64,000 bases of DNA, from the NCBI GenBank assembly GCA_951406725.2, contig OX597817.1:99510001-99574000 (forward strand), read 5' to 3'. The stretch comes from Octopus vulgaris. Taxonomy: Eukaryota. A program made the position numbers and the translations under genes. This document shows positions 1-64,000 of the stretch, piece by piece; within the stretch, counting starts at the first letter, position 1, and each line of letters opens with the position of its first letter. The notes beneath the pieces were generated by a model. It had not been told where the DNA came from and did no database searches. It worked only from the letters and a program-made list of their open reading frames with translations.

Positions 1-683
1 GGGAACGAAGAGCCAAGAGCTCATACATGCACATACATATATATGAATGTATATGTGTGTGCATATATATATATATATATATAATATATATATTACGACA
101 ATAAATTCATTTTAAGAATCTGAGTTGTCAAATAATACTCAGCGGTAGTCAAAAATAAGAAAGAAGCTAAAAAGGTATTACGATCCCCTTACTATATAAC
201 TACGAATTGATTATTTCTTTAAGTATTTTAAATATAAGATTTTTGAAAGTTATTATTTAGCCAACGAGATATAAAGATAGATAATTTGCTATAGCGTTCG
301 TTTAAGATTGTTTATTTGTATTTTTGAAATTAGCTATTTCATCTTTAAATATGAAAAATTAATTTATTAGGTCTTTATTATATGTGCGTATATATTTATT
401 TATAGAGATTATTTTAGATCTTAATTATAATATTTATATACATTTATATATTTTCATTGATAATTTATATATTATTTAAATTTTATATTTTAATAATATG
501 AATATTCATTTTTCTGTAAAAATTAATACTTAAAAATCAAAATTAATATTTAACATTATAATCGTTGTTTTGACATAATCATAATCGTTAAGTTTCTAGT
601 TTGATAATAGAGTTTTTTATAAGAAAATTTATTATATTATTTATTTCTTAAAAAATATCGTTTAAATATTTCTGATTATTTAT

Positions 684-805
684 TAAAATATTACAATTAA
701 CCTGAAGATTGACTGTAACCATAATTCGAATTATTAATTGAATTTAAATTATTGTTATTATTATTCGAATTGGTAACGGACATGAAACGATCGTAGTGTT
801 TTACT
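684..805 (+). ncRNA. Type I hammerhead ribozyme motif in an orphan PLE pseudo-LTR
   Basis: CTGAAGA (702-708), long imperfect stem II, GAAA (784-787), palindromic stem III CGATCG, TA; stem I is weak. Confidence 0.6.
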
Positions 806-1142
806 CTTTATCTTATATTAAACTTTTAATACTTTTTGATAGTTTAAAATTTAAAAATAAAATTTAAAAATAAATAAATAAAATAATAATAAATATATAT
901 ATATATATATATATATATTTAAAATTTATAAGTTTAATTTATTAATTTAAATAATTTTTAAAAATTTAAACTTTAATTTAAATATTTTAATTGGATTTTT
1001 ATATTTTATATTTTATATTTTTTATATTTTTTAATAAATTTTATTTCTATGTATTGGCTTATGATTTTCACTGTTTGATTTGCCTAATAGTGGTTTTATC
1101 TCTAATTTAATATAATATATATGTGTATATATATATATATAA

Positions 1143-1473
1143 ACAATTGCAGCGTGGAAGGTGTTTATAAGCCATTTAAGAAACACACAAAAGCCGTTCG
1201 ATTCACTTCAACATTTAAGTTTAATTTGTCAAAATATTTTCGTCGCTAAAATCCGCGACCTGTTCACTGATGCAGCACGGATTTTTGTTAGTAAACAGGT
1301 CGCGGATTTTAGCGACGAAAATATTTTGACAAATTAAACTTAAATGTTGAAATGAATCGAACGGCTTTTGTGTGTTTCTTAAATGGCTTATAAACACCTT
1401 CCACGCTGCAATTGTTTTCGTTTCAGCACACGATCTCAGATCAAATTACTTGCTATGCGAGTACATCTCCGTA

Positions 1474-1475
<2 letters not shown>
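1143..1475. repeat. Palindromic (fold-back) copy of the PLE1 terminus
   Basis: 1143-1270 is the reverse complement of ~1285-1415; same sequence as 1521-1650 and 5745-5935. Confidence 0.85.
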
Positions 1476-1525
<50 letters not shown>

Positions 1526-1602
1526 TGCAGCGTGGAAGGTGTTTATAAGCCATTTAAGAAACACACAAAAGCCGTTCGATTCACTTCAACATTTAAGTTT
1601 AA

Positions 1603-1652
1603 TTTGTCAAAATATTTTCGTCGCTAAAATCCGCGACCTGTTCACTGACAAA
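1603..1652 (-). ncRNA. Hammerhead-like motif with G3-C8 core (PLE1 left arm)
   Basis: Sense: tttgtca GTGAACA g gtcgc..gcgac GAAA ATAT TT tgacaaa. Confidence 0.6.
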
Positions 1653-2116
1653 AATCCGTGCTGCATCTGAGAAAGTAACAGTTAGTTCGTCATATATATG
1701 TACGTATGTATGTGTGTATGTATGCAATACATGTGTGTATGTATGTATGTACGTACATACGCCTGTGTATGCATGTATGTATGTATGTATGTATATATGT
1801 ATGTGTGTGTATATGCACGCACATACACACTATAAACATAAAGCTATAAACCTGTGGCGATGGATAGATGTAGAGTGACCACTCATCACAATAATATCAA
1901 ATTTCAACTTCCTCCCGCCGAAACCTGGAAGTGATTTATGACCCTTACTCCCAAAACTATACCATAAATCCTATTATCAGATATTTATCTCTATATCACA
2001 GAAATTTTTGTTTTACTATTGTGCGTATGTATGTATGTATGTGCGTATGTATGTATGTATGTGCGTATGTATGTATGTATGTATGTATGTATGTATGTAT
2101 GTATGTATGTGTGTAG

Positions 2117-2425
2117 GTATGTAGAAAAATACAACATGGACAAGAACGTATAACTCTTAGAAGACGACACAATAAACACGGACAGGACATTCGAAACCCT
2201 CAGTCTTCAGTCAAGAACCGGATCATCGTAGTAATTTCGGCTGATTAATCTTGAGATTACTAGATCACGGCCAGCCCTCCAAGAAAAACCAAGCAACGAG
2301 CATTAGAAAAACTAAGCTGGAAGCGTAGATTTCCTGGAAGAAGGATCGAATGCATACGAACACCAGGACAGCAAAAGGGACAGATATAAAAAAACAAAAA
2401 ACAATAATGGAATACAGAAACATGA
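2117..2425. mobile_element. Short repeat fragment inserted in the (TATG)n of the PLE1 left arm only
   Basis: Absent from the equivalent position of the right arm (~5230-5350). Confidence 0.55.
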
Positions 2426-2721
2426 AATACGTGTATGTACATACGTACGCATGTGCGTATGTATATGCGCACGTATGCATGTGCCCATGTATGTGTGTGC
2501 GTATGTACGTGTGTATGCCCATACGTCGGTATGTATGTATGTTTGTACTCATGTGCTACGTATGTATGTGAGTGTCTAGGAGAATGGGCAGACGTGTCTG
2601 TGAGAGTGTGTACATGTGTATGTGTATGTCCGTGTACTGACATGTCCGTGTACACATGTCCGTGTACTGACATGTGTCCGTCCAAGTTGTGTACATGACT
2701 GTTACTTTGTTGAAGATTAGT

Positions 2722-3048
2722 GAGGGCGCGTGGCTTAGTGGTTAGGGCATCGGCTCATGATCGTAAGGTTGTGAGTTCGATTCCCGGCGACGCGTTGTAT
2801 CCTTGAGCAAGACACTTTATTTCACGTTGCTCCAGTCCACTCAGCTGGCAAAAATGAGTTGTACTTGTATTTCAAAGGGTCAGCCTTGTCACTCTCTGTG
2901 TCACGCTGATTATCCCCGAGAACTACGTTAAGGGTACACGTGTCTGTGGAATGCTCAGCCATTTGCACGTTAATTTCACGAGCAAGCTGTTCCGTTGATC
3001 GTATCAGCTGGGACCCTCGTCGTCGTAACCGGCGGAGTCTTTTTTTTT
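2722..3048 (+). mobile_element. tRNA-derived SINE
   Basis: A box TGGCTTAGTGG, B box GTTCGATTCC, T-run end, TSD tttgttgaag(a/g)tt; empty site visible in the right arm at ~4990-5010. Confidence 0.9.
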
Positions 3049-3288
3049 TTTGTTGAAGGTTGTATACATATTCACATATATGTTTGTATAGACGCACACA
3101 CATATATATATATATATATGTGGGTGTGTGTTTGTTCCTCTCATCACCGTCTAACTGTGAATGGATACAACACCTAAGTGCAACTGTACGTATCAAATAA
3201 CGTACACTCATACGGTTATATATAACTGCACATACGCATTGCAACCTGTATGTAAGGACTACAAGTAAACGAGAGAGAGAGAGGGGGG

Positions 3289-4290
3289 TTATAGAATAGT
3301 CCTTCTGAACGTGATCTGGATGTTACTCCATTCGGACTTTCGGTTGAGAGTAGGTTTGTATTCTTGTATACAAACAGCTTCTGTGACCTGTCTCAACATT
3401 GCATCGGTGGGATGTGTTGATAGGATGTTCAACTTAAGTTTCCCTAAGGATCTTTGTGGCAGTCTACAGCATGTTGGTAGAAGATGGAGTTTGGCTTCCT
3501 TTCAATGTAGTTGTCCAGGTGTTCTTTGAACCTATCATTGATGCTTCTAGAAGTCTCACCTATGTATGACTCTGGGTTAGTCGCACAAGCTCCCTCCTGG
3601 CACTTAATCTGGTATACAGTGCCCTTGGTTTTGCAATTTACATGTGGATTTGTCGAACATACTGCACAATTACTTTGACAAGTGATTCTACCAAATGGAT
3701 ATGATCTGCATAATGCCGATTTGATAGTCCTACCTGTCTTTTCTACAACTTTAATTTTTAGGCCCGTAGTGCGCAGGATTTTCTTGAATGCCTTACTTAG
3801 CTCGTTCTTAGGTGTGACGTCAACGAACATTACTCCGTGAAATCTCCTGTTATCGTACCAAGTAACGTTTCTCATCCTTTTGTTGGTGTCCCTCTCTAAC
3901 CTATTCCAGAACTTGTTGCAGTATAGGGGGCATATACCGTTTTCGTCGTTCCTTAGAATTCGTTCGAATCTACCTTTCGTTCTTTTGTACACCCTGACTC
4001 TATCGTCTTGTGTGTATCCGGAGCGTTGCATTTGGAATATGTAGTGCTGGATGTGTTGTTGTCGTTCTTGTGGTTGGCATAGTGGTGATACATTCCTCAT
4101 TACTTTAATTAAGTCTGCCACTAGGATGTTGAGTTTGGCAGTATTCGACATAGCTGAGTCACTACGGATTACTAGTGGATTAGCCATCGGTTTCTGATAG
4201 TTTGAGTGGAGTATACAGGGTTTAATGGTTCCATTAACCATAGCATCTTCCATCCATAGCTCAGTATCTAGGACAGGTAATCGTTTACTG
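3289..4290 (-). pseudogene. PLE1 RT C-terminus plus GIY-YIG endonuclease (frameshift near 3444)
   Basis: TVYQIKC...SYIGETSRSINDRFKEH motif; ORF 3444-4253. Confidence 0.85.
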
Positions 4291-4313
4291 GGGTGTTTAG
4301 AGGGGTAGTCTAT

Positions 4314-4760
4314 GGTAGGACTATCAAATCGGCATTATGCAGATCATATCCATTTGGTAGAATCACCTGTCAAAGTAATTGTGCAGTATGTTCGACAAAT
4401 CTACATGTAAATTGCAAAACCAAGGGCACTGTATACCAGATTAAGTGCCAGGAGGGAGCTTGTGCGACTAACCCAGAGTCATACATAGGTGAGACTTCTA
4501 GAAGCATCAATGATAGGTTCAAAGAATACCTGGACAACTACATTGAAAGGAAGCCAAACTCCATCTTCTACCAACATGCTGTAGACTGCCACAAAGGATC
4601 CTTAGGGAAACTTAAGTTGAACATCCTATCAACACATCCCACCGATGCAATGTTGAGACAGGTCACAGAAGCTGTTTGTATACAAGAATACAAACCTACT
4701 CTCAACCGAAAGTCCGAATGGAGTAACATCCAGATCCCATTCAGAAGGACTATTCTATAA
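4314..4760 (+). pseudogene. Inverted duplicate of the PLE1 GIY-YIG domain
   Basis: ORF 4293-4760 is near identical to the minus-strand endonuclease, ending ...EAVCIQEYKPTLNRKSEW. Confidence 0.85.
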
Positions 4761-5746
4761 ACACCCCTCTCTCTCTCTCTCGTTTACTTGTAGTCCTTAC
4801 ATACAGGTTGCAATGCGTATGTGCAGTTATATATAACCGTATGAGCGTACGTTGTTTGATACGTACAGTTGCACTTAGGCGTTGTATCCATTCACAGTTC
4901 GACGGTGATGAGAGGAACAAACACACACTCACGCATATATATATATATATATATGTGTGTGCGTCTATACAAACATATATGTGAATATGTATACAACCTT
5001 CAACAAAGTAACAGTCATGTACACAACTTGGACGGACACATGCCAGTACACGGACATACGTCCACATACACATACACATGTACACACTCTCACAGACACG
5101 TCTGCCCATTCTCCTAGACACTCACATACATACGTAGCACATGAGTACAAACATACATACATACATACCTACGTATGGGCATACACACGTACATACGCAC
5201 ACACATACATGGGCACATGCATACGTGCGCGTATACATACATACGCACATGCGTACGTATGTACATACATACATACATACATACATACATACATACATAC
5301 ATACATACATACATACATACATACATACATACATACGCACATACATACATACATACGCACAATAGTAAAACAAAAATTTCTGTGATATAGAGATAAATAT
5401 CTGATAATAGGATTTAGGGTATAGTTTTGGGAGTAAGGGTCATAAATCACTTCAGGCTTCGGCGGGGGGAAGTTGAAATTTGATATTATTGTGATGAGTG
5501 GTCACTCTACATCTATCCATCGCTACAGGTTTATAGCTTTATGTTTATAGTGTGTATGTGCGTGCATATACACACACATACATATATACATACATACATA
5601 CATACATACATACATACATACATACACAGGCGTATGTACGTACATGCATACATACATACATACACACATGTATGCATACATACACACATACATACGTACA
5701 TATATATGACGAACTAACTGTTACTTTCTCAGATGCAGCACGGATT

Positions 5747-5796
5747 TTTGTCAGTGAACAGGTCGCGGATTTTAGCGACGAAAATATTTTGACAAA
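5747..5796 (+). ncRNA. Hammerhead-like motif with G3-C8 core (PLE1 right arm)
   Basis: tttgtca/tgacaaa stem I, GTGAACA core, gtcgc/gcgac stem II, GAAA, palindromic AATATT stem III. Confidence 0.6.
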
Positions 5797-6054
5797 TTAA
5801 ACTTAAATGTTGAAGTGAATCGAACGGCTTTTGTGTGTTTCTTAAATGGCTTATAAACACCTTCCACGCTGCAATTGTTTTCGTTTCAGCATACGATCTC
5901 AGATCAAATTACTTGCTATGCGAGTACATCTCCGTAATATATATATATTTATATATATATATATATATGTGTGTGTGTATATATATATATATGTGTGTGT
6001 ATGTGTGTGTGTGTATGTATGTATGTATGTTTTTTTTGGGGGGGGGGGGGGGTT

Positions 6055-7656
6055 GTAGTTTCAGCTCAGAGCTGCGGCCATGCCGATGCACCGCCGTTTT
6101 GTGCTACACTGTTATTACGACGAACCACGTCTAATATGTGGCACTTGGTGAAGAATGGAGTTTGATACAGCTACTCTCATTTGCACCTCTTGCCGTGAGG
6201 TAGGTTCATCTGGGACTCTTGAGAGGAAGATGTCCAGCTTTGATTTAAAAACCGCTACATCTACTTTGTGTAAGTTCCTCAGACTCTTTGGGAGAATATT
6301 AAAAAGCTGTGGGCCCTTGAGACCCAGGCTGTTGCAGAAGCTGGTCCTGAAGCGTGATGGCATTGCTGGGATCTTTGGCATTATGCAGTGTCATCCCGTT
6401 CTAGCATTGGTGTAGCTTACAATGCCAAAATTTGGCACAATTCCTTCCAGGATCTTCCAGACATATATTATTGCATACCTCTCCCGTCTTCTCTCCAGAG
6501 AGTAGAGTCTTAGCTGTTTCAACTTTTCCCAGTAGCTGAGCTGTTGCAAAGAGACGATCTTCTTTGTGAATCTTCTCTGGATTGCTTCAAGGTCCGCTGT
6601 TAAATTTACACTGGTGGATGACCATAGCTGTGAGCAGTAATCCAGGCGACTGAGGACGAATGTCCGCCAGAGGACCATCATGGTTTCCTTATCTCTGGTA
6701 CTGAATGTTCTTAGGATCCATCCAGCCAGTCGTCTGCACTTTGTCGCCATCCTGGTAATGTGCACTTGGAAAGAGGTATCATCACTCATGTCGATACCCA
6801 GGTCCCTCACAGACTTAGGCTCTGGGATTGAAATTCCCTGTGGACCGGTGTATCCTGTAAGTTTAATATTCAGTTTTGGATGCTGGTAGCGCAGGGCCTG
6901 GAATTTTTCAGCATTAAACTGCATATTATTATCCTCAGCCCATCTGTAGATTGAGTCCAACTCCTGCTGGGGTTCTGTATTTTCTGCGAGACTTTCGTAT
7001 CGTCTGCATAGCTGGCCAGAGTGGCTATCCGGGCATTTGAGTTCATATCTGAGAGGGCCACTATAAAAAGCAGTGGTCCCAAGACAGTGCCCTGTGGAAC
7101 ACCGCTCACTATTTGTGTGTTCATAGAGGTGGCTCCATTAACCACTACTGCCTGACTCCTATCTTTCAGGAAGTCATGCAACCACACTCCAAGTTTTCCA
7201 GCTATGCTGAGGTCATGTAGTTTGTGGCATATCATACCATGATCCACCTTGTCAAAAGCTTTTGCAAAATCAAGGTAGATTACGTCCACATTTGATTTGT
7301 TGAGTAACTGCCTCAACACCCAGTCATAATGCTGTAAGAGCTGGGTCAGGCAGCTCCTACCTGGTCGAAAACCATGCTAGGTATTACTCGGCAAGTTATT
7401 TTCCTCAAGGAATGCGATTAGTTTCTTTCTGACTATCCGTTCCATGACTTTGCTGATGTGTGAAGTCAGAGAGATAGGTCAATAGTTTTTGGGATCTGCT
7501 ATACCTCCCCCTTTATGTATTGGGCATATTATTCCCTCCTTCAGCTTGCTTGGCAGTTTGCCATTCGCAAGAAAGCTCTGGAAGAGAATCTTGAGGGGTT
7601 TTGCCAGAGCATGCTTACACGCTTTGAGGAGGATGGCTGGGAAACCGTCTGGACCA
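6055..7656 (-). mobile_element. 5'-truncated CR1-group LINE (RT region, frameshifted)
   Basis: YLDFAKAFDKVDH, GVPQGTVLGPLLF, YADD, SLERRRERY; same family as 55967-61300. Confidence 0.9.
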
Positions 7657-7689
7657 TATATATGTATATATATATATATGTGTATATAT

Positions 7690-9300
7690 GGAAAAAAAAG
7701 TCAAGATAGAAAATGCTAAAATAATTTTATAAAAAACATTTCAGTACCAGTTTCAGTCATTGAGACTTTTTCAACTGTACCAATTAAACAATTAAATTTA
7801 GAAAAATTAAAAGAAAAGTTGTTTTAAAGAATATTTGTATAGTGTTCAACTAAAAGTGGCATTTTCCTTGTTTCTGCCTGTCTCTGTCTCTCTTGTTTAC
7901 TCTTGTGGGTTCTTGGTAGGGAAGAAGGAGGAGGATAAAAAAAGAAGAAGAAGAAGAAGAAGAAGAAGAAGAAGAAGAAGAAGAAGAAGAAAGATAAGGG
8001 GGAATAAGAAGGAAAGTGGGTAGCGTGAAAGTAGTAAGGTGTTAAATGTTTAAATGACTTAAAATTGGCACGTTATGGATTATAGCAGTGATTGGGATTG
8101 TTTTTTAATGAATTCTTGGGAATCTCTGGAGTGTATCATTTTTAATATTTGCGTGTGTATTTGTGTTATTCTAAGGCCAAGGTGGATATGTCATTTGTCG
8201 GAGACACGTTCAGAAGGGGCCTGTATTTTGTAATAAAGAGAGTCTCTTTACTAATTCGTTGGCTCCATGTTGTATCGTCCCTGAATTGGTAGAGGGGAAA
8301 AATTCTGAATCTTGGATTTTTGTTATTGGTGCAAATGTCTATGTGTTGGCTGAATGCTATTTTTCTGTTTTGGGGAATTTTTATCTGGGATCTGTGTAGG
8401 GCCATTCTTTTACGTAGACTGTTTTTGTTTGGCCTATGTATTGCTCTTGACACCCAGAGCAGGTTAGTGCATATATCAGGTTCTCCGAAGCACATGTGAC
8501 GTTGGTTTTCACTGTGAAACGGTGTCCCTATTTGAAGGAGAACTCTGATCCCCCAATTAGATAATCGCATATCCCACAATTGGGTCTCCCACATTTTTTA
8601 CTGACGGCTTCTGTATTGTTGAGCGTATTCGGGCTTGTGTTAGGAGACTTTTCATAGATTTGGGCTGTCTCTTGCTTTTTATGATGGTGTGTGTTTGGAG
8701 GATTAAGTTCATTCTGTGGTCCTTTTTTAGCAGAGGTATGTTTTGGAAGATGGTGTCGAAGGCTTCATTGTTGAGAGGGTTATGTGTGGAGATGTATGGT
8801 AGGGCTTTTGGTTGTAAATTTTTCTTTAATTTGAGATGTCTGAGTTCCTGGATATTGAGTTGAAAATGCCAATTAGTGAAGGTGGGTAGTTCCTGGTGAT
8901 GAGTGTATCTTTTAGTTCGTGTAGTCGTGTGTCTCTGGTGTTTGCATTAGAAACTGTAGTACATATCCTTTTTGCTAGGTTGAAGGGGATATTCATTCTG
9001 GTGTGTCAGGGGTGGCATGAATTGAATGGTAGATATTGCTTGGAATCTACGTTGTTAGATTTCTTAATGAAGTTGTCGAGGAAGGGGAGTTGTTGCTGGC
9101 TATATTCCATCGTGAATTGAATGTTTACGTCAAGTCCATTTAAAAGTGCTTGGAATTCTTTAAGTTTCTCTATATTTTCATGCCAAAGAATGAAACAGTC
9201 ATCTAGGTATCTCTTCCAGTTATTTTCTGTGTAGAGGGAGAAAGGGCTGCCGTATCTTTCTAGAACCTTACAATAAAGACTAATTTCTAGATATGCCATG
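7690..9300 (-). mobile_element. Degenerate Penelope-like element PLE2 (Neptune-like)
   Basis: RT motif WKRYLDDCFILW, QLPFLD, QYLPFNSCHP; endonuclease remnant SLRKRMALHRSQI; hammerhead downstream. Confidence 0.85.
7742..7777 (-). ncRNA. Minimal hammerhead motif with U3-A8 core (PLE2 3' pLTR)
   Basis: Sense: cag TTGAAAA agtc tcaat gact GAAA CTGG TA ctg. Confidence 0.65.
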
Positions 9301-9462
9301 ACTAGGTTAGCAATTTATACCAATCTCATTTTCCCTATTTTTTCCTATTTTTCTCTAATGATGGAATATCCCATACTCGGGGTTATCCCAGAATCAACTG
9401 TAAGGCTTTCAGGTGTTTGCCTTGCTTTAATGTTTGTTGTCCGATTTAACAACTATACACAC

Positions 9463-9495
<33 letters not shown>

Positions 9496-9516
9496 AAGAG
9501 AGAGAGAGAAAGATAG

Positions 9517-9553
<37 letters not shown>

Positions 9554-9641
9554 CATATTCATATATAGATATATATATGTATATATATATGTATATATAT
9601 ATGTATATATATGTATATATATCTATATATCTATCTATCTA

Positions 9642-9691
<50 letters not shown>

Positions 9692-9702
9692 CATATATAT
9701 AT

Positions 9703-9794
9703 ATTAAATTAGAGATAAAACCACTGTTAGGCAAATTAAACTTTTTAATACTTTTTGATTGTTATATTTATTAAAAAAATTAAATTGAATAATA

Positions 9795-9879
<85 letters not shown>

Positions 9880-9907
9880 TTAAAAATAATAAAAAAATAT
9901 ATATATA

Positions 9908-9955
<48 letters not shown>

Positions 9956-10201
9956 TTATAAGTATAAATTATTAATTTAAATATTTTTTTAATTTTGACT
10001 TTAAATTTAAATTATTTAAATTTTGAATTTTATATTTTATATATTTTATTAATTAATTTTATTTCTATGTATTGGTTTATGCTTTTCACTGTTTGATTTG
10101 CCTAATAGTGGTTTTATCTCTAATTTGATATATATATTTATACTGTAAAATTAGATTTAATCCTAAATCTAATTTTTCCCTGTAAGTTTGGATTAACTCC
10201 C

Positions 10202-10205
<4 letters not shown>
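9703..10205. repeat. Inverted pair of short repeat termini (probable PLE pLTR ends) around (AAT)n/(TA)n
   Basis: attaaattagagataaaaccactgttaggcaaat at ~9703 with its reverse complement at ~10090-10125; further copies at ~1050-1110 and ~20420-20570. Confidence 0.55.
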
Positions 10206-10260
<55 letters not shown>

Positions 10261-10595
10261 ATATATATATATATGTGTGTGTATACATATATATACACAC
10301 AGAGACACACACACACACGCACACAAACACACACGGACACACAGAGACACACACACACCTCCACAAAACGATCATACAAAGTAGAAGAGTTCTTAGACCC
10401 CCAAATGGCATTTGACCATCCTCAAAATCATAAAAGGTGTAATTAATGGCCTGCCTACCCACCAACACACACTCAGTGACACCAAAATGGACAAAAAGCT
10501 AAAATTCTTAAAACTCCCTTGTGGGTCAAACAGGCCAAAGGAAATCCTTCTTCTTCTTCCCTCTCCCGTCCCCTCTTTCTCTTTAGCCTCAGATA

Positions 10596-10652
<57 letters not shown>

Positions 10653-10918
10653 ATACACACATGTTCTCTCTCACTTCCTCCTCATCCACTTCACCCTCTT
10701 GTACTGTCTTGTTCCTCCCCACAAATACGAAACTCTATAAAATGATTAAATTCCCCACAAAGGAATTAATTTGATTTGAAAACCCCACTAGAATGGGAGA
10801 AAGTGCTAATAATCTGAATGATATGATCTGAATGATATGATATATATATGTAAAAAATGTAATATATAAATAAATATCTATAAATATGAACCATCCGATC
10901 TTCTGATTATCTCATTTC

Positions 10919-11057
<139 letters not shown>

Positions 11058-11107
11058 TTAGTGAATTGAAGAAATGGAGCTGAACGAAGATTGAACAGAA
11101 ATCATTT

Positions 11108-11200
11108 TATTTCATTCTACACGTGTTTCGAAAGGCACAATTTACCAAAATCCGATTGAATAATGAGACCATATTGTGTCTTTCTCTTCAGGAAGAAATA
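11108..11200 (-). ncRNA. Type I hammerhead ribozyme (inverted copy)
   Basis: Reverse complement of 12488-12580. Confidence 0.8.
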
Positions 11201-11382
11201 GGAAATCCGTTGGAAAAAACAAAAACAGAACAGAGGCGGAGCAAAACAAATCGAACTAGGCTCCTAAGAGCCCATGGTCAAACTGTTTATCAGTGTATGT
11301 TGAGAACGGGTGGTGGGTGCGTTGAAGATTTTAACGGGTCAGGCAGCGGTCATTCCTGTGGGTGAGGGCACGGGGTGTGTAG

Positions 11383-11823
11383 ATGTTCTTTGTGACCGAG
11401 AGTAAAGTTCTGACTATTCAAAGAATATTGGATGTATTTTATGGGGCGAGACAAAATCTACTTGGTAAACAATGCAAGGTTTACACGGACTCAGATGTCT
11501 ACGCCTATGTAGGGGCCTCATCGTCAAGATTGGCTTTACGAATCTCCAACCATTACGCAACTTTTCGGGACATGAATAAAGGCCAGACCACGGGATTCAG
11601 CAAGCTAATATGGCGATTGAAGAATACGAACTCAAGCTACAGGCTGGAATGGTCAATTTTGTCGGTGGCCCTCCCATTTGATAGGGGCAGAAGGAAGTGC
11701 AACCTTTGTGTCTCCGAACTCTTCCATATATTGTTCGCCAGAGACCGGATGGTAAACGGACTTTTACAGTCGGCTTTTCGATGCCCCCATTGGCGGCGTT
11801 ATACTTATCTTGCTTATAAATAA
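11383..11823 (+). pseudogene. GIY-YIG endonuclease C-terminal fragment of PLE3
   Basis: YAYVGASS..RISNH..F, FSKLIWRLK, WSIL, KCNLCVSE motifs match the endonuclease at 18425-18856; first ~27 codons derive from the inverted arm. Confidence 0.75.
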
Positions 11824-12487
11824 CGCTTATAAATAATACCTGCACCTGGTTACACTACTTATATGAAAATTTCTGAAAAAGCCTTTAAGAGAGATATGAT
11901 TAACCACTGCAAGGGGAATTACTCCTGTGAGATGAATGGGGCTTTGTTTGTGACGACGGGGGGTTTCTTTGACAAGGCATGATTAGACGAACACACGCAC
12001 ACATAAAACATAAAATATTTTTCTGCCGCCCGACGGTTTTTACTGCAGTGACCATTGTGTAGAGCTGTTTAACAACTGACAGCCGCGCGATCAAACGCAC
12101 ACACGTACACGCAAAAAATGTTTTCTACCCCTTGACGGAGTTCTCAGCAGAAACCAGAAAATAGCGCTTCTTACCAACTTGCGCCAGCACACATATATAG
12201 AACAGTAAACACACACATGTCTCTAAGTAGATTTTGTCTCGCCCCATAAAATACATCTAATATTCTTTGAATAGTCAGAACTTTACTCTCGGTCACAAAG
12301 AACATCTACACGCCCCGTGCCCTCACCCACAGGAATGACCGCTGCCTGACCCGTTAAAATCTTCAACGCACCCACCACCCGTTCTCAACATACACTGATA
12401 AACAGTTTGACCATGGGCTCTTAGGAGCGTAGTTCGATTTGTTTTGCTCCGCCTCTGTTCTGTTTTTGTTTTTTCCAACGGATTTCC

Positions 12488-12580
12488 TATTTCTTCCTGA
12501 AGAGAAAGACACAATATGGTCTCATTATTCAATCGGATTTTGGTAAATTGTGCCTTTCGAAACACGTGTAGAATGAAATA
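12488..12580 (+). ncRNA. Type I hammerhead ribozyme, canonical core
   Basis: tatttcttc CTGAAGA gaaagacacaat..attgtgcctttc GAAA CACGTG TA gaatgaaata. Confidence 0.85.
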
Positions 12581-12785
12581 AAACGATTTCTGTTCAATCT
12601 TCGTTCAGCTCCATTTCTTCAATTCACTAATAATATTAAAATTCAATTATCCGCACCAACGCACGGTTGCAACACCATATGGTTGTACCTCCAACCGTGC
12701 TGTCCTCTGCTGTGATTTTTGCTACCAAGGTATCGGTTAAACTTTTGATTAATCTGCTACAAGATTATTCATCTTTCTATTTCAC

Positions 12786-12830
<45 letters not shown>

Positions 12831-12897
12831 GTATATATGTATATATATATATATACATATATATATATGTATATATATATATGTATATATGTATATG

Positions 12898-12952
<55 letters not shown>

Positions 12953-13009
12953 GTGTATATATGTGTATATATATGTATATATATGTATATATTTGTATAT
13001 ATATATATG

Positions 13010-15300
13010 TAGGTTAAAAAGGTTTTTTTTAATTAGAAAGGGGAAAAAAGAAAATTGCATTGTTTTTTTGCAAAAGAACAATAATAAATATGTACAAAAA
13101 TTAAAAAATAAGTACTCCGATACATTGTGAGTTCGTTGTGTATCTTGAGTTTAATGATTGTTCACGAAAAAATTACCTTGAGGTCTTAGGATCCAATGGG
13201 ATTAAGAGCATGAGTTGTTTGGTTTAATTAAGGATGTTGGCAAAACAGGAAGTAGTAGTAATTGTGGTTCTTCAGTTCCTGTGTTGTGAATAAGGGGAGA
13301 CAACTCTTTTGAGTTCTTCAATAAAGGCTGTTAATAAACCCCAAATTATAAAATTATCATTTTAGCTTCATTTGCATTATCTTTTTTATATAATTGTTTG
13401 TTAACTTAACTTTCAGATTTTAACACTTTATTTATATTATTTTCTAATTATATAAATTTGCATAGACAATTGCATTTCAGATTGTTATATCATATATAAT
13501 AAAAATGATAGTAATAACAACAATAGTAAAAATGATATTTAAAGAATATAAGTTTTAGCTTGAAGTGATGAATGCATGGTATCCTTATATATTTGTGTTA
13601 GTCCATCCATGAAGAATGAGGTAGAAAAAGGAAGTTTGATCAACGAGGAGTTTGCATATTAAGTTGTGTTTGGAATTTTTCAATAAAGAGATTCTCCTTG
13701 TTGATTCTCTCCTGTGTGGTGATCCCGTCTTTACATTGGTAGAAGGGGAATATATAGAATTTGGGGTTTAAGTCTTTAGCGCATGAGTCTATGTGGTCAC
13801 TCAATGGAATTTGTCGGTATTCCGGGAGATTTATTTGTTCTTTATGCACCGCTACTCGTTTACGTAACGGGAGACTCGTTTGTCCAACATAATTATGTTG
13901 GCAACCAGAGCATGTGAGAACGTAGATAAGGTTCTCGGAGGAACAGGAGAAGTTAGTCTTGATTTTAAACTTCGTACCTTGTTTGAAGGTAAATTCAGGG
14001 CCTTCAAGTAGGAAGGGGCAGGTGCCACAGTTTGGGCGTGCACATTTTTTTACTGCTGGTGGTGGATGTGGTGTGTGAAGTTTGGCATTTGTCAAGAGTT
14101 TTTTTTAAGATTTGTGTTGCCTTTTACATTTGAGGATTTTGTGTGTATTTATAATGTTTTTCATTTTTGGGTCTGTTGACTGAGGTTTTGTATGATTGTG
14201 GTGTATGCTTCGATATTTTTGGGGTTGTGGGTGGAAATGTATGGAAGTATTTTGAGGTTGTGTGTGGTGTTAGATTGGGTGGTTTTCAGTGTAGTGTTAT
14301 CTAGTTCTTTGGTGCGTTTTATTCCATACTCTATAAGGGTGGAGGGATATTGACGTTGTAATAGTGTTTTTTTGAGGTCTTGAAGGCGTATTTCTCGTGT
14401 TTTTGGATCCGAGACAATGGTGCATACCCTTTTAGCTAAATTGAAAGGGATATTTGTCTTGGTGTGTTTTGGGTGGCATGAACTAAAGAGGAGGTATTGT
14501 TGTGAGTCTGTAGGTTTGTGGTAGATGTCTGTTATGATTTGGTTCTTAGGTGTTTTTATAATTAGGAGATCAAGGAATGGGAGATGATGTTTGCTTAATT
14601 ACATAGTGAATTGGATGTTGGGATGTATGTTGTTTAGTATGGTTTTGAATTCCAGGAGTTTTTCATAAGGTTCTTTCCATATGATGAAACAATCATCCAA
14701 ATACCTTTTCCAGATTTCCATTAGGTAGGTGTGGAAAACATGTCCAAATTTCTGGCTTGATATTTCATAGAGTGATAGTTCGAAGAAACCCATTATGAGG
14801 TTCGCAAGGACTGGTGCAGCCTTTGTACCCATCGCAATACCACATTTTTGACGGTAGTGTGTGTCGTCGAAGAGAAAAAAATTGTTTGTCAGAATGAACT
14901 TGAGAGATTCTGTAATAAAAGTCTTGTTAATGCGGTCAGGGAATGTCTCTGGGTGTTTTTCTAGCCAGAAGTCAATTGCCTCTATACCATATTCATGTGG
15001 GATGTTGGTGTGGACTAACACAAATATATAAGGATACCATGCATTCATCACTTCAAGCTAAAACTTATATTCTTTAAATATCATTTTTACTATTGTTGTT
15101 ATTACTAAAAAACTTTTTAACCTAAATATTCTTGACAAGTCACACAATGACGAAAACCGGTTTGAATAAATATATATTTATATATTTTATCAATTTCTCA
15201 TTTCATTAAAATTTTCTTTCATTTGAGCATTCTGCATTTTTACAATTTTTCCTTGCTATCATTTCTCCACGTGCAGTCAACACAACCCCACCATTTATTG
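13010..15300 (-). mobile_element. Penelope-like element PLE4 (Neptune-like) with inverted pLTR piece at its 5' side
   Basis: RT GIAMGTKAAP, WKRYLDDCF (14599-15051); Zn-finger plus GIY-YIG CARPNCGTC..NLIYVLTC..YVGQT (13640-14095); 15008-15125 inverts ~13500-13607 and ~13010-13030. Confidence 0.9.
15127..15168 (+). ncRNA. Minimal hammerhead motif with U3-A8 core (PLE4 inverted pLTR)
   Basis: tattc TTGACAA gtca cacaa tgac GAAA ACCGGT TT gaata; all three stems pair perfectly. Confidence 0.75.
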
Positions 15301-15305
15301 ATCTA

Positions 15306-15376
<71 letters not shown>

Positions 15377-15832
15377 GTATACATATATATATATATATAT
15401 ATATGTGTGTATACATATATATATATATGTTATATATATATATATATATGTGTGTGTGTATATATATATGTATATATATAGATATATATGTATACATATA
15501 TGTATATATATATATATGTATACATATATATAGATATATATGCATACATATATGTATATATATATATATATATATATGTATACATATATATATATGTATA
15601 CATATATATATATATAGATATATATGTATACATATATGTGTTTTTTTTTTTTTTTTTTTTTTTATATATATATATATATGTATACATATATATATATATA
15701 TTTGTATATATATATATGTATATATATATATATTCCTGAGTGTCAAATAATACTTTAATTGTTCCACGTCCTCGCGTTGCTGTGTTTTTTTCTGTGTTTT
15801 CTTGTTTGGATTAACTATATATATATATATAA

Positions 15833-16351
<519 letters not shown>

Positions 16352-16392
16352 AATTGATCAAAATAAAATAAAAACATGATGCGAAGGATTCA

Positions 16393-16470
16393 GCGGTACA
16401 TATGTTTCGGGCCTTTATTAGACAGATTTATAACAATGCATAATGTATGTCTGTGGCCTTCTTCAGCCGC
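16393..16470 (-). ncRNA. Type I hammerhead ribozyme, canonical core (PLE5)
   Basis: Sense: gcgg CTGAAGA aggcc..ggccc GAAA CATATG TA ccgc. Confidence 0.85.
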
Positions 16471-18424
16471 GCACAACAGCTTCCACAAGGACATGTGTTA
16501 CATCAAAAATTCTTGGTTGGGGATGCAAATCCTCTCATTCACGTACGACATAATGCGGCAGCAGCATAGAATTGAAGCGTCCATCTCTTTCTTCTCTCAA
16601 TGTAGAATGAAATTGGATGTTGAGGTAATGTAAATAAATAAATACATATATAGAGGTGAAGATGGAGGGGCGAGAGTTCGGGACGAGGGATAAAAAATGT
16701 ATAAAAAGTGTAAGTATAGAATAATATAAAAATGTAGAGGATAAAGATATAAAGAGTTGTAAGGAGATGTAAAGGGGGTATAAAGAAATATAAAGAAATA
16801 TAAATAAATGTAAAGGCATAAGGTTATAAAGTAAAAATAGAAATAGAAATAAAAGTAAAAAAACTTGATAAAAACATGATAAAAGTGTAAAAGAATGTAA
16901 AGATAAGGGATGTATAGAGGTTACGGACAAAGCATGGTGGTCAGGAGATTGATAAAATTTAGTTGTAGAATTGTCAGTAAATCAACAGTTTCGTCTGGGG
17001 ACTTAATGCGTTGTAAATCAGAGCTGATGAGCATTTAATCTGGTTCCTTGAATTAAATGGACTTCTAGTACATACATATCATCATGGATACATACACCCA
17101 CATACACGCGTACATATACGCCTCCAAGCCTATAAGCATACACACGCACTCGCGTGTAAACACGTACATAAACACACACGCACCCACACGCACGCGCGTA
17201 CACACACATACATACAACAGAATATCCGCATATATACACGGACATTACGCGCGTACACGCTCACATGTATATACGCGCGCACATCACTACATACACACAC
17301 GTATATGCCCACGCCTCTAGGTCTAGGTGTAAGATATTAAAGGATGTGTATAAGAACGTATGTAAAGAATCCCGTACTCATGTCAATACGTGCACGCACA
17401 CACGGCTGTGTGTCCGTATGTGCGTGCACATATACACTCATATACACACACAGAGACACACGCGCACATGGGTATAGCTATAAGATATCGAAGTATGCAT
17501 GTACATATATGCGCGTGCATATGTATGTATGCGCATACACACGTACGCGGACGCTCGTATATTCAAAAAGTGGATCCATAGGTAAGTAAATAAACATATA
17601 TAGAGGTGTAAAGCGATAAGTTAGGGGTAAGAAATAAAAAATACAGTATAAAATAAGAAATACAATGTAATAGTTAGAAATGAAGTATAAGAATTATAAA
17701 AATTATAAGAGTTAAGGTAAGGGATGAAAATGAAAATGAGAATAAATGGAAGTAGAATAAAAGTAAAAATAAAATTAAAAATAAAAATAAATGGAAGTAG
17801 AATAAAAGTAAAAATAAAAGTAAAAATAAAAATAAAATAAAATAAGATAAAAATATAATTTTGTAAAGTTTAACATGAGATGAAGGTGGTTGAAAGTTAG
17901 AGGTGTGTGTTAAACGTAGGGGCGGGCGGGGGGAACTGAAAATTGGAAGGGTGGGAAGTGGAGTTTGGCGGTGTGCGTTCAACATCTGAGTTAGAAATGT
18001 GAAAGGGTATAGGTATAGGGAATTAAAGAGACTACATAGGGAGGATATGGGTGTAGGAGAAGAAATATTTAGGGAAAAGAAGTCATATATGGGAGACAAA
18101 ATTTGTATATATAGGAGGAAAATGCAGGGAACCGTATATGCACATACACACACCCACACACACACACACACACGCACATGTATATATATATGTATATGTA
18201 CACATACGTACACGTAAGTGCACATACACACACCCACACACACACACACACACACGCACATGTATATATATATGTATATGTACACATACGTACACGTAAG
18301 TGCACATACATACGCGCACACACACACACACGCATACACACGCACATATAGGAAAGCGGGATGTGCTGGAGCCGACAGGTTGCACCGGGTGGGAGGAAAT
18401 TGCATGGGGGAGTTGGTATAAGAC

Positions 18425-18856
18425 CTAAGCATTGTAGTATTTGAAAGTATTAATAAGTTTATGTATACAGGATGGTTTGAACTCTGACCTTTTGTTAATA
18501 AGATTGTGTTTGTCTTTGAATTTCAAGATGTTCAGGAGTTCTACACAGCATAGTTGGCATCCTGCTCTATTATTTAAATAAGGTGCAGCTGATCCGATGA
18601 TGGACCATCTGAGTTTGAAGCCTATGCATTTGTCTTTTAATTCCCAAATTCTTTTAGAGAGGGAGGTGCTGTTAGCCTTATGTCTGTGTCTCAGCGAGGA
18701 CCGGTGGTTGTAGTATCTGGATTTCCAGGAGGTTGAGCAACCAATATAGGTGAGTGTGTTAAACTGAGTACTCACCTCACATGAGTATATTACGTTTTTC
18801 GCCCTACATGCGCCCTGCAGCGGGCACTCTGATGCACATCTGCAGTTGCATTGCAT
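18425..18856 (-). pseudogene. PLE5 Zn-finger plus GIY-YIG endonuclease
   Basis: CNCRCASECPLQGAC, NVIYSC, TYIGCS, RYYNHRSS, CQLCCVE. Confidence 0.85.
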
Positions 18857-19029
18857 TGCATTATTCGGTCGTGTGCTGCTAATCCCAGGCGGAGGTGTTG
18901 CAATACGAGTGGGGGCGTTGGTATCCTCCTGGTTGTTGATGGGTGTAGTATTTCCTCTGTTGTGTTGGCGGGTGTTATTACTAACTGTTTGGGTAGTATG
19001 GCTGCCAGTCTGGTTATATTGTCTACTGT

Positions 19030-20205
19030 CTAGATGAGGGGGTTCTGTTGGTCGCTATGGTTTGCTCTTGATCTAGCTGTTCTAATATTAATATAGTTAT
19101 GTTTAGCTATGAGGCAGCTCATGTTGGGCAGGGTAGAGTAGGAAATCCTAATAGTTTTGTTGGAGAAGATACTTCTATACTTGTGGGTGGGTGGGAAGTT
19201 GTTGGAAATTATAGAGAATATTCTCTTACATAACTTACCCCTAACTGCTAAGTTGAAATGTATGTTGAACCATATATATTTGCGTAATCTACTATTATCC
19301 CTTCTATTTCTCCTAATAGGATCTATATTGCTCTCGTCGGGAGGGTTACTATTGTGTGCTATTCTATTAGTTCGCCTATTTCCTATACGTTGTTTGGAGT
19401 TTAAATTAGAATTATCGCTAGTGTGAGTTGAGTGCTGAGTTCGATTATAATTGGGAGTCTTATGGCCGACGGACGCTCCCGGGTGGTCTACATATGATAT
19501 TCTCTGGTTATACCCGGCACTATAGAGAGCCTGGTTGTAGTGTTGTGCATGATTATTGAAAATTTCTCTATTAGAGGATAGTTTTGTCAGTCTGTCTGAG
19601 ATGGCTTGGACCGTGGTGCTAATTATACAGGGTGGATGGTTGGAAGAGGTATGGATGTATTTGGTAGTTTCTTCGGGTTTCCTATACGGGTAGTGAAGGT
19701 GCTTATTCAAATCTAACGTAACATCTAAGAAGTTTACTATTTTAGTATTGGTCATAAATTCTAGTTTAAGATTGAAGGATTTGAAAAAAAGCCTGATCTT
19801 TTTCCTAATTCTTTCTAGTTTACTCCTATTGTTGGTGGGGTATATGAAGAGAGCGTCGTCTCTGTATAGACCCCCCTGAAGGTCCGGTACCTCGGAGAAA
19901 AGCTTCTTGAGCAGGTAGGCCCCGACCAAGTCAGTCACCTGAGCTGAATCGCTCGAGCCCATAGCCACATCGAAATTGTCGGGGGTATCGGATCTGGTCC
20001 AGAGTCTACCGTCGAATTCTATTATGGTTTTTCTAGCTAATAGAATTATGTCAATTTTTTCTCTGTCTATGAGTGAAAGGTTGCGGGCAAAAATAAGGGA
20101 TTTGTTAAGTAAGATGGGGGATATACTGGCGTAGTAGCTAGCTATGTCGAATTGGATGAATGAGTAGTCGGGCCTATTGGTGATAGTGTTAAACCATTCT
20201 AGCAC
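19030..20205 (-). pseudogene. PLE5 reverse transcriptase (5'-truncated, stop before the endonuclease)
   Basis: 391-aa ORF with RT motifs, [10 protein letters not shown] and [10 protein letters not shown]. Confidence 0.9.
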
Positions 20206-20271
20206 ATCGTTGGTGTTAATCCATAGTTGGAGTGGGATGTATATATGTATACATATATATATATATGTATA

Positions 20272-20400
<129 letters not shown>

Positions 20401-20821
20401 GTATATATAATAATAATATTAGGGAATAAATCCAAACTTACAGGGAAAAATTAGATTTAGGATTAAATCTAATTTTATAGTATAAATATATTATATTATA
20501 TTATATTAAATTAGAGATAAAACCTCTGTTAGGCAAATCAAACAGTGAAAAACATAAGCCAATACATAAAATTAATTTTAAAATATAAAAGTTAAAAATA
20601 AAAAATTATTTAAATAATTTAAACTTATAAATTTTATATATATATACAAATATATATATATATATGTATGTATGTATAGTTTTATATTTATATATTATTT
20701 TATTAATTAATTAATTAATCAATTAATTCATTTATTTATTTATTTATTTTTAAATATCAAAAGTATTAAAAGTTTAATATATATACATATATATATACAT
20801 ATATATATATATGTATATATT

Positions 20822-20906
<85 letters not shown>

Positions 20907-21046
20907 GTATACACATATATATATATATATATATATGTATACATATATATATATATGTGTGTGTGTGTGTGTATATATATATATGTATATATATATGTGT
21001 ATATATATATGTATATATATATGTATACATATATGTATATATATGT

Positions 21047-21122
<76 letters not shown>

Positions 21123-21189
21123 TGGAGTAAACACATAAATGTGAAACAAGGTGGAAAAAGAGTACTCAAATACCAGTGGTAGAGTAATC

Positions 21190-21396
<207 letters not shown>

Positions 21397-21791
21397 ATAA
21401 TTGTTAAAGTGGACAACAAACATTAAGGCAAGGCAAACAATGAAAGTCTTACAGCTGATTCTGGGATAACCCTAACTATGGGATATTCCATCATCAGAAA
21501 CAAATAGGAAAAAATAGGGAAAATGAGAATGGTATATATTAGTGAGAGGATGACTTTCAATTTTTTCCAATAATAATATTGTTAACAACTTGAAATGTTT
21601 GCCTTGTCTTAATGTTTGCTGTCCTCTTTAACAATTATATATCCGTTGCATCAGAAATCTGCAACGGCTCCATAACTACCATCTCAGCTACATTACTTAG
21701 AGCCCTAGTAATCCGTTACAGCACTCACTTAGCATACCTAATCATTTAGATCACCTGTGAACTAAACCCCTATACTTTATATAGATATATC

Positions 21792-21850
<59 letters not shown>

Positions 21851-21920
21851 ATGTATATATATATATGTGTGTATTTATATATATATGTATGTACTTATAT
21901 GTATATATGTATATAGATAT

Positions 21921-23900
21921 TACTTGCAGAGGTACCCGGCGTTGCCTGGTATAACTCTCAATGGAGTAGTCATTCAAATGAACCAAAAGACTTCCATCAA
22001 ACACGACTATAGAAGTTACAATTTACAGGTATTGGCCCTAAGGAGGTCCTTTGGCTGTTCACTATGAAATATCTCTGTGGAGGTGCTGCCAGCAAAGATG
22101 AATACAGAATCCAATGGTAACAATTTAATCTTGCTGGCCCTGAAGAGAGCCTTGGATCATTCACTCTTAAAAGTTTCAGCAGCAGTCCAGTGATAACAAT
22201 TTATAGTTGGTGACCCTGAAGAGGACCTTTTAATGTTCACTTTGAATTATCTCAGCAGCAGTGCTGCCAGCAAAGATGAATCTGATGGTAACAATTTAAA
22301 CTTGGTGGCCCTGAAAAGGGTCTTGGATCATTCACTCTTAAAAGTCCCAGCAGCAGATCTGTCAGCAAAGATGACTCTGATTAGAGGTGATGGCCCTTAA
22401 GAAGTCCTTCACACTACTTTGGTGTGTCATATTTGCTTTGCTTGTTATTTGAGATTGCAACCAAGAAAAAAATTGTAAAAGTCGATGGCCACAAAAGTGG
22501 CCTTGGCAAGATCATGCTGGAATGTAGCCATTTTGTCCGGTTCCATATACAATAAGACGGTATTTCAGAATACAGCAGAGTTCGAGTGAAGTCGTCATGT
22601 TGACAAAGTTTGAAAAAAGCAGTGAGTGTAGTTTCCTTTGGTGTGGTCGCTAGCTGAGCAGCTGTTGCATCATTGAAATACATCTATTGTCTGTTTTCAA
22701 GGTGAATAGCAAGTTGTTCAATGATGGGGAGCCATTGGTACAGTGGGAAGCCAAAAATGTACCAAAAGGTTTCATTGCTGCTAGTGTATCGGCCTTTTTG
22801 ATAATCAGATACCTCTTCTCTACTGCTAAATACTTTCAAGAGGAGGGAGCAATATGGTACTATCCAGCTGTTGTCAATTTTGCATTCACCGACCTTTGCT
22901 GTGAACCTGCCGTCTTCAGGTCTCCTGCACCTATAACAAAGGATATCTGTCATTGCCAGTCTGTGTTTCCTTTAAAAACGGCCTGTGATATCGTTTTGTA
23001 CACTTTCCATCGTGTATGCATGGGGAGTTCATATTGAGTCCATGTCCACAAGGACCATCAACCATGTTTGATATACCTATAGAGAAGCGGTCCTTGTCAT
23101 CAGGTAGTTCATCAGAAATGAATTTGTCAATGTTGTTTGAACTGATTTTTGTAACCAACCAAATCAAGATATGGGCATGTGGCAGCCCTTGTTTCTGACA
23201 TTCAACCATGTGCATGTCACACCTGACAGGCCCCAAAGCCTCTCCTTTCTTTAATAAATACATTAATTTGGATAATTTGAGGTGAAACACTCTTACTATG
23301 AGATCATGCCTGTGTCTTGGTACTTGACCACGGAACAGTTCATTTGTAATCTCTTTCCACTTGGGATTGCATGTAAACATTATGAAAAGGTCGCCCATAA
23401 TGTCATACATAAGCCATGGTGTCCTGAGTCCTCTCGTGCATATATCAGGGTCCCCCTGTGAATATTGAAGGCAAAATACACACTTGCCTAAATTGTCTGA
23501 GGATACGTCATTGTTAATTCCATCATGTAAATGAATGTAGCATTCAGATCGAAGTTTCTTTTGATTTAATTTAATGAACCATAATCTCTCGGACTCCATT
23601 TTAATGGCCATGTCAACAGCAAATTGTTGGAAAAGGTCCCGAGAATAGTATAGATGGTTGAATGAATTGTCTCTTACCATAAATGGAAAAGTGTAGAAAT
23701 CCATGCAGGTGACAGTTTTGCTAAGATGTGCCTCACCATTGCCTGCTGAATTATGCGGAAATCTGAAATGGCATTCGCCCTTGCCATTGACAAATAGCAG
23801 TGATAAGTCTATAAGTGTCAGTATGTTTGTTCAGTTCAAACACAGTGTTACGTACCACACAAACATGCAGTCCTCCATGATACCACCGCGGGATCTAGCA
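21921..23900 (-). mobile_element. Degenerate autonomous-type Helitron (Rep domain fragments)
   Basis: LFQQFAVDM, FTCNPKWKEI, GLPHAHIL, CTKRY, YRCRRPEDG, DNSWIVPY, TTLTAFFKLC; 3' hairpin cccggcgttgcctgg near 21935. Confidence 0.85.
22070..22410. repeat. Degenerate minisatellite in the Helitron 3' region
   Basis: Repeated cagcaaagatgaat..ggtaacaattta..ggccctgaagag..tcactcttaaaagt units. Confidence 0.7.
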
Positions 23901-24654
23901 TGAAAAAGCCTGCCGCACACATGTGGAAACCTGCTCAACAAGTTAATTACCACTATAGAAATGGAAAAAGCAGTATCAAGAAGCCAGAAAAGCTGTCAAC
24001 ACAAATCCAAACTGTTGCATCTTGTCAAAGTCAATTTTCTCAATAATTTCACAACATGAACGTCTCCACAATGCAACTACTGACTCATGGTCTTTTTCTT
24101 TTTCTTTCTTCTAAAAGAGACTTGTTTTTTTTTTCTTCTTTTAAAAGACAAGGAGCAACACTCATGTCCTGCAAATGTGAAATCAATATATTTTTTTCCA
24201 CGTTTGCAACAATAGTAATAAATATATACTAACTATTGAAAGGATAGAGGCAAAAATGTCCAAAAAATTACAGCATGATAAACTGGAACAAACTTCATTT
24301 AAGGTAACAAATGTTGAAGAAGCATACATATCAGAAACTTCTGGTAGCTTATGAGAGTACGTAAGTAAAAATGCCTACCACTTGTCAAAAGTCAAAAATG
24401 AAGTGTGATCCTAGGTCGGACTTGACCTATATAAATAGGAGTGATATCGCTTAATGAACAACACTCCAGTTGTCTGGTTGGTTAGATAATACAAATAAGT
24501 GTGATGAAATCTGCTGAACACAACTCACTGATGTGTGGTTGGCCAGAAGTTGCCATTTCACACTTAATTGAGGTGCAATTACTAATCAATCATTCACACA
24601 GTTTAGGCATGATTGTGAAATAGCAAAATCCACATACAATAGGTGTTAAAACTT

Positions 24655-25460
24655 ACATCATCAGCATCATCATCATCATCGTTTAAACGTCCGTTTTCCG
24701 CGCTAGCACGGGTTGGACGGTTCGACCGGGGCCTGGGAAGCCAGGGCTGCACCAGGCTCCAGTCTGATCTGGCAGTGTTTCTACAGCTGGATGCCCTTCC
24801 TAACGCCAACCACTCCGCGGTGCTGGCAACGGCCACGTTCGGATGGTGCTTTTTATGTGCTACCGCCACAGGTATCACAACTACTATTTCCATTGATATT
24901 TATTTCGATGTTCATGTACTTGACTCAACAGTTCTCCTCAAGCACAGCGAGATGTTCAGGAATCCAAGGTACTTTGAATGGGCAGGGGCTATGTGGAACT
25001 GGTGCAGGAAGAAGCCCGGGTCTTTGCAGTCACAGCATATCTCCAGAGATCTCGGTCCTTCGCCATTGCCTCAGTGAGGCCCAACGCTCTGAGGTCATGC
25101 TTGACTACCTCATCCCATGTCTTCCTGGGTCTACCTCTCCCCCTGATACCTTCAACTGTTTGGGAGTGGCACTTCTTCACACATCTCTCCTCATCCATCC
25201 GCAGTACATGACCATACCATCGCAAGCGTCGCTCTTGCACACCGCATCCAGCGGATCATGCTAGCTTCATTTCTTTCAAGTCTACGCATGTCCTCTGTAG
25301 TCACGACCCATGTTTCACTGCCGTGAAGCATGGCAGTTCGCACACATGCATCATACAATCTACCTTTCACTCTGCTCATGCACACCACATCTGATGCTTC
25401 TTATGTCCAGAATTTCTCTCAGTGTGCTTACCCTCTGTCGTGCACGCACACTGACATTAC
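24655..25460 (-). mobile_element. RTE-clade LINE 3' fragment
   Basis: RLRWYGHVLRM, GRGRPRKTW, LHGSETW motifs; (TGA)n sense tail at ~24657-24680. Confidence 0.85.
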
Positions 25461-27209
25461 ATATATATATAAATATATTAGCATTAAAGACCTGTCATTG
25501 CCGGGTCATAGTGCTAGTGCATGTATATATATGTATTTATTAGTGTACATATTACATGTACATCTATATATATACATCTACACATAAAATGCAAAATACA
25601 AAGTTATATCTTGATATCGCTAGTGATAACAATACTCAAAATATATAACAGACTGGAATTGTTTTATTACAACCCACAAAGGGCGAACACAGAGGGGACA
25701 ATACAACCTGATGTGGGGTCAGATTCTCGAATGGGGTTACAAAAAAGATGAGATTAAAAATTCACAACAATACAAAAATATAAAATCGAATGAAGAACAG
25801 ACCGGAAGACATTACGGATGGAGTGGGGGCGGGTTTAGCTCGAACCGCACGAGCCCCGCCTCACCACTGATACTTTGGTTTCGTCTTGTTTTACTTTCGT
25901 GCTACATCCTTCCATCGTTCTTCATACACTTCCTTAGTCAGGCATTTTCTCTCCGGCCCTATCTTCCTTTTTAGGTGAAAGATGAAGTAATTCATCAATC
26001 CAGGGCTGGAGATGAACTTACCTGACCGTAAACCTTTCATCCTAGTCTTCCAAATCACCTCTCTTGCAATTGCTACTACAACGAGAAAACAATTCTTGCC
26101 TTCTTTTGCGAGGAAATCTGGTGGGTCAATTTTTATAATAGACTCAGTCGACAGCTGTACTCTTCGTGTGCTTGACAACAGCTGTTCGGCATAAACCCAC
26201 ACCTCAGACACGACCGAACAATGAACAATAGCGTGTGGGACGGTTTCCCTATCCCGCCCGAATCTTGGACATATCGGACTGCCTTGGCCACCGTGTCTTG
26301 CGAATCAGGGCAAAGAACGACGGATAGGCGGTAGGTGATAACCGATGCGATAAACACATTGGCTACCTCCGCCCTTCCTTTCAGGGATAGCCACCGCCAA
26401 GACCAGGTCTTGGCTACTGCAGCCACCCTGCTCGATACCTCGCCCCAATTCTTCTCTATTTGGAGGTCTGGTCCAAACCAAACCCCTAGCAACTTAATCG
26501 GACCCTCCGTCCAACGTCCCACGACGCTGTCAGGAGGCATCGACTTGCCTCTCCAGGTGCCGAGCTGCAAGCCGACTGACTTTTCACGATTAACCTGTCA
26601 CCGTCTCGTAAACCTCTTTGGCCTTGCCTACCCTCTGTAGGTGATCCATTTCGGTTACGATGATGGTGATGTCATCCCATCCGCGTAAGCTGACACCGAT
26701 TTTCCACAACCTGGCTGTCTCGGGATGCCGCTCAGTTTTCGCAGTAATGGCTCAAGAGCCACCACGTACAAAAGCGGGGAGAGCGGACACCCTTGACGAA
26801 CCGAGCGCTTGATATTGAACGGCTTCGAAAAGAAGCCGTTCACCCGAACTACCGAGTCGATGTTATCGTAAATTTGAATAATCCACCTGAAGAAGCCAAG
26901 GCCCAGCCCGAACTGTGCCAGAACGGACACCAGGTAGCGATGGTCGACCCTATCAAATGCTTTAGATAGGTCTAAATGAATCAGTGCTCCACCCTTGCCA
27001 GAATCACTATTAAACCCCTCTATAGTGTACCGCATAAGATGGAGATTATCCTGTTTGGTTCTGCCGGGAACGGCACATGTCTGTGCCTCCCCGATCAGAC
27101 CATCCGCGACACATTTTGGCCAAAATCTTCAACTCTGTGTTTAGCAGAGTGATGGGCCTGAAATTATCAATGCACTCTCCCTTGTTCGGGTCCTTTCTGA
27201 CAAGCGTCA

Positions 27210-28673
27210 CTACTCCCCGGCGCACAGATCTGGGAATGAACCCGTTCTGCTGCCAGTTCGCATAGACCTCGTCAGTAGCTGCCCGAACAAGTCTGGCATA
27301 CTCTTATATAACTCATAGGGTAGACCATCCAAACGCGGCGCCCTGCCCGCGCCGCAGTCCACCATTGCCTCAACCACCTCCTCAGGCGTGATTGGCCCTT
27401 CACATCTCGCCCCGATAGTAAAGTCCCTCCTCCTATCCGGTCCGCCGCCCACACCGAAAAGCTGAGCGAAGTGCTCCTGAAAGGCCTCACACATCTCCTC
27501 GGGTTCGTTTATCAACTCACCTTGTTGGTTCGTCAAAGATCGAATCGTGGGGTCATTACCACGCTGAGCTTCCACCACTCGGGGACATCTCACGGCGTTG
27601 ATTCCTTCACAACCCATTGCACGGATCCTAGCCCTGACAATGCAGTCCATGTGTTTGGCCTCGAGGTGCTGGTTTAACGCCAGTCTCTTGGCCTTCACGT
27701 GAGCCGCAGAGCCAGTTTTCAAGGCTTCTTCTAATTCCTTAACTAGAGTTGATTCCCTCCTAGCCTCTCTAGCCACTAATCCTATGCTATATCTAATAGA
27801 CTCGAATTTGATGACTCGCTTGAGGGCATACCACCATTTGTTATCAATGATGGCACCAGATAGCGCCCTCTGGATTATAGTCTTAATCCGGTCTCTGTAC
27901 TCCTTAATCGCCAAAAGGGGCGTATTAAGTTTCCAATAACCGGAGCCTCTATTATTAGCCTTATCTATGTCAAGCTTACAGGTGACCATTTTATGATCAC
28001 TGTAGCTAACCGGGTAAAACTGTGGACACTTAGCTATTTCTCTGTCTACTTTTCTAATTAGTATCCTCTCTATGTATGACCTGGAAGATCCATCGCTGCT
28101 TGACCATGTCCACAATGGAGCGTTCGGAAATTCCAACCTATAAGGATCTGCTAGCTCAAAGCGGCTTAGCAGTTCCAGGAAGTCAATGTTACCTTTTCTA
28201 TCTGGACGCAAGCCAACACAATCTACATCCGCTTTGCAAATTGTGTTATAGTCTCCTAGCACAACTAATGAATGCGAAGTACCAAGAAAGTTTTCCAGTT
28301 CTCGAAAATAATCACTTTGCCCTTTTTGGTTGGGTGCGTAAATCGCAACCAGTCTGATAACTTTACCGTTACTGAACGTCAAATCCATGACGACCAGCCT
28401 ACCTTCTGGGTCTGAAAAAATTAACTTTTTCTCAAAAACCCGGTTTTGTTTTAATAAGACCAACACCCCACCCCCGCCGGTAGGACTGGCCGGAGAGAAA
28501 AAACTCTCGTAGCCGTCGAACAGCGGGAGCAGACCTCTTGTCCCCTCTAACCGGGTTTCTGTAGCAACAATGACATCCAAATTACGCGACCTGATATCAT
28601 TAAGGAAACGACCTTGTTTCCCGTTTGATCCCAGGCCGCGCACATTTAAACAACCAACATAAATGTAATCCAC
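27210..28673 (-). pseudogene. A1 ORF2 N-terminal part (APE endonuclease and linker)
   Basis: 487-aa ORF with EEP motifs and GSGYWKLN. Confidence 0.9.
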
Positions 28674-28686
28674 GGCTTACCTTATA

Positions 28687-30054
28687 TCAGTGGTTCGACT
28701 TGTTCGTCTTCTTCTTCTTCATTTTTTCCCTCTTTTTCCGGGCTCGTGGGGGAGGCCGACGTAGGCCCTCGTATATATATGGAGATATGTCCATTCTCAG
28801 AGGGCCCACGTCGTGAAAGAATTCGGACTTTATCCGTCCGTAATCCTTCCGGCCTATTCTATAAACAATAAAGTCTTTCGTTTTTTTAATTTTTTCCACC
28901 TTTGCCATAGCTGCCAAAACGTTAATCAACCTGTTATTGGCTGCCTTAATGGCCATAAATGTATTCGTAGTTTCTTTTCTTTTTTTTTTTGGCTCACTTT
29001 CAGAGTGGTGGTTTCTGTTTTCCGTTTATTCATGGTGATTTTTGACCACCCCTCCTCTTTTTCCTTTTCTTCGCCGCTTGTTGTTTCTGTTGCTTCTTTT
29101 TTTTTCTGTTGATACTATTGTTTCTGTAGTTTCTGGTGTTTTCGCTTCTGGTTTTTCCTTTTCTGGCGGTGCTGCTACCTGCGGTTTAGGTTGGCACTCC
29201 GCTCTCACGTGCCCCTTTTTACCGCAGCCAAAACACCTCGGCTTTCTGCCCTCCACAAACACTATCACCCTCTCCTCTTCGTTGATCTTCAACGTCTCCG
29301 GAATTTCTTCCAACGTCTGTACCTCCGCCTGTATCGCCATTGAGATGCATTGGCCTTGCCAATACTCCTCCTCCTCTACTGTAGCCTGGAGGATAGTGAT
29401 CTTGTCCTCCAGGCCTAACATCACTGCCGCCACCAGACATGTGGCGTCTGTCTCTGGGGGAATGTTGTTTATTTTGATCTTCGAGGTCCTTCTGCCTCTG
29501 TACAGGGGGAGGAGGACTATATTTTCCGCTTTTAGAGGTTCACTTGATAGCTTCTTAGCTATATCTTCTGTCCTGAACCTCACTTCTACCGTTCCGAATT
29601 TTCTTCCACGGTTTATGTAGGTGATGTCCTGCCATATTGTCTTCAGGCAACACTCGATTTTCTTCTCTTCCACTCTTTGAATGGTTTTCATCGTCGTATT
29701 ATACGTTTTGTAAATTACCCTTCTTTTATCCACTTCCTCTGTCTTGCTGACGTCCGGTATTACTGTCACTTCATTACCTTCCTTTTTCAAACATGCTGCA
29801 TATTTTTCCAGGTTGCTTCTTTCAGTGTTAATTTTTTCCAGTTTTTTGCCCGCAACCTCTGAAAACTTCTTAGTAGGGGCTTCTCCTGCTTTCGGCAACA
29901 CCGCCGGTGAGCTTTCTTCACCTGATACAGGTGAATAGGAAATAGTGGTATCCATCTCTGGATGTGGCTTAACAAGCCTTTCAATTGGCTTTAACAAGCC
30001 TTCAAAAAATTCTGGCTTCGCAAGCCTTTTGTGTGTATTTTTAAATTGTTCCAC
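28687..30054 (-). pseudogene. A1 ORF1 (gag-like: RRM-like region, CCHC knuckle, charged linker, C-terminal domain; frameshifted)
   Basis: ORFs 29026-30054 and 28687-28956 are colinear with the ORF1 of A3. Confidence 0.85.
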
Positions 30055-30225
30055 AATAATTCCCCCGCCGGGGGGGGGGGGGATTTTAATACGTAGCCTT
30101 CGCGCGAAGGCTAATAACAGTTTTTACACAAAAGACACAATATATAAAACACAGTAACAGAAATTATATTAACAAACCGGTAATAATCAGCAATCGACAA
30201 AACAGACTGGCGTATAACAGACTGG

Positions 30226-31981
30226 AATGATTTTTTTATTTACCATAAAGGTTAACACAGAGATGGACAACACACCCGGGGAACTTAAAATAAGAAACCA
30301 AATGACAAGAAAAGGAAAAAATAAAAGCAATAATGAAATATGAAAGAATATTTACAATGAGATGTAAATGTCCACTCGATCCCCGGAATCAAGAGGTTAC
30401 ATTTTCGTCAGTTTTTTCACATATATTTCACCAAATTTTTTTCTTTTTTTTTTTTTTTTTCTCCTCACAATCTTACACATATTCTATGATTGTTTCCACT
30501 TCTCTGAAGTCCATCACTGAATCCGCAGGTAGCCGCTCTCTCATTCGAACCTTCGTGAAAAATATTACATTTTCCCCGGCAGCTTTGAAGAACTCAGCGG
30601 CTACTTCCTCGGGGATTAGAGCAGTCCCCTCCCACCGGTCGGTCATCCTGTTGATCCATACATGTCCCTCCGTTTCAGTTGTTACATCGGTCATTTCAGG
30701 GCAGAGTAATCCCGCTTCCGTCCTGTATTTTCCTTCATCTTCCCTTTCGGGCTTATTTCTTCCTTGTTCTCCTCTCTTTGTTTCTCTCTTTCTCTCTTTT
30801 TGCCTTCTTTTCTTTCACCTTCCTTCTCTTGTCTTTTTGGCTCTTTTTCTGTTTTCTCTTTATCTCGTACTTTATGTTCCTTTCCTGTAGTTTCTTTTTC
30901 CTTTTGTGTACCGTCTTTTCTTTTCGCTTGACTCTGTTCTTTGTCTTGTTTTTTCCCTGTTGTTTCTCTTTCCTTTTTTTCTCTTGACTCTGTTTTGGTT
31001 CTATTAATTCCTTTTCTTTTATTTCTTTTTCCTTCATTGACTTATTATTTTCTTTCTCTTGTTGTTTTGTTTCCTTTTCTTTGCTTTCTTTCTCATTTAA
31101 TGTATTATTCTTTTCCTCAAGTTCCTTTTCCTGTTCACACTCCGCTACGAATTCATATAACGGGCACTCCTTTTTAATGTGCCCCCTTGTCCCACACAAG
31201 TAACAATTGGGTTTTCTCCCCTCTACGATTGCGCTGAGAGTATTTTCGTCTTCCACCTCTATTCTGTAGGGAAACCTTTCAATGTCTTCTGTTGTGGCCA
31301 ACAGCCACAATTCCACCCCCATATCCTTTCCAGTTCATCACGTTTGACTCCTTAATCGATTCCACCTCCACTTCCTCTTCTACTGCTCCTAGAATGGCTG
31401 TTGCCAACCATGTTCGGGATTTTAACTCGAACCCCTCTTCTTCCCTTGTATGAGGGCCACATTGTAAATTTGTCCGCTCTTAGTACGGTGGTAGCCAGCG
31501 AGGCTGCAATTTCCTCCGTTGCACAACTCACCTCCACCGTACCAAATTTCTTGCCTCTACTCACATAGGTAATTTTTTTCCATTATGTCTCCCAGACATT
31601 TCTCAATTTCGTCTATCTCTATTCTTGCCAGTTTCCTTGTATTCCTGTCTTGAGTTCTATATGTCACCGTCTTGTTTTCTTTATCCTCTTTTGTTTTCGC
31701 GGGGGGGATTAGCTTCACCCTATCACCCTCCCTTTTGAAAAGCTTTTCATATTCTTTGAGTTTCTCCTTCTCAAAGAACACCTCCCTTACAATTAGCGAC
31801 GAATCGCTTTTTTTTCCGGTGACCCCCGCGTAAGTCACCATGACTAGTGGGTCAATTCACCTTCTTCAAAAGGTTTCAACACGTGGAGGCAAACGCCTCG
31901 CGCGATACCAAATCAATTCACACACAGAAAAAATTCACCGTCTTATCACAACTAACAACACCCGGACAATTAACAGACTGG
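30226..31981 (-). mobile_element. ORF1-only non-autonomous unit B1
   Basis: ORF1 pieces 31557-31841, 31352-31564, 30753-31322 (CYLCGTRGHIKKEC), 30473-30694; no endonuclease or RT; AATAAA and 3' tail resemble family A. Confidence 0.88.
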
Positions 31982-33802
31982 AATGATTTTTTTTATTTAC
32001 CATAAAGGTTAACACAGAGATGGACAACACACCCGGGGAACTTAAGATAAGAAAGCAAATGACAAGAAAAGGAAAAAATTAAAAGTAATAATGAAATATG
32101 AAAGAATATTTACAATGAGATGTAAATGTCCACTCGATCCCCGGAATCAAGAGGTTACATTTTCGTCAGTTTTTTCACATATATTTCACCAAATTTTTTC
32201 TTTTTTTTTTTCTTTTTTTTTCTCCTCACAATCTTACACATATTCTATGATTGTTTCCACTTCTCTGAAGTTCATCACTGAATCCGCAGGTAGCCGCTCT
32301 CTCACTCGAACCTTCGTGAAAAATATTACATTTTCCCCGGCAGCTTTGAAGAACTCAGCGGCTACTTCCTCGGGGATTAGAGCAGTCCCCTGCCACCGGT
32401 TGGTCATCCTGTTGACCCATACATGTCCCTCTGTTTCAGCCGCTACATCGGTCACTTCAAGGCAGAGGTGGTAGGTTATCAATCTATAACAGTAGCAATC
32501 CCGCCTCCGTCCCGTACTCTCCCTCATACTCCCCTTCGGGCCCACCTCTTCCCTGCTTTCCTCTCCTTGTCTCTCTCCCTCTCTCCCCCTGCCCTCCTCT
32601 CCTTCACCCTCCTTCCCCCATCCCTCCGGCTCCTCCTCTGCTCTCTCCCCATCTCACACTTCACGCTCCCCTCCTGCAGCTTCCCCTTCCTTCCGCGTAC
32701 CTTCCCTTCCCTTCGCTTGACTCCGCTCCTCGTCCTGTCTCTTCCCTGCTGCTTCTCCTTCCCCCTCCTTCTCTTGACTCTGTCTTGGCTCCACCGATTC
32801 CCCTTCTTCCACTTCTTCCTCCTTCACTGACTTATTATTTCCCTTCTCCTGCCGCCCCGCTTCCCTTTCCTTGCCCTCCCTCTCATCCAATGCACTATTC
32901 CTCTCTTCAACTTGCCCCTCCTGCTCACACTCCGCCACGAATTCATATAACGGGCACTCCTCCTCAATGTGCCCCCCCCCCCGTCCCACACAAGCAACAA
33001 TTGGGCCCCCTCCCATCAACGATTACGCTGAGGGTCCCCTCGTCCTCCACCTCCATTCTGTAGAGAAACCCCTCAATGTCCTCTGCTGCGGCCAACAGCC
33101 ACACACAATTCCACCCCACATCCCTCCCAGCTCCCCACGCTTGACTCCCCAATCGATTCCACCTCCACCTCCTCCGCCGCCGCTCCCAGAATGGCTGCTG
33201 CCAACCATTCATTTTCAACTTCTGGGGTCATGTTCGGGATTCCAACTCGAACCCCTCCTCCTCCCCTGTGTGAGGGCCACACTGTGAACTTTTCGGCTCC
33301 CAGCACGGTGGTATCCAGCGAGGCTGCAACTTCCTCCGTTGCACATCTCACCCCCACCGCACCAAACTTCTTGCCTCCACTCACATAAGTCATTTTTCCC
33401 ATCATGTCTCCCAGACACCTCTCGACCTCCTCTATCTCCACTTCCGCCAGCTTCCTTGCACTCCTGTCTTGGGTTCCACATGTCACCGTCTTGCCCTCTC
33501 TATCCTCCTTTGCTTTCGCGGGGGGGGGACCAGCCTCATGCTATCACCCTCCCCTTCGAAAAGCCTTTCATACTCTTTGAGCCTCTCCCTCCCAAAGAAC
33601 ACCTCCCCTACAATCAGCGACGAATCGCTTCTCCCTCCGGCGACCCCCGCGCAAGTCGCCATGACTAGAGAGCAAATTCACCCTCTTCAAAAGGTTCCAA
33701 CACGTGGAGGCAAACGCCTCGCGCGATACCAAATCAACTCACACACAGAAAAAATTCACCGTCATATCACAACCAACAACACCCGGACAATTAACAGACT
33801 GG
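31982..33802 (-). mobile_element. ORF1-only unit B2, A-to-G hypermutated copy of B1
   Basis: Near identical to B1 at both ends; dense T>C (plus strand) changes over ~32430-33680. Confidence 0.9.
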
Positions 33803-35988
33803 AATTGTTTTATTACAACCCACTAGGGGCGAACACAGAGGGGACAATACAACCTGATGTGGGGTCAGATTCTCAAATGGGGTTACAAAAAAGATGAGTT
33901 TAAAAATTCACAACAATACAAAAATGTAAAAACGAATGAAGAACAGACCGGAAGACATTACGGATGGAGTGGGGGCGGGTTTAGCTCGGACCCCACGAGC
34001 CCCGCCTCACCACTGATACTTTGGTTTCGTCTTGTTTTACATTTACGTGGTGTCATCCACTCGCAACTTTCGTGCTACATCTTTCCATCGTTCTTCATGC
34101 ACTTTCTTAGTCAGGCATTTTCTCTCCAGCCCTATCTTCCTTTTTAGGTGAAAGATGGAGTAATTCATCAGTCCAGGGCCGGAGATGAACTTGCCTGACC
34201 GTAAACCTTTCATCCTGGTCTTCCAAATCACCTCTCTCGCAATTGCTACAACAACGAGAAAACAATTCTTACCTTCTTTCGCGAGGAAATCTGGTGGGTC
34301 AATTTTTATAATAGACTCAGTCGACAGCTGTACTTTTCATGTGCTTGACAACAGCTATTCGGCATAAACCCACACCTCAGACACGACCGAACAATGAACA
34401 ATAGCGTGTGGGACGGTTTCCCTATCCCGCCCGAATCTTGGACATATCGGACTGCCTTGGCCACCGTGCCTTGCGAGTTTATCCCGAACAGGTAGAGCTC
34501 CTCTGTAACAATGCCGTGCCAGAGACTTTTGGAAGTTGTCCAGGCTCTTTGGCCCGAATGTACGTTGGAACAGACTGGCCAGCTGATTATCGTCGAGACC
34601 TAGGGCTTCCTCCAAGGTATCTTCACATTCCGCCTCTACCAACCCTCTATAAAAGAATGTGGTGGAACCCCCACCGGAGGCGTTGTCCGAGCGACAGAAT
34701 AGCAGGAGAGCCTTGCGACACTCCGTGTACCATGTGCCCAGTTTCGATCTACGATTCAGCCAGGTTTCCCATCCACCGAAACTAGTGAACTTGGGAAACA
34801 TCAGTTTTGCTAGCGGAGACCACACCCGTTCACCATCCAGGTAGAGCCACAGATGCCTTAACCACAGCGCATGTCTGCGCATCATCAGCCAAGGAATCCC
34901 TAGCCCACCATTTAACGGTTGTTGACAGCAAGTAGAGCGTTTCACAAGTGGTTTCCCGCCCTTCTCCAAAAAGTAGAAGAGCTGTCTTTCCAACTTGATC
35001 AACCACGAATCAGGGCAAGGAACGACGGATAGGCGGTGGGTGATAACCGATGCAATAAACACATTGGCTACCTCCGCCAAGACCAGGTCTTGGCTACTGC
35101 AGCCACCCTGCTCGATACCTCGCCCCAGTTCTTCTCTATTTGGAGGTCTGGACCGAACCAAACCCCGAGCAACTTAATCGGACCCTCCGTCCAACGTCCC
35201 ACGACGCTGTCTGGAGGCATCGACTTGCCTCTCCAGGTGCCGAGCTGCAAGCCGACTGACTTTTCACGATTAACCTTTGCTCCTGTTACCGTTTCGAAAA
35301 CCTCTATGGCCTTGCCTACCCTCTGTAGGTGATCCATTTCGGTTACGATGATGGTGATGTCATCCGCGTACGCTGACACCGATTTTCCACAACCTGGCTG
35401 TCTCCGGATGCCGTTCAGTTTTCGCAGTAATGGCTCAAGGGCCATCACGTACAAAAGCGGGGAGAGCGGACACTCTTGACGAACCGAGCGCTTGATGTTG
35501 AACGGCTTCGAAAAGAAGCCGTTCACCCGAACTACCGAGTTGATGTTATCGTAAATTTGAATAATCCACCTGAGGAAGCCAAGGCCCAGCCCGATCTGTG
35601 CCAGGACGGACACCAGGTAGCGATGGTCGACCCTATCAATTGCCCCACCCTTGCCAGAATCACTATTAAACCCCTCTATAGTGTAACGCATAAGATGGAG
35701 ATTATCCTGCCTCTTCTCTTTCTGTTGTTTTTTCTGGGTTTTCTGGTGTTGCCTCTGGTGGTGCTTCTTGTTTTTCCTTTTCTGGCTGAGCTGCTTCCTG
35801 CGGTTTAGGTTGGCACTCTACCCTCACGTGCCCCTTTTTACCGCAGCCGAAGCACCTCGACCTTCTGCCTTCTACGAAGACCACCACTCTTTCCTCCTCG
35901 CTGATCCTCAACGTCTCTGGGATTTCGTCTAGCGTTTGCACCTCTGCCTGAATTGCCATTGATATGCATTGACCTTGCCAATGCTCAG

Positions 35989-36960
35989 TGTAAGAAATAT
36001 GAACGCACGTGGTCGCATTGTGTAGGGAATACGATCGCACGTGGTCATATTCTTAACGAATTATTATAAGCCATAGATACAATGCAGTACCAAAAGAAAC
36101 ATAGGTGAATTGACGCCAAGCCGTACCACTGTTTGAGATAAGATAAGATTTTATTTAGCAATGGTGTTAATGTTAGAAGGTTGTGAGTGCTAGCAAGTGT
36201 GTGTGTGTGTGCATGCAACACGTGTTTGTGTCTGTGTGTTTGTGTGTGTGACATAACAATCAGAGTGAATGCGTTTGGCATAGAAGGGTACAGAGCATAG
36301 AGTTAATGATGGAAATTGATTTACTGTTCATGAGGTACACGAAGTGTAAGCGTTCAATATCAAGATGTTGTGTCTCGGAGCTGAGGTTAGTTGAATCACT
36401 TGTTGTGCTTATCTTTCTCTTGATATAGATATTCTTTCAGATATATATATACTGCAACTGTTTTTCCGTGGTGAGATTTTCACCTAACAGCATGAGTTGA
36501 ATCTGTAGTTATCTTGTGTACAAATTAAATCTTCGTAGATAGAGACGATGTTGGCGATGACGTTATGTCTGTCGCTTGGTTTACTATAGCGTCTTCATAT
36601 TATGTTTTGCTTGGTTGTCGTCTGCCTTTCGAACTGGAACATGGTTGAGTATGCTCTGTGTGGTCTCCGACTAAGACCTTAAAAGGTCTTAAGCCAAAAG
36701 ACAGTGAATCGTGATATATCAGCCTATTTAAAGAGTTGAGATGGCTCAAATGAAAAGTCCTATCCGAAAGCCGTGATTGGTCAGTTTACACACTAGCGCG
36801 AAGTAAGTAGAGAGACAGACCGCGCTTAGATGCTAACCAATCAAAATAGTGGACACAACAACGTTAACCTAGCCAAAGATGTTTGTAATCTCAAACGAGA
36901 TCATTCTTAATATTTTTCTCAAACAGTGAAGATAGCAATGAAGAAAACAATATTGCTACA
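35989..36960 (-). mobile_element. Probable solo LTR nested in A2 ORF1
   Basis: TGTAAG...CTACA inverted termini; minus-strand TTTAAATA and AATAAA; ORF1 resumes exactly after it; TSD unclear. Confidence 0.5.
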
Positions 36961-37219
36961 CTCCTCCTCCTCTACTGTGGCCTGGAGGATGTTGATTTTT
37001 TCCTCCAGGCCTACCATAACTGCCGCCATCAGGCATGTGGCGTCTGCCTCTGGGGGAATATTCTTTATTATTATTTTCGAGGTCCTTCTGCCTCTGTACA
37101 GGGAAGGAGGACAATATTCTCCGCTTTCAACGGTTCGGTTGATAGCTTCTTAGCTATCTCTTCCGTTCTGAACCTTACTTCAACTGTTCCGAATTTTTTA
37201 CCGCGATTTATATAAGTGA

Positions 37220-37733
37220 CTAGCAGTATCGCCCGGTGTTGCTCGGGTTTGTAAGGGAAATAACTATATAAGCATTTTTAGAGAGTTACTTCCCTTATAG
37301 ATGCCAATTCGGGCTTTCTTAGCCATTTCTGTTTTGGTGTCTTCAAGCCATGAAGTCATTGTTCTAAAAGAACGCTGGTCTCCTTGACAACGCTTTACGA
37401 CGTTGATTTCCTTACACTCCCTTCCCCACAGCTTCACGGGGGAGGGAAGAAGGGGGAGAAGCAAACAGGTGCAGGTGTGACCATGGACGCCAACTCCGCC
37501 GCCATCGACACACGAAAAATTATGCATTAAAATGGAATAAAAAAATTATGTTAAATCATTTTTAAAATCGTAGACTCATCGTAGACGCGCGCTAATACTC
37601 AGACGGGCTCGATATGAATCACGACTATAAGATACCCGAATTTGGTTAAACTGCTCCGCAAAATGTGGGAGTAGTTAGGAATCTAAATCGAAGGGGACAG
37701 ACACTCACACAACTACAGTTTTATATATATAGA
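37220..37733 (-). mobile_element. Non-autonomous Helitron nested in A2 ORF1
   Basis: Sense 5'-TCTATATATATAAAA..., 3' hairpin (cccggtgttgctcggg) plus CTAG; inserted between A and T without TSD. Confidence 0.88.
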
Positions 37734-38313
37734 TATCCTGCTATATTGACTTCAAGCAGTTTTCTCTTTTTTTTTCTTCTATTCTTTGGATGGTTTTACT
37801 TGTCGTGTTGTACGTCTTGTATATAATTCTTTTTTTCTCTACTTCCTCCATTTTGTTCACGTCAGGTATTATGGTCACTTCTGTACCTTCTTTTTTCAAC
37901 ACTGCTATGTATTTTTCCAGGTTTTCTGTATTAATTTTCCTCGGTTTTTTCCCCGCAACTTCAGCGAACTTCTTTGCAGGGGGTTCTGCTGCTTTTGGTG
38001 ACACCGCCGGTGATCCTGCATCACTTGACACTGGTGAGTCGGAGATAGAGGTGTCCATCTGGCTTAACAAGCCTTTCAGTTGTAAACAAAAAAGTTCTAG
38101 CTTCGCAAGTCTCTTGAGTGTTTTCACAATAAATGTATAACAATAAAAATAATTCCCCCACGGAGGGGGGAACTCCAATACGTAGCCTTCGCGCGAAGGC
38201 TAATAACAAAATTTGTACAAAAGACAAATTAAAACAGCAGTAATCAAACGTAACAATAATTAATTAAATAAACAAACCGATATTCACTAACGCAGCAGCA
38301 ATTAACAAACTGG

Positions 38314-41300
38314 ACTTGTTAGCTCTTATTTCTTTATTCACCATACGGTTGTACATATAAAGACAGAACATCACGAATGATTTTACATGAATGTGCGTTG
38401 GGGTCTATTAAAAATTTACAAATGATTATATAATTCGGATGATAGGACATTTTTTACACAAACAATTTCACAGATAGAGTGGGGCGGGCTTACGGACCCC
38501 ACGAACCCCGCCACGACACTGACCTTGGGGGTTTTTTTTTTCCTTTTTTTCCGGCTTACCTCGCATTCATGAGGGTCCTTTTACTCACCACATTCTTCCA
38601 TCTTTCATCGAACACTTTCTTACTCAGGCCCCTCCTCTCTAGTTCTATTTGTCTTTTTAGGTGGAATTTAAAATGTTCCACCAGACTAGAACCAGAGATG
38701 AAGTTGCCTGCTATCACCCCTTTCATCCTCGTCTTCCATACTGCCTGTTTCGCAATTGAAACCACAGAGAGAAAACAATTCTTACCTTCTTTCGTTAAGA
38801 AATCCGGTGGGTCAATTTTTACAATGGATTCAGTCGATAGCTGTACTCTTCCTCCACTTGACAACAGTTGTTCGGCAAAAACCCACATGTCCGCCACCTC
38901 TGAACACTGCACAACCGCGTGCGAGACGGTTTCCCTGTCTCGCCCACACCTCGGACAGGTCGGGCTGACTTGGCCACCGTGCCTTGCGAGTTTATCCTGA
39001 ACAGGTAAGGCTCCTCGGTAACACTGCCAAGCTAAGGACTTCTGAAAATTATCCAGGGTCCTCGGCCCAAATGTACGTTGGAACAGACTGGCCAGCTGAT
39101 TATCGTCGAAACCTAGGGCTTCCCCTAGCGTATCATCGCAACCGGCCTCTACAAACCTTCTATAGAAAACAGCGGTAGAACCAGTTCCTCAGGTATTGCC
39201 CGAGCGACGGAATAGTCGGAGTGCCTTGCGACACTCCGTATACCATGTATCCAACTGCGATCTGCGATTATACCAGGCTTCCCGTCCACCAAAACTGGTG
39301 AACTTGGGAAACATCTGTTTCGCCAACGGAGACCACACCCGTTCACCATCAAGATGGATACACAGATGCCTTAACCTCAGCGCATTTCTGCGCATCATTA
39401 GCCACGGCATCCCTAGTCCACCCTTTAACGGTTTTTGACAACAAACAGAGCGTCTCACAAGTGGTTTCGAGCTCTTCCACAAGAAGTGAAAGAGCTGTCT
39501 TTCCAACATGGTCAACCACGAATCCGGGCAAGGAACGACGGCAAGGCGGTAGGTGATCACCGATGCGATAAACACATTGGCTACCTCCGCCCTACCTTTC
39601 AGGGATAACCACCGCCAAGACCAGGTCTTGGCTACTGCAGCCACCCTGCTCGATACCTCTCTCCAGTTCTTCTCTATTTGGAGGTCTGATCCGAACCAAA
39701 CCCCGAGCAACTTAATCGGACCCTCCGTCCAACGTCCCACGACGCTGTCTGAAGGCATCGACTTGCCTCTCCAGGTACCGAGCTGCAAGCTGACTGACTT
39801 TTCACGATTAACTTTTGCTCCTGTCACCGTCTCGTATACCTCTATGGCCTTGCCTACTTTACGTAGGAGGTCCACTTCAGTCACGATGATAGTGATGTCA
39901 TCCGCGTACGCCGAAACCGACATTCCACGACCTGGCTGCCTCGGGATGCCACTCAGTTTTCGCAGCAGCGGCTCGAGAGCCACTACATACAAAAGCTGGG
40001 AGAGTGGGCATCCTTGACGAACCGAGCATTTGACTCTGAACGGCTTAGAAATAAAGCCGTTCACCCGAACTACTGAGTCGACGTTATCGTACATTTCGAT
40101 GATCCACCTGAGGAAGCAAAGACCCAGGCCGAACTGAGCCAGAACAGACACCAGGTAATGATGGTCGACCCTATCAAAAGCTTTTGATTGGTCTAAATGG
40201 ACCACTGCCCCTCCTTTGCCGGGATCGCTATTAATTCCCTCTATAGTGTATCTAATTAGATGGAGATTATCCTGAATGGACCTGCCTAGTACGGCACACG
40301 TTTGTGCCTTCCCTATTAGACCATCCGCGACACGCGCCAATCTATTCGATAACACTTTGGCCAAAATCTTCAGCTCTGCGTTAAGCAGAGTGATGGGCCT
40401 AAAATTATCAATGACACCCCCCCCCCCTTGTCCGGGTCCTTCTTGATTAGTGTCACCACTTCACGGCGCACAGATCTGGGAATAAACCCATTCTGCTGCC
40501 AGTTCGCGTAGACGTTCGCCAGTAAGTCCCCGAACAAGTCCGGCATACTTTTATAAAGCTCGTAGGATAGAAGCTTCACACATCTCCTCGGGCTCGTCTA
40601 TCAACTTACCTTGTTGGTTCATCAAAGATCGAATTGTGGCATCGTTACCACGTTGGGCTTCCACCACTCGGGCCCATCTCGCGGCATTAATTCCTTCGCT
40701 CCCCATTGCACGTTGTCTAGCCCTGACAATGCAACCCATGTGTTTGGCTTCGAGGTGCTGGTTCAAAACCAGTCTCTTGACCTTCACCTGGGCTGCCGTG
40801 CCAGTTCGCATTGCTTCCTCTAAGTCCTTAACTAGTGCTGATTCCCTTCTAGCCTCTCTAGCTACTAGATCTATACTATATCTAATGGACTCATATCTGA
40901 TGGCTCGCTTGAGGGAATACCACCATTTGTTGTTAATTATGGTTCCGGTCAAAGCCCTCTGAATCATTAACCTTATCCTGTCACTGTACTCCTTAATCGC
41001 CAAAAGGGACGTATTAAGTTTCCAGTAACCAGGACCTCTATTCGTCTTATCTATGTCTAGCCTACAGGTGACCATCTTGTGGTCACTGGAGCTGACCATG
41101 TGGAGCTGTGGACTCCTAGCTAGTTTCTTATCTACTTTTCTAATTAGTATTCTGTCTATGTATGACTTGGTAGATCCGTCGCTGCTTGACCATGTCCACA
41201 ATGGAGCGTTCGGATGTTCCAGTCTATATGGATCTACCAGCTCGAAACGTCTTAGTAGATCCTGGAAGCAAGCATTTCCTTTCCTATCTGTTCGCGAGCC

Positions 41301-43527
41301 CTCACAGTCTACCCGCGCATCGTAGACTGTGTTGAAGTCTCCTAAAACAACTATAGGATGTGATGTACTCAGAAACTTTCCAAGGTTCCGAAAATAATCA
41401 CTTTGTTCCCCTTGACTGTGGGGTGCGTAAACCGCAACCAGCCTGATTGTCTTACGACTACTGAACGTCAAATCAACGACAACCAGTCTACCTTCTGGAT
41501 CTGAAAAAATCAACTTTTTCTCAGAACCAACATCACGCTTCCGCCGAACCAACATCACGCTTCCGCCGAACAGACGGCTCGGAGAGATAATTCTCTCGTA
41601 ATCGCCGAACAGCGGGAGCGGATCTCTTGGCCCCTTTAACCAGGTTTCTGTGGCAACAACTACATCTAAATCCCGTGATCTCTGATGTCATTTAGGAGGC
41701 GCCCTTGCTTCCAGTTCGACACCAGGCCACGCACATTTATTCACTCTACATGAATACGAGCCATCACCTACCTTTTAGTTGGTTTTCCTTTTTTCCGTTT
41801 GTCGTGGGGGGATGTCAGCATTATACAACGACTCGTGCAAGTCGAGACGCAGACCTCTGATGTCTTTTGGGTATTCCTCATGTATTATGTTGTAATTTAA
41901 CATGTCAATCTTACACACTTCTACATTTTGGGGCAATACCCTGTAAGTTCGAATTTTTTCCGCTGTTGGGGCTTCATTAATAAGTTTCACCAACCTATCA
42001 TTATCTTTGTTTATTGAGATGTACACCATCTCCAATCCTTTCATTTTTTCTTTGGGCTTTGTGGGGGTGATGGGGGGGACGGCGGGGAGTAGTTTGGGAG
42101 GGGAGGGAATTGTTCGACACTGGGAGGTGGGGGTGGGGTGGTTGTTCGGGTTGGGTTGGGGGGTCTTCTCTTTTTTTTTCTTTTGTGGGGAACCGTGGTT
42201 GGGTGGGGTAAATTTTCCCCCCTGTGTGTTATTTTTCTTTTTGTTTGTGCATGGGGTGGGTGGGTTTAAGTCTTCATTTTTTCTTTTTGGTGTGTTTTTT
42301 TCTGCCTCACCAGTGTGAAGGCATTTTCTTCTTCTGTTGTTTTCTCTTCCACCGTCTCTTTTTTTCCTCTTCTCCTCTGCTTCAGTCCTTTTTCTATCTA
42401 CTTCTTTCTTGCGGGTGGGGCAGTCTATACGTATGTGGCCTTTCTCACCACATCCGTAGCATCTCGGCTTTCGCCCCTCCACCACCACCCGCAAGTTTAT
42501 TTCATCGCTGAAATTAATATTTTCTGCGATCTCCTCCAATGTCTCTGGGGCCGCCTGCATCGTCACTTGTAGAGTTTGCCCTCTCCAGTTTTCCTTCCGT
42601 ATCTTCGTTATCTCTATAACACTTATTTTTTCTTCCAGCCCTATTAGTAAGGCTGGAAGCAACCACTCCGCCTCGTTTTCTGGAGGTATTTCCTCTATTT
42701 TTATTTTGGCGGTCCTCCGCCCCAAATAGGAAGGCAAGAGAGCAATATCACTCGCCATAATTGGGGTTAGCGAGTGCTTTCTTGCCATTTGCTCACTCTT
42801 AAAATAGACCATTATTGTGGCGTACTTTTTGCCCCATGTCACAAAATCTACGTCTTGCCATATGGGTTGCAGACACTTCTCTATCTGTTCTTTTGTTACT
42901 TTTTCGATTTTTTTCTCTTTTATTACAAATGACTTGTAAATCACTGTCCTTCTTTGTGTTTCGTTTTTAATTTCTTCTGGGAGGGTAGCTTTTATATTAT
43001 TCCCCTCCCTTACAAACATGTTTTAGTATTTTTCGTATTCTATGTCTTCCATTTTTATTTCCTCGGTCTTCCGTCCAGCGGCGGCTGCGAAGTTGTACGT
43101 TTTGGTTGCTTGTTTTTCTTTGGAAGGCAAACCTTCTATAACTTTAGCTGCAGACACAGCTTCACTTGAAGGCGAACCTTCGATAACTTTAACTGCAGGC
43201 GAACCTGCTTCACTTGAAGGTGAACCTTCGTCATTTGAAGCGGACAGTGTTTCCACTTCAAACAACATTTTTTTGACATCATGTCTTTTTTTTTTCATTT
43301 TTTCAAATGTATTGTTCATTTTTTTTACAAATGTAATGTTATATTTTTTTCCTTTGGTATGTAACGTTTAGCACTCTTCAACAACAATATTTTCCGGTAT
43401 TAAACCAGACGTTCAAAGTTCAAACAAAACAACAATTTTTTTAACAAACGCTAAACAGTTACTTACAAATTACTCAAAATAACACCACGCTTCAAAGACG
43501 GGAAAAATTAGACATCAATGAAACTGG
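38314..43527 (-). mobile_element. Tx1-group unit C1 (full length, frameshifted/deleted ORF2)
   Basis: ORF1 41775-43319 (CYGCGEKGHIRIDC; stop at 43023); ORF2 pieces 38556-41764. Confidence 0.92.
41775..43319 (-). pseudogene. C1 ORF1 (gag-like, CCHC knuckle, Pro/Lys-rich linker)
   Basis: ORFs 43023-43319 and 41775-43019 in one frame, separated by a stop. Confidence 0.85.
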
Positions 43528-45895
43528 ACTTGTTTTATTATTACCCACAAAGGGCGAACATAGAGGGTACAGGATGGAAGCACTCCGTCGGTAACGACGA
43601 TGAGGGTTCCAGTTGATCGGAATCAACGGAACAGCCTGCTCGTGAAATTAACGTGTAAGTGGCTGAGCACTCCACAGACACGTGCACCCTTAATGTAGTT
43701 CTCGGGGATATTCAGCGTGACACAGAGAGTGACAAGGCCGGCCCCTTGAAATACAGGTACAACAGAAACAGGAAGTAAGAGTGAGAGAAAGTTGTGGTGA
43801 AAGAGTACAGCAGGGATCACCACCATCCCCTGCCGGAGCGTCGTGGAGCTTTTAGGTGTTTTCGCTCAATAAACACTCACAACGCCCGGTCTGGGAATCG
43901 AAACCGCGATCCTATGACCGCGAGTCCGCTGCCCTAACCACTGGGCCATTGCGCCTCCACAGAGGGGACAGTACAATCGGGAAAAAATAAAATTAATGAG
44001 ATATGAAGTATGTATAAATGTGGTGTAATGCCCCACCCGATCCCCGAAATCAGGTGGTTACATTTCGTCATTTTTAATTACATTTTACAATATTTTCAAA
44101 AATAACTAAATACATTTTACAGCATTTCGCAATACATTCGACCGCAATACATTTCAAAAGGGAATTTCCAAAATACATTATCAATTGAATATTTTACAGA
44201 AAAATTGTTTTCCACAAATTCAAATATAAAGCTTTCATAATACATTTTCAAGATTTCAAAGTACATTTGAAATTAACAAAAGTTTTTTCTAATTCTTTTT
44301 TCTTTTTTTTTCCCAATAATTTTAAATCAGTTCCATTACCTTTCTCAGGTCGTTGTAATTTTCCATCTCTCGTGGGTATCTTAGCAGTCGGCACTTCGCA
44401 TGCCTTATTACGTTCACACCGGCGGCATCGATAAACGCATCGGCGCTGTCTTCATGGACCAGTGCACCCGTTTCCCTCCACTCCGTGCCCATCCTGACCC
44501 ATGAATATCCCTCTGTTTCACTTATTAATTCCTCCATCTCCCCACAGTGTCTGTAATGAACCAATGTTCCATAAAATTTATACCTTCTATTTGAACCTAT
44601 GTTCTCTTTAGTTTTCCTCTTCGGACCTACTTCTTCTTTACCTTCCTCTCTCGGTTATTCTCTTTCTCTCTTTTTGCTTTCCTTTTCTTTTTCCTTCTCT
44701 TGTCTTTTTGGCTCTTTGTCTGTCGTATGTTCTTTTCCTGTTTTTCTTTTTCTTTTTGTGTAACATCCTTTCCTTTCTCTTGATTCTGTTCCTTCTCTTG
44801 TTTTTTTCCTGTTTTTTCTCTTTCCGTTATTTTACTTTCTTTTTCTTTCTCTTGATTTTGTTTTGGTTCTTTCTCTATTACTTCTCTACCCTGTGGCTTT
44901 TGTTCTTTTTCTATTAATTTCTTCCCTTTGATTTCATTTTTCTTCCGTGTATTGTTATTTCCTTTTACCGTTGTTTCCTTTTCCTTGTTTTCTTTCTCCT
45001 TTAGTGTATTGTTCCTTTCTTCGGGTTCTTTTTCCTTCTCTTCTTTGTTTTCCTCTGCTCTTTCACACTCCGCCATAAATTCGTATAGCGGACATTCTTT
45101 TTTTATGTGTCCTCTTGTCCCACACAAGTAGCAGTTAGGTTTCCTCCCCTCCACGATTACGCTGGGGGTTTTTCCATCTTCTACTTCTATTTGGAAGGGA
45201 ATCTGTTTTATATCTCTGTTTGTGGCAGTCAGCCACATCTCTACCCCGAATCCCTTCCATTTCACTATGTTGGTCTCCTTTATCGACCCAATTTCTATCT
45301 CTTCCTCAGCTGACCCTAGGATGGCTGTTACCAGCCATTCTGTCTTCAATTCTGGGGGTATATTTGGGATTTTGACCCGTACCCCTCTTCTCCTTTTGTA
45401 AGTAGGCCACATGATAAAGTTTTCGGCTCGGAGTACGGTGGTAGCTAGCGAGGCCGCAACTTCCACCGTACCATATTTCTTGCCTTTGCACACAAAGGTT
45501 GCCTTCTTCATTACGTCGTCCAGACATTTTTCGATCTCTTCTATTGCTATTCTTGATAGCTTTCTTGTGATCTTGTCTTGTGTTCTATAAATTATTGTCT
45601 TGTCTTCATTTTCCTCCTTTGCTTCAGCAGGAGGGACCAGTTTCACGCTGTCACCCTCCCTTTCAACGAATTTCTCAAACTCTTTTAGCTGTTCTTTTTT
45701 GAAGAACACTTCTCTTACTGTAAGCGACGTATCGCTTTTCATTGCGGCGACCCCCGCGTAAGTCTCCATGACTTGAGGGTCGGCGCACCTTCTACAAAAA
45801 GGTTCCAACGCGCAGCGGCAAACGCCTCGCGCGATTCAATTTTCAATTTCTATACACAAAAATTACTAACTACTTAACGCAATCAATGAAACTGG
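43528..45895 (-). mobile_element. ORF1-only non-autonomous unit D (related to B, with an A-type 3' tail)
   Basis: ORF 44627-45808 (CYLCGTRGHIKKEC) plus C-terminal domain 44322-44564; TSD atcaatgaaactgg at 43514-43527 and 45882-45895. Confidence 0.9.
43573..43958 (-). mobile_element. tRNA-derived SINE nested in the 3' tail of unit D
   Basis: Sense A box TGGCCCAGTGG, B box TTCGATTCCC; body shared with the SINE at 2722-3048; TSD agaggg(t/g)acag. Confidence 0.88.
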
Positions 45896-46294
45896 ACTTG
45901 TTTTATTAATACTCACAAGGGGCGAACATAGAGGGGACAATACAACCTGATGTGGGGTCAGATTAACGGATGGGATTACAAAAAAGGTGAATTAAAAAAT
46001 TTACAAAAATGACAAAATAGCAAAAAATCGAATGAAGAACAGACCGGAAGACATTACGGATGGAGTGGGAGCGGGTTTAGCTCGGACCCCACGAGCCCCG
46101 CCTCCCCACTGATACTTTGGTTTCGTCTAGTTTTACATTTATGTCGTATCATCCACTCGCAACTTTCGTGCTACATCTTTCCATCGTTCTTCGTACACTC
46201 TCTTAGTCAGGCATTTTCTCTCCAGCCCTATCTTCCTTTTCAGGTGAATGAAGTAATTCATCAAACCAGGGCCGGAGATGAACTTGCCTGACCG

Positions 46295-48847
46295 TTAAGC
46301 TTTCATTCTCGTCTTCCATATCACCTCTTTCGCAAATGCTACTACAACGAGAAAACAATTCTTACCTTCTTTCGCGAGGAAATCTGGTGGGTCAATTTTT
46401 GTAATAGACTCAGTCGACAGCTGTACTCTTCGTGTGCTTGACAACAGCTGTTCGGCATAAACCCACACCTCAGACACGACCGAACAATGAACAATAGCGT
46501 GCGGGACGGTTTCCCCATCCCGCTCGCATCTTGGACATATCGGACTGTCTTGGCCACCGTGCCTTGCGAGATTATCCCGAACAGGTAGAGCTCTTCTGTA
46601 GCATTGCCATGCCAGAGACTTCTGGAAGTTGTCCAGTGTCTTCGGCTCGAACGTACGTCGGAACAGACTGGCCAGCTGATTATCGTCGAGACCTAGGGTT
46701 TCCCCCAAGGTATCTTCACATTCTGCCTCTACCAACCCTTTATAAAAGAATGTGGTGGAACCCCCACCGCAGGCGTTGCCCGAGCGACAGAATAGCAGGA
46801 GAGCCTTGCGATACTCCGTGTACCATGTGCCCAGTTTCGATCTACGATTCAGCAAGGTTTCCCATCCACCGAAACTAGTGAACTTGGGAAACATCAGTTT
46901 TGCTAGCGGAGACCACACCCGTTCACCATCCAGGTAGAGCCACAGATGTCTTAACCTCAGCGCATGTCTGCGCATCATCAACCAAGGCATCCCTAGCCCA
47001 CCCTTTAACGGTTGTTGACAGCAAGTAGAGCGTTTCACAAGTGGTTTCCCGCCCTTCCACAAGAAGTAGAAGAGTTGTCTTTCCAACTTGATCAACCACG
47101 AATCAGGGCAAGGAACGACGGAAAGGCGGTAGGTGATAACCGATGCGATAAACACATTGGCTACCTCCACCTTCCCTTTCAGGGATAGCCACCGCCAAGA
47201 CCAGGTCTTGGTTACTGCAGCCATCCTGCTCGATACCTCGCCCCAATTCTTCTCTATTTGGAGGTCTGGTCCAAACCAAACCCCTAGCAACTTAATCGGA
47301 CCCTCCGTCCAACGTCCCACGACGCTGTCAGGAGGCATCGACTTGCCTCTCCAGGTGCCGAGCTGCAAGCCGACTGACTTTTCACGATTAACTTTTGCTC
47401 CTGTTACCGTCTCGTAAACATCTATGGCCTTGCCTTTCCTCTGTAGGTGATCCATTTCGGTTACGATGATGGTGATGTCATCCGCATACGCTGACACCGA
47501 CATTCCACTACCTGGCTGTCTCCGGATGCCGCTCAGTTTTCGCAGTAATGGCTCAAGAGCCACCATGTACAAAAGCGGGGAGAGCGGACACCCTTGACGA
47601 ACCGAGCGCTTGATATTGAACGGCTTCGACAAGAAGCCGTTCACCCGAACTACCGAGTCGATGTCGTCGTAAATTTGGATAATCCACCTGAGGAAGCCAA
47701 GGCCCAGCCCGAACTGTGCCAGGGCAGATACCAGGTAGCGATGGTCGACCCTATCGAATGCTTTAGATTGGTCTAAATGGACCAGTGCTCCACCCTTGCC
47801 AGAATCACTATTAAACCCCTCTATAGTGTACCACATAAGATGGAGATTATCCTGAATGGTTCTGCCGGGAACGGCACATGTCTGTACCTCCCCGATCAGA
47901 CCATCCGCGACACGCGCCAATCTTTTCGATAACACTTTGGCCAAAATCTTCAACTCTGTGTTTAGCAGAGTGATGGGCCTGAAATTATCAATGCACTCCC
48001 CCTTGCTCGGGTCCTTTCTGACGAGTGTCACTACGCCCCGGCGCACAGATCTGGGTATGAACCCGTTCTGCTGCCAGTTCGCATAGACCTCCGCCAGTAG
48101 CTGCCCGAACAAGTCTGGCATACTTTTATATAACTCATAGGGTAGACCATCTAAACCCGGCGCCCTGCCCGCGCCGCAGTCCGCCATCGCCTCAACCACA
48201 TCCCCAGGCGTGATTGGCCCTTCACAGCCCTCCGCATCTTGCCCCGATAAGCGCGGCAGCCCGTCGAGGAGGTCCGTAAAGGCCCTCCTCCTATCCAGTC
48301 CGCCGCCCTCATCGAAAAGCTGAGTGAAGTGCTCCTGAAAGGCCTCACACATCTCCTCGGGCTCGTTTATCAACTCACCTTGTTGGTTCGTCATAGATCG
48401 AATCGTGGCGTCGTTACCACGCTGAGCTTCCACCACTCGGGCCCATCTCACGGCGTTGATTCCTTCACAACCCATTGCGCGGATCCTAGCCCTGACAATG
48501 CAGTCCATGTGTTTGGCCTCGAGGTGCTGGTTTAACGCCAGTCTCTTGGCCGTCACCTGAGCCGCAGAGCCAGCTTTCAAGGCTTCCTCTAATTCCTTAA
48601 CTAGAGTAGATTCCCTCCTAGCCTCTCTAGCCACTAATCCTATGCTATATCTAATAGACTCGAATTTGATAGCTCGCTTGAGGGCATACCACCATTTGTT
48701 ATTAATGATGGCACCAGATAACGCCCTCTGAATTATAGTCCTAATCCGGTCTCTGTACTCCTTAATCGCCAAAAGGGACGTATTAAGTTTCCAATAACCG
48801 GAGCCTCTGTTTTTAACCTTATTTATGTCAAGCTTACAGGTGACCAT
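46295..48847 (-). CDS. A3 ORF2: reverse transcriptase plus C-terminal Zn finger (endonuclease part frameshifted upstream)
   Basis: APGLDGLP, NFRPITLLN, LDQSKAFDRVDH, VRQGCPLSP, YADD, CPRC..ETVPHAIVHC. Confidence 0.9.
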   Translation of the reverse strand: MVTCKLDINKVKNRGSGYWKLNTSLLAIKEYRDRIRTIIQRALSGAIINNKWWYALKRAIKFESIRYSIGLVAREARRESTLVKELEEALKAGSAAQVTAKRLALNQHLEAKHMDCIVRARIRAMGCEGINAVRWARVVEAQRGNDATIRSMTNQQGELINEPEEMCEAFQEHFTQLFDEGGGLDRRRAFTDLLDGLPRLSGQDAEGCEGPITPGDVVEAMADCGAGRAPGLDGLPYELYKSMPDLFGQLLAEVYANWQQNGFIPRSVRRGVVTLVRKDPSKGECIDNFRPITLLNTELKILAKVLSKRLARVADGLIGEVQTCAVPGRTIQDNLHLMWYTIEGFNSDSGKGGALVHLDQSKAFDRVDHRYLVSALAQFGLGLGFLRWIIQIYDDIDSVVRVNGFLSKPFNIKRSVRQGCPLSPLLYMVALEPLLRKLSGIRRQPGSGMSVSAYADDITIIVTEMDHLQRKGKAIDVYETVTGAKVNREKSVGLQLGTWRGKSMPPDSVVGRWTEGPIKLLGVWFGPDLQIEKNWGEVSSRMAAVTKTWSWRWLSLKGKVEVANVFIASVITYRLSVVPCPDSWLIKLERQLFYFLWKGGKPLVKRSTCCQQPLKGGLGMPWLMMRRHALRLRHLWLYLDGERVWSPLAKLMFPKFTSFGGWETLLNRRSKLGTWYTEYRKALLLFCRSGNACGGGSTTFFYKGLVEAECEDTLGETLGLDDNQLASLFRRTFEPKTLDNFQKSLAWQCYRRALPVRDNLARHGGQDSPICPRCERDGETVPHAIVHCSVVSEVWVYAEQLLSSTRRVQLSTESITKIDPPDFLAKEGKNCFLVVVAFAKEVIWKTRMKA

Positions 48848-49537
48848 TTTATGATCACTGTAGCTGACCGGCTAAAACTGTGGACACTTAGCTATTTTTC
48901 TGTCTACTTTTCTAATTAGTATCCTATCTAAGTATGACCTGGAAGATCCGTCGCTGTTTGACCATGTCCACAATGGAGCGTTCGGAAAAATCCAACCTAT
49001 AAGGATCTGCTAGCTCAAAGCGGCTTAGCAGTTCCAGGAAGCCAATGTTACCTTTTCACGCAATCCAACACAATCTACATCCGCTTTGCAAATTGTGTTA
49101 AAGTCTCCTAGCACAACTAATGAATGCGAAGTACCAAGAAAGTTTTCCAGTTCTCGAAAATAATCACTTTGCCCTTTTTGGTTGGGTGCGTAAATCGCAA
49201 CCAGTCTGATAACTTTACCGTTACTGAACGTCAAATCCATGACGACCAGCCTACCTTCTGGGTCTGAAAAAATTAACTTTTTCTCAAAAACCCGGTTTCT
49301 TTTTAATAGGACCAACACCCCACCCCCACCTGTAGGACTGGCCGGAGAGAAAAAAACTCTCGTAGCCGTCGAACAGCGGGAGTAGACCTCTTGACCCCTC
49401 TAACCGGGTTTCTGTAGCAACAATAACATCCAAATTACGCGTTGATATCATTAAGGAAGCGACCTTGCTTCCAGCTCGATCCCAGGCCGCGCACATTTAA
49501 ACAACCAACATAAATGTAATCCATGACCTACCTTATA

Positions 49538-50810
49538 TCAGTGGTTCGACTTTTCCTTCTCTTCATTTTTTCCCTCTTTTTCTGGGCCTCGTGGGGGAGT
49601 CTGACTCAGGCCCTCGAATATATATGGTGATGATATATCCATTCTGAGAGGGCCCACGTCATGAAAAAATTCGGACTTTATCCGTCCGTAATCCTTCCGG
49701 CCTATTCTATACAATATGAAATCATTTCTCCTTCCAATTTTTTCTACCTTGGCCATAGCTGCCAACACATTACCGAGTCTATTATTTGAGGCCTTAATGG
49801 CCATAAATGAGTTTAAAGTCTCTCTTTTTTTCTTTTGGTTTACTTTCGGAGGGGTGGTTTCAGTTTTTCTTTTTTTCCTAGTGATTTTTGACCACCCCTC
49901 CTCATTTGTCGTTTCCTCCGCCGCCGGTTCCGCTGCCTCTGTCACCTCCACACCTTCAGCCGTCCCTTCTGGGCCGCCCGGCGCTGCTTCTGGTGACACC
50001 TCTTCTGTTCTTCCACCTGGCTGAGCTGCTTCCTGCGGTTTGGGTTGGCATTCTGCCCTTACATGCCCTTTCTTACCGCATCCGAAGCACCTCGGCTTTC
50101 TGCCCTCTACAAAGACTGTGACTCCTTCCTCTTCACTGATTTTCAGTGTCTCCGGAATCTCTTCCAGGGTTTGTATCTCTGCCTGGATGGCCATCGTTAT
50201 ACGCTGCCCCTTCCAACCTTCTTCCTCCCCTACTGTGGCCTGGAGGATGTTTATTTTTTCCTCCAGGCCTACCATAACTGCTGCCACCAGACATGTGGCG
50301 TCCGCTTCTGGCGGAACATTGTTCATTGTTATCCTTGAGGTTCCTTTGCCTCTATACAAGGGGAGGAGAACAATATTCTCCGCTTTCATGGGTTCCATGG
50401 ATAGCTTTTTGGCTACTTCCTCCGTCTCAAATCTCACCTCCACTGTGCCGTATTTCTTCCCGCGGTTGATGTACGCAATTTTATCCCATATCGGTTTCAG
50501 GCAGTTTTCCATCTTTTTTTCCTCTATTCTTTGTATAGACCTACTTGTGATGTTGAAAGTCTTGTATATTATTCTTTTTTTTATCAATCTCTTCCTGCTT
50601 TTGGGCATTCGCAACCACCGCTACTTCTGTGCCCTCCTTTATCAAACAGTCTGCGCATTTCTGCAGGTTTTCAGTGTTAATTTTTTCAATTTTCTTCCCA
50701 GCTACTTCAGAAAATCTTCCAGCCGGTGCTGGGGCTTCCTCTTTCTTCGGCGACACCGCCGGTGATCCTGCATCACTTGACACGGGTGAATAGGAGATGG
50801 GGGAGTCCAT
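49538..50810 (-). pseudogene. A3 ORF1 (frameshift near 50610)
   Basis: ORF 49538-50614 plus 50541-50942; CCHC knuckle. Confidence 0.85.
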
Positions 50811-51058
50811 CTCCGAAAACTGGCTTAACAAGCCCCTAGCACAACCGCGACAAAAAGTTTTTGGTTTTGCAAGCCTCAAATGCAGCAATAATGATAGTTT
50901 TTCCCCCACGGAGGGGGGAACACCAACACGAAGCCCTCGCACGAAGTATGATTACAATAATTGTACAACAACAGACAATACAAAGTCAACAGTACTTCAA
51001 AAACACAGTAGAATATAAAAGAGGAAAATATAATAACTCACTACGCAATGAAAAATGG

Positions 51059-54000
51059 ACTTGTTAGCTCTTATTTCTTTATTCACCATACGGTTTTACA
51101 TATAAAGACAGAACATCACGAATGATTTTACGTCAATATGTGTTGGGGTCTATTAAAAATTTACAAATGATTATATAATTCGGATGATAGGACATTTTTT
51201 ACACAAACAATTTCACAGATGGAGTGGGGCGGGCTTACGGACCCCACGAACCCCGTCACGACACTGATCTTAGGTTTTTTTTTTTCCTTTTTTTTCCGGC
51301 TTACCTCGCATTCATGAGGGTCCTTTTACTCACAACATTCTTCCATCTTTCATCGAACACTTTCTTACTCAGGCCCCTCCTCTCTAGTTCTATTTGTCTT
51401 TTTAGGTGGAATTTAAAATATTCCACCAGACTAGAACCAGAGATGAAGTTGCCTGCTATCACCCCTTTCATCCTCGTCTTCCATACTGCCTGTTTCGCAA
51501 TTGAAACCACAGAGAGAAAACAATTCTTACCTTCTTTCGTTAAGAAATTCGGTGGGTCAATTTTTACAATGGATTCAGTCGATAGCTGTACTCTTCCTCC
51601 ACTTGACAACAGTTGTTCGGCAAAAACCCACATGTCTGCCACCTCCGAGCACTGCACGACCGCGTGCGAGACGGTTTCCCTGTCTCGCCCACACCGCGGA
51701 CATGTCGGGCTGACTTGGCCACCGTGCCTTGCGAGTTTATCCCGAACAGGTAAGGCTCCTCGGTAACACTGCCAAGCTAAGGACTTCTGAAAATTATCCA
51801 GGGTCCTCGGCCCAAATGTACGTTGGAACAGACTGGCCAGCTGATTATCGTCGAAACCTAGGGTTTCCCCTAACGTATCATCGCAACCGGCCTCTACAAA
51901 CCCTCTATAGAAAACAGCGGTAGACCCACTGCCGCAGGCATTGCCCGAGCGACGGAATAGTCGGAGTGCCTTGCGACACTCCGTATACCATGTATCCAAC
52001 TTCGATCTGCGATTATACCAGGCTTCCCGTCCACCAAAACTGGTGAACTTGGGAAACATCTGTTTCGCCAACGGAGACCACACCCGTTCACCATCCAGAT
52101 GGAGCCACAGATGCCTTAACCTCAGCGCATTTCTGCGCATCATTAGCCACGGCATCCCTAGTCCACCCTTTAACGGTTTTTGACAACAAACAGAGCGTCT
52201 CACAAGTGGTTTCGAGCTCTTCCACAAAAAGTGAAAGAGCTGTCTTTCCAACTTGGTCAACCACGAATCCGGACAAGGCACGACGGCAAGGCGGTAGGTG
52301 ATCACCGATGCGATGAACGCATTGGCTACCTCCGCCCTACCTTTCAGGGATAACCACCGCCAAGACCAGGTCTTGGCTACTGCAGCCACCCTGCTCGATA
52401 CCTCGCTCCAGTTCTTCTCTATTTGGAGGTCTGGTCCGAACCAAACCCCAAGCAACTTAATCGGACCCTCCGTCCAACGTCCCACGACGCTGTCTGAAGG
52501 CATTGACTTGCCTCTCCAGGTGCCGAGCTGCAAGCCGACTGACTTTTCGCGATTAACTTTTGCTCCTGTCACCGTCTCGTAAACCTCTATGGCCTTGCCT
52601 ACTTTACGTAGGAGGTCCACTTCAGTCACGATGATAGTGATGTCATCCGCGTACGCCGAAACCGACATTCCACGACCTGGCTGCCTCGGGATGCCACTCA
52701 GTTTTCGCAGCAGCGGCTCGTGAGCCACTACATACAAAAGCGGGGAGAGTGGGCATCCTTGACGAACCGAGCATTTGACTCTGAACGGCTTAGAAATAAA
52801 GCCGTTCACCCGAACTACCGAGTCGACGTTATCGTACATTTCGATGATCCACCTGAGGAAGCCAAGACCCAGGCCGAACTGAGCCAGAACAGACACCAGG
52901 TAATGATGGTCGACCCTATCGAAAGCTTTTGATTGGTCTAAATGGACCACTGCCCCTCCCTTGCCGGGATCGCTATTAATTCCCTCTATAGTGTATCTAA
53001 TTAGATGGAGATTATCCCGAATGGACCTGCCAGGTACGGCACACGTTTGTGCCTTCCCTATTAGTCCATCCGCGACACGCGCCAATCTGTTTGATAACAC
53101 TTTGGCCAAAATCTTCAGCTCTGCGTTAAGCAGAGTGATGGGCCTAAAATTATCAATGACATCCCCCTTGTCCGAGTCCTTCCTGATTAGTGTCACCACT
53201 CCCCGGCGCCCAGATCTGGGAATAAACCCATTCTGCTGCCAGTTCGCGTAGACGTTCGCCAGTAAGTCCCCGAACAAGTCCGGCATACTTTTATAAAGCT
53301 CGTAGGGTAGACCATCCAGTCCTGGCGCCTTACCCGCGCCGCAGTCCGCCATGGCCTCTATTACTTCCCCAGGCGTGATCGGCTCCTCAATACACTTCGC
53401 GTCCTGCTCCGAGAGGCGCGGTAGCCCGTCGAGGAGGTCCGTTAGGTCCCTCCTCCTATCCGGTCCGCCGCTCCCCCCAAAGAGCCGGGCGAAGTGGTCC
53501 TGAAAAGCTTCACACATCTCCTCGGGCTCGTCTATCAACTTACCTTGTTGGTTCGTCAAAGATCGAATTGTGGCATCGTTGCCACGTTGGGCTTCCACCA
53601 CTCGGGCCCATCTCGCGGCATTAATTCCTTCGCTCCCCATTGCACGTTGTCTAGCCCTGACAATGCAACCCATGTGTTTGGCTTCGAGGTGCTGGTTCAA
53701 AACCAGTCTCTTGACCTTCACCTGGGCTGCCGTGCCAGTTCGCATTGCTTCCTCTAAGTCCTTAACTAGTGCTGATTCCCTTCTAGCCTCTCTAGCTACT
53801 AGATCTATACTATATCTAATGGACTCATATCTGATGGCTCGCTTGAGGGAATACCACCATTTGTTGTTAATTATGGTTCCGGTCAAAGCCCTCTGAATCA
53901 TTAACCTTATCCTGTCACTGTACTCCTTAATCGCCAAAAGGGACGTATTAAGTTTCCAGTAACCAGGACCTCTATTCGTCTTATCTATGTCTAGCCTACA

Positions 54001-54895
54001 GGTGACCATCTTGTGGTCACTGGAGCTGACCATGTGGAGCTGTGGACTCCTAGCTAGTTTCTTATCTACTTTTCTAATTAATATCCTGTCTATGTATGAC
54101 TTGATAGATCCGTCGCTATTTGACCATGTCTACAATGGAGCGTTCGGATGTTCCAGTCTATATGGATCTACCAGCTCGAAACGTCTTAGTAGATCCTGGA
54201 AGCAAGCATTTCCTTTCCTATCTGTTCGCGAGCCCTCACAGTCTACCCGCACATCGTAGACTGTGTTGAAGTCTCCTAAAACAACTGAAGGATGCGATGT
54301 ACTCAGAAACTTTCCAAGGTTCCGAAAATAATCACTTTGTTCCCCTTGACTGTGGGGTGCGTAAACCGCAACCAGCCTGATTGTCTTACGACTACTGAAC
54401 GTCAAATCAACGACGACCAGTCTGAAAAAATCAACTTTTTCTCAGAAACCCGGTTCTTTTTACACTGGACCAACACACCGCTTCCGCCGGACGAACGGCT
54501 CGGAGAGATAATTCCCTCGTAACCGCCGAGCAGCGGGAGCAGATCTCTTTGCCCCTTTAATCAGGTTTCTGTGGCAACAACATCTAAATCTCGTGACCTG
54601 ATGTCATTTAGGAGGCGCCCTTGCTTCCAGTTCGACATCAGGCCACGTACATTTATACACCCTACATAAATACGAGACATTACCTACCTTTTAATATAAA
54701 CATCGTATAAACATCGTGCAAGTCGAGACGCGGACCTCTGATGTCTTTTGGGTATTCCTCATGTATAATGTTGTAATTTAATCTGTCGATTTTACACACT
54801 TCTACATTTTTGAGCAATACTCTGTAAGTTTGAATTTTTTCTGCTGTTGGGGCTTCATTAATAAGTTTCACAAACCTATCGTTATCTTTGTTTAT
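51059..54895 (-). mobile_element. Tx1-group unit C2 (5'-truncated within ORF1)
   Basis: 3' end near identical to C1; ORF1 C-terminal remnant 54680-54871. Confidence 0.92.
51301..54033 (-). CDS. C2 ORF2: reverse transcriptase plus Zn finger (910 aa open; endonuclease part disrupted)
   Basis: All L1/Tx1 RT motifs, YADD, CPRCGRDRETVSHAVVQC. Confidence 0.9.
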   Translation of the reverse strand: MVSSSDHKMVTCRLDIDKTNRGPGYWKLNTSLLAIKEYSDRIRLMIQRALTGTIINNKWWYSLKRAIRYESIRYSIDLVAREARRESALVKDLEEAMRTGTAAQVKVKRLVLNQHLEAKHMGCIVRARQRAMGSEGINAARWARVVEAQRGNDATIRSLTNQQGKLIDEPEEMCEAFQDHFARLFGGSGGPDRRRDLTDLLDGLPRLSEQDAKCIEEPITPGEVIEAMADCGAGKAPGLDGLPYELYKSMPDLFGDLLANVYANWQQNGFIPRSGRRGVVTLIRKDSDKGDVIDNFRPITLLNAELKILAKVLSNRLARVADGLIGKAQTCAVPGRSIRDNLHLIRYTIEGINSDPGKGGAVVHLDQSKAFDRVDHHYLVSVLAQFGLGLGFLRWIIEMYDNVDSVVRVNGFISKPFRVKCSVRQGCPLSPLLYVVAHEPLLRKLSGIPRQPGRGMSVSAYADDITIIVTEVDLLRKVGKAIEVYETVTGAKVNREKSVGLQLGTWRGKSMPSDSVVGRWTEGPIKLLGVWFGPDLQIEKNWSEVSSRVAAVAKTWSWRWLSLKGRAEVANAFIASVITYRLAVVPCPDSWLTKLERQLFHFLWKSSKPLVRRSVCCQKPLKGGLGMPWLMMRRNALRLRHLWLHLDGERVWSPLAKQMFPKFTSFGGREAWYNRRSKLDTWYTECRKALRLFRRSGNACGSGSTAVFYRGFVEAGCDDTLGETLGFDDNQLASLFQRTFGPRTLDNFQKSLAWQCYRGALPVRDKLARHGGQVSPTCPRCGRDRETVSHAVVQCSEVADMWVFAEQLLSSGGRVQLSTESIVKIDPPNFLTKEGKNCFLSVVSIAKQAVWKTRMKGVIAGNFISGSSLVEYFKFHLKRQIELERRGLSKKVFDERWKNVVSKRTLMNAR

Positions 54896-55096
54896 TTTTT
54901 ATATTTACCTAGTTTCAATGGAATACATCCACTTGTTTTCAATAATAGAAATATTAAAATTAAAATGGAGCTGACCATGGCAGCGATTATTCTTATATCT
55001 ATAAGAATGCCATATTAATATAGCGATAACAATTAATTTCCAGTAAACGCTGCTATAATCTCTTTTATAGAGACTTAGTAATTTTAATATTTCTAT

Positions 55097-55174
<78 letters not shown>

Positions 55175-55187
55175 ATTTTAATATTTC

Positions 55188-55255
<68 letters not shown>

Positions 55256-55262
55256 GTATATA

Positions 55263-55293
<31 letters not shown>

Positions 55294-55506
55294 GTACATT
55301 CCTTTATGTACACTGTTTTGTTTTGCTTTTATATTTAACCCTACAGTCTCTTATGTAGTGGTTTAATAAAGTATTATCTGGTAATTGATATTTGATTTAG
55401 ATGTATTTCTCCATTTTCTTTTCTTGTATATATATATGTATATATATATACATATATGTATATATATGTATATATATATATGTATATAGATATGTATATA
55501 TATATA

Positions 55507-55546
<40 letters not shown>

Positions 55547-55616
55547 TATATATATGTGTGTATATATATATGTATATATATATTTATATATATATGTATA
55601 TATATATGTGTATATA

Positions 55617-55674
<58 letters not shown>

Positions 55675-56056
55675 TACATACATACATACACACTCACACG
55701 CACACACATACTTACATACATACATATATTTATATATATACAAAGTAAAATAGGGGTTTGGTAAAGTACCCAGATTCTCAATATATAAATTCAATTAACT
55801 CATTTATTGTATTAAACGGGTGAAGGTAAAGAAATATTTTTACTGTAAATTTATAATACAAATAAGACAATAGAGAAACAAATTTAGTTTCTTCATCAAC
55901 TTTCGGATATTATAAAGTTGGATTATTTATTCTTTTAACAAAATGAGAACCTCAATAGCATACATATTGATTGATTGATTGATTGATTCTAGTTTCAGCT
56001 TATGAGCCGTGGCCATGCTGGGGCACCGCCATTTGGTGTTGCTACTTGGTTTCACT

Positions 56057-59000
56057 TCATGGAGGCTTTCTAGCAACTGCTATTTGGTGCATGAGAGAGT
56101 TCGATGCAGCTGCCCTCATCTGCCCCTCCTGCCGTGAAGTTGGTTCATCTGGGACACCTGACAGGAAGAGATCCAGCTTCATTTTAAAGACATCTGTATC
56201 CACCCCATGCAGGTCTCTCAGGTTCTTCGGGAGGATATTGAAGAGCTGTGGGCCTCGGAAGCCCAGGCTATCACAGAATCTTGTCCTACATCTTGATGGC
56301 AGGTTTGGAGTCCTAGGCACCACGCAGTGGCGCCCAGTTCTGGCATTTGCGTAACTCTCGATGCCAAAGTTCAGGACACTTCCCTCCAGGATCTTCCAGA
56401 TGTATATTATGGCATATCTTTCCCGCCTACGCTCCAGAGAATATAATTTTAATCTCTTGAGTCTTTCCCAGTAGCTTACATTCTGCATAGAGGCTATCTT
56501 CTTTGTGTAGCTTCGTTGGATCGCCTCAAGTTCTGTGATCAACTTGACACTGGATGGTGACCATAGCTGAGAGCAATAGTCAAAGTGGCTTAGGACAAGT
56601 GTCTTCCAGAGGACCATCATGGTTTTTTGTTCTCTTGTTCTAAAGGTTCTAAGAATCCATCCAGCCAGCCGTCTACATTTCATTGTCAGTTTAGCAACAT
56701 GTACATGAAAGGTCGCGTCATCACTCATGTGAATACCCAGGTCACGCACTGATTGTGCCTCTGGGATTGCAATCCCTCCGGGTCCAGTGTATTCATTGGG
56801 TATTGCATTCAGTTTTGCATGCTGATAGTATAAAGCTTGAAACTTTCCAGCATTGAACTGCATGCTATTCTTTTCAGCCCACTTGTATATTTCGTCCAGC
56901 TCACATTGCAGGTGTTTAGTGTCCTCAGGGTTCTGTATTGCCTGTGAAACTTTTGTATCATCTGCATAACTTGTGATCGTGGCTCTCTGCGTGGCTGAGG
57001 GCATGTCTGAGAGGGCCATTATGAACAGTAGTGGTCCCAGAACAGTGCCCTGCGGAACACCGCTCACTATTTGTGTGTTAATGGAGGTGGCCCCATTGGC
57101 TACTACCACCTGACTTCTATCCTTCAGAAAGTCATGAAGCCATTCTCCCAGTTTTCCAACTATGTTGAGATCACGCAGTTTGTGACATATCATTCCATGA
57201 TCGACTTTATCAAAGGCCTTTGCAAAGTCGAGATATATCACTTCCACATTTGAGTGGTTGAGCAGCCGTTTCAGCACCCAGTCATAGTGTTGTAGGAGCT
57301 GAGTTAAACAGCTTCTCCCTGGTCGGAAACCATGTTGGGTGTCGGGCAGCAAGTCATTCTCTTCAAGGAAGGTGATCAGCTTCCTTCTGACTATTCGTTC
57401 CATGACCTTGCTGATGTGTGAGGTCAGAGAGATAGATAGGTCTATAGTTCTTGGCTTCCGCTCTGCTACCTCCTTTATGAATGGGGCATATTTTACCTTC
57501 CTTCAGTTTTCCTGGAAGTTTGCCAGCTGCAAGGAAGCTCTGAAAGAGGAACTGCAGTGGTCTTGCTAGGACTCTCTTACATGCTTTTAGGAGGATTGCC
57601 GGGAATCCATCGGGGCCAGTAGCTGAGTCTGTTTTCATTTCATCTATAGCCTTGGTTACATCGTCTTCCTTTATATCGATGTAATCTATCGTCGCCGCCT
57701 CTGATTTTATATCTGCAGTGGTAAAAAAGTCAGTTGGATTGGTGATTTGGAGATTCCCAAGGGGTGGAGTGAAAACACTCTTGAATTGCTCATTCAGTAT
57801 TTCACTTACCCTCATTGGTTTTCCTGTAAGTGTGCCATCCTTTTCGAGGAGTGGCCCTATTCTACAGTGCACTGTAGCTGTTTCTTTGGCATACCTGTAG
57901 AAAGCTCTGGGGTTAGATTTTATGTTTTCTATAGCCCAGGCTTCTTTGTCTGCTCTTTCTTTTTCATGGGAGAGTTGCAGACATTTTTCGATTTCCAACA
58001 GTTTTATTTTTAGGCGGGACTTTTCACTGCTTTCAATCTGTTTGTTTAGGCGATTTGAAAATTTTGTACGCCGTCTCATTAAAATTTTCCTCTCTCTGGG
58101 GATTTTGTTCTTGTGTACAGTGGCCTTTCTCTCTGGGACACATTTGTAGCATATAGCTTGCATTACAGACATGAATTGTTGAAGTTTCACGTCGATGTCT
58201 GGCGAGGAGAGACATTTAGGCCAGTTTTGTTTGAGGATCTCTTTCTCAATTTGTTTCCAGTTTGCCTTATGGTAGTTCAAGCTGGAAAGATTTTGAGGGT
58301 TTCTTGTAGGCTGCATGTCCGTGCTCTCTTTTGGCCCGTACATGGTCAGCTCTATCATGTTGTGATCCGAGAGTAGTGTCGGTGTCACTTTCACATTATG
58401 GATGAGATCCATGTCATTTGTGAAGCAGAGATCCAGTGTGTTACCTGCCCTGGTTGGTTGGAGTATTACCTGCTCCATGTACAGGGTGTTGATGAGGTTC
58501 AGGAGGGACCTCGCCTGTCCTCGTTCACATCTTGTCATTCCTGGGAGAGAAAGGCCCTCGGGCCATCTGACATTGGGCAGATTGAAGTCTCCCATAAGAA
58601 GTACACCTATGTGTTGTTCTAATGTGGTTAGAATTTCTTCTATTTTTATAAGGCAGTCTTCAAACTTGCCCACATGGCTTGGGGCATCTGGAGGGCGATA
58701 TGTAGCACACACAACTACATCAAGTTGCCTAATATGTACAATTAGTGTGTCACACACTGAGTTTGAGTATGACAAGAGGACCTGGGGTGTGAGGTCCTCA
58801 CGGATGTACATAGCAACACCTCCATGACTCCTTTCTTTCCTGTCGGTCCGTAGTACAGCATACTGTGGTATGTGTAACTCCGCATCTGCTATGTCCGGTT
58901 TCAGGTGCGTTTCTGTAAGTGCTATGCATAAGGCTTGATTGCATGCAACAAAGTCTCTCAGGAACGGGATCTTTGTCCTGTTACTGAGTGTTTGCAGTCC

Positions 59001-59165
59001 TCTGATGTTCAGTAGGAGTATCGAGGTGAGGTGTACGTTGTTGCCGGCGGTGTCCATCCTGTGTCTGTTTGCTGTGGTGGTCTGGTATATAGTGGGTAAT
59101 CCCACCTGCGGGCTTGGGTTTGATGAAGCCAGGTCAGCTGCTGTACAATCTTTTGTGCCATGCAC
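56057..59165 (-). pseudogene. ORF2 APE endonuclease plus RT (single frameshift near 57430)
   Basis: LNIRGL, ALTETHL, MGDFNLP, LSDHN, QHGFRPGRSC, YADD; gatagatag slip at ~57430. Confidence 0.92.
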
Positions 59166-59903
59166 AAAAAAGATTGTTGCTCAGCAGCTGCTCTTTCGAC
59201 AACATCATGTTGGCTGTTTGTGGCGCGCACAACATCTGCGTACCTCCGCTTTGGGGCAGGTGGTGCGTGGTCCATCCCTTTTCTTTGTGTTGATGGTTTG
59301 TCCATCTGCCTCGTGTCTCTGTGGCAGGGTCCCCGATGTGCAAAGCGGCAGCCTGCACCTTCCTTTCCATGCCAGCAGAACCTCTCAGGTAGAACATACA
59401 CACCCGTGTGCGCTGTTTGGTTCCATCCTTTGCGGTTCCACTTCTATTTCTGGTTGTTTCACTCTTTGGTCCTGCTTGAGCTTTTTCTTTTCCTTTAGCT
59501 CTTCCAGTCCTTCTTTTAGTTCTTTTTCCTCCCTCTACCTCTTCACCGGGTTCTCCGTCTCCATGGCCCTTGCTGCCGGTTGGAGAACTTGCACCTGGGT
59601 TCACTTCCCGGGCAGGTTTCTCATTCAAAACCTCCTCCCGGGCGTCCTTCTTTCATCATCTCCATTCTTGCCATCTTTGCTCCGCTCGTTCTCAAAGAAG
59701 GCATCAAGTGCGCCAATGTGCGACCGTACAAGCGCATATGAGCGCACGAATTCCTGTCTCTTTCGCTCCATCTGAGCCGCTGTCCTCTTGTAGCCTCTGC
59801 TCTTCAGCGCAGCCGCAATCACCTCCCTAGGGCTATCTCCGCCGGCGCACTCCCATGCTCGTACGAATAAATCCAGCTCGTCACGTCTCCATGCTCTGGA
59901 CAT
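59009..59903 (-). pseudogene. ORF1: Myb/SANT-like N-terminus plus CCCH Zn finger (frameshifted)
   Basis: WRRDELDLFVRAW..IAAALKSRGYKRTAAQ; CMFYLRG + CWHGKEGAGCRFAH across a frameshift. Confidence 0.65.
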
Positions 59904-59959
59904 GCTGGATAATCCGTCTATCCGTTTATCTATCTAATTATGTTCGAGAGAAGACAGGA

Positions 59960-61010
59960 AGATATTAAGGCTAATTAGAAGATAGAGTACTTGAAAAAGA
60001 AATATTAACAATATTAAAGTTTGTGTAAAAACGTTATTTGGGTAAAAACGTTATTTAATCTTAAGGCTAATTAGGGGATAGAGTATCTGAAAATGTATTA
60101 GCAATATTAATATTATATTAGAGTGTGGATAAAAACGTTGTTTAATCTTAAGGCTAATTAGGAGATAGAGTATCTGAAAATATATTAGCAATATTAATAT
60201 TATATTAGAGTGTGGGTAAAAAAAAAAAAAAAAAAAAAAAAACGTTATTTAATCTTAAGGCTAATTTGGAGATAGAGTATCTGAAAATATATTAGCAATA
60301 TTAATATTATATTAGAATGTGGGTAATATTAAACGTTATTTAATTTAATCTTAAGGCTAATTAGAAGATAGAGTATCTGAAAATATATTAGCAATATTAA
60401 TATTATATTAGAGTGTGGATAAAAACGTTATTTAATCTTAAGGCTAATCAGGAGATAGAGTATCTGAAAATATATTAGCAATGTTAATATTATATTAGAG
60501 TGTGGGTAATATTAAACGTTATTTAATTTAATCTTAAGGCTAATTAGAAGATAGAGTATCTGAAGAATTATTAACAATATTAAAACAATATTAAACGTTA
60601 TTTAATTTAATCTTAAGGCTAATTAACAGTAATTATTAACAATATTAAACAATATTAAACGTTATTTAATTTAATCCTAAGGCTAATTAACAATAATTAT
60701 TAACAATATTAAACGTTATTTAATTTAATCCTAAGGCTAATTAGACGTTTTTAATATTAAACGTTATTTAATTTAATCTTAAGGCTAATTAGAAGATAGA
60801 GTATCTGAAAAATTATTAACAATATTAAAACAATATTAAACGTTATTTAATTTAATCTTAAGCCTAATTAACAATAATTATTAACAATATTAAACAATAT
60901 TAAACGTTATTTAATTTGATCCTAAGGCTAATTTGACGGTATCAATATTAAACGTTATTTAATTTAATCTTAAGGCTAATTAGAAGATAGAGTATCTGGA
61001 AAATTATTAT
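59960..61010. repeat. AT-rich minisatellite (~60-70 bp units) upstream of the LINE ORF1
   Basis: Repeated aaacgttatttaatcttaaggctaattagaagatagagtatctgaaaa. Confidence 0.9.
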
Positions 61011-61550
61011 ATCGAGAACAGATATTGAAAATGTAAACAAACAAAATGACGATCGCAACTTTAACTAAGATGTGGGCCTAAGTGAAAGATAAAATAGAAT
61101 AATAAATAAAATATGTAATAGATGAAATTGATACTTAATCCAACAATGTGGTCCGGATTATTTTTTTTTGGTTTACGGGATTTTTTTCAGGAGAGATGCT
61201 TCTTTTTTCTTTCTTGCAGGAGATAACTTGATTCAACTTGATTCAGTTATTTTTGCACCATGTGCGTTTCGGCGAAAATGAAAATTACTGTGTATATGTA
61301 TATATTTATATATATATTTTTTTTAATATTTTTAACCAAAGTGTTGTAGTGATCTCTATGACTTAGAGTTTTACGTTTTGCAACTACAGTGGGTTATTTC
61401 GCCGTTCTATGCAAACTTTTTCACAGAGCAAAGGCAATCACGTCTTTCTCTGCTGAAAACGGAACCGGATATATATCTTATAATTCAATACATATCAGAT
61501 AAGTATACAAATTATAAAAGTCATAATATAAATTATTGAAATCATTAAAA

Positions 61551-61690
61551 TCACTTCTTACAGCTGTTTCATCCTATGGCTAAAAGTAGTTAATTTTATT
61601 TTTATTGCCTATAGGTGTCAAGATACTGAGGTTGTAGGCATTTAAGGAATATGGTACTTATATATATAACCATAGGCTTCATCAGAGGTT
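61551..61690 (-). ncRNA. Type I hammerhead motif in an orphan PLE pLTR
   Basis: Sense: CTGATGA agcctatgg..ccataggat GAAA CAGCTG TA ag; stem I short. Confidence 0.7.
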
Positions 61691-61799
61691 ATAAGGAACT
61701 TTAAAAATATTAATATTAATACATTAAACATGATACACGTATTATTTAATATATATAAAAAATATGAACAAATATCTATATAGACATATACATATGTAC

Positions 61800-62432
61800 A
61801 GTCAGCGGAAGTAACTTGCACGGACACCGGAAATACATCTGCCATCATCAGAGAAAACAAAGCAAATACCCCCAGCGACTTGCCTGACCTTTCATTGGAC
61901 AAAAGCTACCTACCTACCTACCTGGCTAAACATCACTGCTGATATTTTTGTATAAATAGACATCATAAATCGCTGTAAAGGCAGTTGGCTTTTTGGCACT
62001 CGACTGATGTAAATCGTGTCCCTCTCGCCTGCCACACTCGCCACTCACGCCGCCTCGAACCTTTGTACTGCTATTTCACGCCTGAAATAAATCGCTGGAT
62101 AAACTTACACCTCTTGTCTGCTCCAGTTTTGCTGATTACGACCACAGTCCTTTTCAGGGCTAATTCAAGTCTGATCTGAATGCGATAACAGTCCTTTTTA
62201 GGACTACTCTCAGATCCGATCTAATTGCGATAACAGTCCTTTTTAGGACTATTCTTGGATCGATCTAATTGCGATAACAGTCCTTTTTAGGATTACTCTC
62301 AGATCCGATCTAATTGCGATAACAGTCCTTTTTAGGACTATTCTTGGATCGGATCTAATTGCGATAACCGTCCTTTCAAGGGCTACCCTCAGATCAGACC
62401 AGAAGTAGTGGCCAAGAACCATACCCGCTACA
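61800..62432 (+). mobile_element. 5' LTR of a Ty3/Gypsy retrotransposon
   Basis: Ends ..GCTACA, has TATAAATA and AATAAA, internal ~45-bp tandem repeats 62140-62400, followed by a PBS. Confidence 0.75.
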
Positions 62433-62434
62433 AT

Positions 62435-62447
62435 TGGTGACCCCGAC
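62435..62447 (+). promoter_or_regulatory. Primer-binding site (tRNA-Trp)
   Basis: TGGTGACCCCGAC is complementary to the 3' end of eukaryotic tRNA-Trp. Confidence 0.75.
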
Positions 62448-62540
62448 AACGAATCAAGCGAACAGCATATCAAGAATCAGCATGGACACGCTAAAACCAA
62501 CAACAGAGGCCGATATACAACCACGCAAGCAGCTTTAACC

Positions 62541-63280
62541 ATGAAGGTCCCGGTTTTTTGGTCCAACGACCCAGCCCTGTGGTTCGTCCACATAGAAGCA
62601 CAATTCGCCGCGAATAGAATCAAGCACGCGAATAGAATCAAGCACCGCCAGGCACGGTGTCGTACGAAGCTTTCCGCAAGGAATTAATAATGCGAACTAC
62701 CGCATCACAGCAGAGACGACACAACCAACTCGTATCTGCAGAAGAGTTGGGGGACAGAAAACCGTCCCAACTGCTGCGTAAAATGAGACAGCTGATGGAG
62801 GGCCAACCGCTGTTAGAAGAGGTCCTGAAACGGCTTTTTCTACAGCGCCTGCCCTTACCAATGCAGGGCATTCTGGCGTCGACGAACGACACAGCAACCC
62901 CGGAGGAATTTGCGCGTGTCGCAGATAGAATCGCTGAGGTGTCAAACCCCTTTTCTTCTGTGGCACAAATCAACCATCGGACGAACCCTTTCGAAGCGTC
63001 CTCAGACTCTACCTCCGAGATTGCAGAGCTGCGAGCTATGATCAGAGAGCAGGCTGGTCAAATTAAAGCCCTCACAAACAAGCTAGAAAACTGGACCTTG
63101 GAAACACACCGGCGGCGCAGCAACAGTTCATCAAGATCCACTCACCGTCGAAGATCCAGAAGTCCCAGTCAAAATCGTGTGTCTGGCAACATCTGCTGGT
63201 ATCACGCAGAATTCGGCGCACGGGCATCTAGGTGCAAGGCCCCGTGCTCTTTTCTGAATACCACCCAGGGAAACGGGTAG
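62541..63280 (+). pseudogene. gag: Gypsy gag (internally deleted)
   Basis: PGFWSNDPALWF, LGDRKPSQLLRKM, CWYHAEFGARASRC; GGGAAAC slippery site just before the stop. Confidence 0.85.
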
Positions 63281-64000
63281 ACCAGGGCCTTGCGACGACG
63301 TTCACCCCTGGTACTGAGAAAAAAAATCGTCTGTTTTTTATTAACGACCAAGCGACGGGCATCCGCTATCTCGTGGATACAGGAGCCCAGGTTAGTGTTA
63401 TTCCTGTTTCACTAGTCTCGGGCAAACGACATCCAACACCGTCCTTTCTGCAGGCAGTGAACCGATCATCAATTCCGACTTTCGGTGAGAAATCACTGAC
63501 CCTGAATCTAGGCCTGAGGCGTCGTTTCCAGTTCATTTTCATCGTGGCAGACCTACCGATTCCTATCTTAGGAGCCGATTTTCTCCACCACTTCAACCTT
63601 CTGGTGGACATGAAGAACCGGAGGCTTATTGACACCACCACAAACCTCACTGTGAGAGGTATATTTACCACGCAACCGACAGTGAGCCCTGTAATCTGTC
63701 AGTCAGAGCCTTCGTGTTACAACAGCATACTCCAGAAATATCCAGACATCACTCGCCCGGTATGTAAAGATGGACCCATTAAACATCGTATCACACATCA
63801 CATCGAGACACGGGACCACCCACAGCCGCCCGACCAAGGAGACTGCTTCCAGACCGATTGCGAATCGCCAAACAGGAATTTCAGCACATGCTGGACCTTG
63901 GAATCATTCGCCCTTCCTCCAGCAACTGGTCTGCACCTCTACACCTTGTTCCCCAAAAATCAGAGAACGACTGGCGACCATGTGGGGATTATCGTGCACT
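63270..64000 (+). pseudogene. pol: Gypsy pol start (aspartic protease and RT N-terminus; runs off the window)
   Basis: YLVDTGAQVSVIP, ILGADFLHHF, IRPSSSNWSAPLHLVP, WRPCGDYR. Confidence 0.88.

Follow-up and report, generated by a model that had tools for sequence, protein, structure and literature searches.

Non-autonomous LINE derivatives that retain ORF1 form a described class, represented by HeT-A, HAL1 and Ag-Sponge in the available parts of two sources (PMC5753468, PMC5786205). Such elements are known from few clades, and the reason for keeping ORF1 is an open question. HAL1 is described in the same parts as derived from mammalian L1. HeT-A is a Jockey-derived, pol-less, gag-only element that lies in arrays with the reverse transcriptase-bearing partners TART and TAHRE, according to the available part of PMC5537684. 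Target-specific LINEs of the Tx1 clade are found in non-autonomous DNA transposons, as is the case for Xenopus Tx1 in Tx1D and for crocodilian Tx1-Mar together with SINEU in Mariner-N4 (PMC4494074, in part).

When the window, a stretch of 64,000 nucleotides of Octopus vulgaris contig OX597817.1 (positions 99,510,001 to 99,574,000), was analysed, features of these systems were found in a single array on the minus strand. The three separate units of the preliminary description, B1 (30229..31984), B2 (31985..33805) and D (43531..45898), were confirmed after refinement of their ends, and they are copies of an old, genome-wide family of ORF1-only LINE derivatives. The array starts with the 3' arm (25478..25659) of its target, a non-autonomous Helitron-like repeat with a hairpin and a CTAR end. 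This arm opens with the target sequence ATTCCAGTCTG and matches the 3' arms at loci L013, L019 and L024 and at the empty sites L211-L214. It is followed by A1 (25660..30228), a decayed LINE of the putative helper family A with ORF1 and ORF2 (ORF list, Pfam endonuclease and self-blast), and then by B1 and B2. A2 (33806..38316) is a rearranged family A copy with an internal deletion and foreign insertions, and C1 (38317..43530) belongs to a second autonomous-type family and has a 9-nt target duplication (GAGCTAACA) after its 3' end. Beyond D lie A3 (45899..51061), a family A LINE with ORF1 and an 858-aa open ORF2 stretch, and C2 (51062..54900), a family C LINE with a 942-aa ORF2 stretch and its 5' part missing. 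A3 is 78% identical to C2. The Helitron 5' arm was not seen at the C2 end of the window array. A second ORF1-only lineage, E, was found in the same arrays as the B/D elements.

No trace of an endonuclease or reverse transcriptase was present in B1, B2 or D, as had been reported: a tblastn search with four A/C ORF2/endonuclease proteins gave no match at E<=10. The AATAAA described near the 3' end of each was also found, and a poly(A) run was absent from these ends. The single open gag-like ORF ascribed to each copy was not recovered, as the ORF is broken in all three. The remnant in B1 (30473-31841) carries deletions of 23 and 28 nt, and that in B2 (32234-33662) is hypermutated and frameshifted. 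In D (44322-45769) the ORF is split over two frames, with 380 aa in one frame and then a C-terminal domain of 80-90 aa in another; there is a frameshift near 44630-44654, and 7 codons are missing. Intact relatives are 465-498 aa long. The ORF1 motif CYLCGTRGHIKKEC, attributed earlier to all three copies, was present in B1 and D and altered in B2. The SINE noted in D was found to be a 393-bp SINE-like insertion (43568..43960, minus strand) within the shared tail, with a tRNA-like head (by eye) and a flanking 6-bp duplication, AGAGGG.

The proposal that ORF1 is a distinct lineage was upheld. The B/D ORF1s formed one clade with 100/100 support, apart from all ORF2-linked ORF1s, and their identity to the A/C ORF1s was 30-35%. 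A CCHC knuckle is present and two RRM-like folds were predicted (best Z 8.8, rmsd 2.7, 82 aligned, La protein); this predicted RNA-binding gene is the sole gene that the family keeps. The C-terminal domain is unrelated to the A and C counterparts, and this together with the ORF1 tree rules out an origin of B/D as simple deletions of A or C. For that domain there was no significant Pfam family (best E 0.012) and no Foldseek match at E<=0.001, and the best VIA result (Z 7.0) was a generic ferredoxin-like fold. The nearest named proteins to the B/D ORF1 were from octopus and the best ORF2 match was from Argonauta, as opposed to the mammalian L1 origin of HAL1 proper. These elements share with HAL1 the build of an ORF1-only LINE derivative, LINE-like 5' and 3' parts and the need for an autonomous partner (PMC5753468, PMC5786205, in part). 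They differ in having a mollusc LINE with site specificity as partner and an ORF1 that carries a C-terminal domain of its own and for which the data contain no close autonomous parent; their copies also stack at a single target.

Genome searches for ORF1 relatives, each scoring the best 150 of ~13,000 candidates, yielded at least 170 ORF1-only units at no fewer than 94 loci on at least 26 contigs. The 3' tail was located 1448-1929 nt past the start codon in 158 of these 170 units, and an endonuclease or reverse transcriptase before the tail was found in none of them. Seven further, divergent relatives (43-58% identity) were also ORF1-only, with no ORF2 joined. The earlier view of B/D as non-autonomous was thus borne out: no B/D-type ORF1 joined to an ORF2 was found among the best 150 of the ~13,000 candidates, and no real linkage was present in the 264 of 265 fetched loci that were scanned. 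Seven apparently linked rows of the 264-locus scan were cross-hits to A/C-like ORF1s. A rare ORF2-bearing relative could remain beyond the best 150 candidates. A literature search, with subscription journals, Repbase and the repeat library of PMC13282606 outside its scope, returned no description of these families.

ORF1 was found to be under purifying selection, as had been supposed, with an N-terminal dN/dS of 0.13-0.20 (0.13-0.16 between subfamilies), and the long life suggested for the family agrees with a dS of ~1.0-1.3 between subfamilies. An intact ORF was present in 18 of the 151 extracted B/D copies. In the largest subfamily most ORF breaks were 1-nt homopolymer losses (143 of 190 in runs of at least 5), and the commonest break was not structured by the tree (17 changes, compared to 18.7 when shuffled), suggesting assembly error or recurrent slippage. 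The spread of an inherited frameshifted subfamily without ORF1 is unsupported.

Non-autonomous Helitrons start with 5' TC, end with a hairpin followed by CTRR and insert between A and T without duplication. The target of the arrays is a non-autonomous Helitron of ~750 bp, and its empty copies L211-L214 fit all of these traits. A search for empty targets gave 132 exact 34-mer matches, compared to 0 for the control, and four of the five empty-target candidates fetched were empty Helitrons. Single insertions flanked by both Helitron arms were found at L013 and L024. The junction motif that the array elements had been thought to share was found to be Helitron target sequence copied into the 5' head of each element, each head repeating the ~10 nt that lie immediately downstream of the cut. 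Insertion is blunt for A, B and D, whereas C duplicates 9 nt; of five C tails, three were followed by this duplication, which was absent at the A, B and D junctions. As in the Tx1 LINEs, an APE-type LINE targets a non-autonomous DNA transposon, passengers share the target and insertions occur in tandem (PMC4494074, in part). In contrast, the target here is Helitron-like, the passengers encode ORF1, and insertions of both B/D and A carry a copy of the target in the head and are not flanked by a clear target duplication.

Since long homogeneous runs group by locus in the ORF1 tree (runs of up to ~20 nearly identical copies on C7 and of 8 on C22), some copies may be DNA-level duplicates. Spread at the DNA level, by tandem duplication within arrays or by rolling-circle copying of the carrier Helitron, would also fit copies that sit within a Helitron, and it may explain part of the long runs. 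It is very improbable as the explanation for the family as a whole, because the arrays differ in composition between loci, the heads vary inside arrays, and subfamilies reach up to 18 contigs and occur at non-Helitron targets as well. Moreover, purifying selection across subfamilies requires protein-dependent propagation, and the one-way, sense-strand A>G changes of B2 together with B1's own deletions show that B2 is not a DNA duplicate of B1.

The 3' tail was found to be common to A and the main ORF1-only subfamilies and weak for B1. The statement that the last ~45 nt match family A held for D (last ~49 nt, 86-92%) and failed for B, where the match was weak. Tails of D-type and cluster-10 elements scored 70-78 against A (shuffle maximum 26-36). 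The B1 tail scored 41 against A1 (shuffle maximum 32) and 36 against C1 (shuffle maximum 27), about equally close to C and A, and cluster-9 tails were C-like. Blunt insertion of A, B and D as opposed to the 9-nt duplication of C points to A, and from the tail match and this insertion geometry A is likely the helper of B/D. It is improbable that this role falls instead to family C, to a further related LINE lineage or to some rare element of the TAHRE type with a B/D-type ORF1 and an ORF2. The C-like tails of B1 and cluster 9, the existence of ORF2-bearing lineages with similar tails (L251, L252, L256, L257, L261) and the coverage of the best 150 of ~13,000 candidates speak for such a helper; however, the main subfamilies (97, 25 and 13 of 152 copies) have A-like tails, the duplication of C is absent at B/D junctions, and ORF1 searches from both ends of the clade gave no ORF2-linked member among those best 150.

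Many A-type ORF2 frames are open (1128-1134 aa), and the shared sites within the Helitron reflect a target-sequence preference of A. Pfam matches were PF03372 on A1, PF00078 and PF13966 on C2, and a weak PF00098 on the A ORF1. The endonuclease (PF03372), the reverse transcriptase (by Pfam on the related C2) and a CCHC ORF1 make up a Tx1-type set in the putative helper A. Family A may belong to the Tx1 clade; none of the ORF2 database matches bore a clade name.

We consider it probable, at approximately 0.75, that B/D elements are copied in trans by the A ORF2, with their own ORF1p packaging the RNA in cis, and are stacked in this way at the Helitron site. The A ORF2p would recognise the ~45-nt tail of B/D RNA and nick the target at the junction of AACA and ATTCCAGT, and reverse transcription primed at the nicked target would insert the B/D RNA. 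The copied head would rebuild the target at each junction, so that later insertions could stack. The B/D ORF1p would package its own RNA in cis, and ORF1 would be selected if only RNAs yielding a working ORF1p left descendants. With an old family that has young copies, a probable helper and a precisely defined target, the question of ORF1 retention becomes testable: whether ORF1p acts in cis, how an ORF2-less RNA captures ORF2p, and what the role of the new C-terminal domain is. The helper endonuclease is of interest for blunt insertion at a defined site that is regenerated.

With HeT-A/TART/TAHRE the arrays share a pol-less, gag-only element with a conserved gag that lies head to tail, in the same direction, with reverse transcriptase-bearing partners (PMC5537684, in part). 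In contrast to the telomeric HeT-A, they occupy internal positions within a dispersed DNA transposon and are bounded by Helitron arms, with the window at 99.5 Mb of the 176.7-Mb contig. Nothing points to a telomere role, and the helper also keeps its own ORF1. Long conservation, a dedicated C-terminal domain and constant co-location (40 junctions have B/D immediately 5' of A) would suit a HeT-A-like mutualism in which A needs the B/D ORF1p for targeting or packaging, or a use of ORF1p by the host against A, and HeT-A Gag targets TART (PMC5537684, in part). We hold this to be unlikely, since A retains an ORF1 with its own two-domain core, knuckle and C-terminal domain. As a reading of what ORF1p does, it does not conflict with mobilisation in trans by A. 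Possible, though doubtful, is the broader idea that B/D and E represent an ancient class of satellite retroelements in which the C-terminal domain was swapped for a shared, ORF2p-capturing one, tails and heads were switched to follow helpers and targets, and ADAR edits were routinely carried into inherited DNA.

B2 is not simply a twin of B1. Compared to B1, B2 carried 215 A>G and 10 G>A changes (p 3e-51), with hypermutation over ~32470-33700, and A was changed at 9 of 157 sites after G compared to 201 of 378 after other bases (p 2e-28). This clustered, one-strand A>G pattern, in which G is scarce as the 5' neighbour and in excess as the 3' one, is that of an ADAR-type hypermutation; in hyper-edited RNA, ADAR disfavours G 5' and favours it 3' (PMC4365171, in part). 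APOBEC G-to-A editing scars vertebrate LTR elements (PMC4866542, in part), and, like other deaminase scars, that of B2 consists of transitions that are dense, confined to one strand and biased by context within a single copy (PMC4866542, PMC4365171, in part). Here, in contrast, the changes are sense-strand A>G with ADAR-like avoidance of a 5' G, in an invertebrate non-LTR element, and are fixed in DNA. The edited letters were present in contigs of four independent runs from four studies (region checked 33000-33797), ruling out an assembly artefact, and APOBEC-type G>A change in B1 was rejected, as three other relatives also carry A. These findings indicate an RNA intermediate: on sequence grounds B2 likely passed through edited RNA, and ADAR would have hyper-edited its source RNA as double-stranded RNA before reverse transcription. 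B2 is direct sequence evidence of such an intermediate for an element that has no reverse transcriptase, and it indicates that a non-LTR element can convert A-to-I editing, which is normally transient, into inherited changes of the DNA. No descendants of the edited B2 were found among the 40 scored of 199 candidates (next best match 78%), no RNA data set was listed as containing B2, and no report of ADAR-edited LINE copies in cephalopod DNA was found in a literature search with subscription journals, Repbase and the PMC13282606 supplement outside its scope. Hyper-editing was not found to be enriched in B/D (2 of 152 compared to 0 of 131 A/C/E/ORF2 segments, which may overlap; p 0.5). The second A>G hypermutated copy lies at C11:53339066.

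The retroelement array of the window (25660 to ~54900, minus strand), in a genome of 2.8 Gb, was found to consist of eight units head to tail, A1, B1, B2, A2, C1, D, A3 and C2, with the nearest named protein relatives from Octopus vulgaris and O. sinensis. Families A, presumably of the Tx1 clade, and C contained ORF1 plus an ORF2 with endonuclease and reverse transcriptase (RT). B1 (30229–31984), B2 (31985–33805) and D (43531–45898), all on the minus strand, each contained a 5′ leader, ORF1 sequence, a 3′ UTR and AATAAA, and none matched any of four ORF2 proteins (tblastn, E ≤ 10). The preliminary description had reported this anatomy, without endonuclease or RT and with one gag-like ORF; the anatomy was confirmed but a single open ORF was not, since ORF1 was intact in none of the three copies, with two deletions in B1, hypermutation in B2 and a frameshift plus seven missing codons in D. 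The ORF1 of B1, B2 and D shared 30–35% identity with its A or C counterpart. The D tail was split by a SINE-like insertion (393 bp) flanked by a 6-bp duplication. Two unrelated insertions were observed inside the ORF1 of A2 (36000–36950 and 37220–37730); the short matching ends of the latter suggest a further small DNA element. Outside the array, a different LINE with endonuclease and RT frames of 605 and 481 aa was present at 56057–59180 (minus strand). Approximately 5 kb past the window end lies an oppositely oriented C-type element (C4:99578939, plus strand), which may supply antisense or double-stranded RNA to the array.

When the genome was searched with the D ORF1, the best 150 of 13170 candidates were scored, and DNA of 147 of these, drawn from 30 loci and 80 of 83 selected regions, together with two further regions gave 115 merged stretches containing at least 170 B/D-type ORF1 units in at least 94 loci on at least 26 contigs. 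The tail was found 1448–1929 nt past the start codon in 158 of the 170 units and was not seen in 12, three of them at the border of the DNA examined; endonuclease or RT ahead of the tail was found in none of the 170. A second search, started from the most divergent subfamily, reached relatives of 43–58% identity, and no endonuclease was present behind ORF1 in the seven examined. When 264 of 265 loci were scanned for matches to B/D, or to the second ORF1-only lineage, E, with an endonuclease within 1.4 kb, each of the seven resulting rows was a cross-match to an A/C-like ORF1, and no endonuclease was linked to B/D or E. The ORF2-linked B/D-type ORF1 that the preliminary description had proposed to look for was therefore not found among these units, relatives and loci, in searches that sampled the best-scoring matches non-exhaustively. 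In an ORF1 tree of 55 representatives of 312 cores (midpoint root only), the 24 B/D rows formed a single clade with support of 100/100 and no ORF2-linked member, confirming a distinct ORF1 lineage. The 152 extracted copies fell into clusters of 97, 25, 13, 4, 3, 2 and 2 plus six singletons, with 56–86% identity between clusters.

These findings show that the ORF1-only system is real, and its class is already known. As described in parts of PMC5786205 and PMC5753468, non-autonomous LINEs with ORF1 are a named class comprising HeT-A, HAL1 and Ag-Sponge, which B/D resembles in retaining ORF1. For Tx1 elements, targeting of DNA transposons is known, as are passengers and tandem insertion (portions of PMC4494074). 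In the 2026 repeat annotation of O. vulgaris, 13 L1-Tx1 families are given as recently active, and the terms 'ORF1', 'non-autonomous', 'target', 'nested' and 'editing' did not occur in a search of the main text (PMC13282606, seen in part). Literature search listings contained nothing describing this system.

Intact B/D ORFs were 465–498 aa long. The N-terminal part was predicted to contain a CCHC knuckle and two RRM-like domains (best Z 8.8), and is followed by a lysine/glutamate-rich linker and a C-terminal domain of 80–90 aa. Among intact copies (Nei-Gojobori), N-terminal dN/dS was 0.13–0.16 between subfamilies (dS 1.0–1.3) and 0.14–0.20 inside them, and 0.17–0.51 in the C-terminal domain, which bears out, for the N-terminal part, the earlier proposal that ORF1 is kept under selection. 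Counting against this reading, most copies look broken, and only 18 of 151 were intact (B2 excluded). However, in the largest cluster 143 of 190 frameshifts lay in runs of at least five bases, mostly as 1-nt losses, and the commonest required 17 tree changes compared to 18.7 when shuffled (range 15–21, 200 shuffles), that is, without tree signal, which makes assembly error or recurrent slippage the likely cause. No inherited ORF-less subfamily was evident. A and C had mutually homologous C-terminal domains (probability 99.3); that of B/D was not homologous to them (probability 0.1) and was found in five octopus proteins, plus one weak bacterial match, when 1.84 billion representatives were searched with a profile.

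Family E adjoins D-type copies and has the knuckle CYKCGLRGHIRAFC. At least 150 matches of 94–100% identity were found, often in 1.75-kb tandem runs, and among 30 loci the tail lay ~1.25 kb past the ORF1 core start in 29 and endonuclease was found in none. E was placed off the B/D clade on a long branch of the midpoint-rooted tree. A weak alignment of the E and B/D C-terminal domains (71 columns, score 21.8 compared to a maximum of 18.2 in 60 column shuffles; probability 12.7) gives a hint that they may be related. The E loci (L151–L180, e.g. C26:13930333 and C2:138773018-138792937) are young and abundant and share B/D arrays.

Many loci were flanked by two arms of one ~750-bp repeat, and the window array ends at its 3′ arm (25478–25659). 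Empty copies started A|TC, finished with a hairpin and CTAG|T, which we take to be marks of a non-autonomous Helitron, and were uninterrupted across the insertion site. A 34-mer spanning this site gave 132 exact matches compared to 0 for the control; four of five matches examined were empty sites and one followed a C element. Tails ended in AATAAAACA, AATAAAATC or AATAAAATA with the target or the next head directly after, and heads opened with a variable copy of the ~10 nt that lie immediately downstream of the cut (ATTCCAGTCT). The common junction motif noted earlier is thus present at unit borders but consists of target sequence that the element head has copied. A second insertion site, GAAC|ACATGGAGG, was found in a Helitron variant with a 270-bp ORF1 fragment, and heads of the A and B/D subfamilies inserted there matched it. 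In this variant (L097, C7:109541175-109545675) the fragment is from another ORF1 lineage, and its start forms the second site, at which A, B/D and E now insert. At four further loci (L090, L069, L088, L026), 3′ junctions placed older B/D subfamilies at other targets, with heads in which fragments of several former targets are stacked.

In three of five cases, C tails were followed by a duplication of the 9 nt lying upstream of the site, whereas A, B and D junctions lacked it. The tail match to A, previously attributed to both B and D, held for D-type tails, which together with cluster-10 tails scored 70–78 compared to a shuffle maximum of 26–36, but only weakly for B1. The blunt-junction geometry and the A-like tail of the majority point to A, in which many ORF2 frames are open, as the probable helper of B/D. 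A rival reading is a helper other than A; the tail of B1 bears a weak resemblance to A and to C alike, and that of cluster 9 is C-like. With A as helper, and alongside the demonstrated anatomy, selection, common target, head mimicry and editing pattern, A ORF2p would bind the B/D tail, nick the site and reverse-transcribe B/D RNA; the copied head would rebuild the target, so that arrays could grow. B/D ORF1p would act in cis on its own RNA, or, as a rival, B/D ORF1 may render a HeT-A-like service to A. A further rival is DNA-level amplification of copies, which is plausible where runs are long and homogeneous. Array order looked polar, with E directly 5′ of B/D 12 times (reverse 0) and B/D 5′ of A 40 times compared to 11 for an ORF2 end 5′ of B/D, in sampling that was centred on B/D and E and is biased. 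The flanks of L016, L075 and L126 carried a dispersed repeat, SINE-like by eye, with a tail nearly that of A and D, and it may share the enzyme used by them.

On the sense strand, B2 differed from B1 by 215 A>G, 10 G>A, 9 T>C and 7 C>T, restricted to approximately nt 100–1330, and three further relatives as reference gave the same direction (219–224 A>G in B2). Of the A sites preceded by G, 9 of 157 were changed, compared to 201 of 378 preceded by another base (p 2e-28), and change was more frequent with G or C as the next base than with A, the pattern reported as ADAR's neighbour preference in part of PMC4365171. The one-way A>G change, together with the deletions of B1 itself, rules out B2 as a DNA duplicate of B1; B2 probably arose as a retrocopy of an edited RNA. 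Between 59 and 79% of B2's sampled words were present in eight sequencing runs under four organism labels. Contigs from four runs, each of a different study (two guessed to be DNA, two of unrecorded kind), carried B2's letters over 33000–33797 with 0–8 differences per 214–670 nt, and the scar is therefore likely inherited DNA. Scarred copies (2 of 152 B/D, 0 of 131 other segments) occurred at indistinguishable rates. The second A>G hypermutated copy (L115, C11:53339066, minus strand) looks chimeric, with a cluster 6-like 5′ part and a B-like 3′ part.
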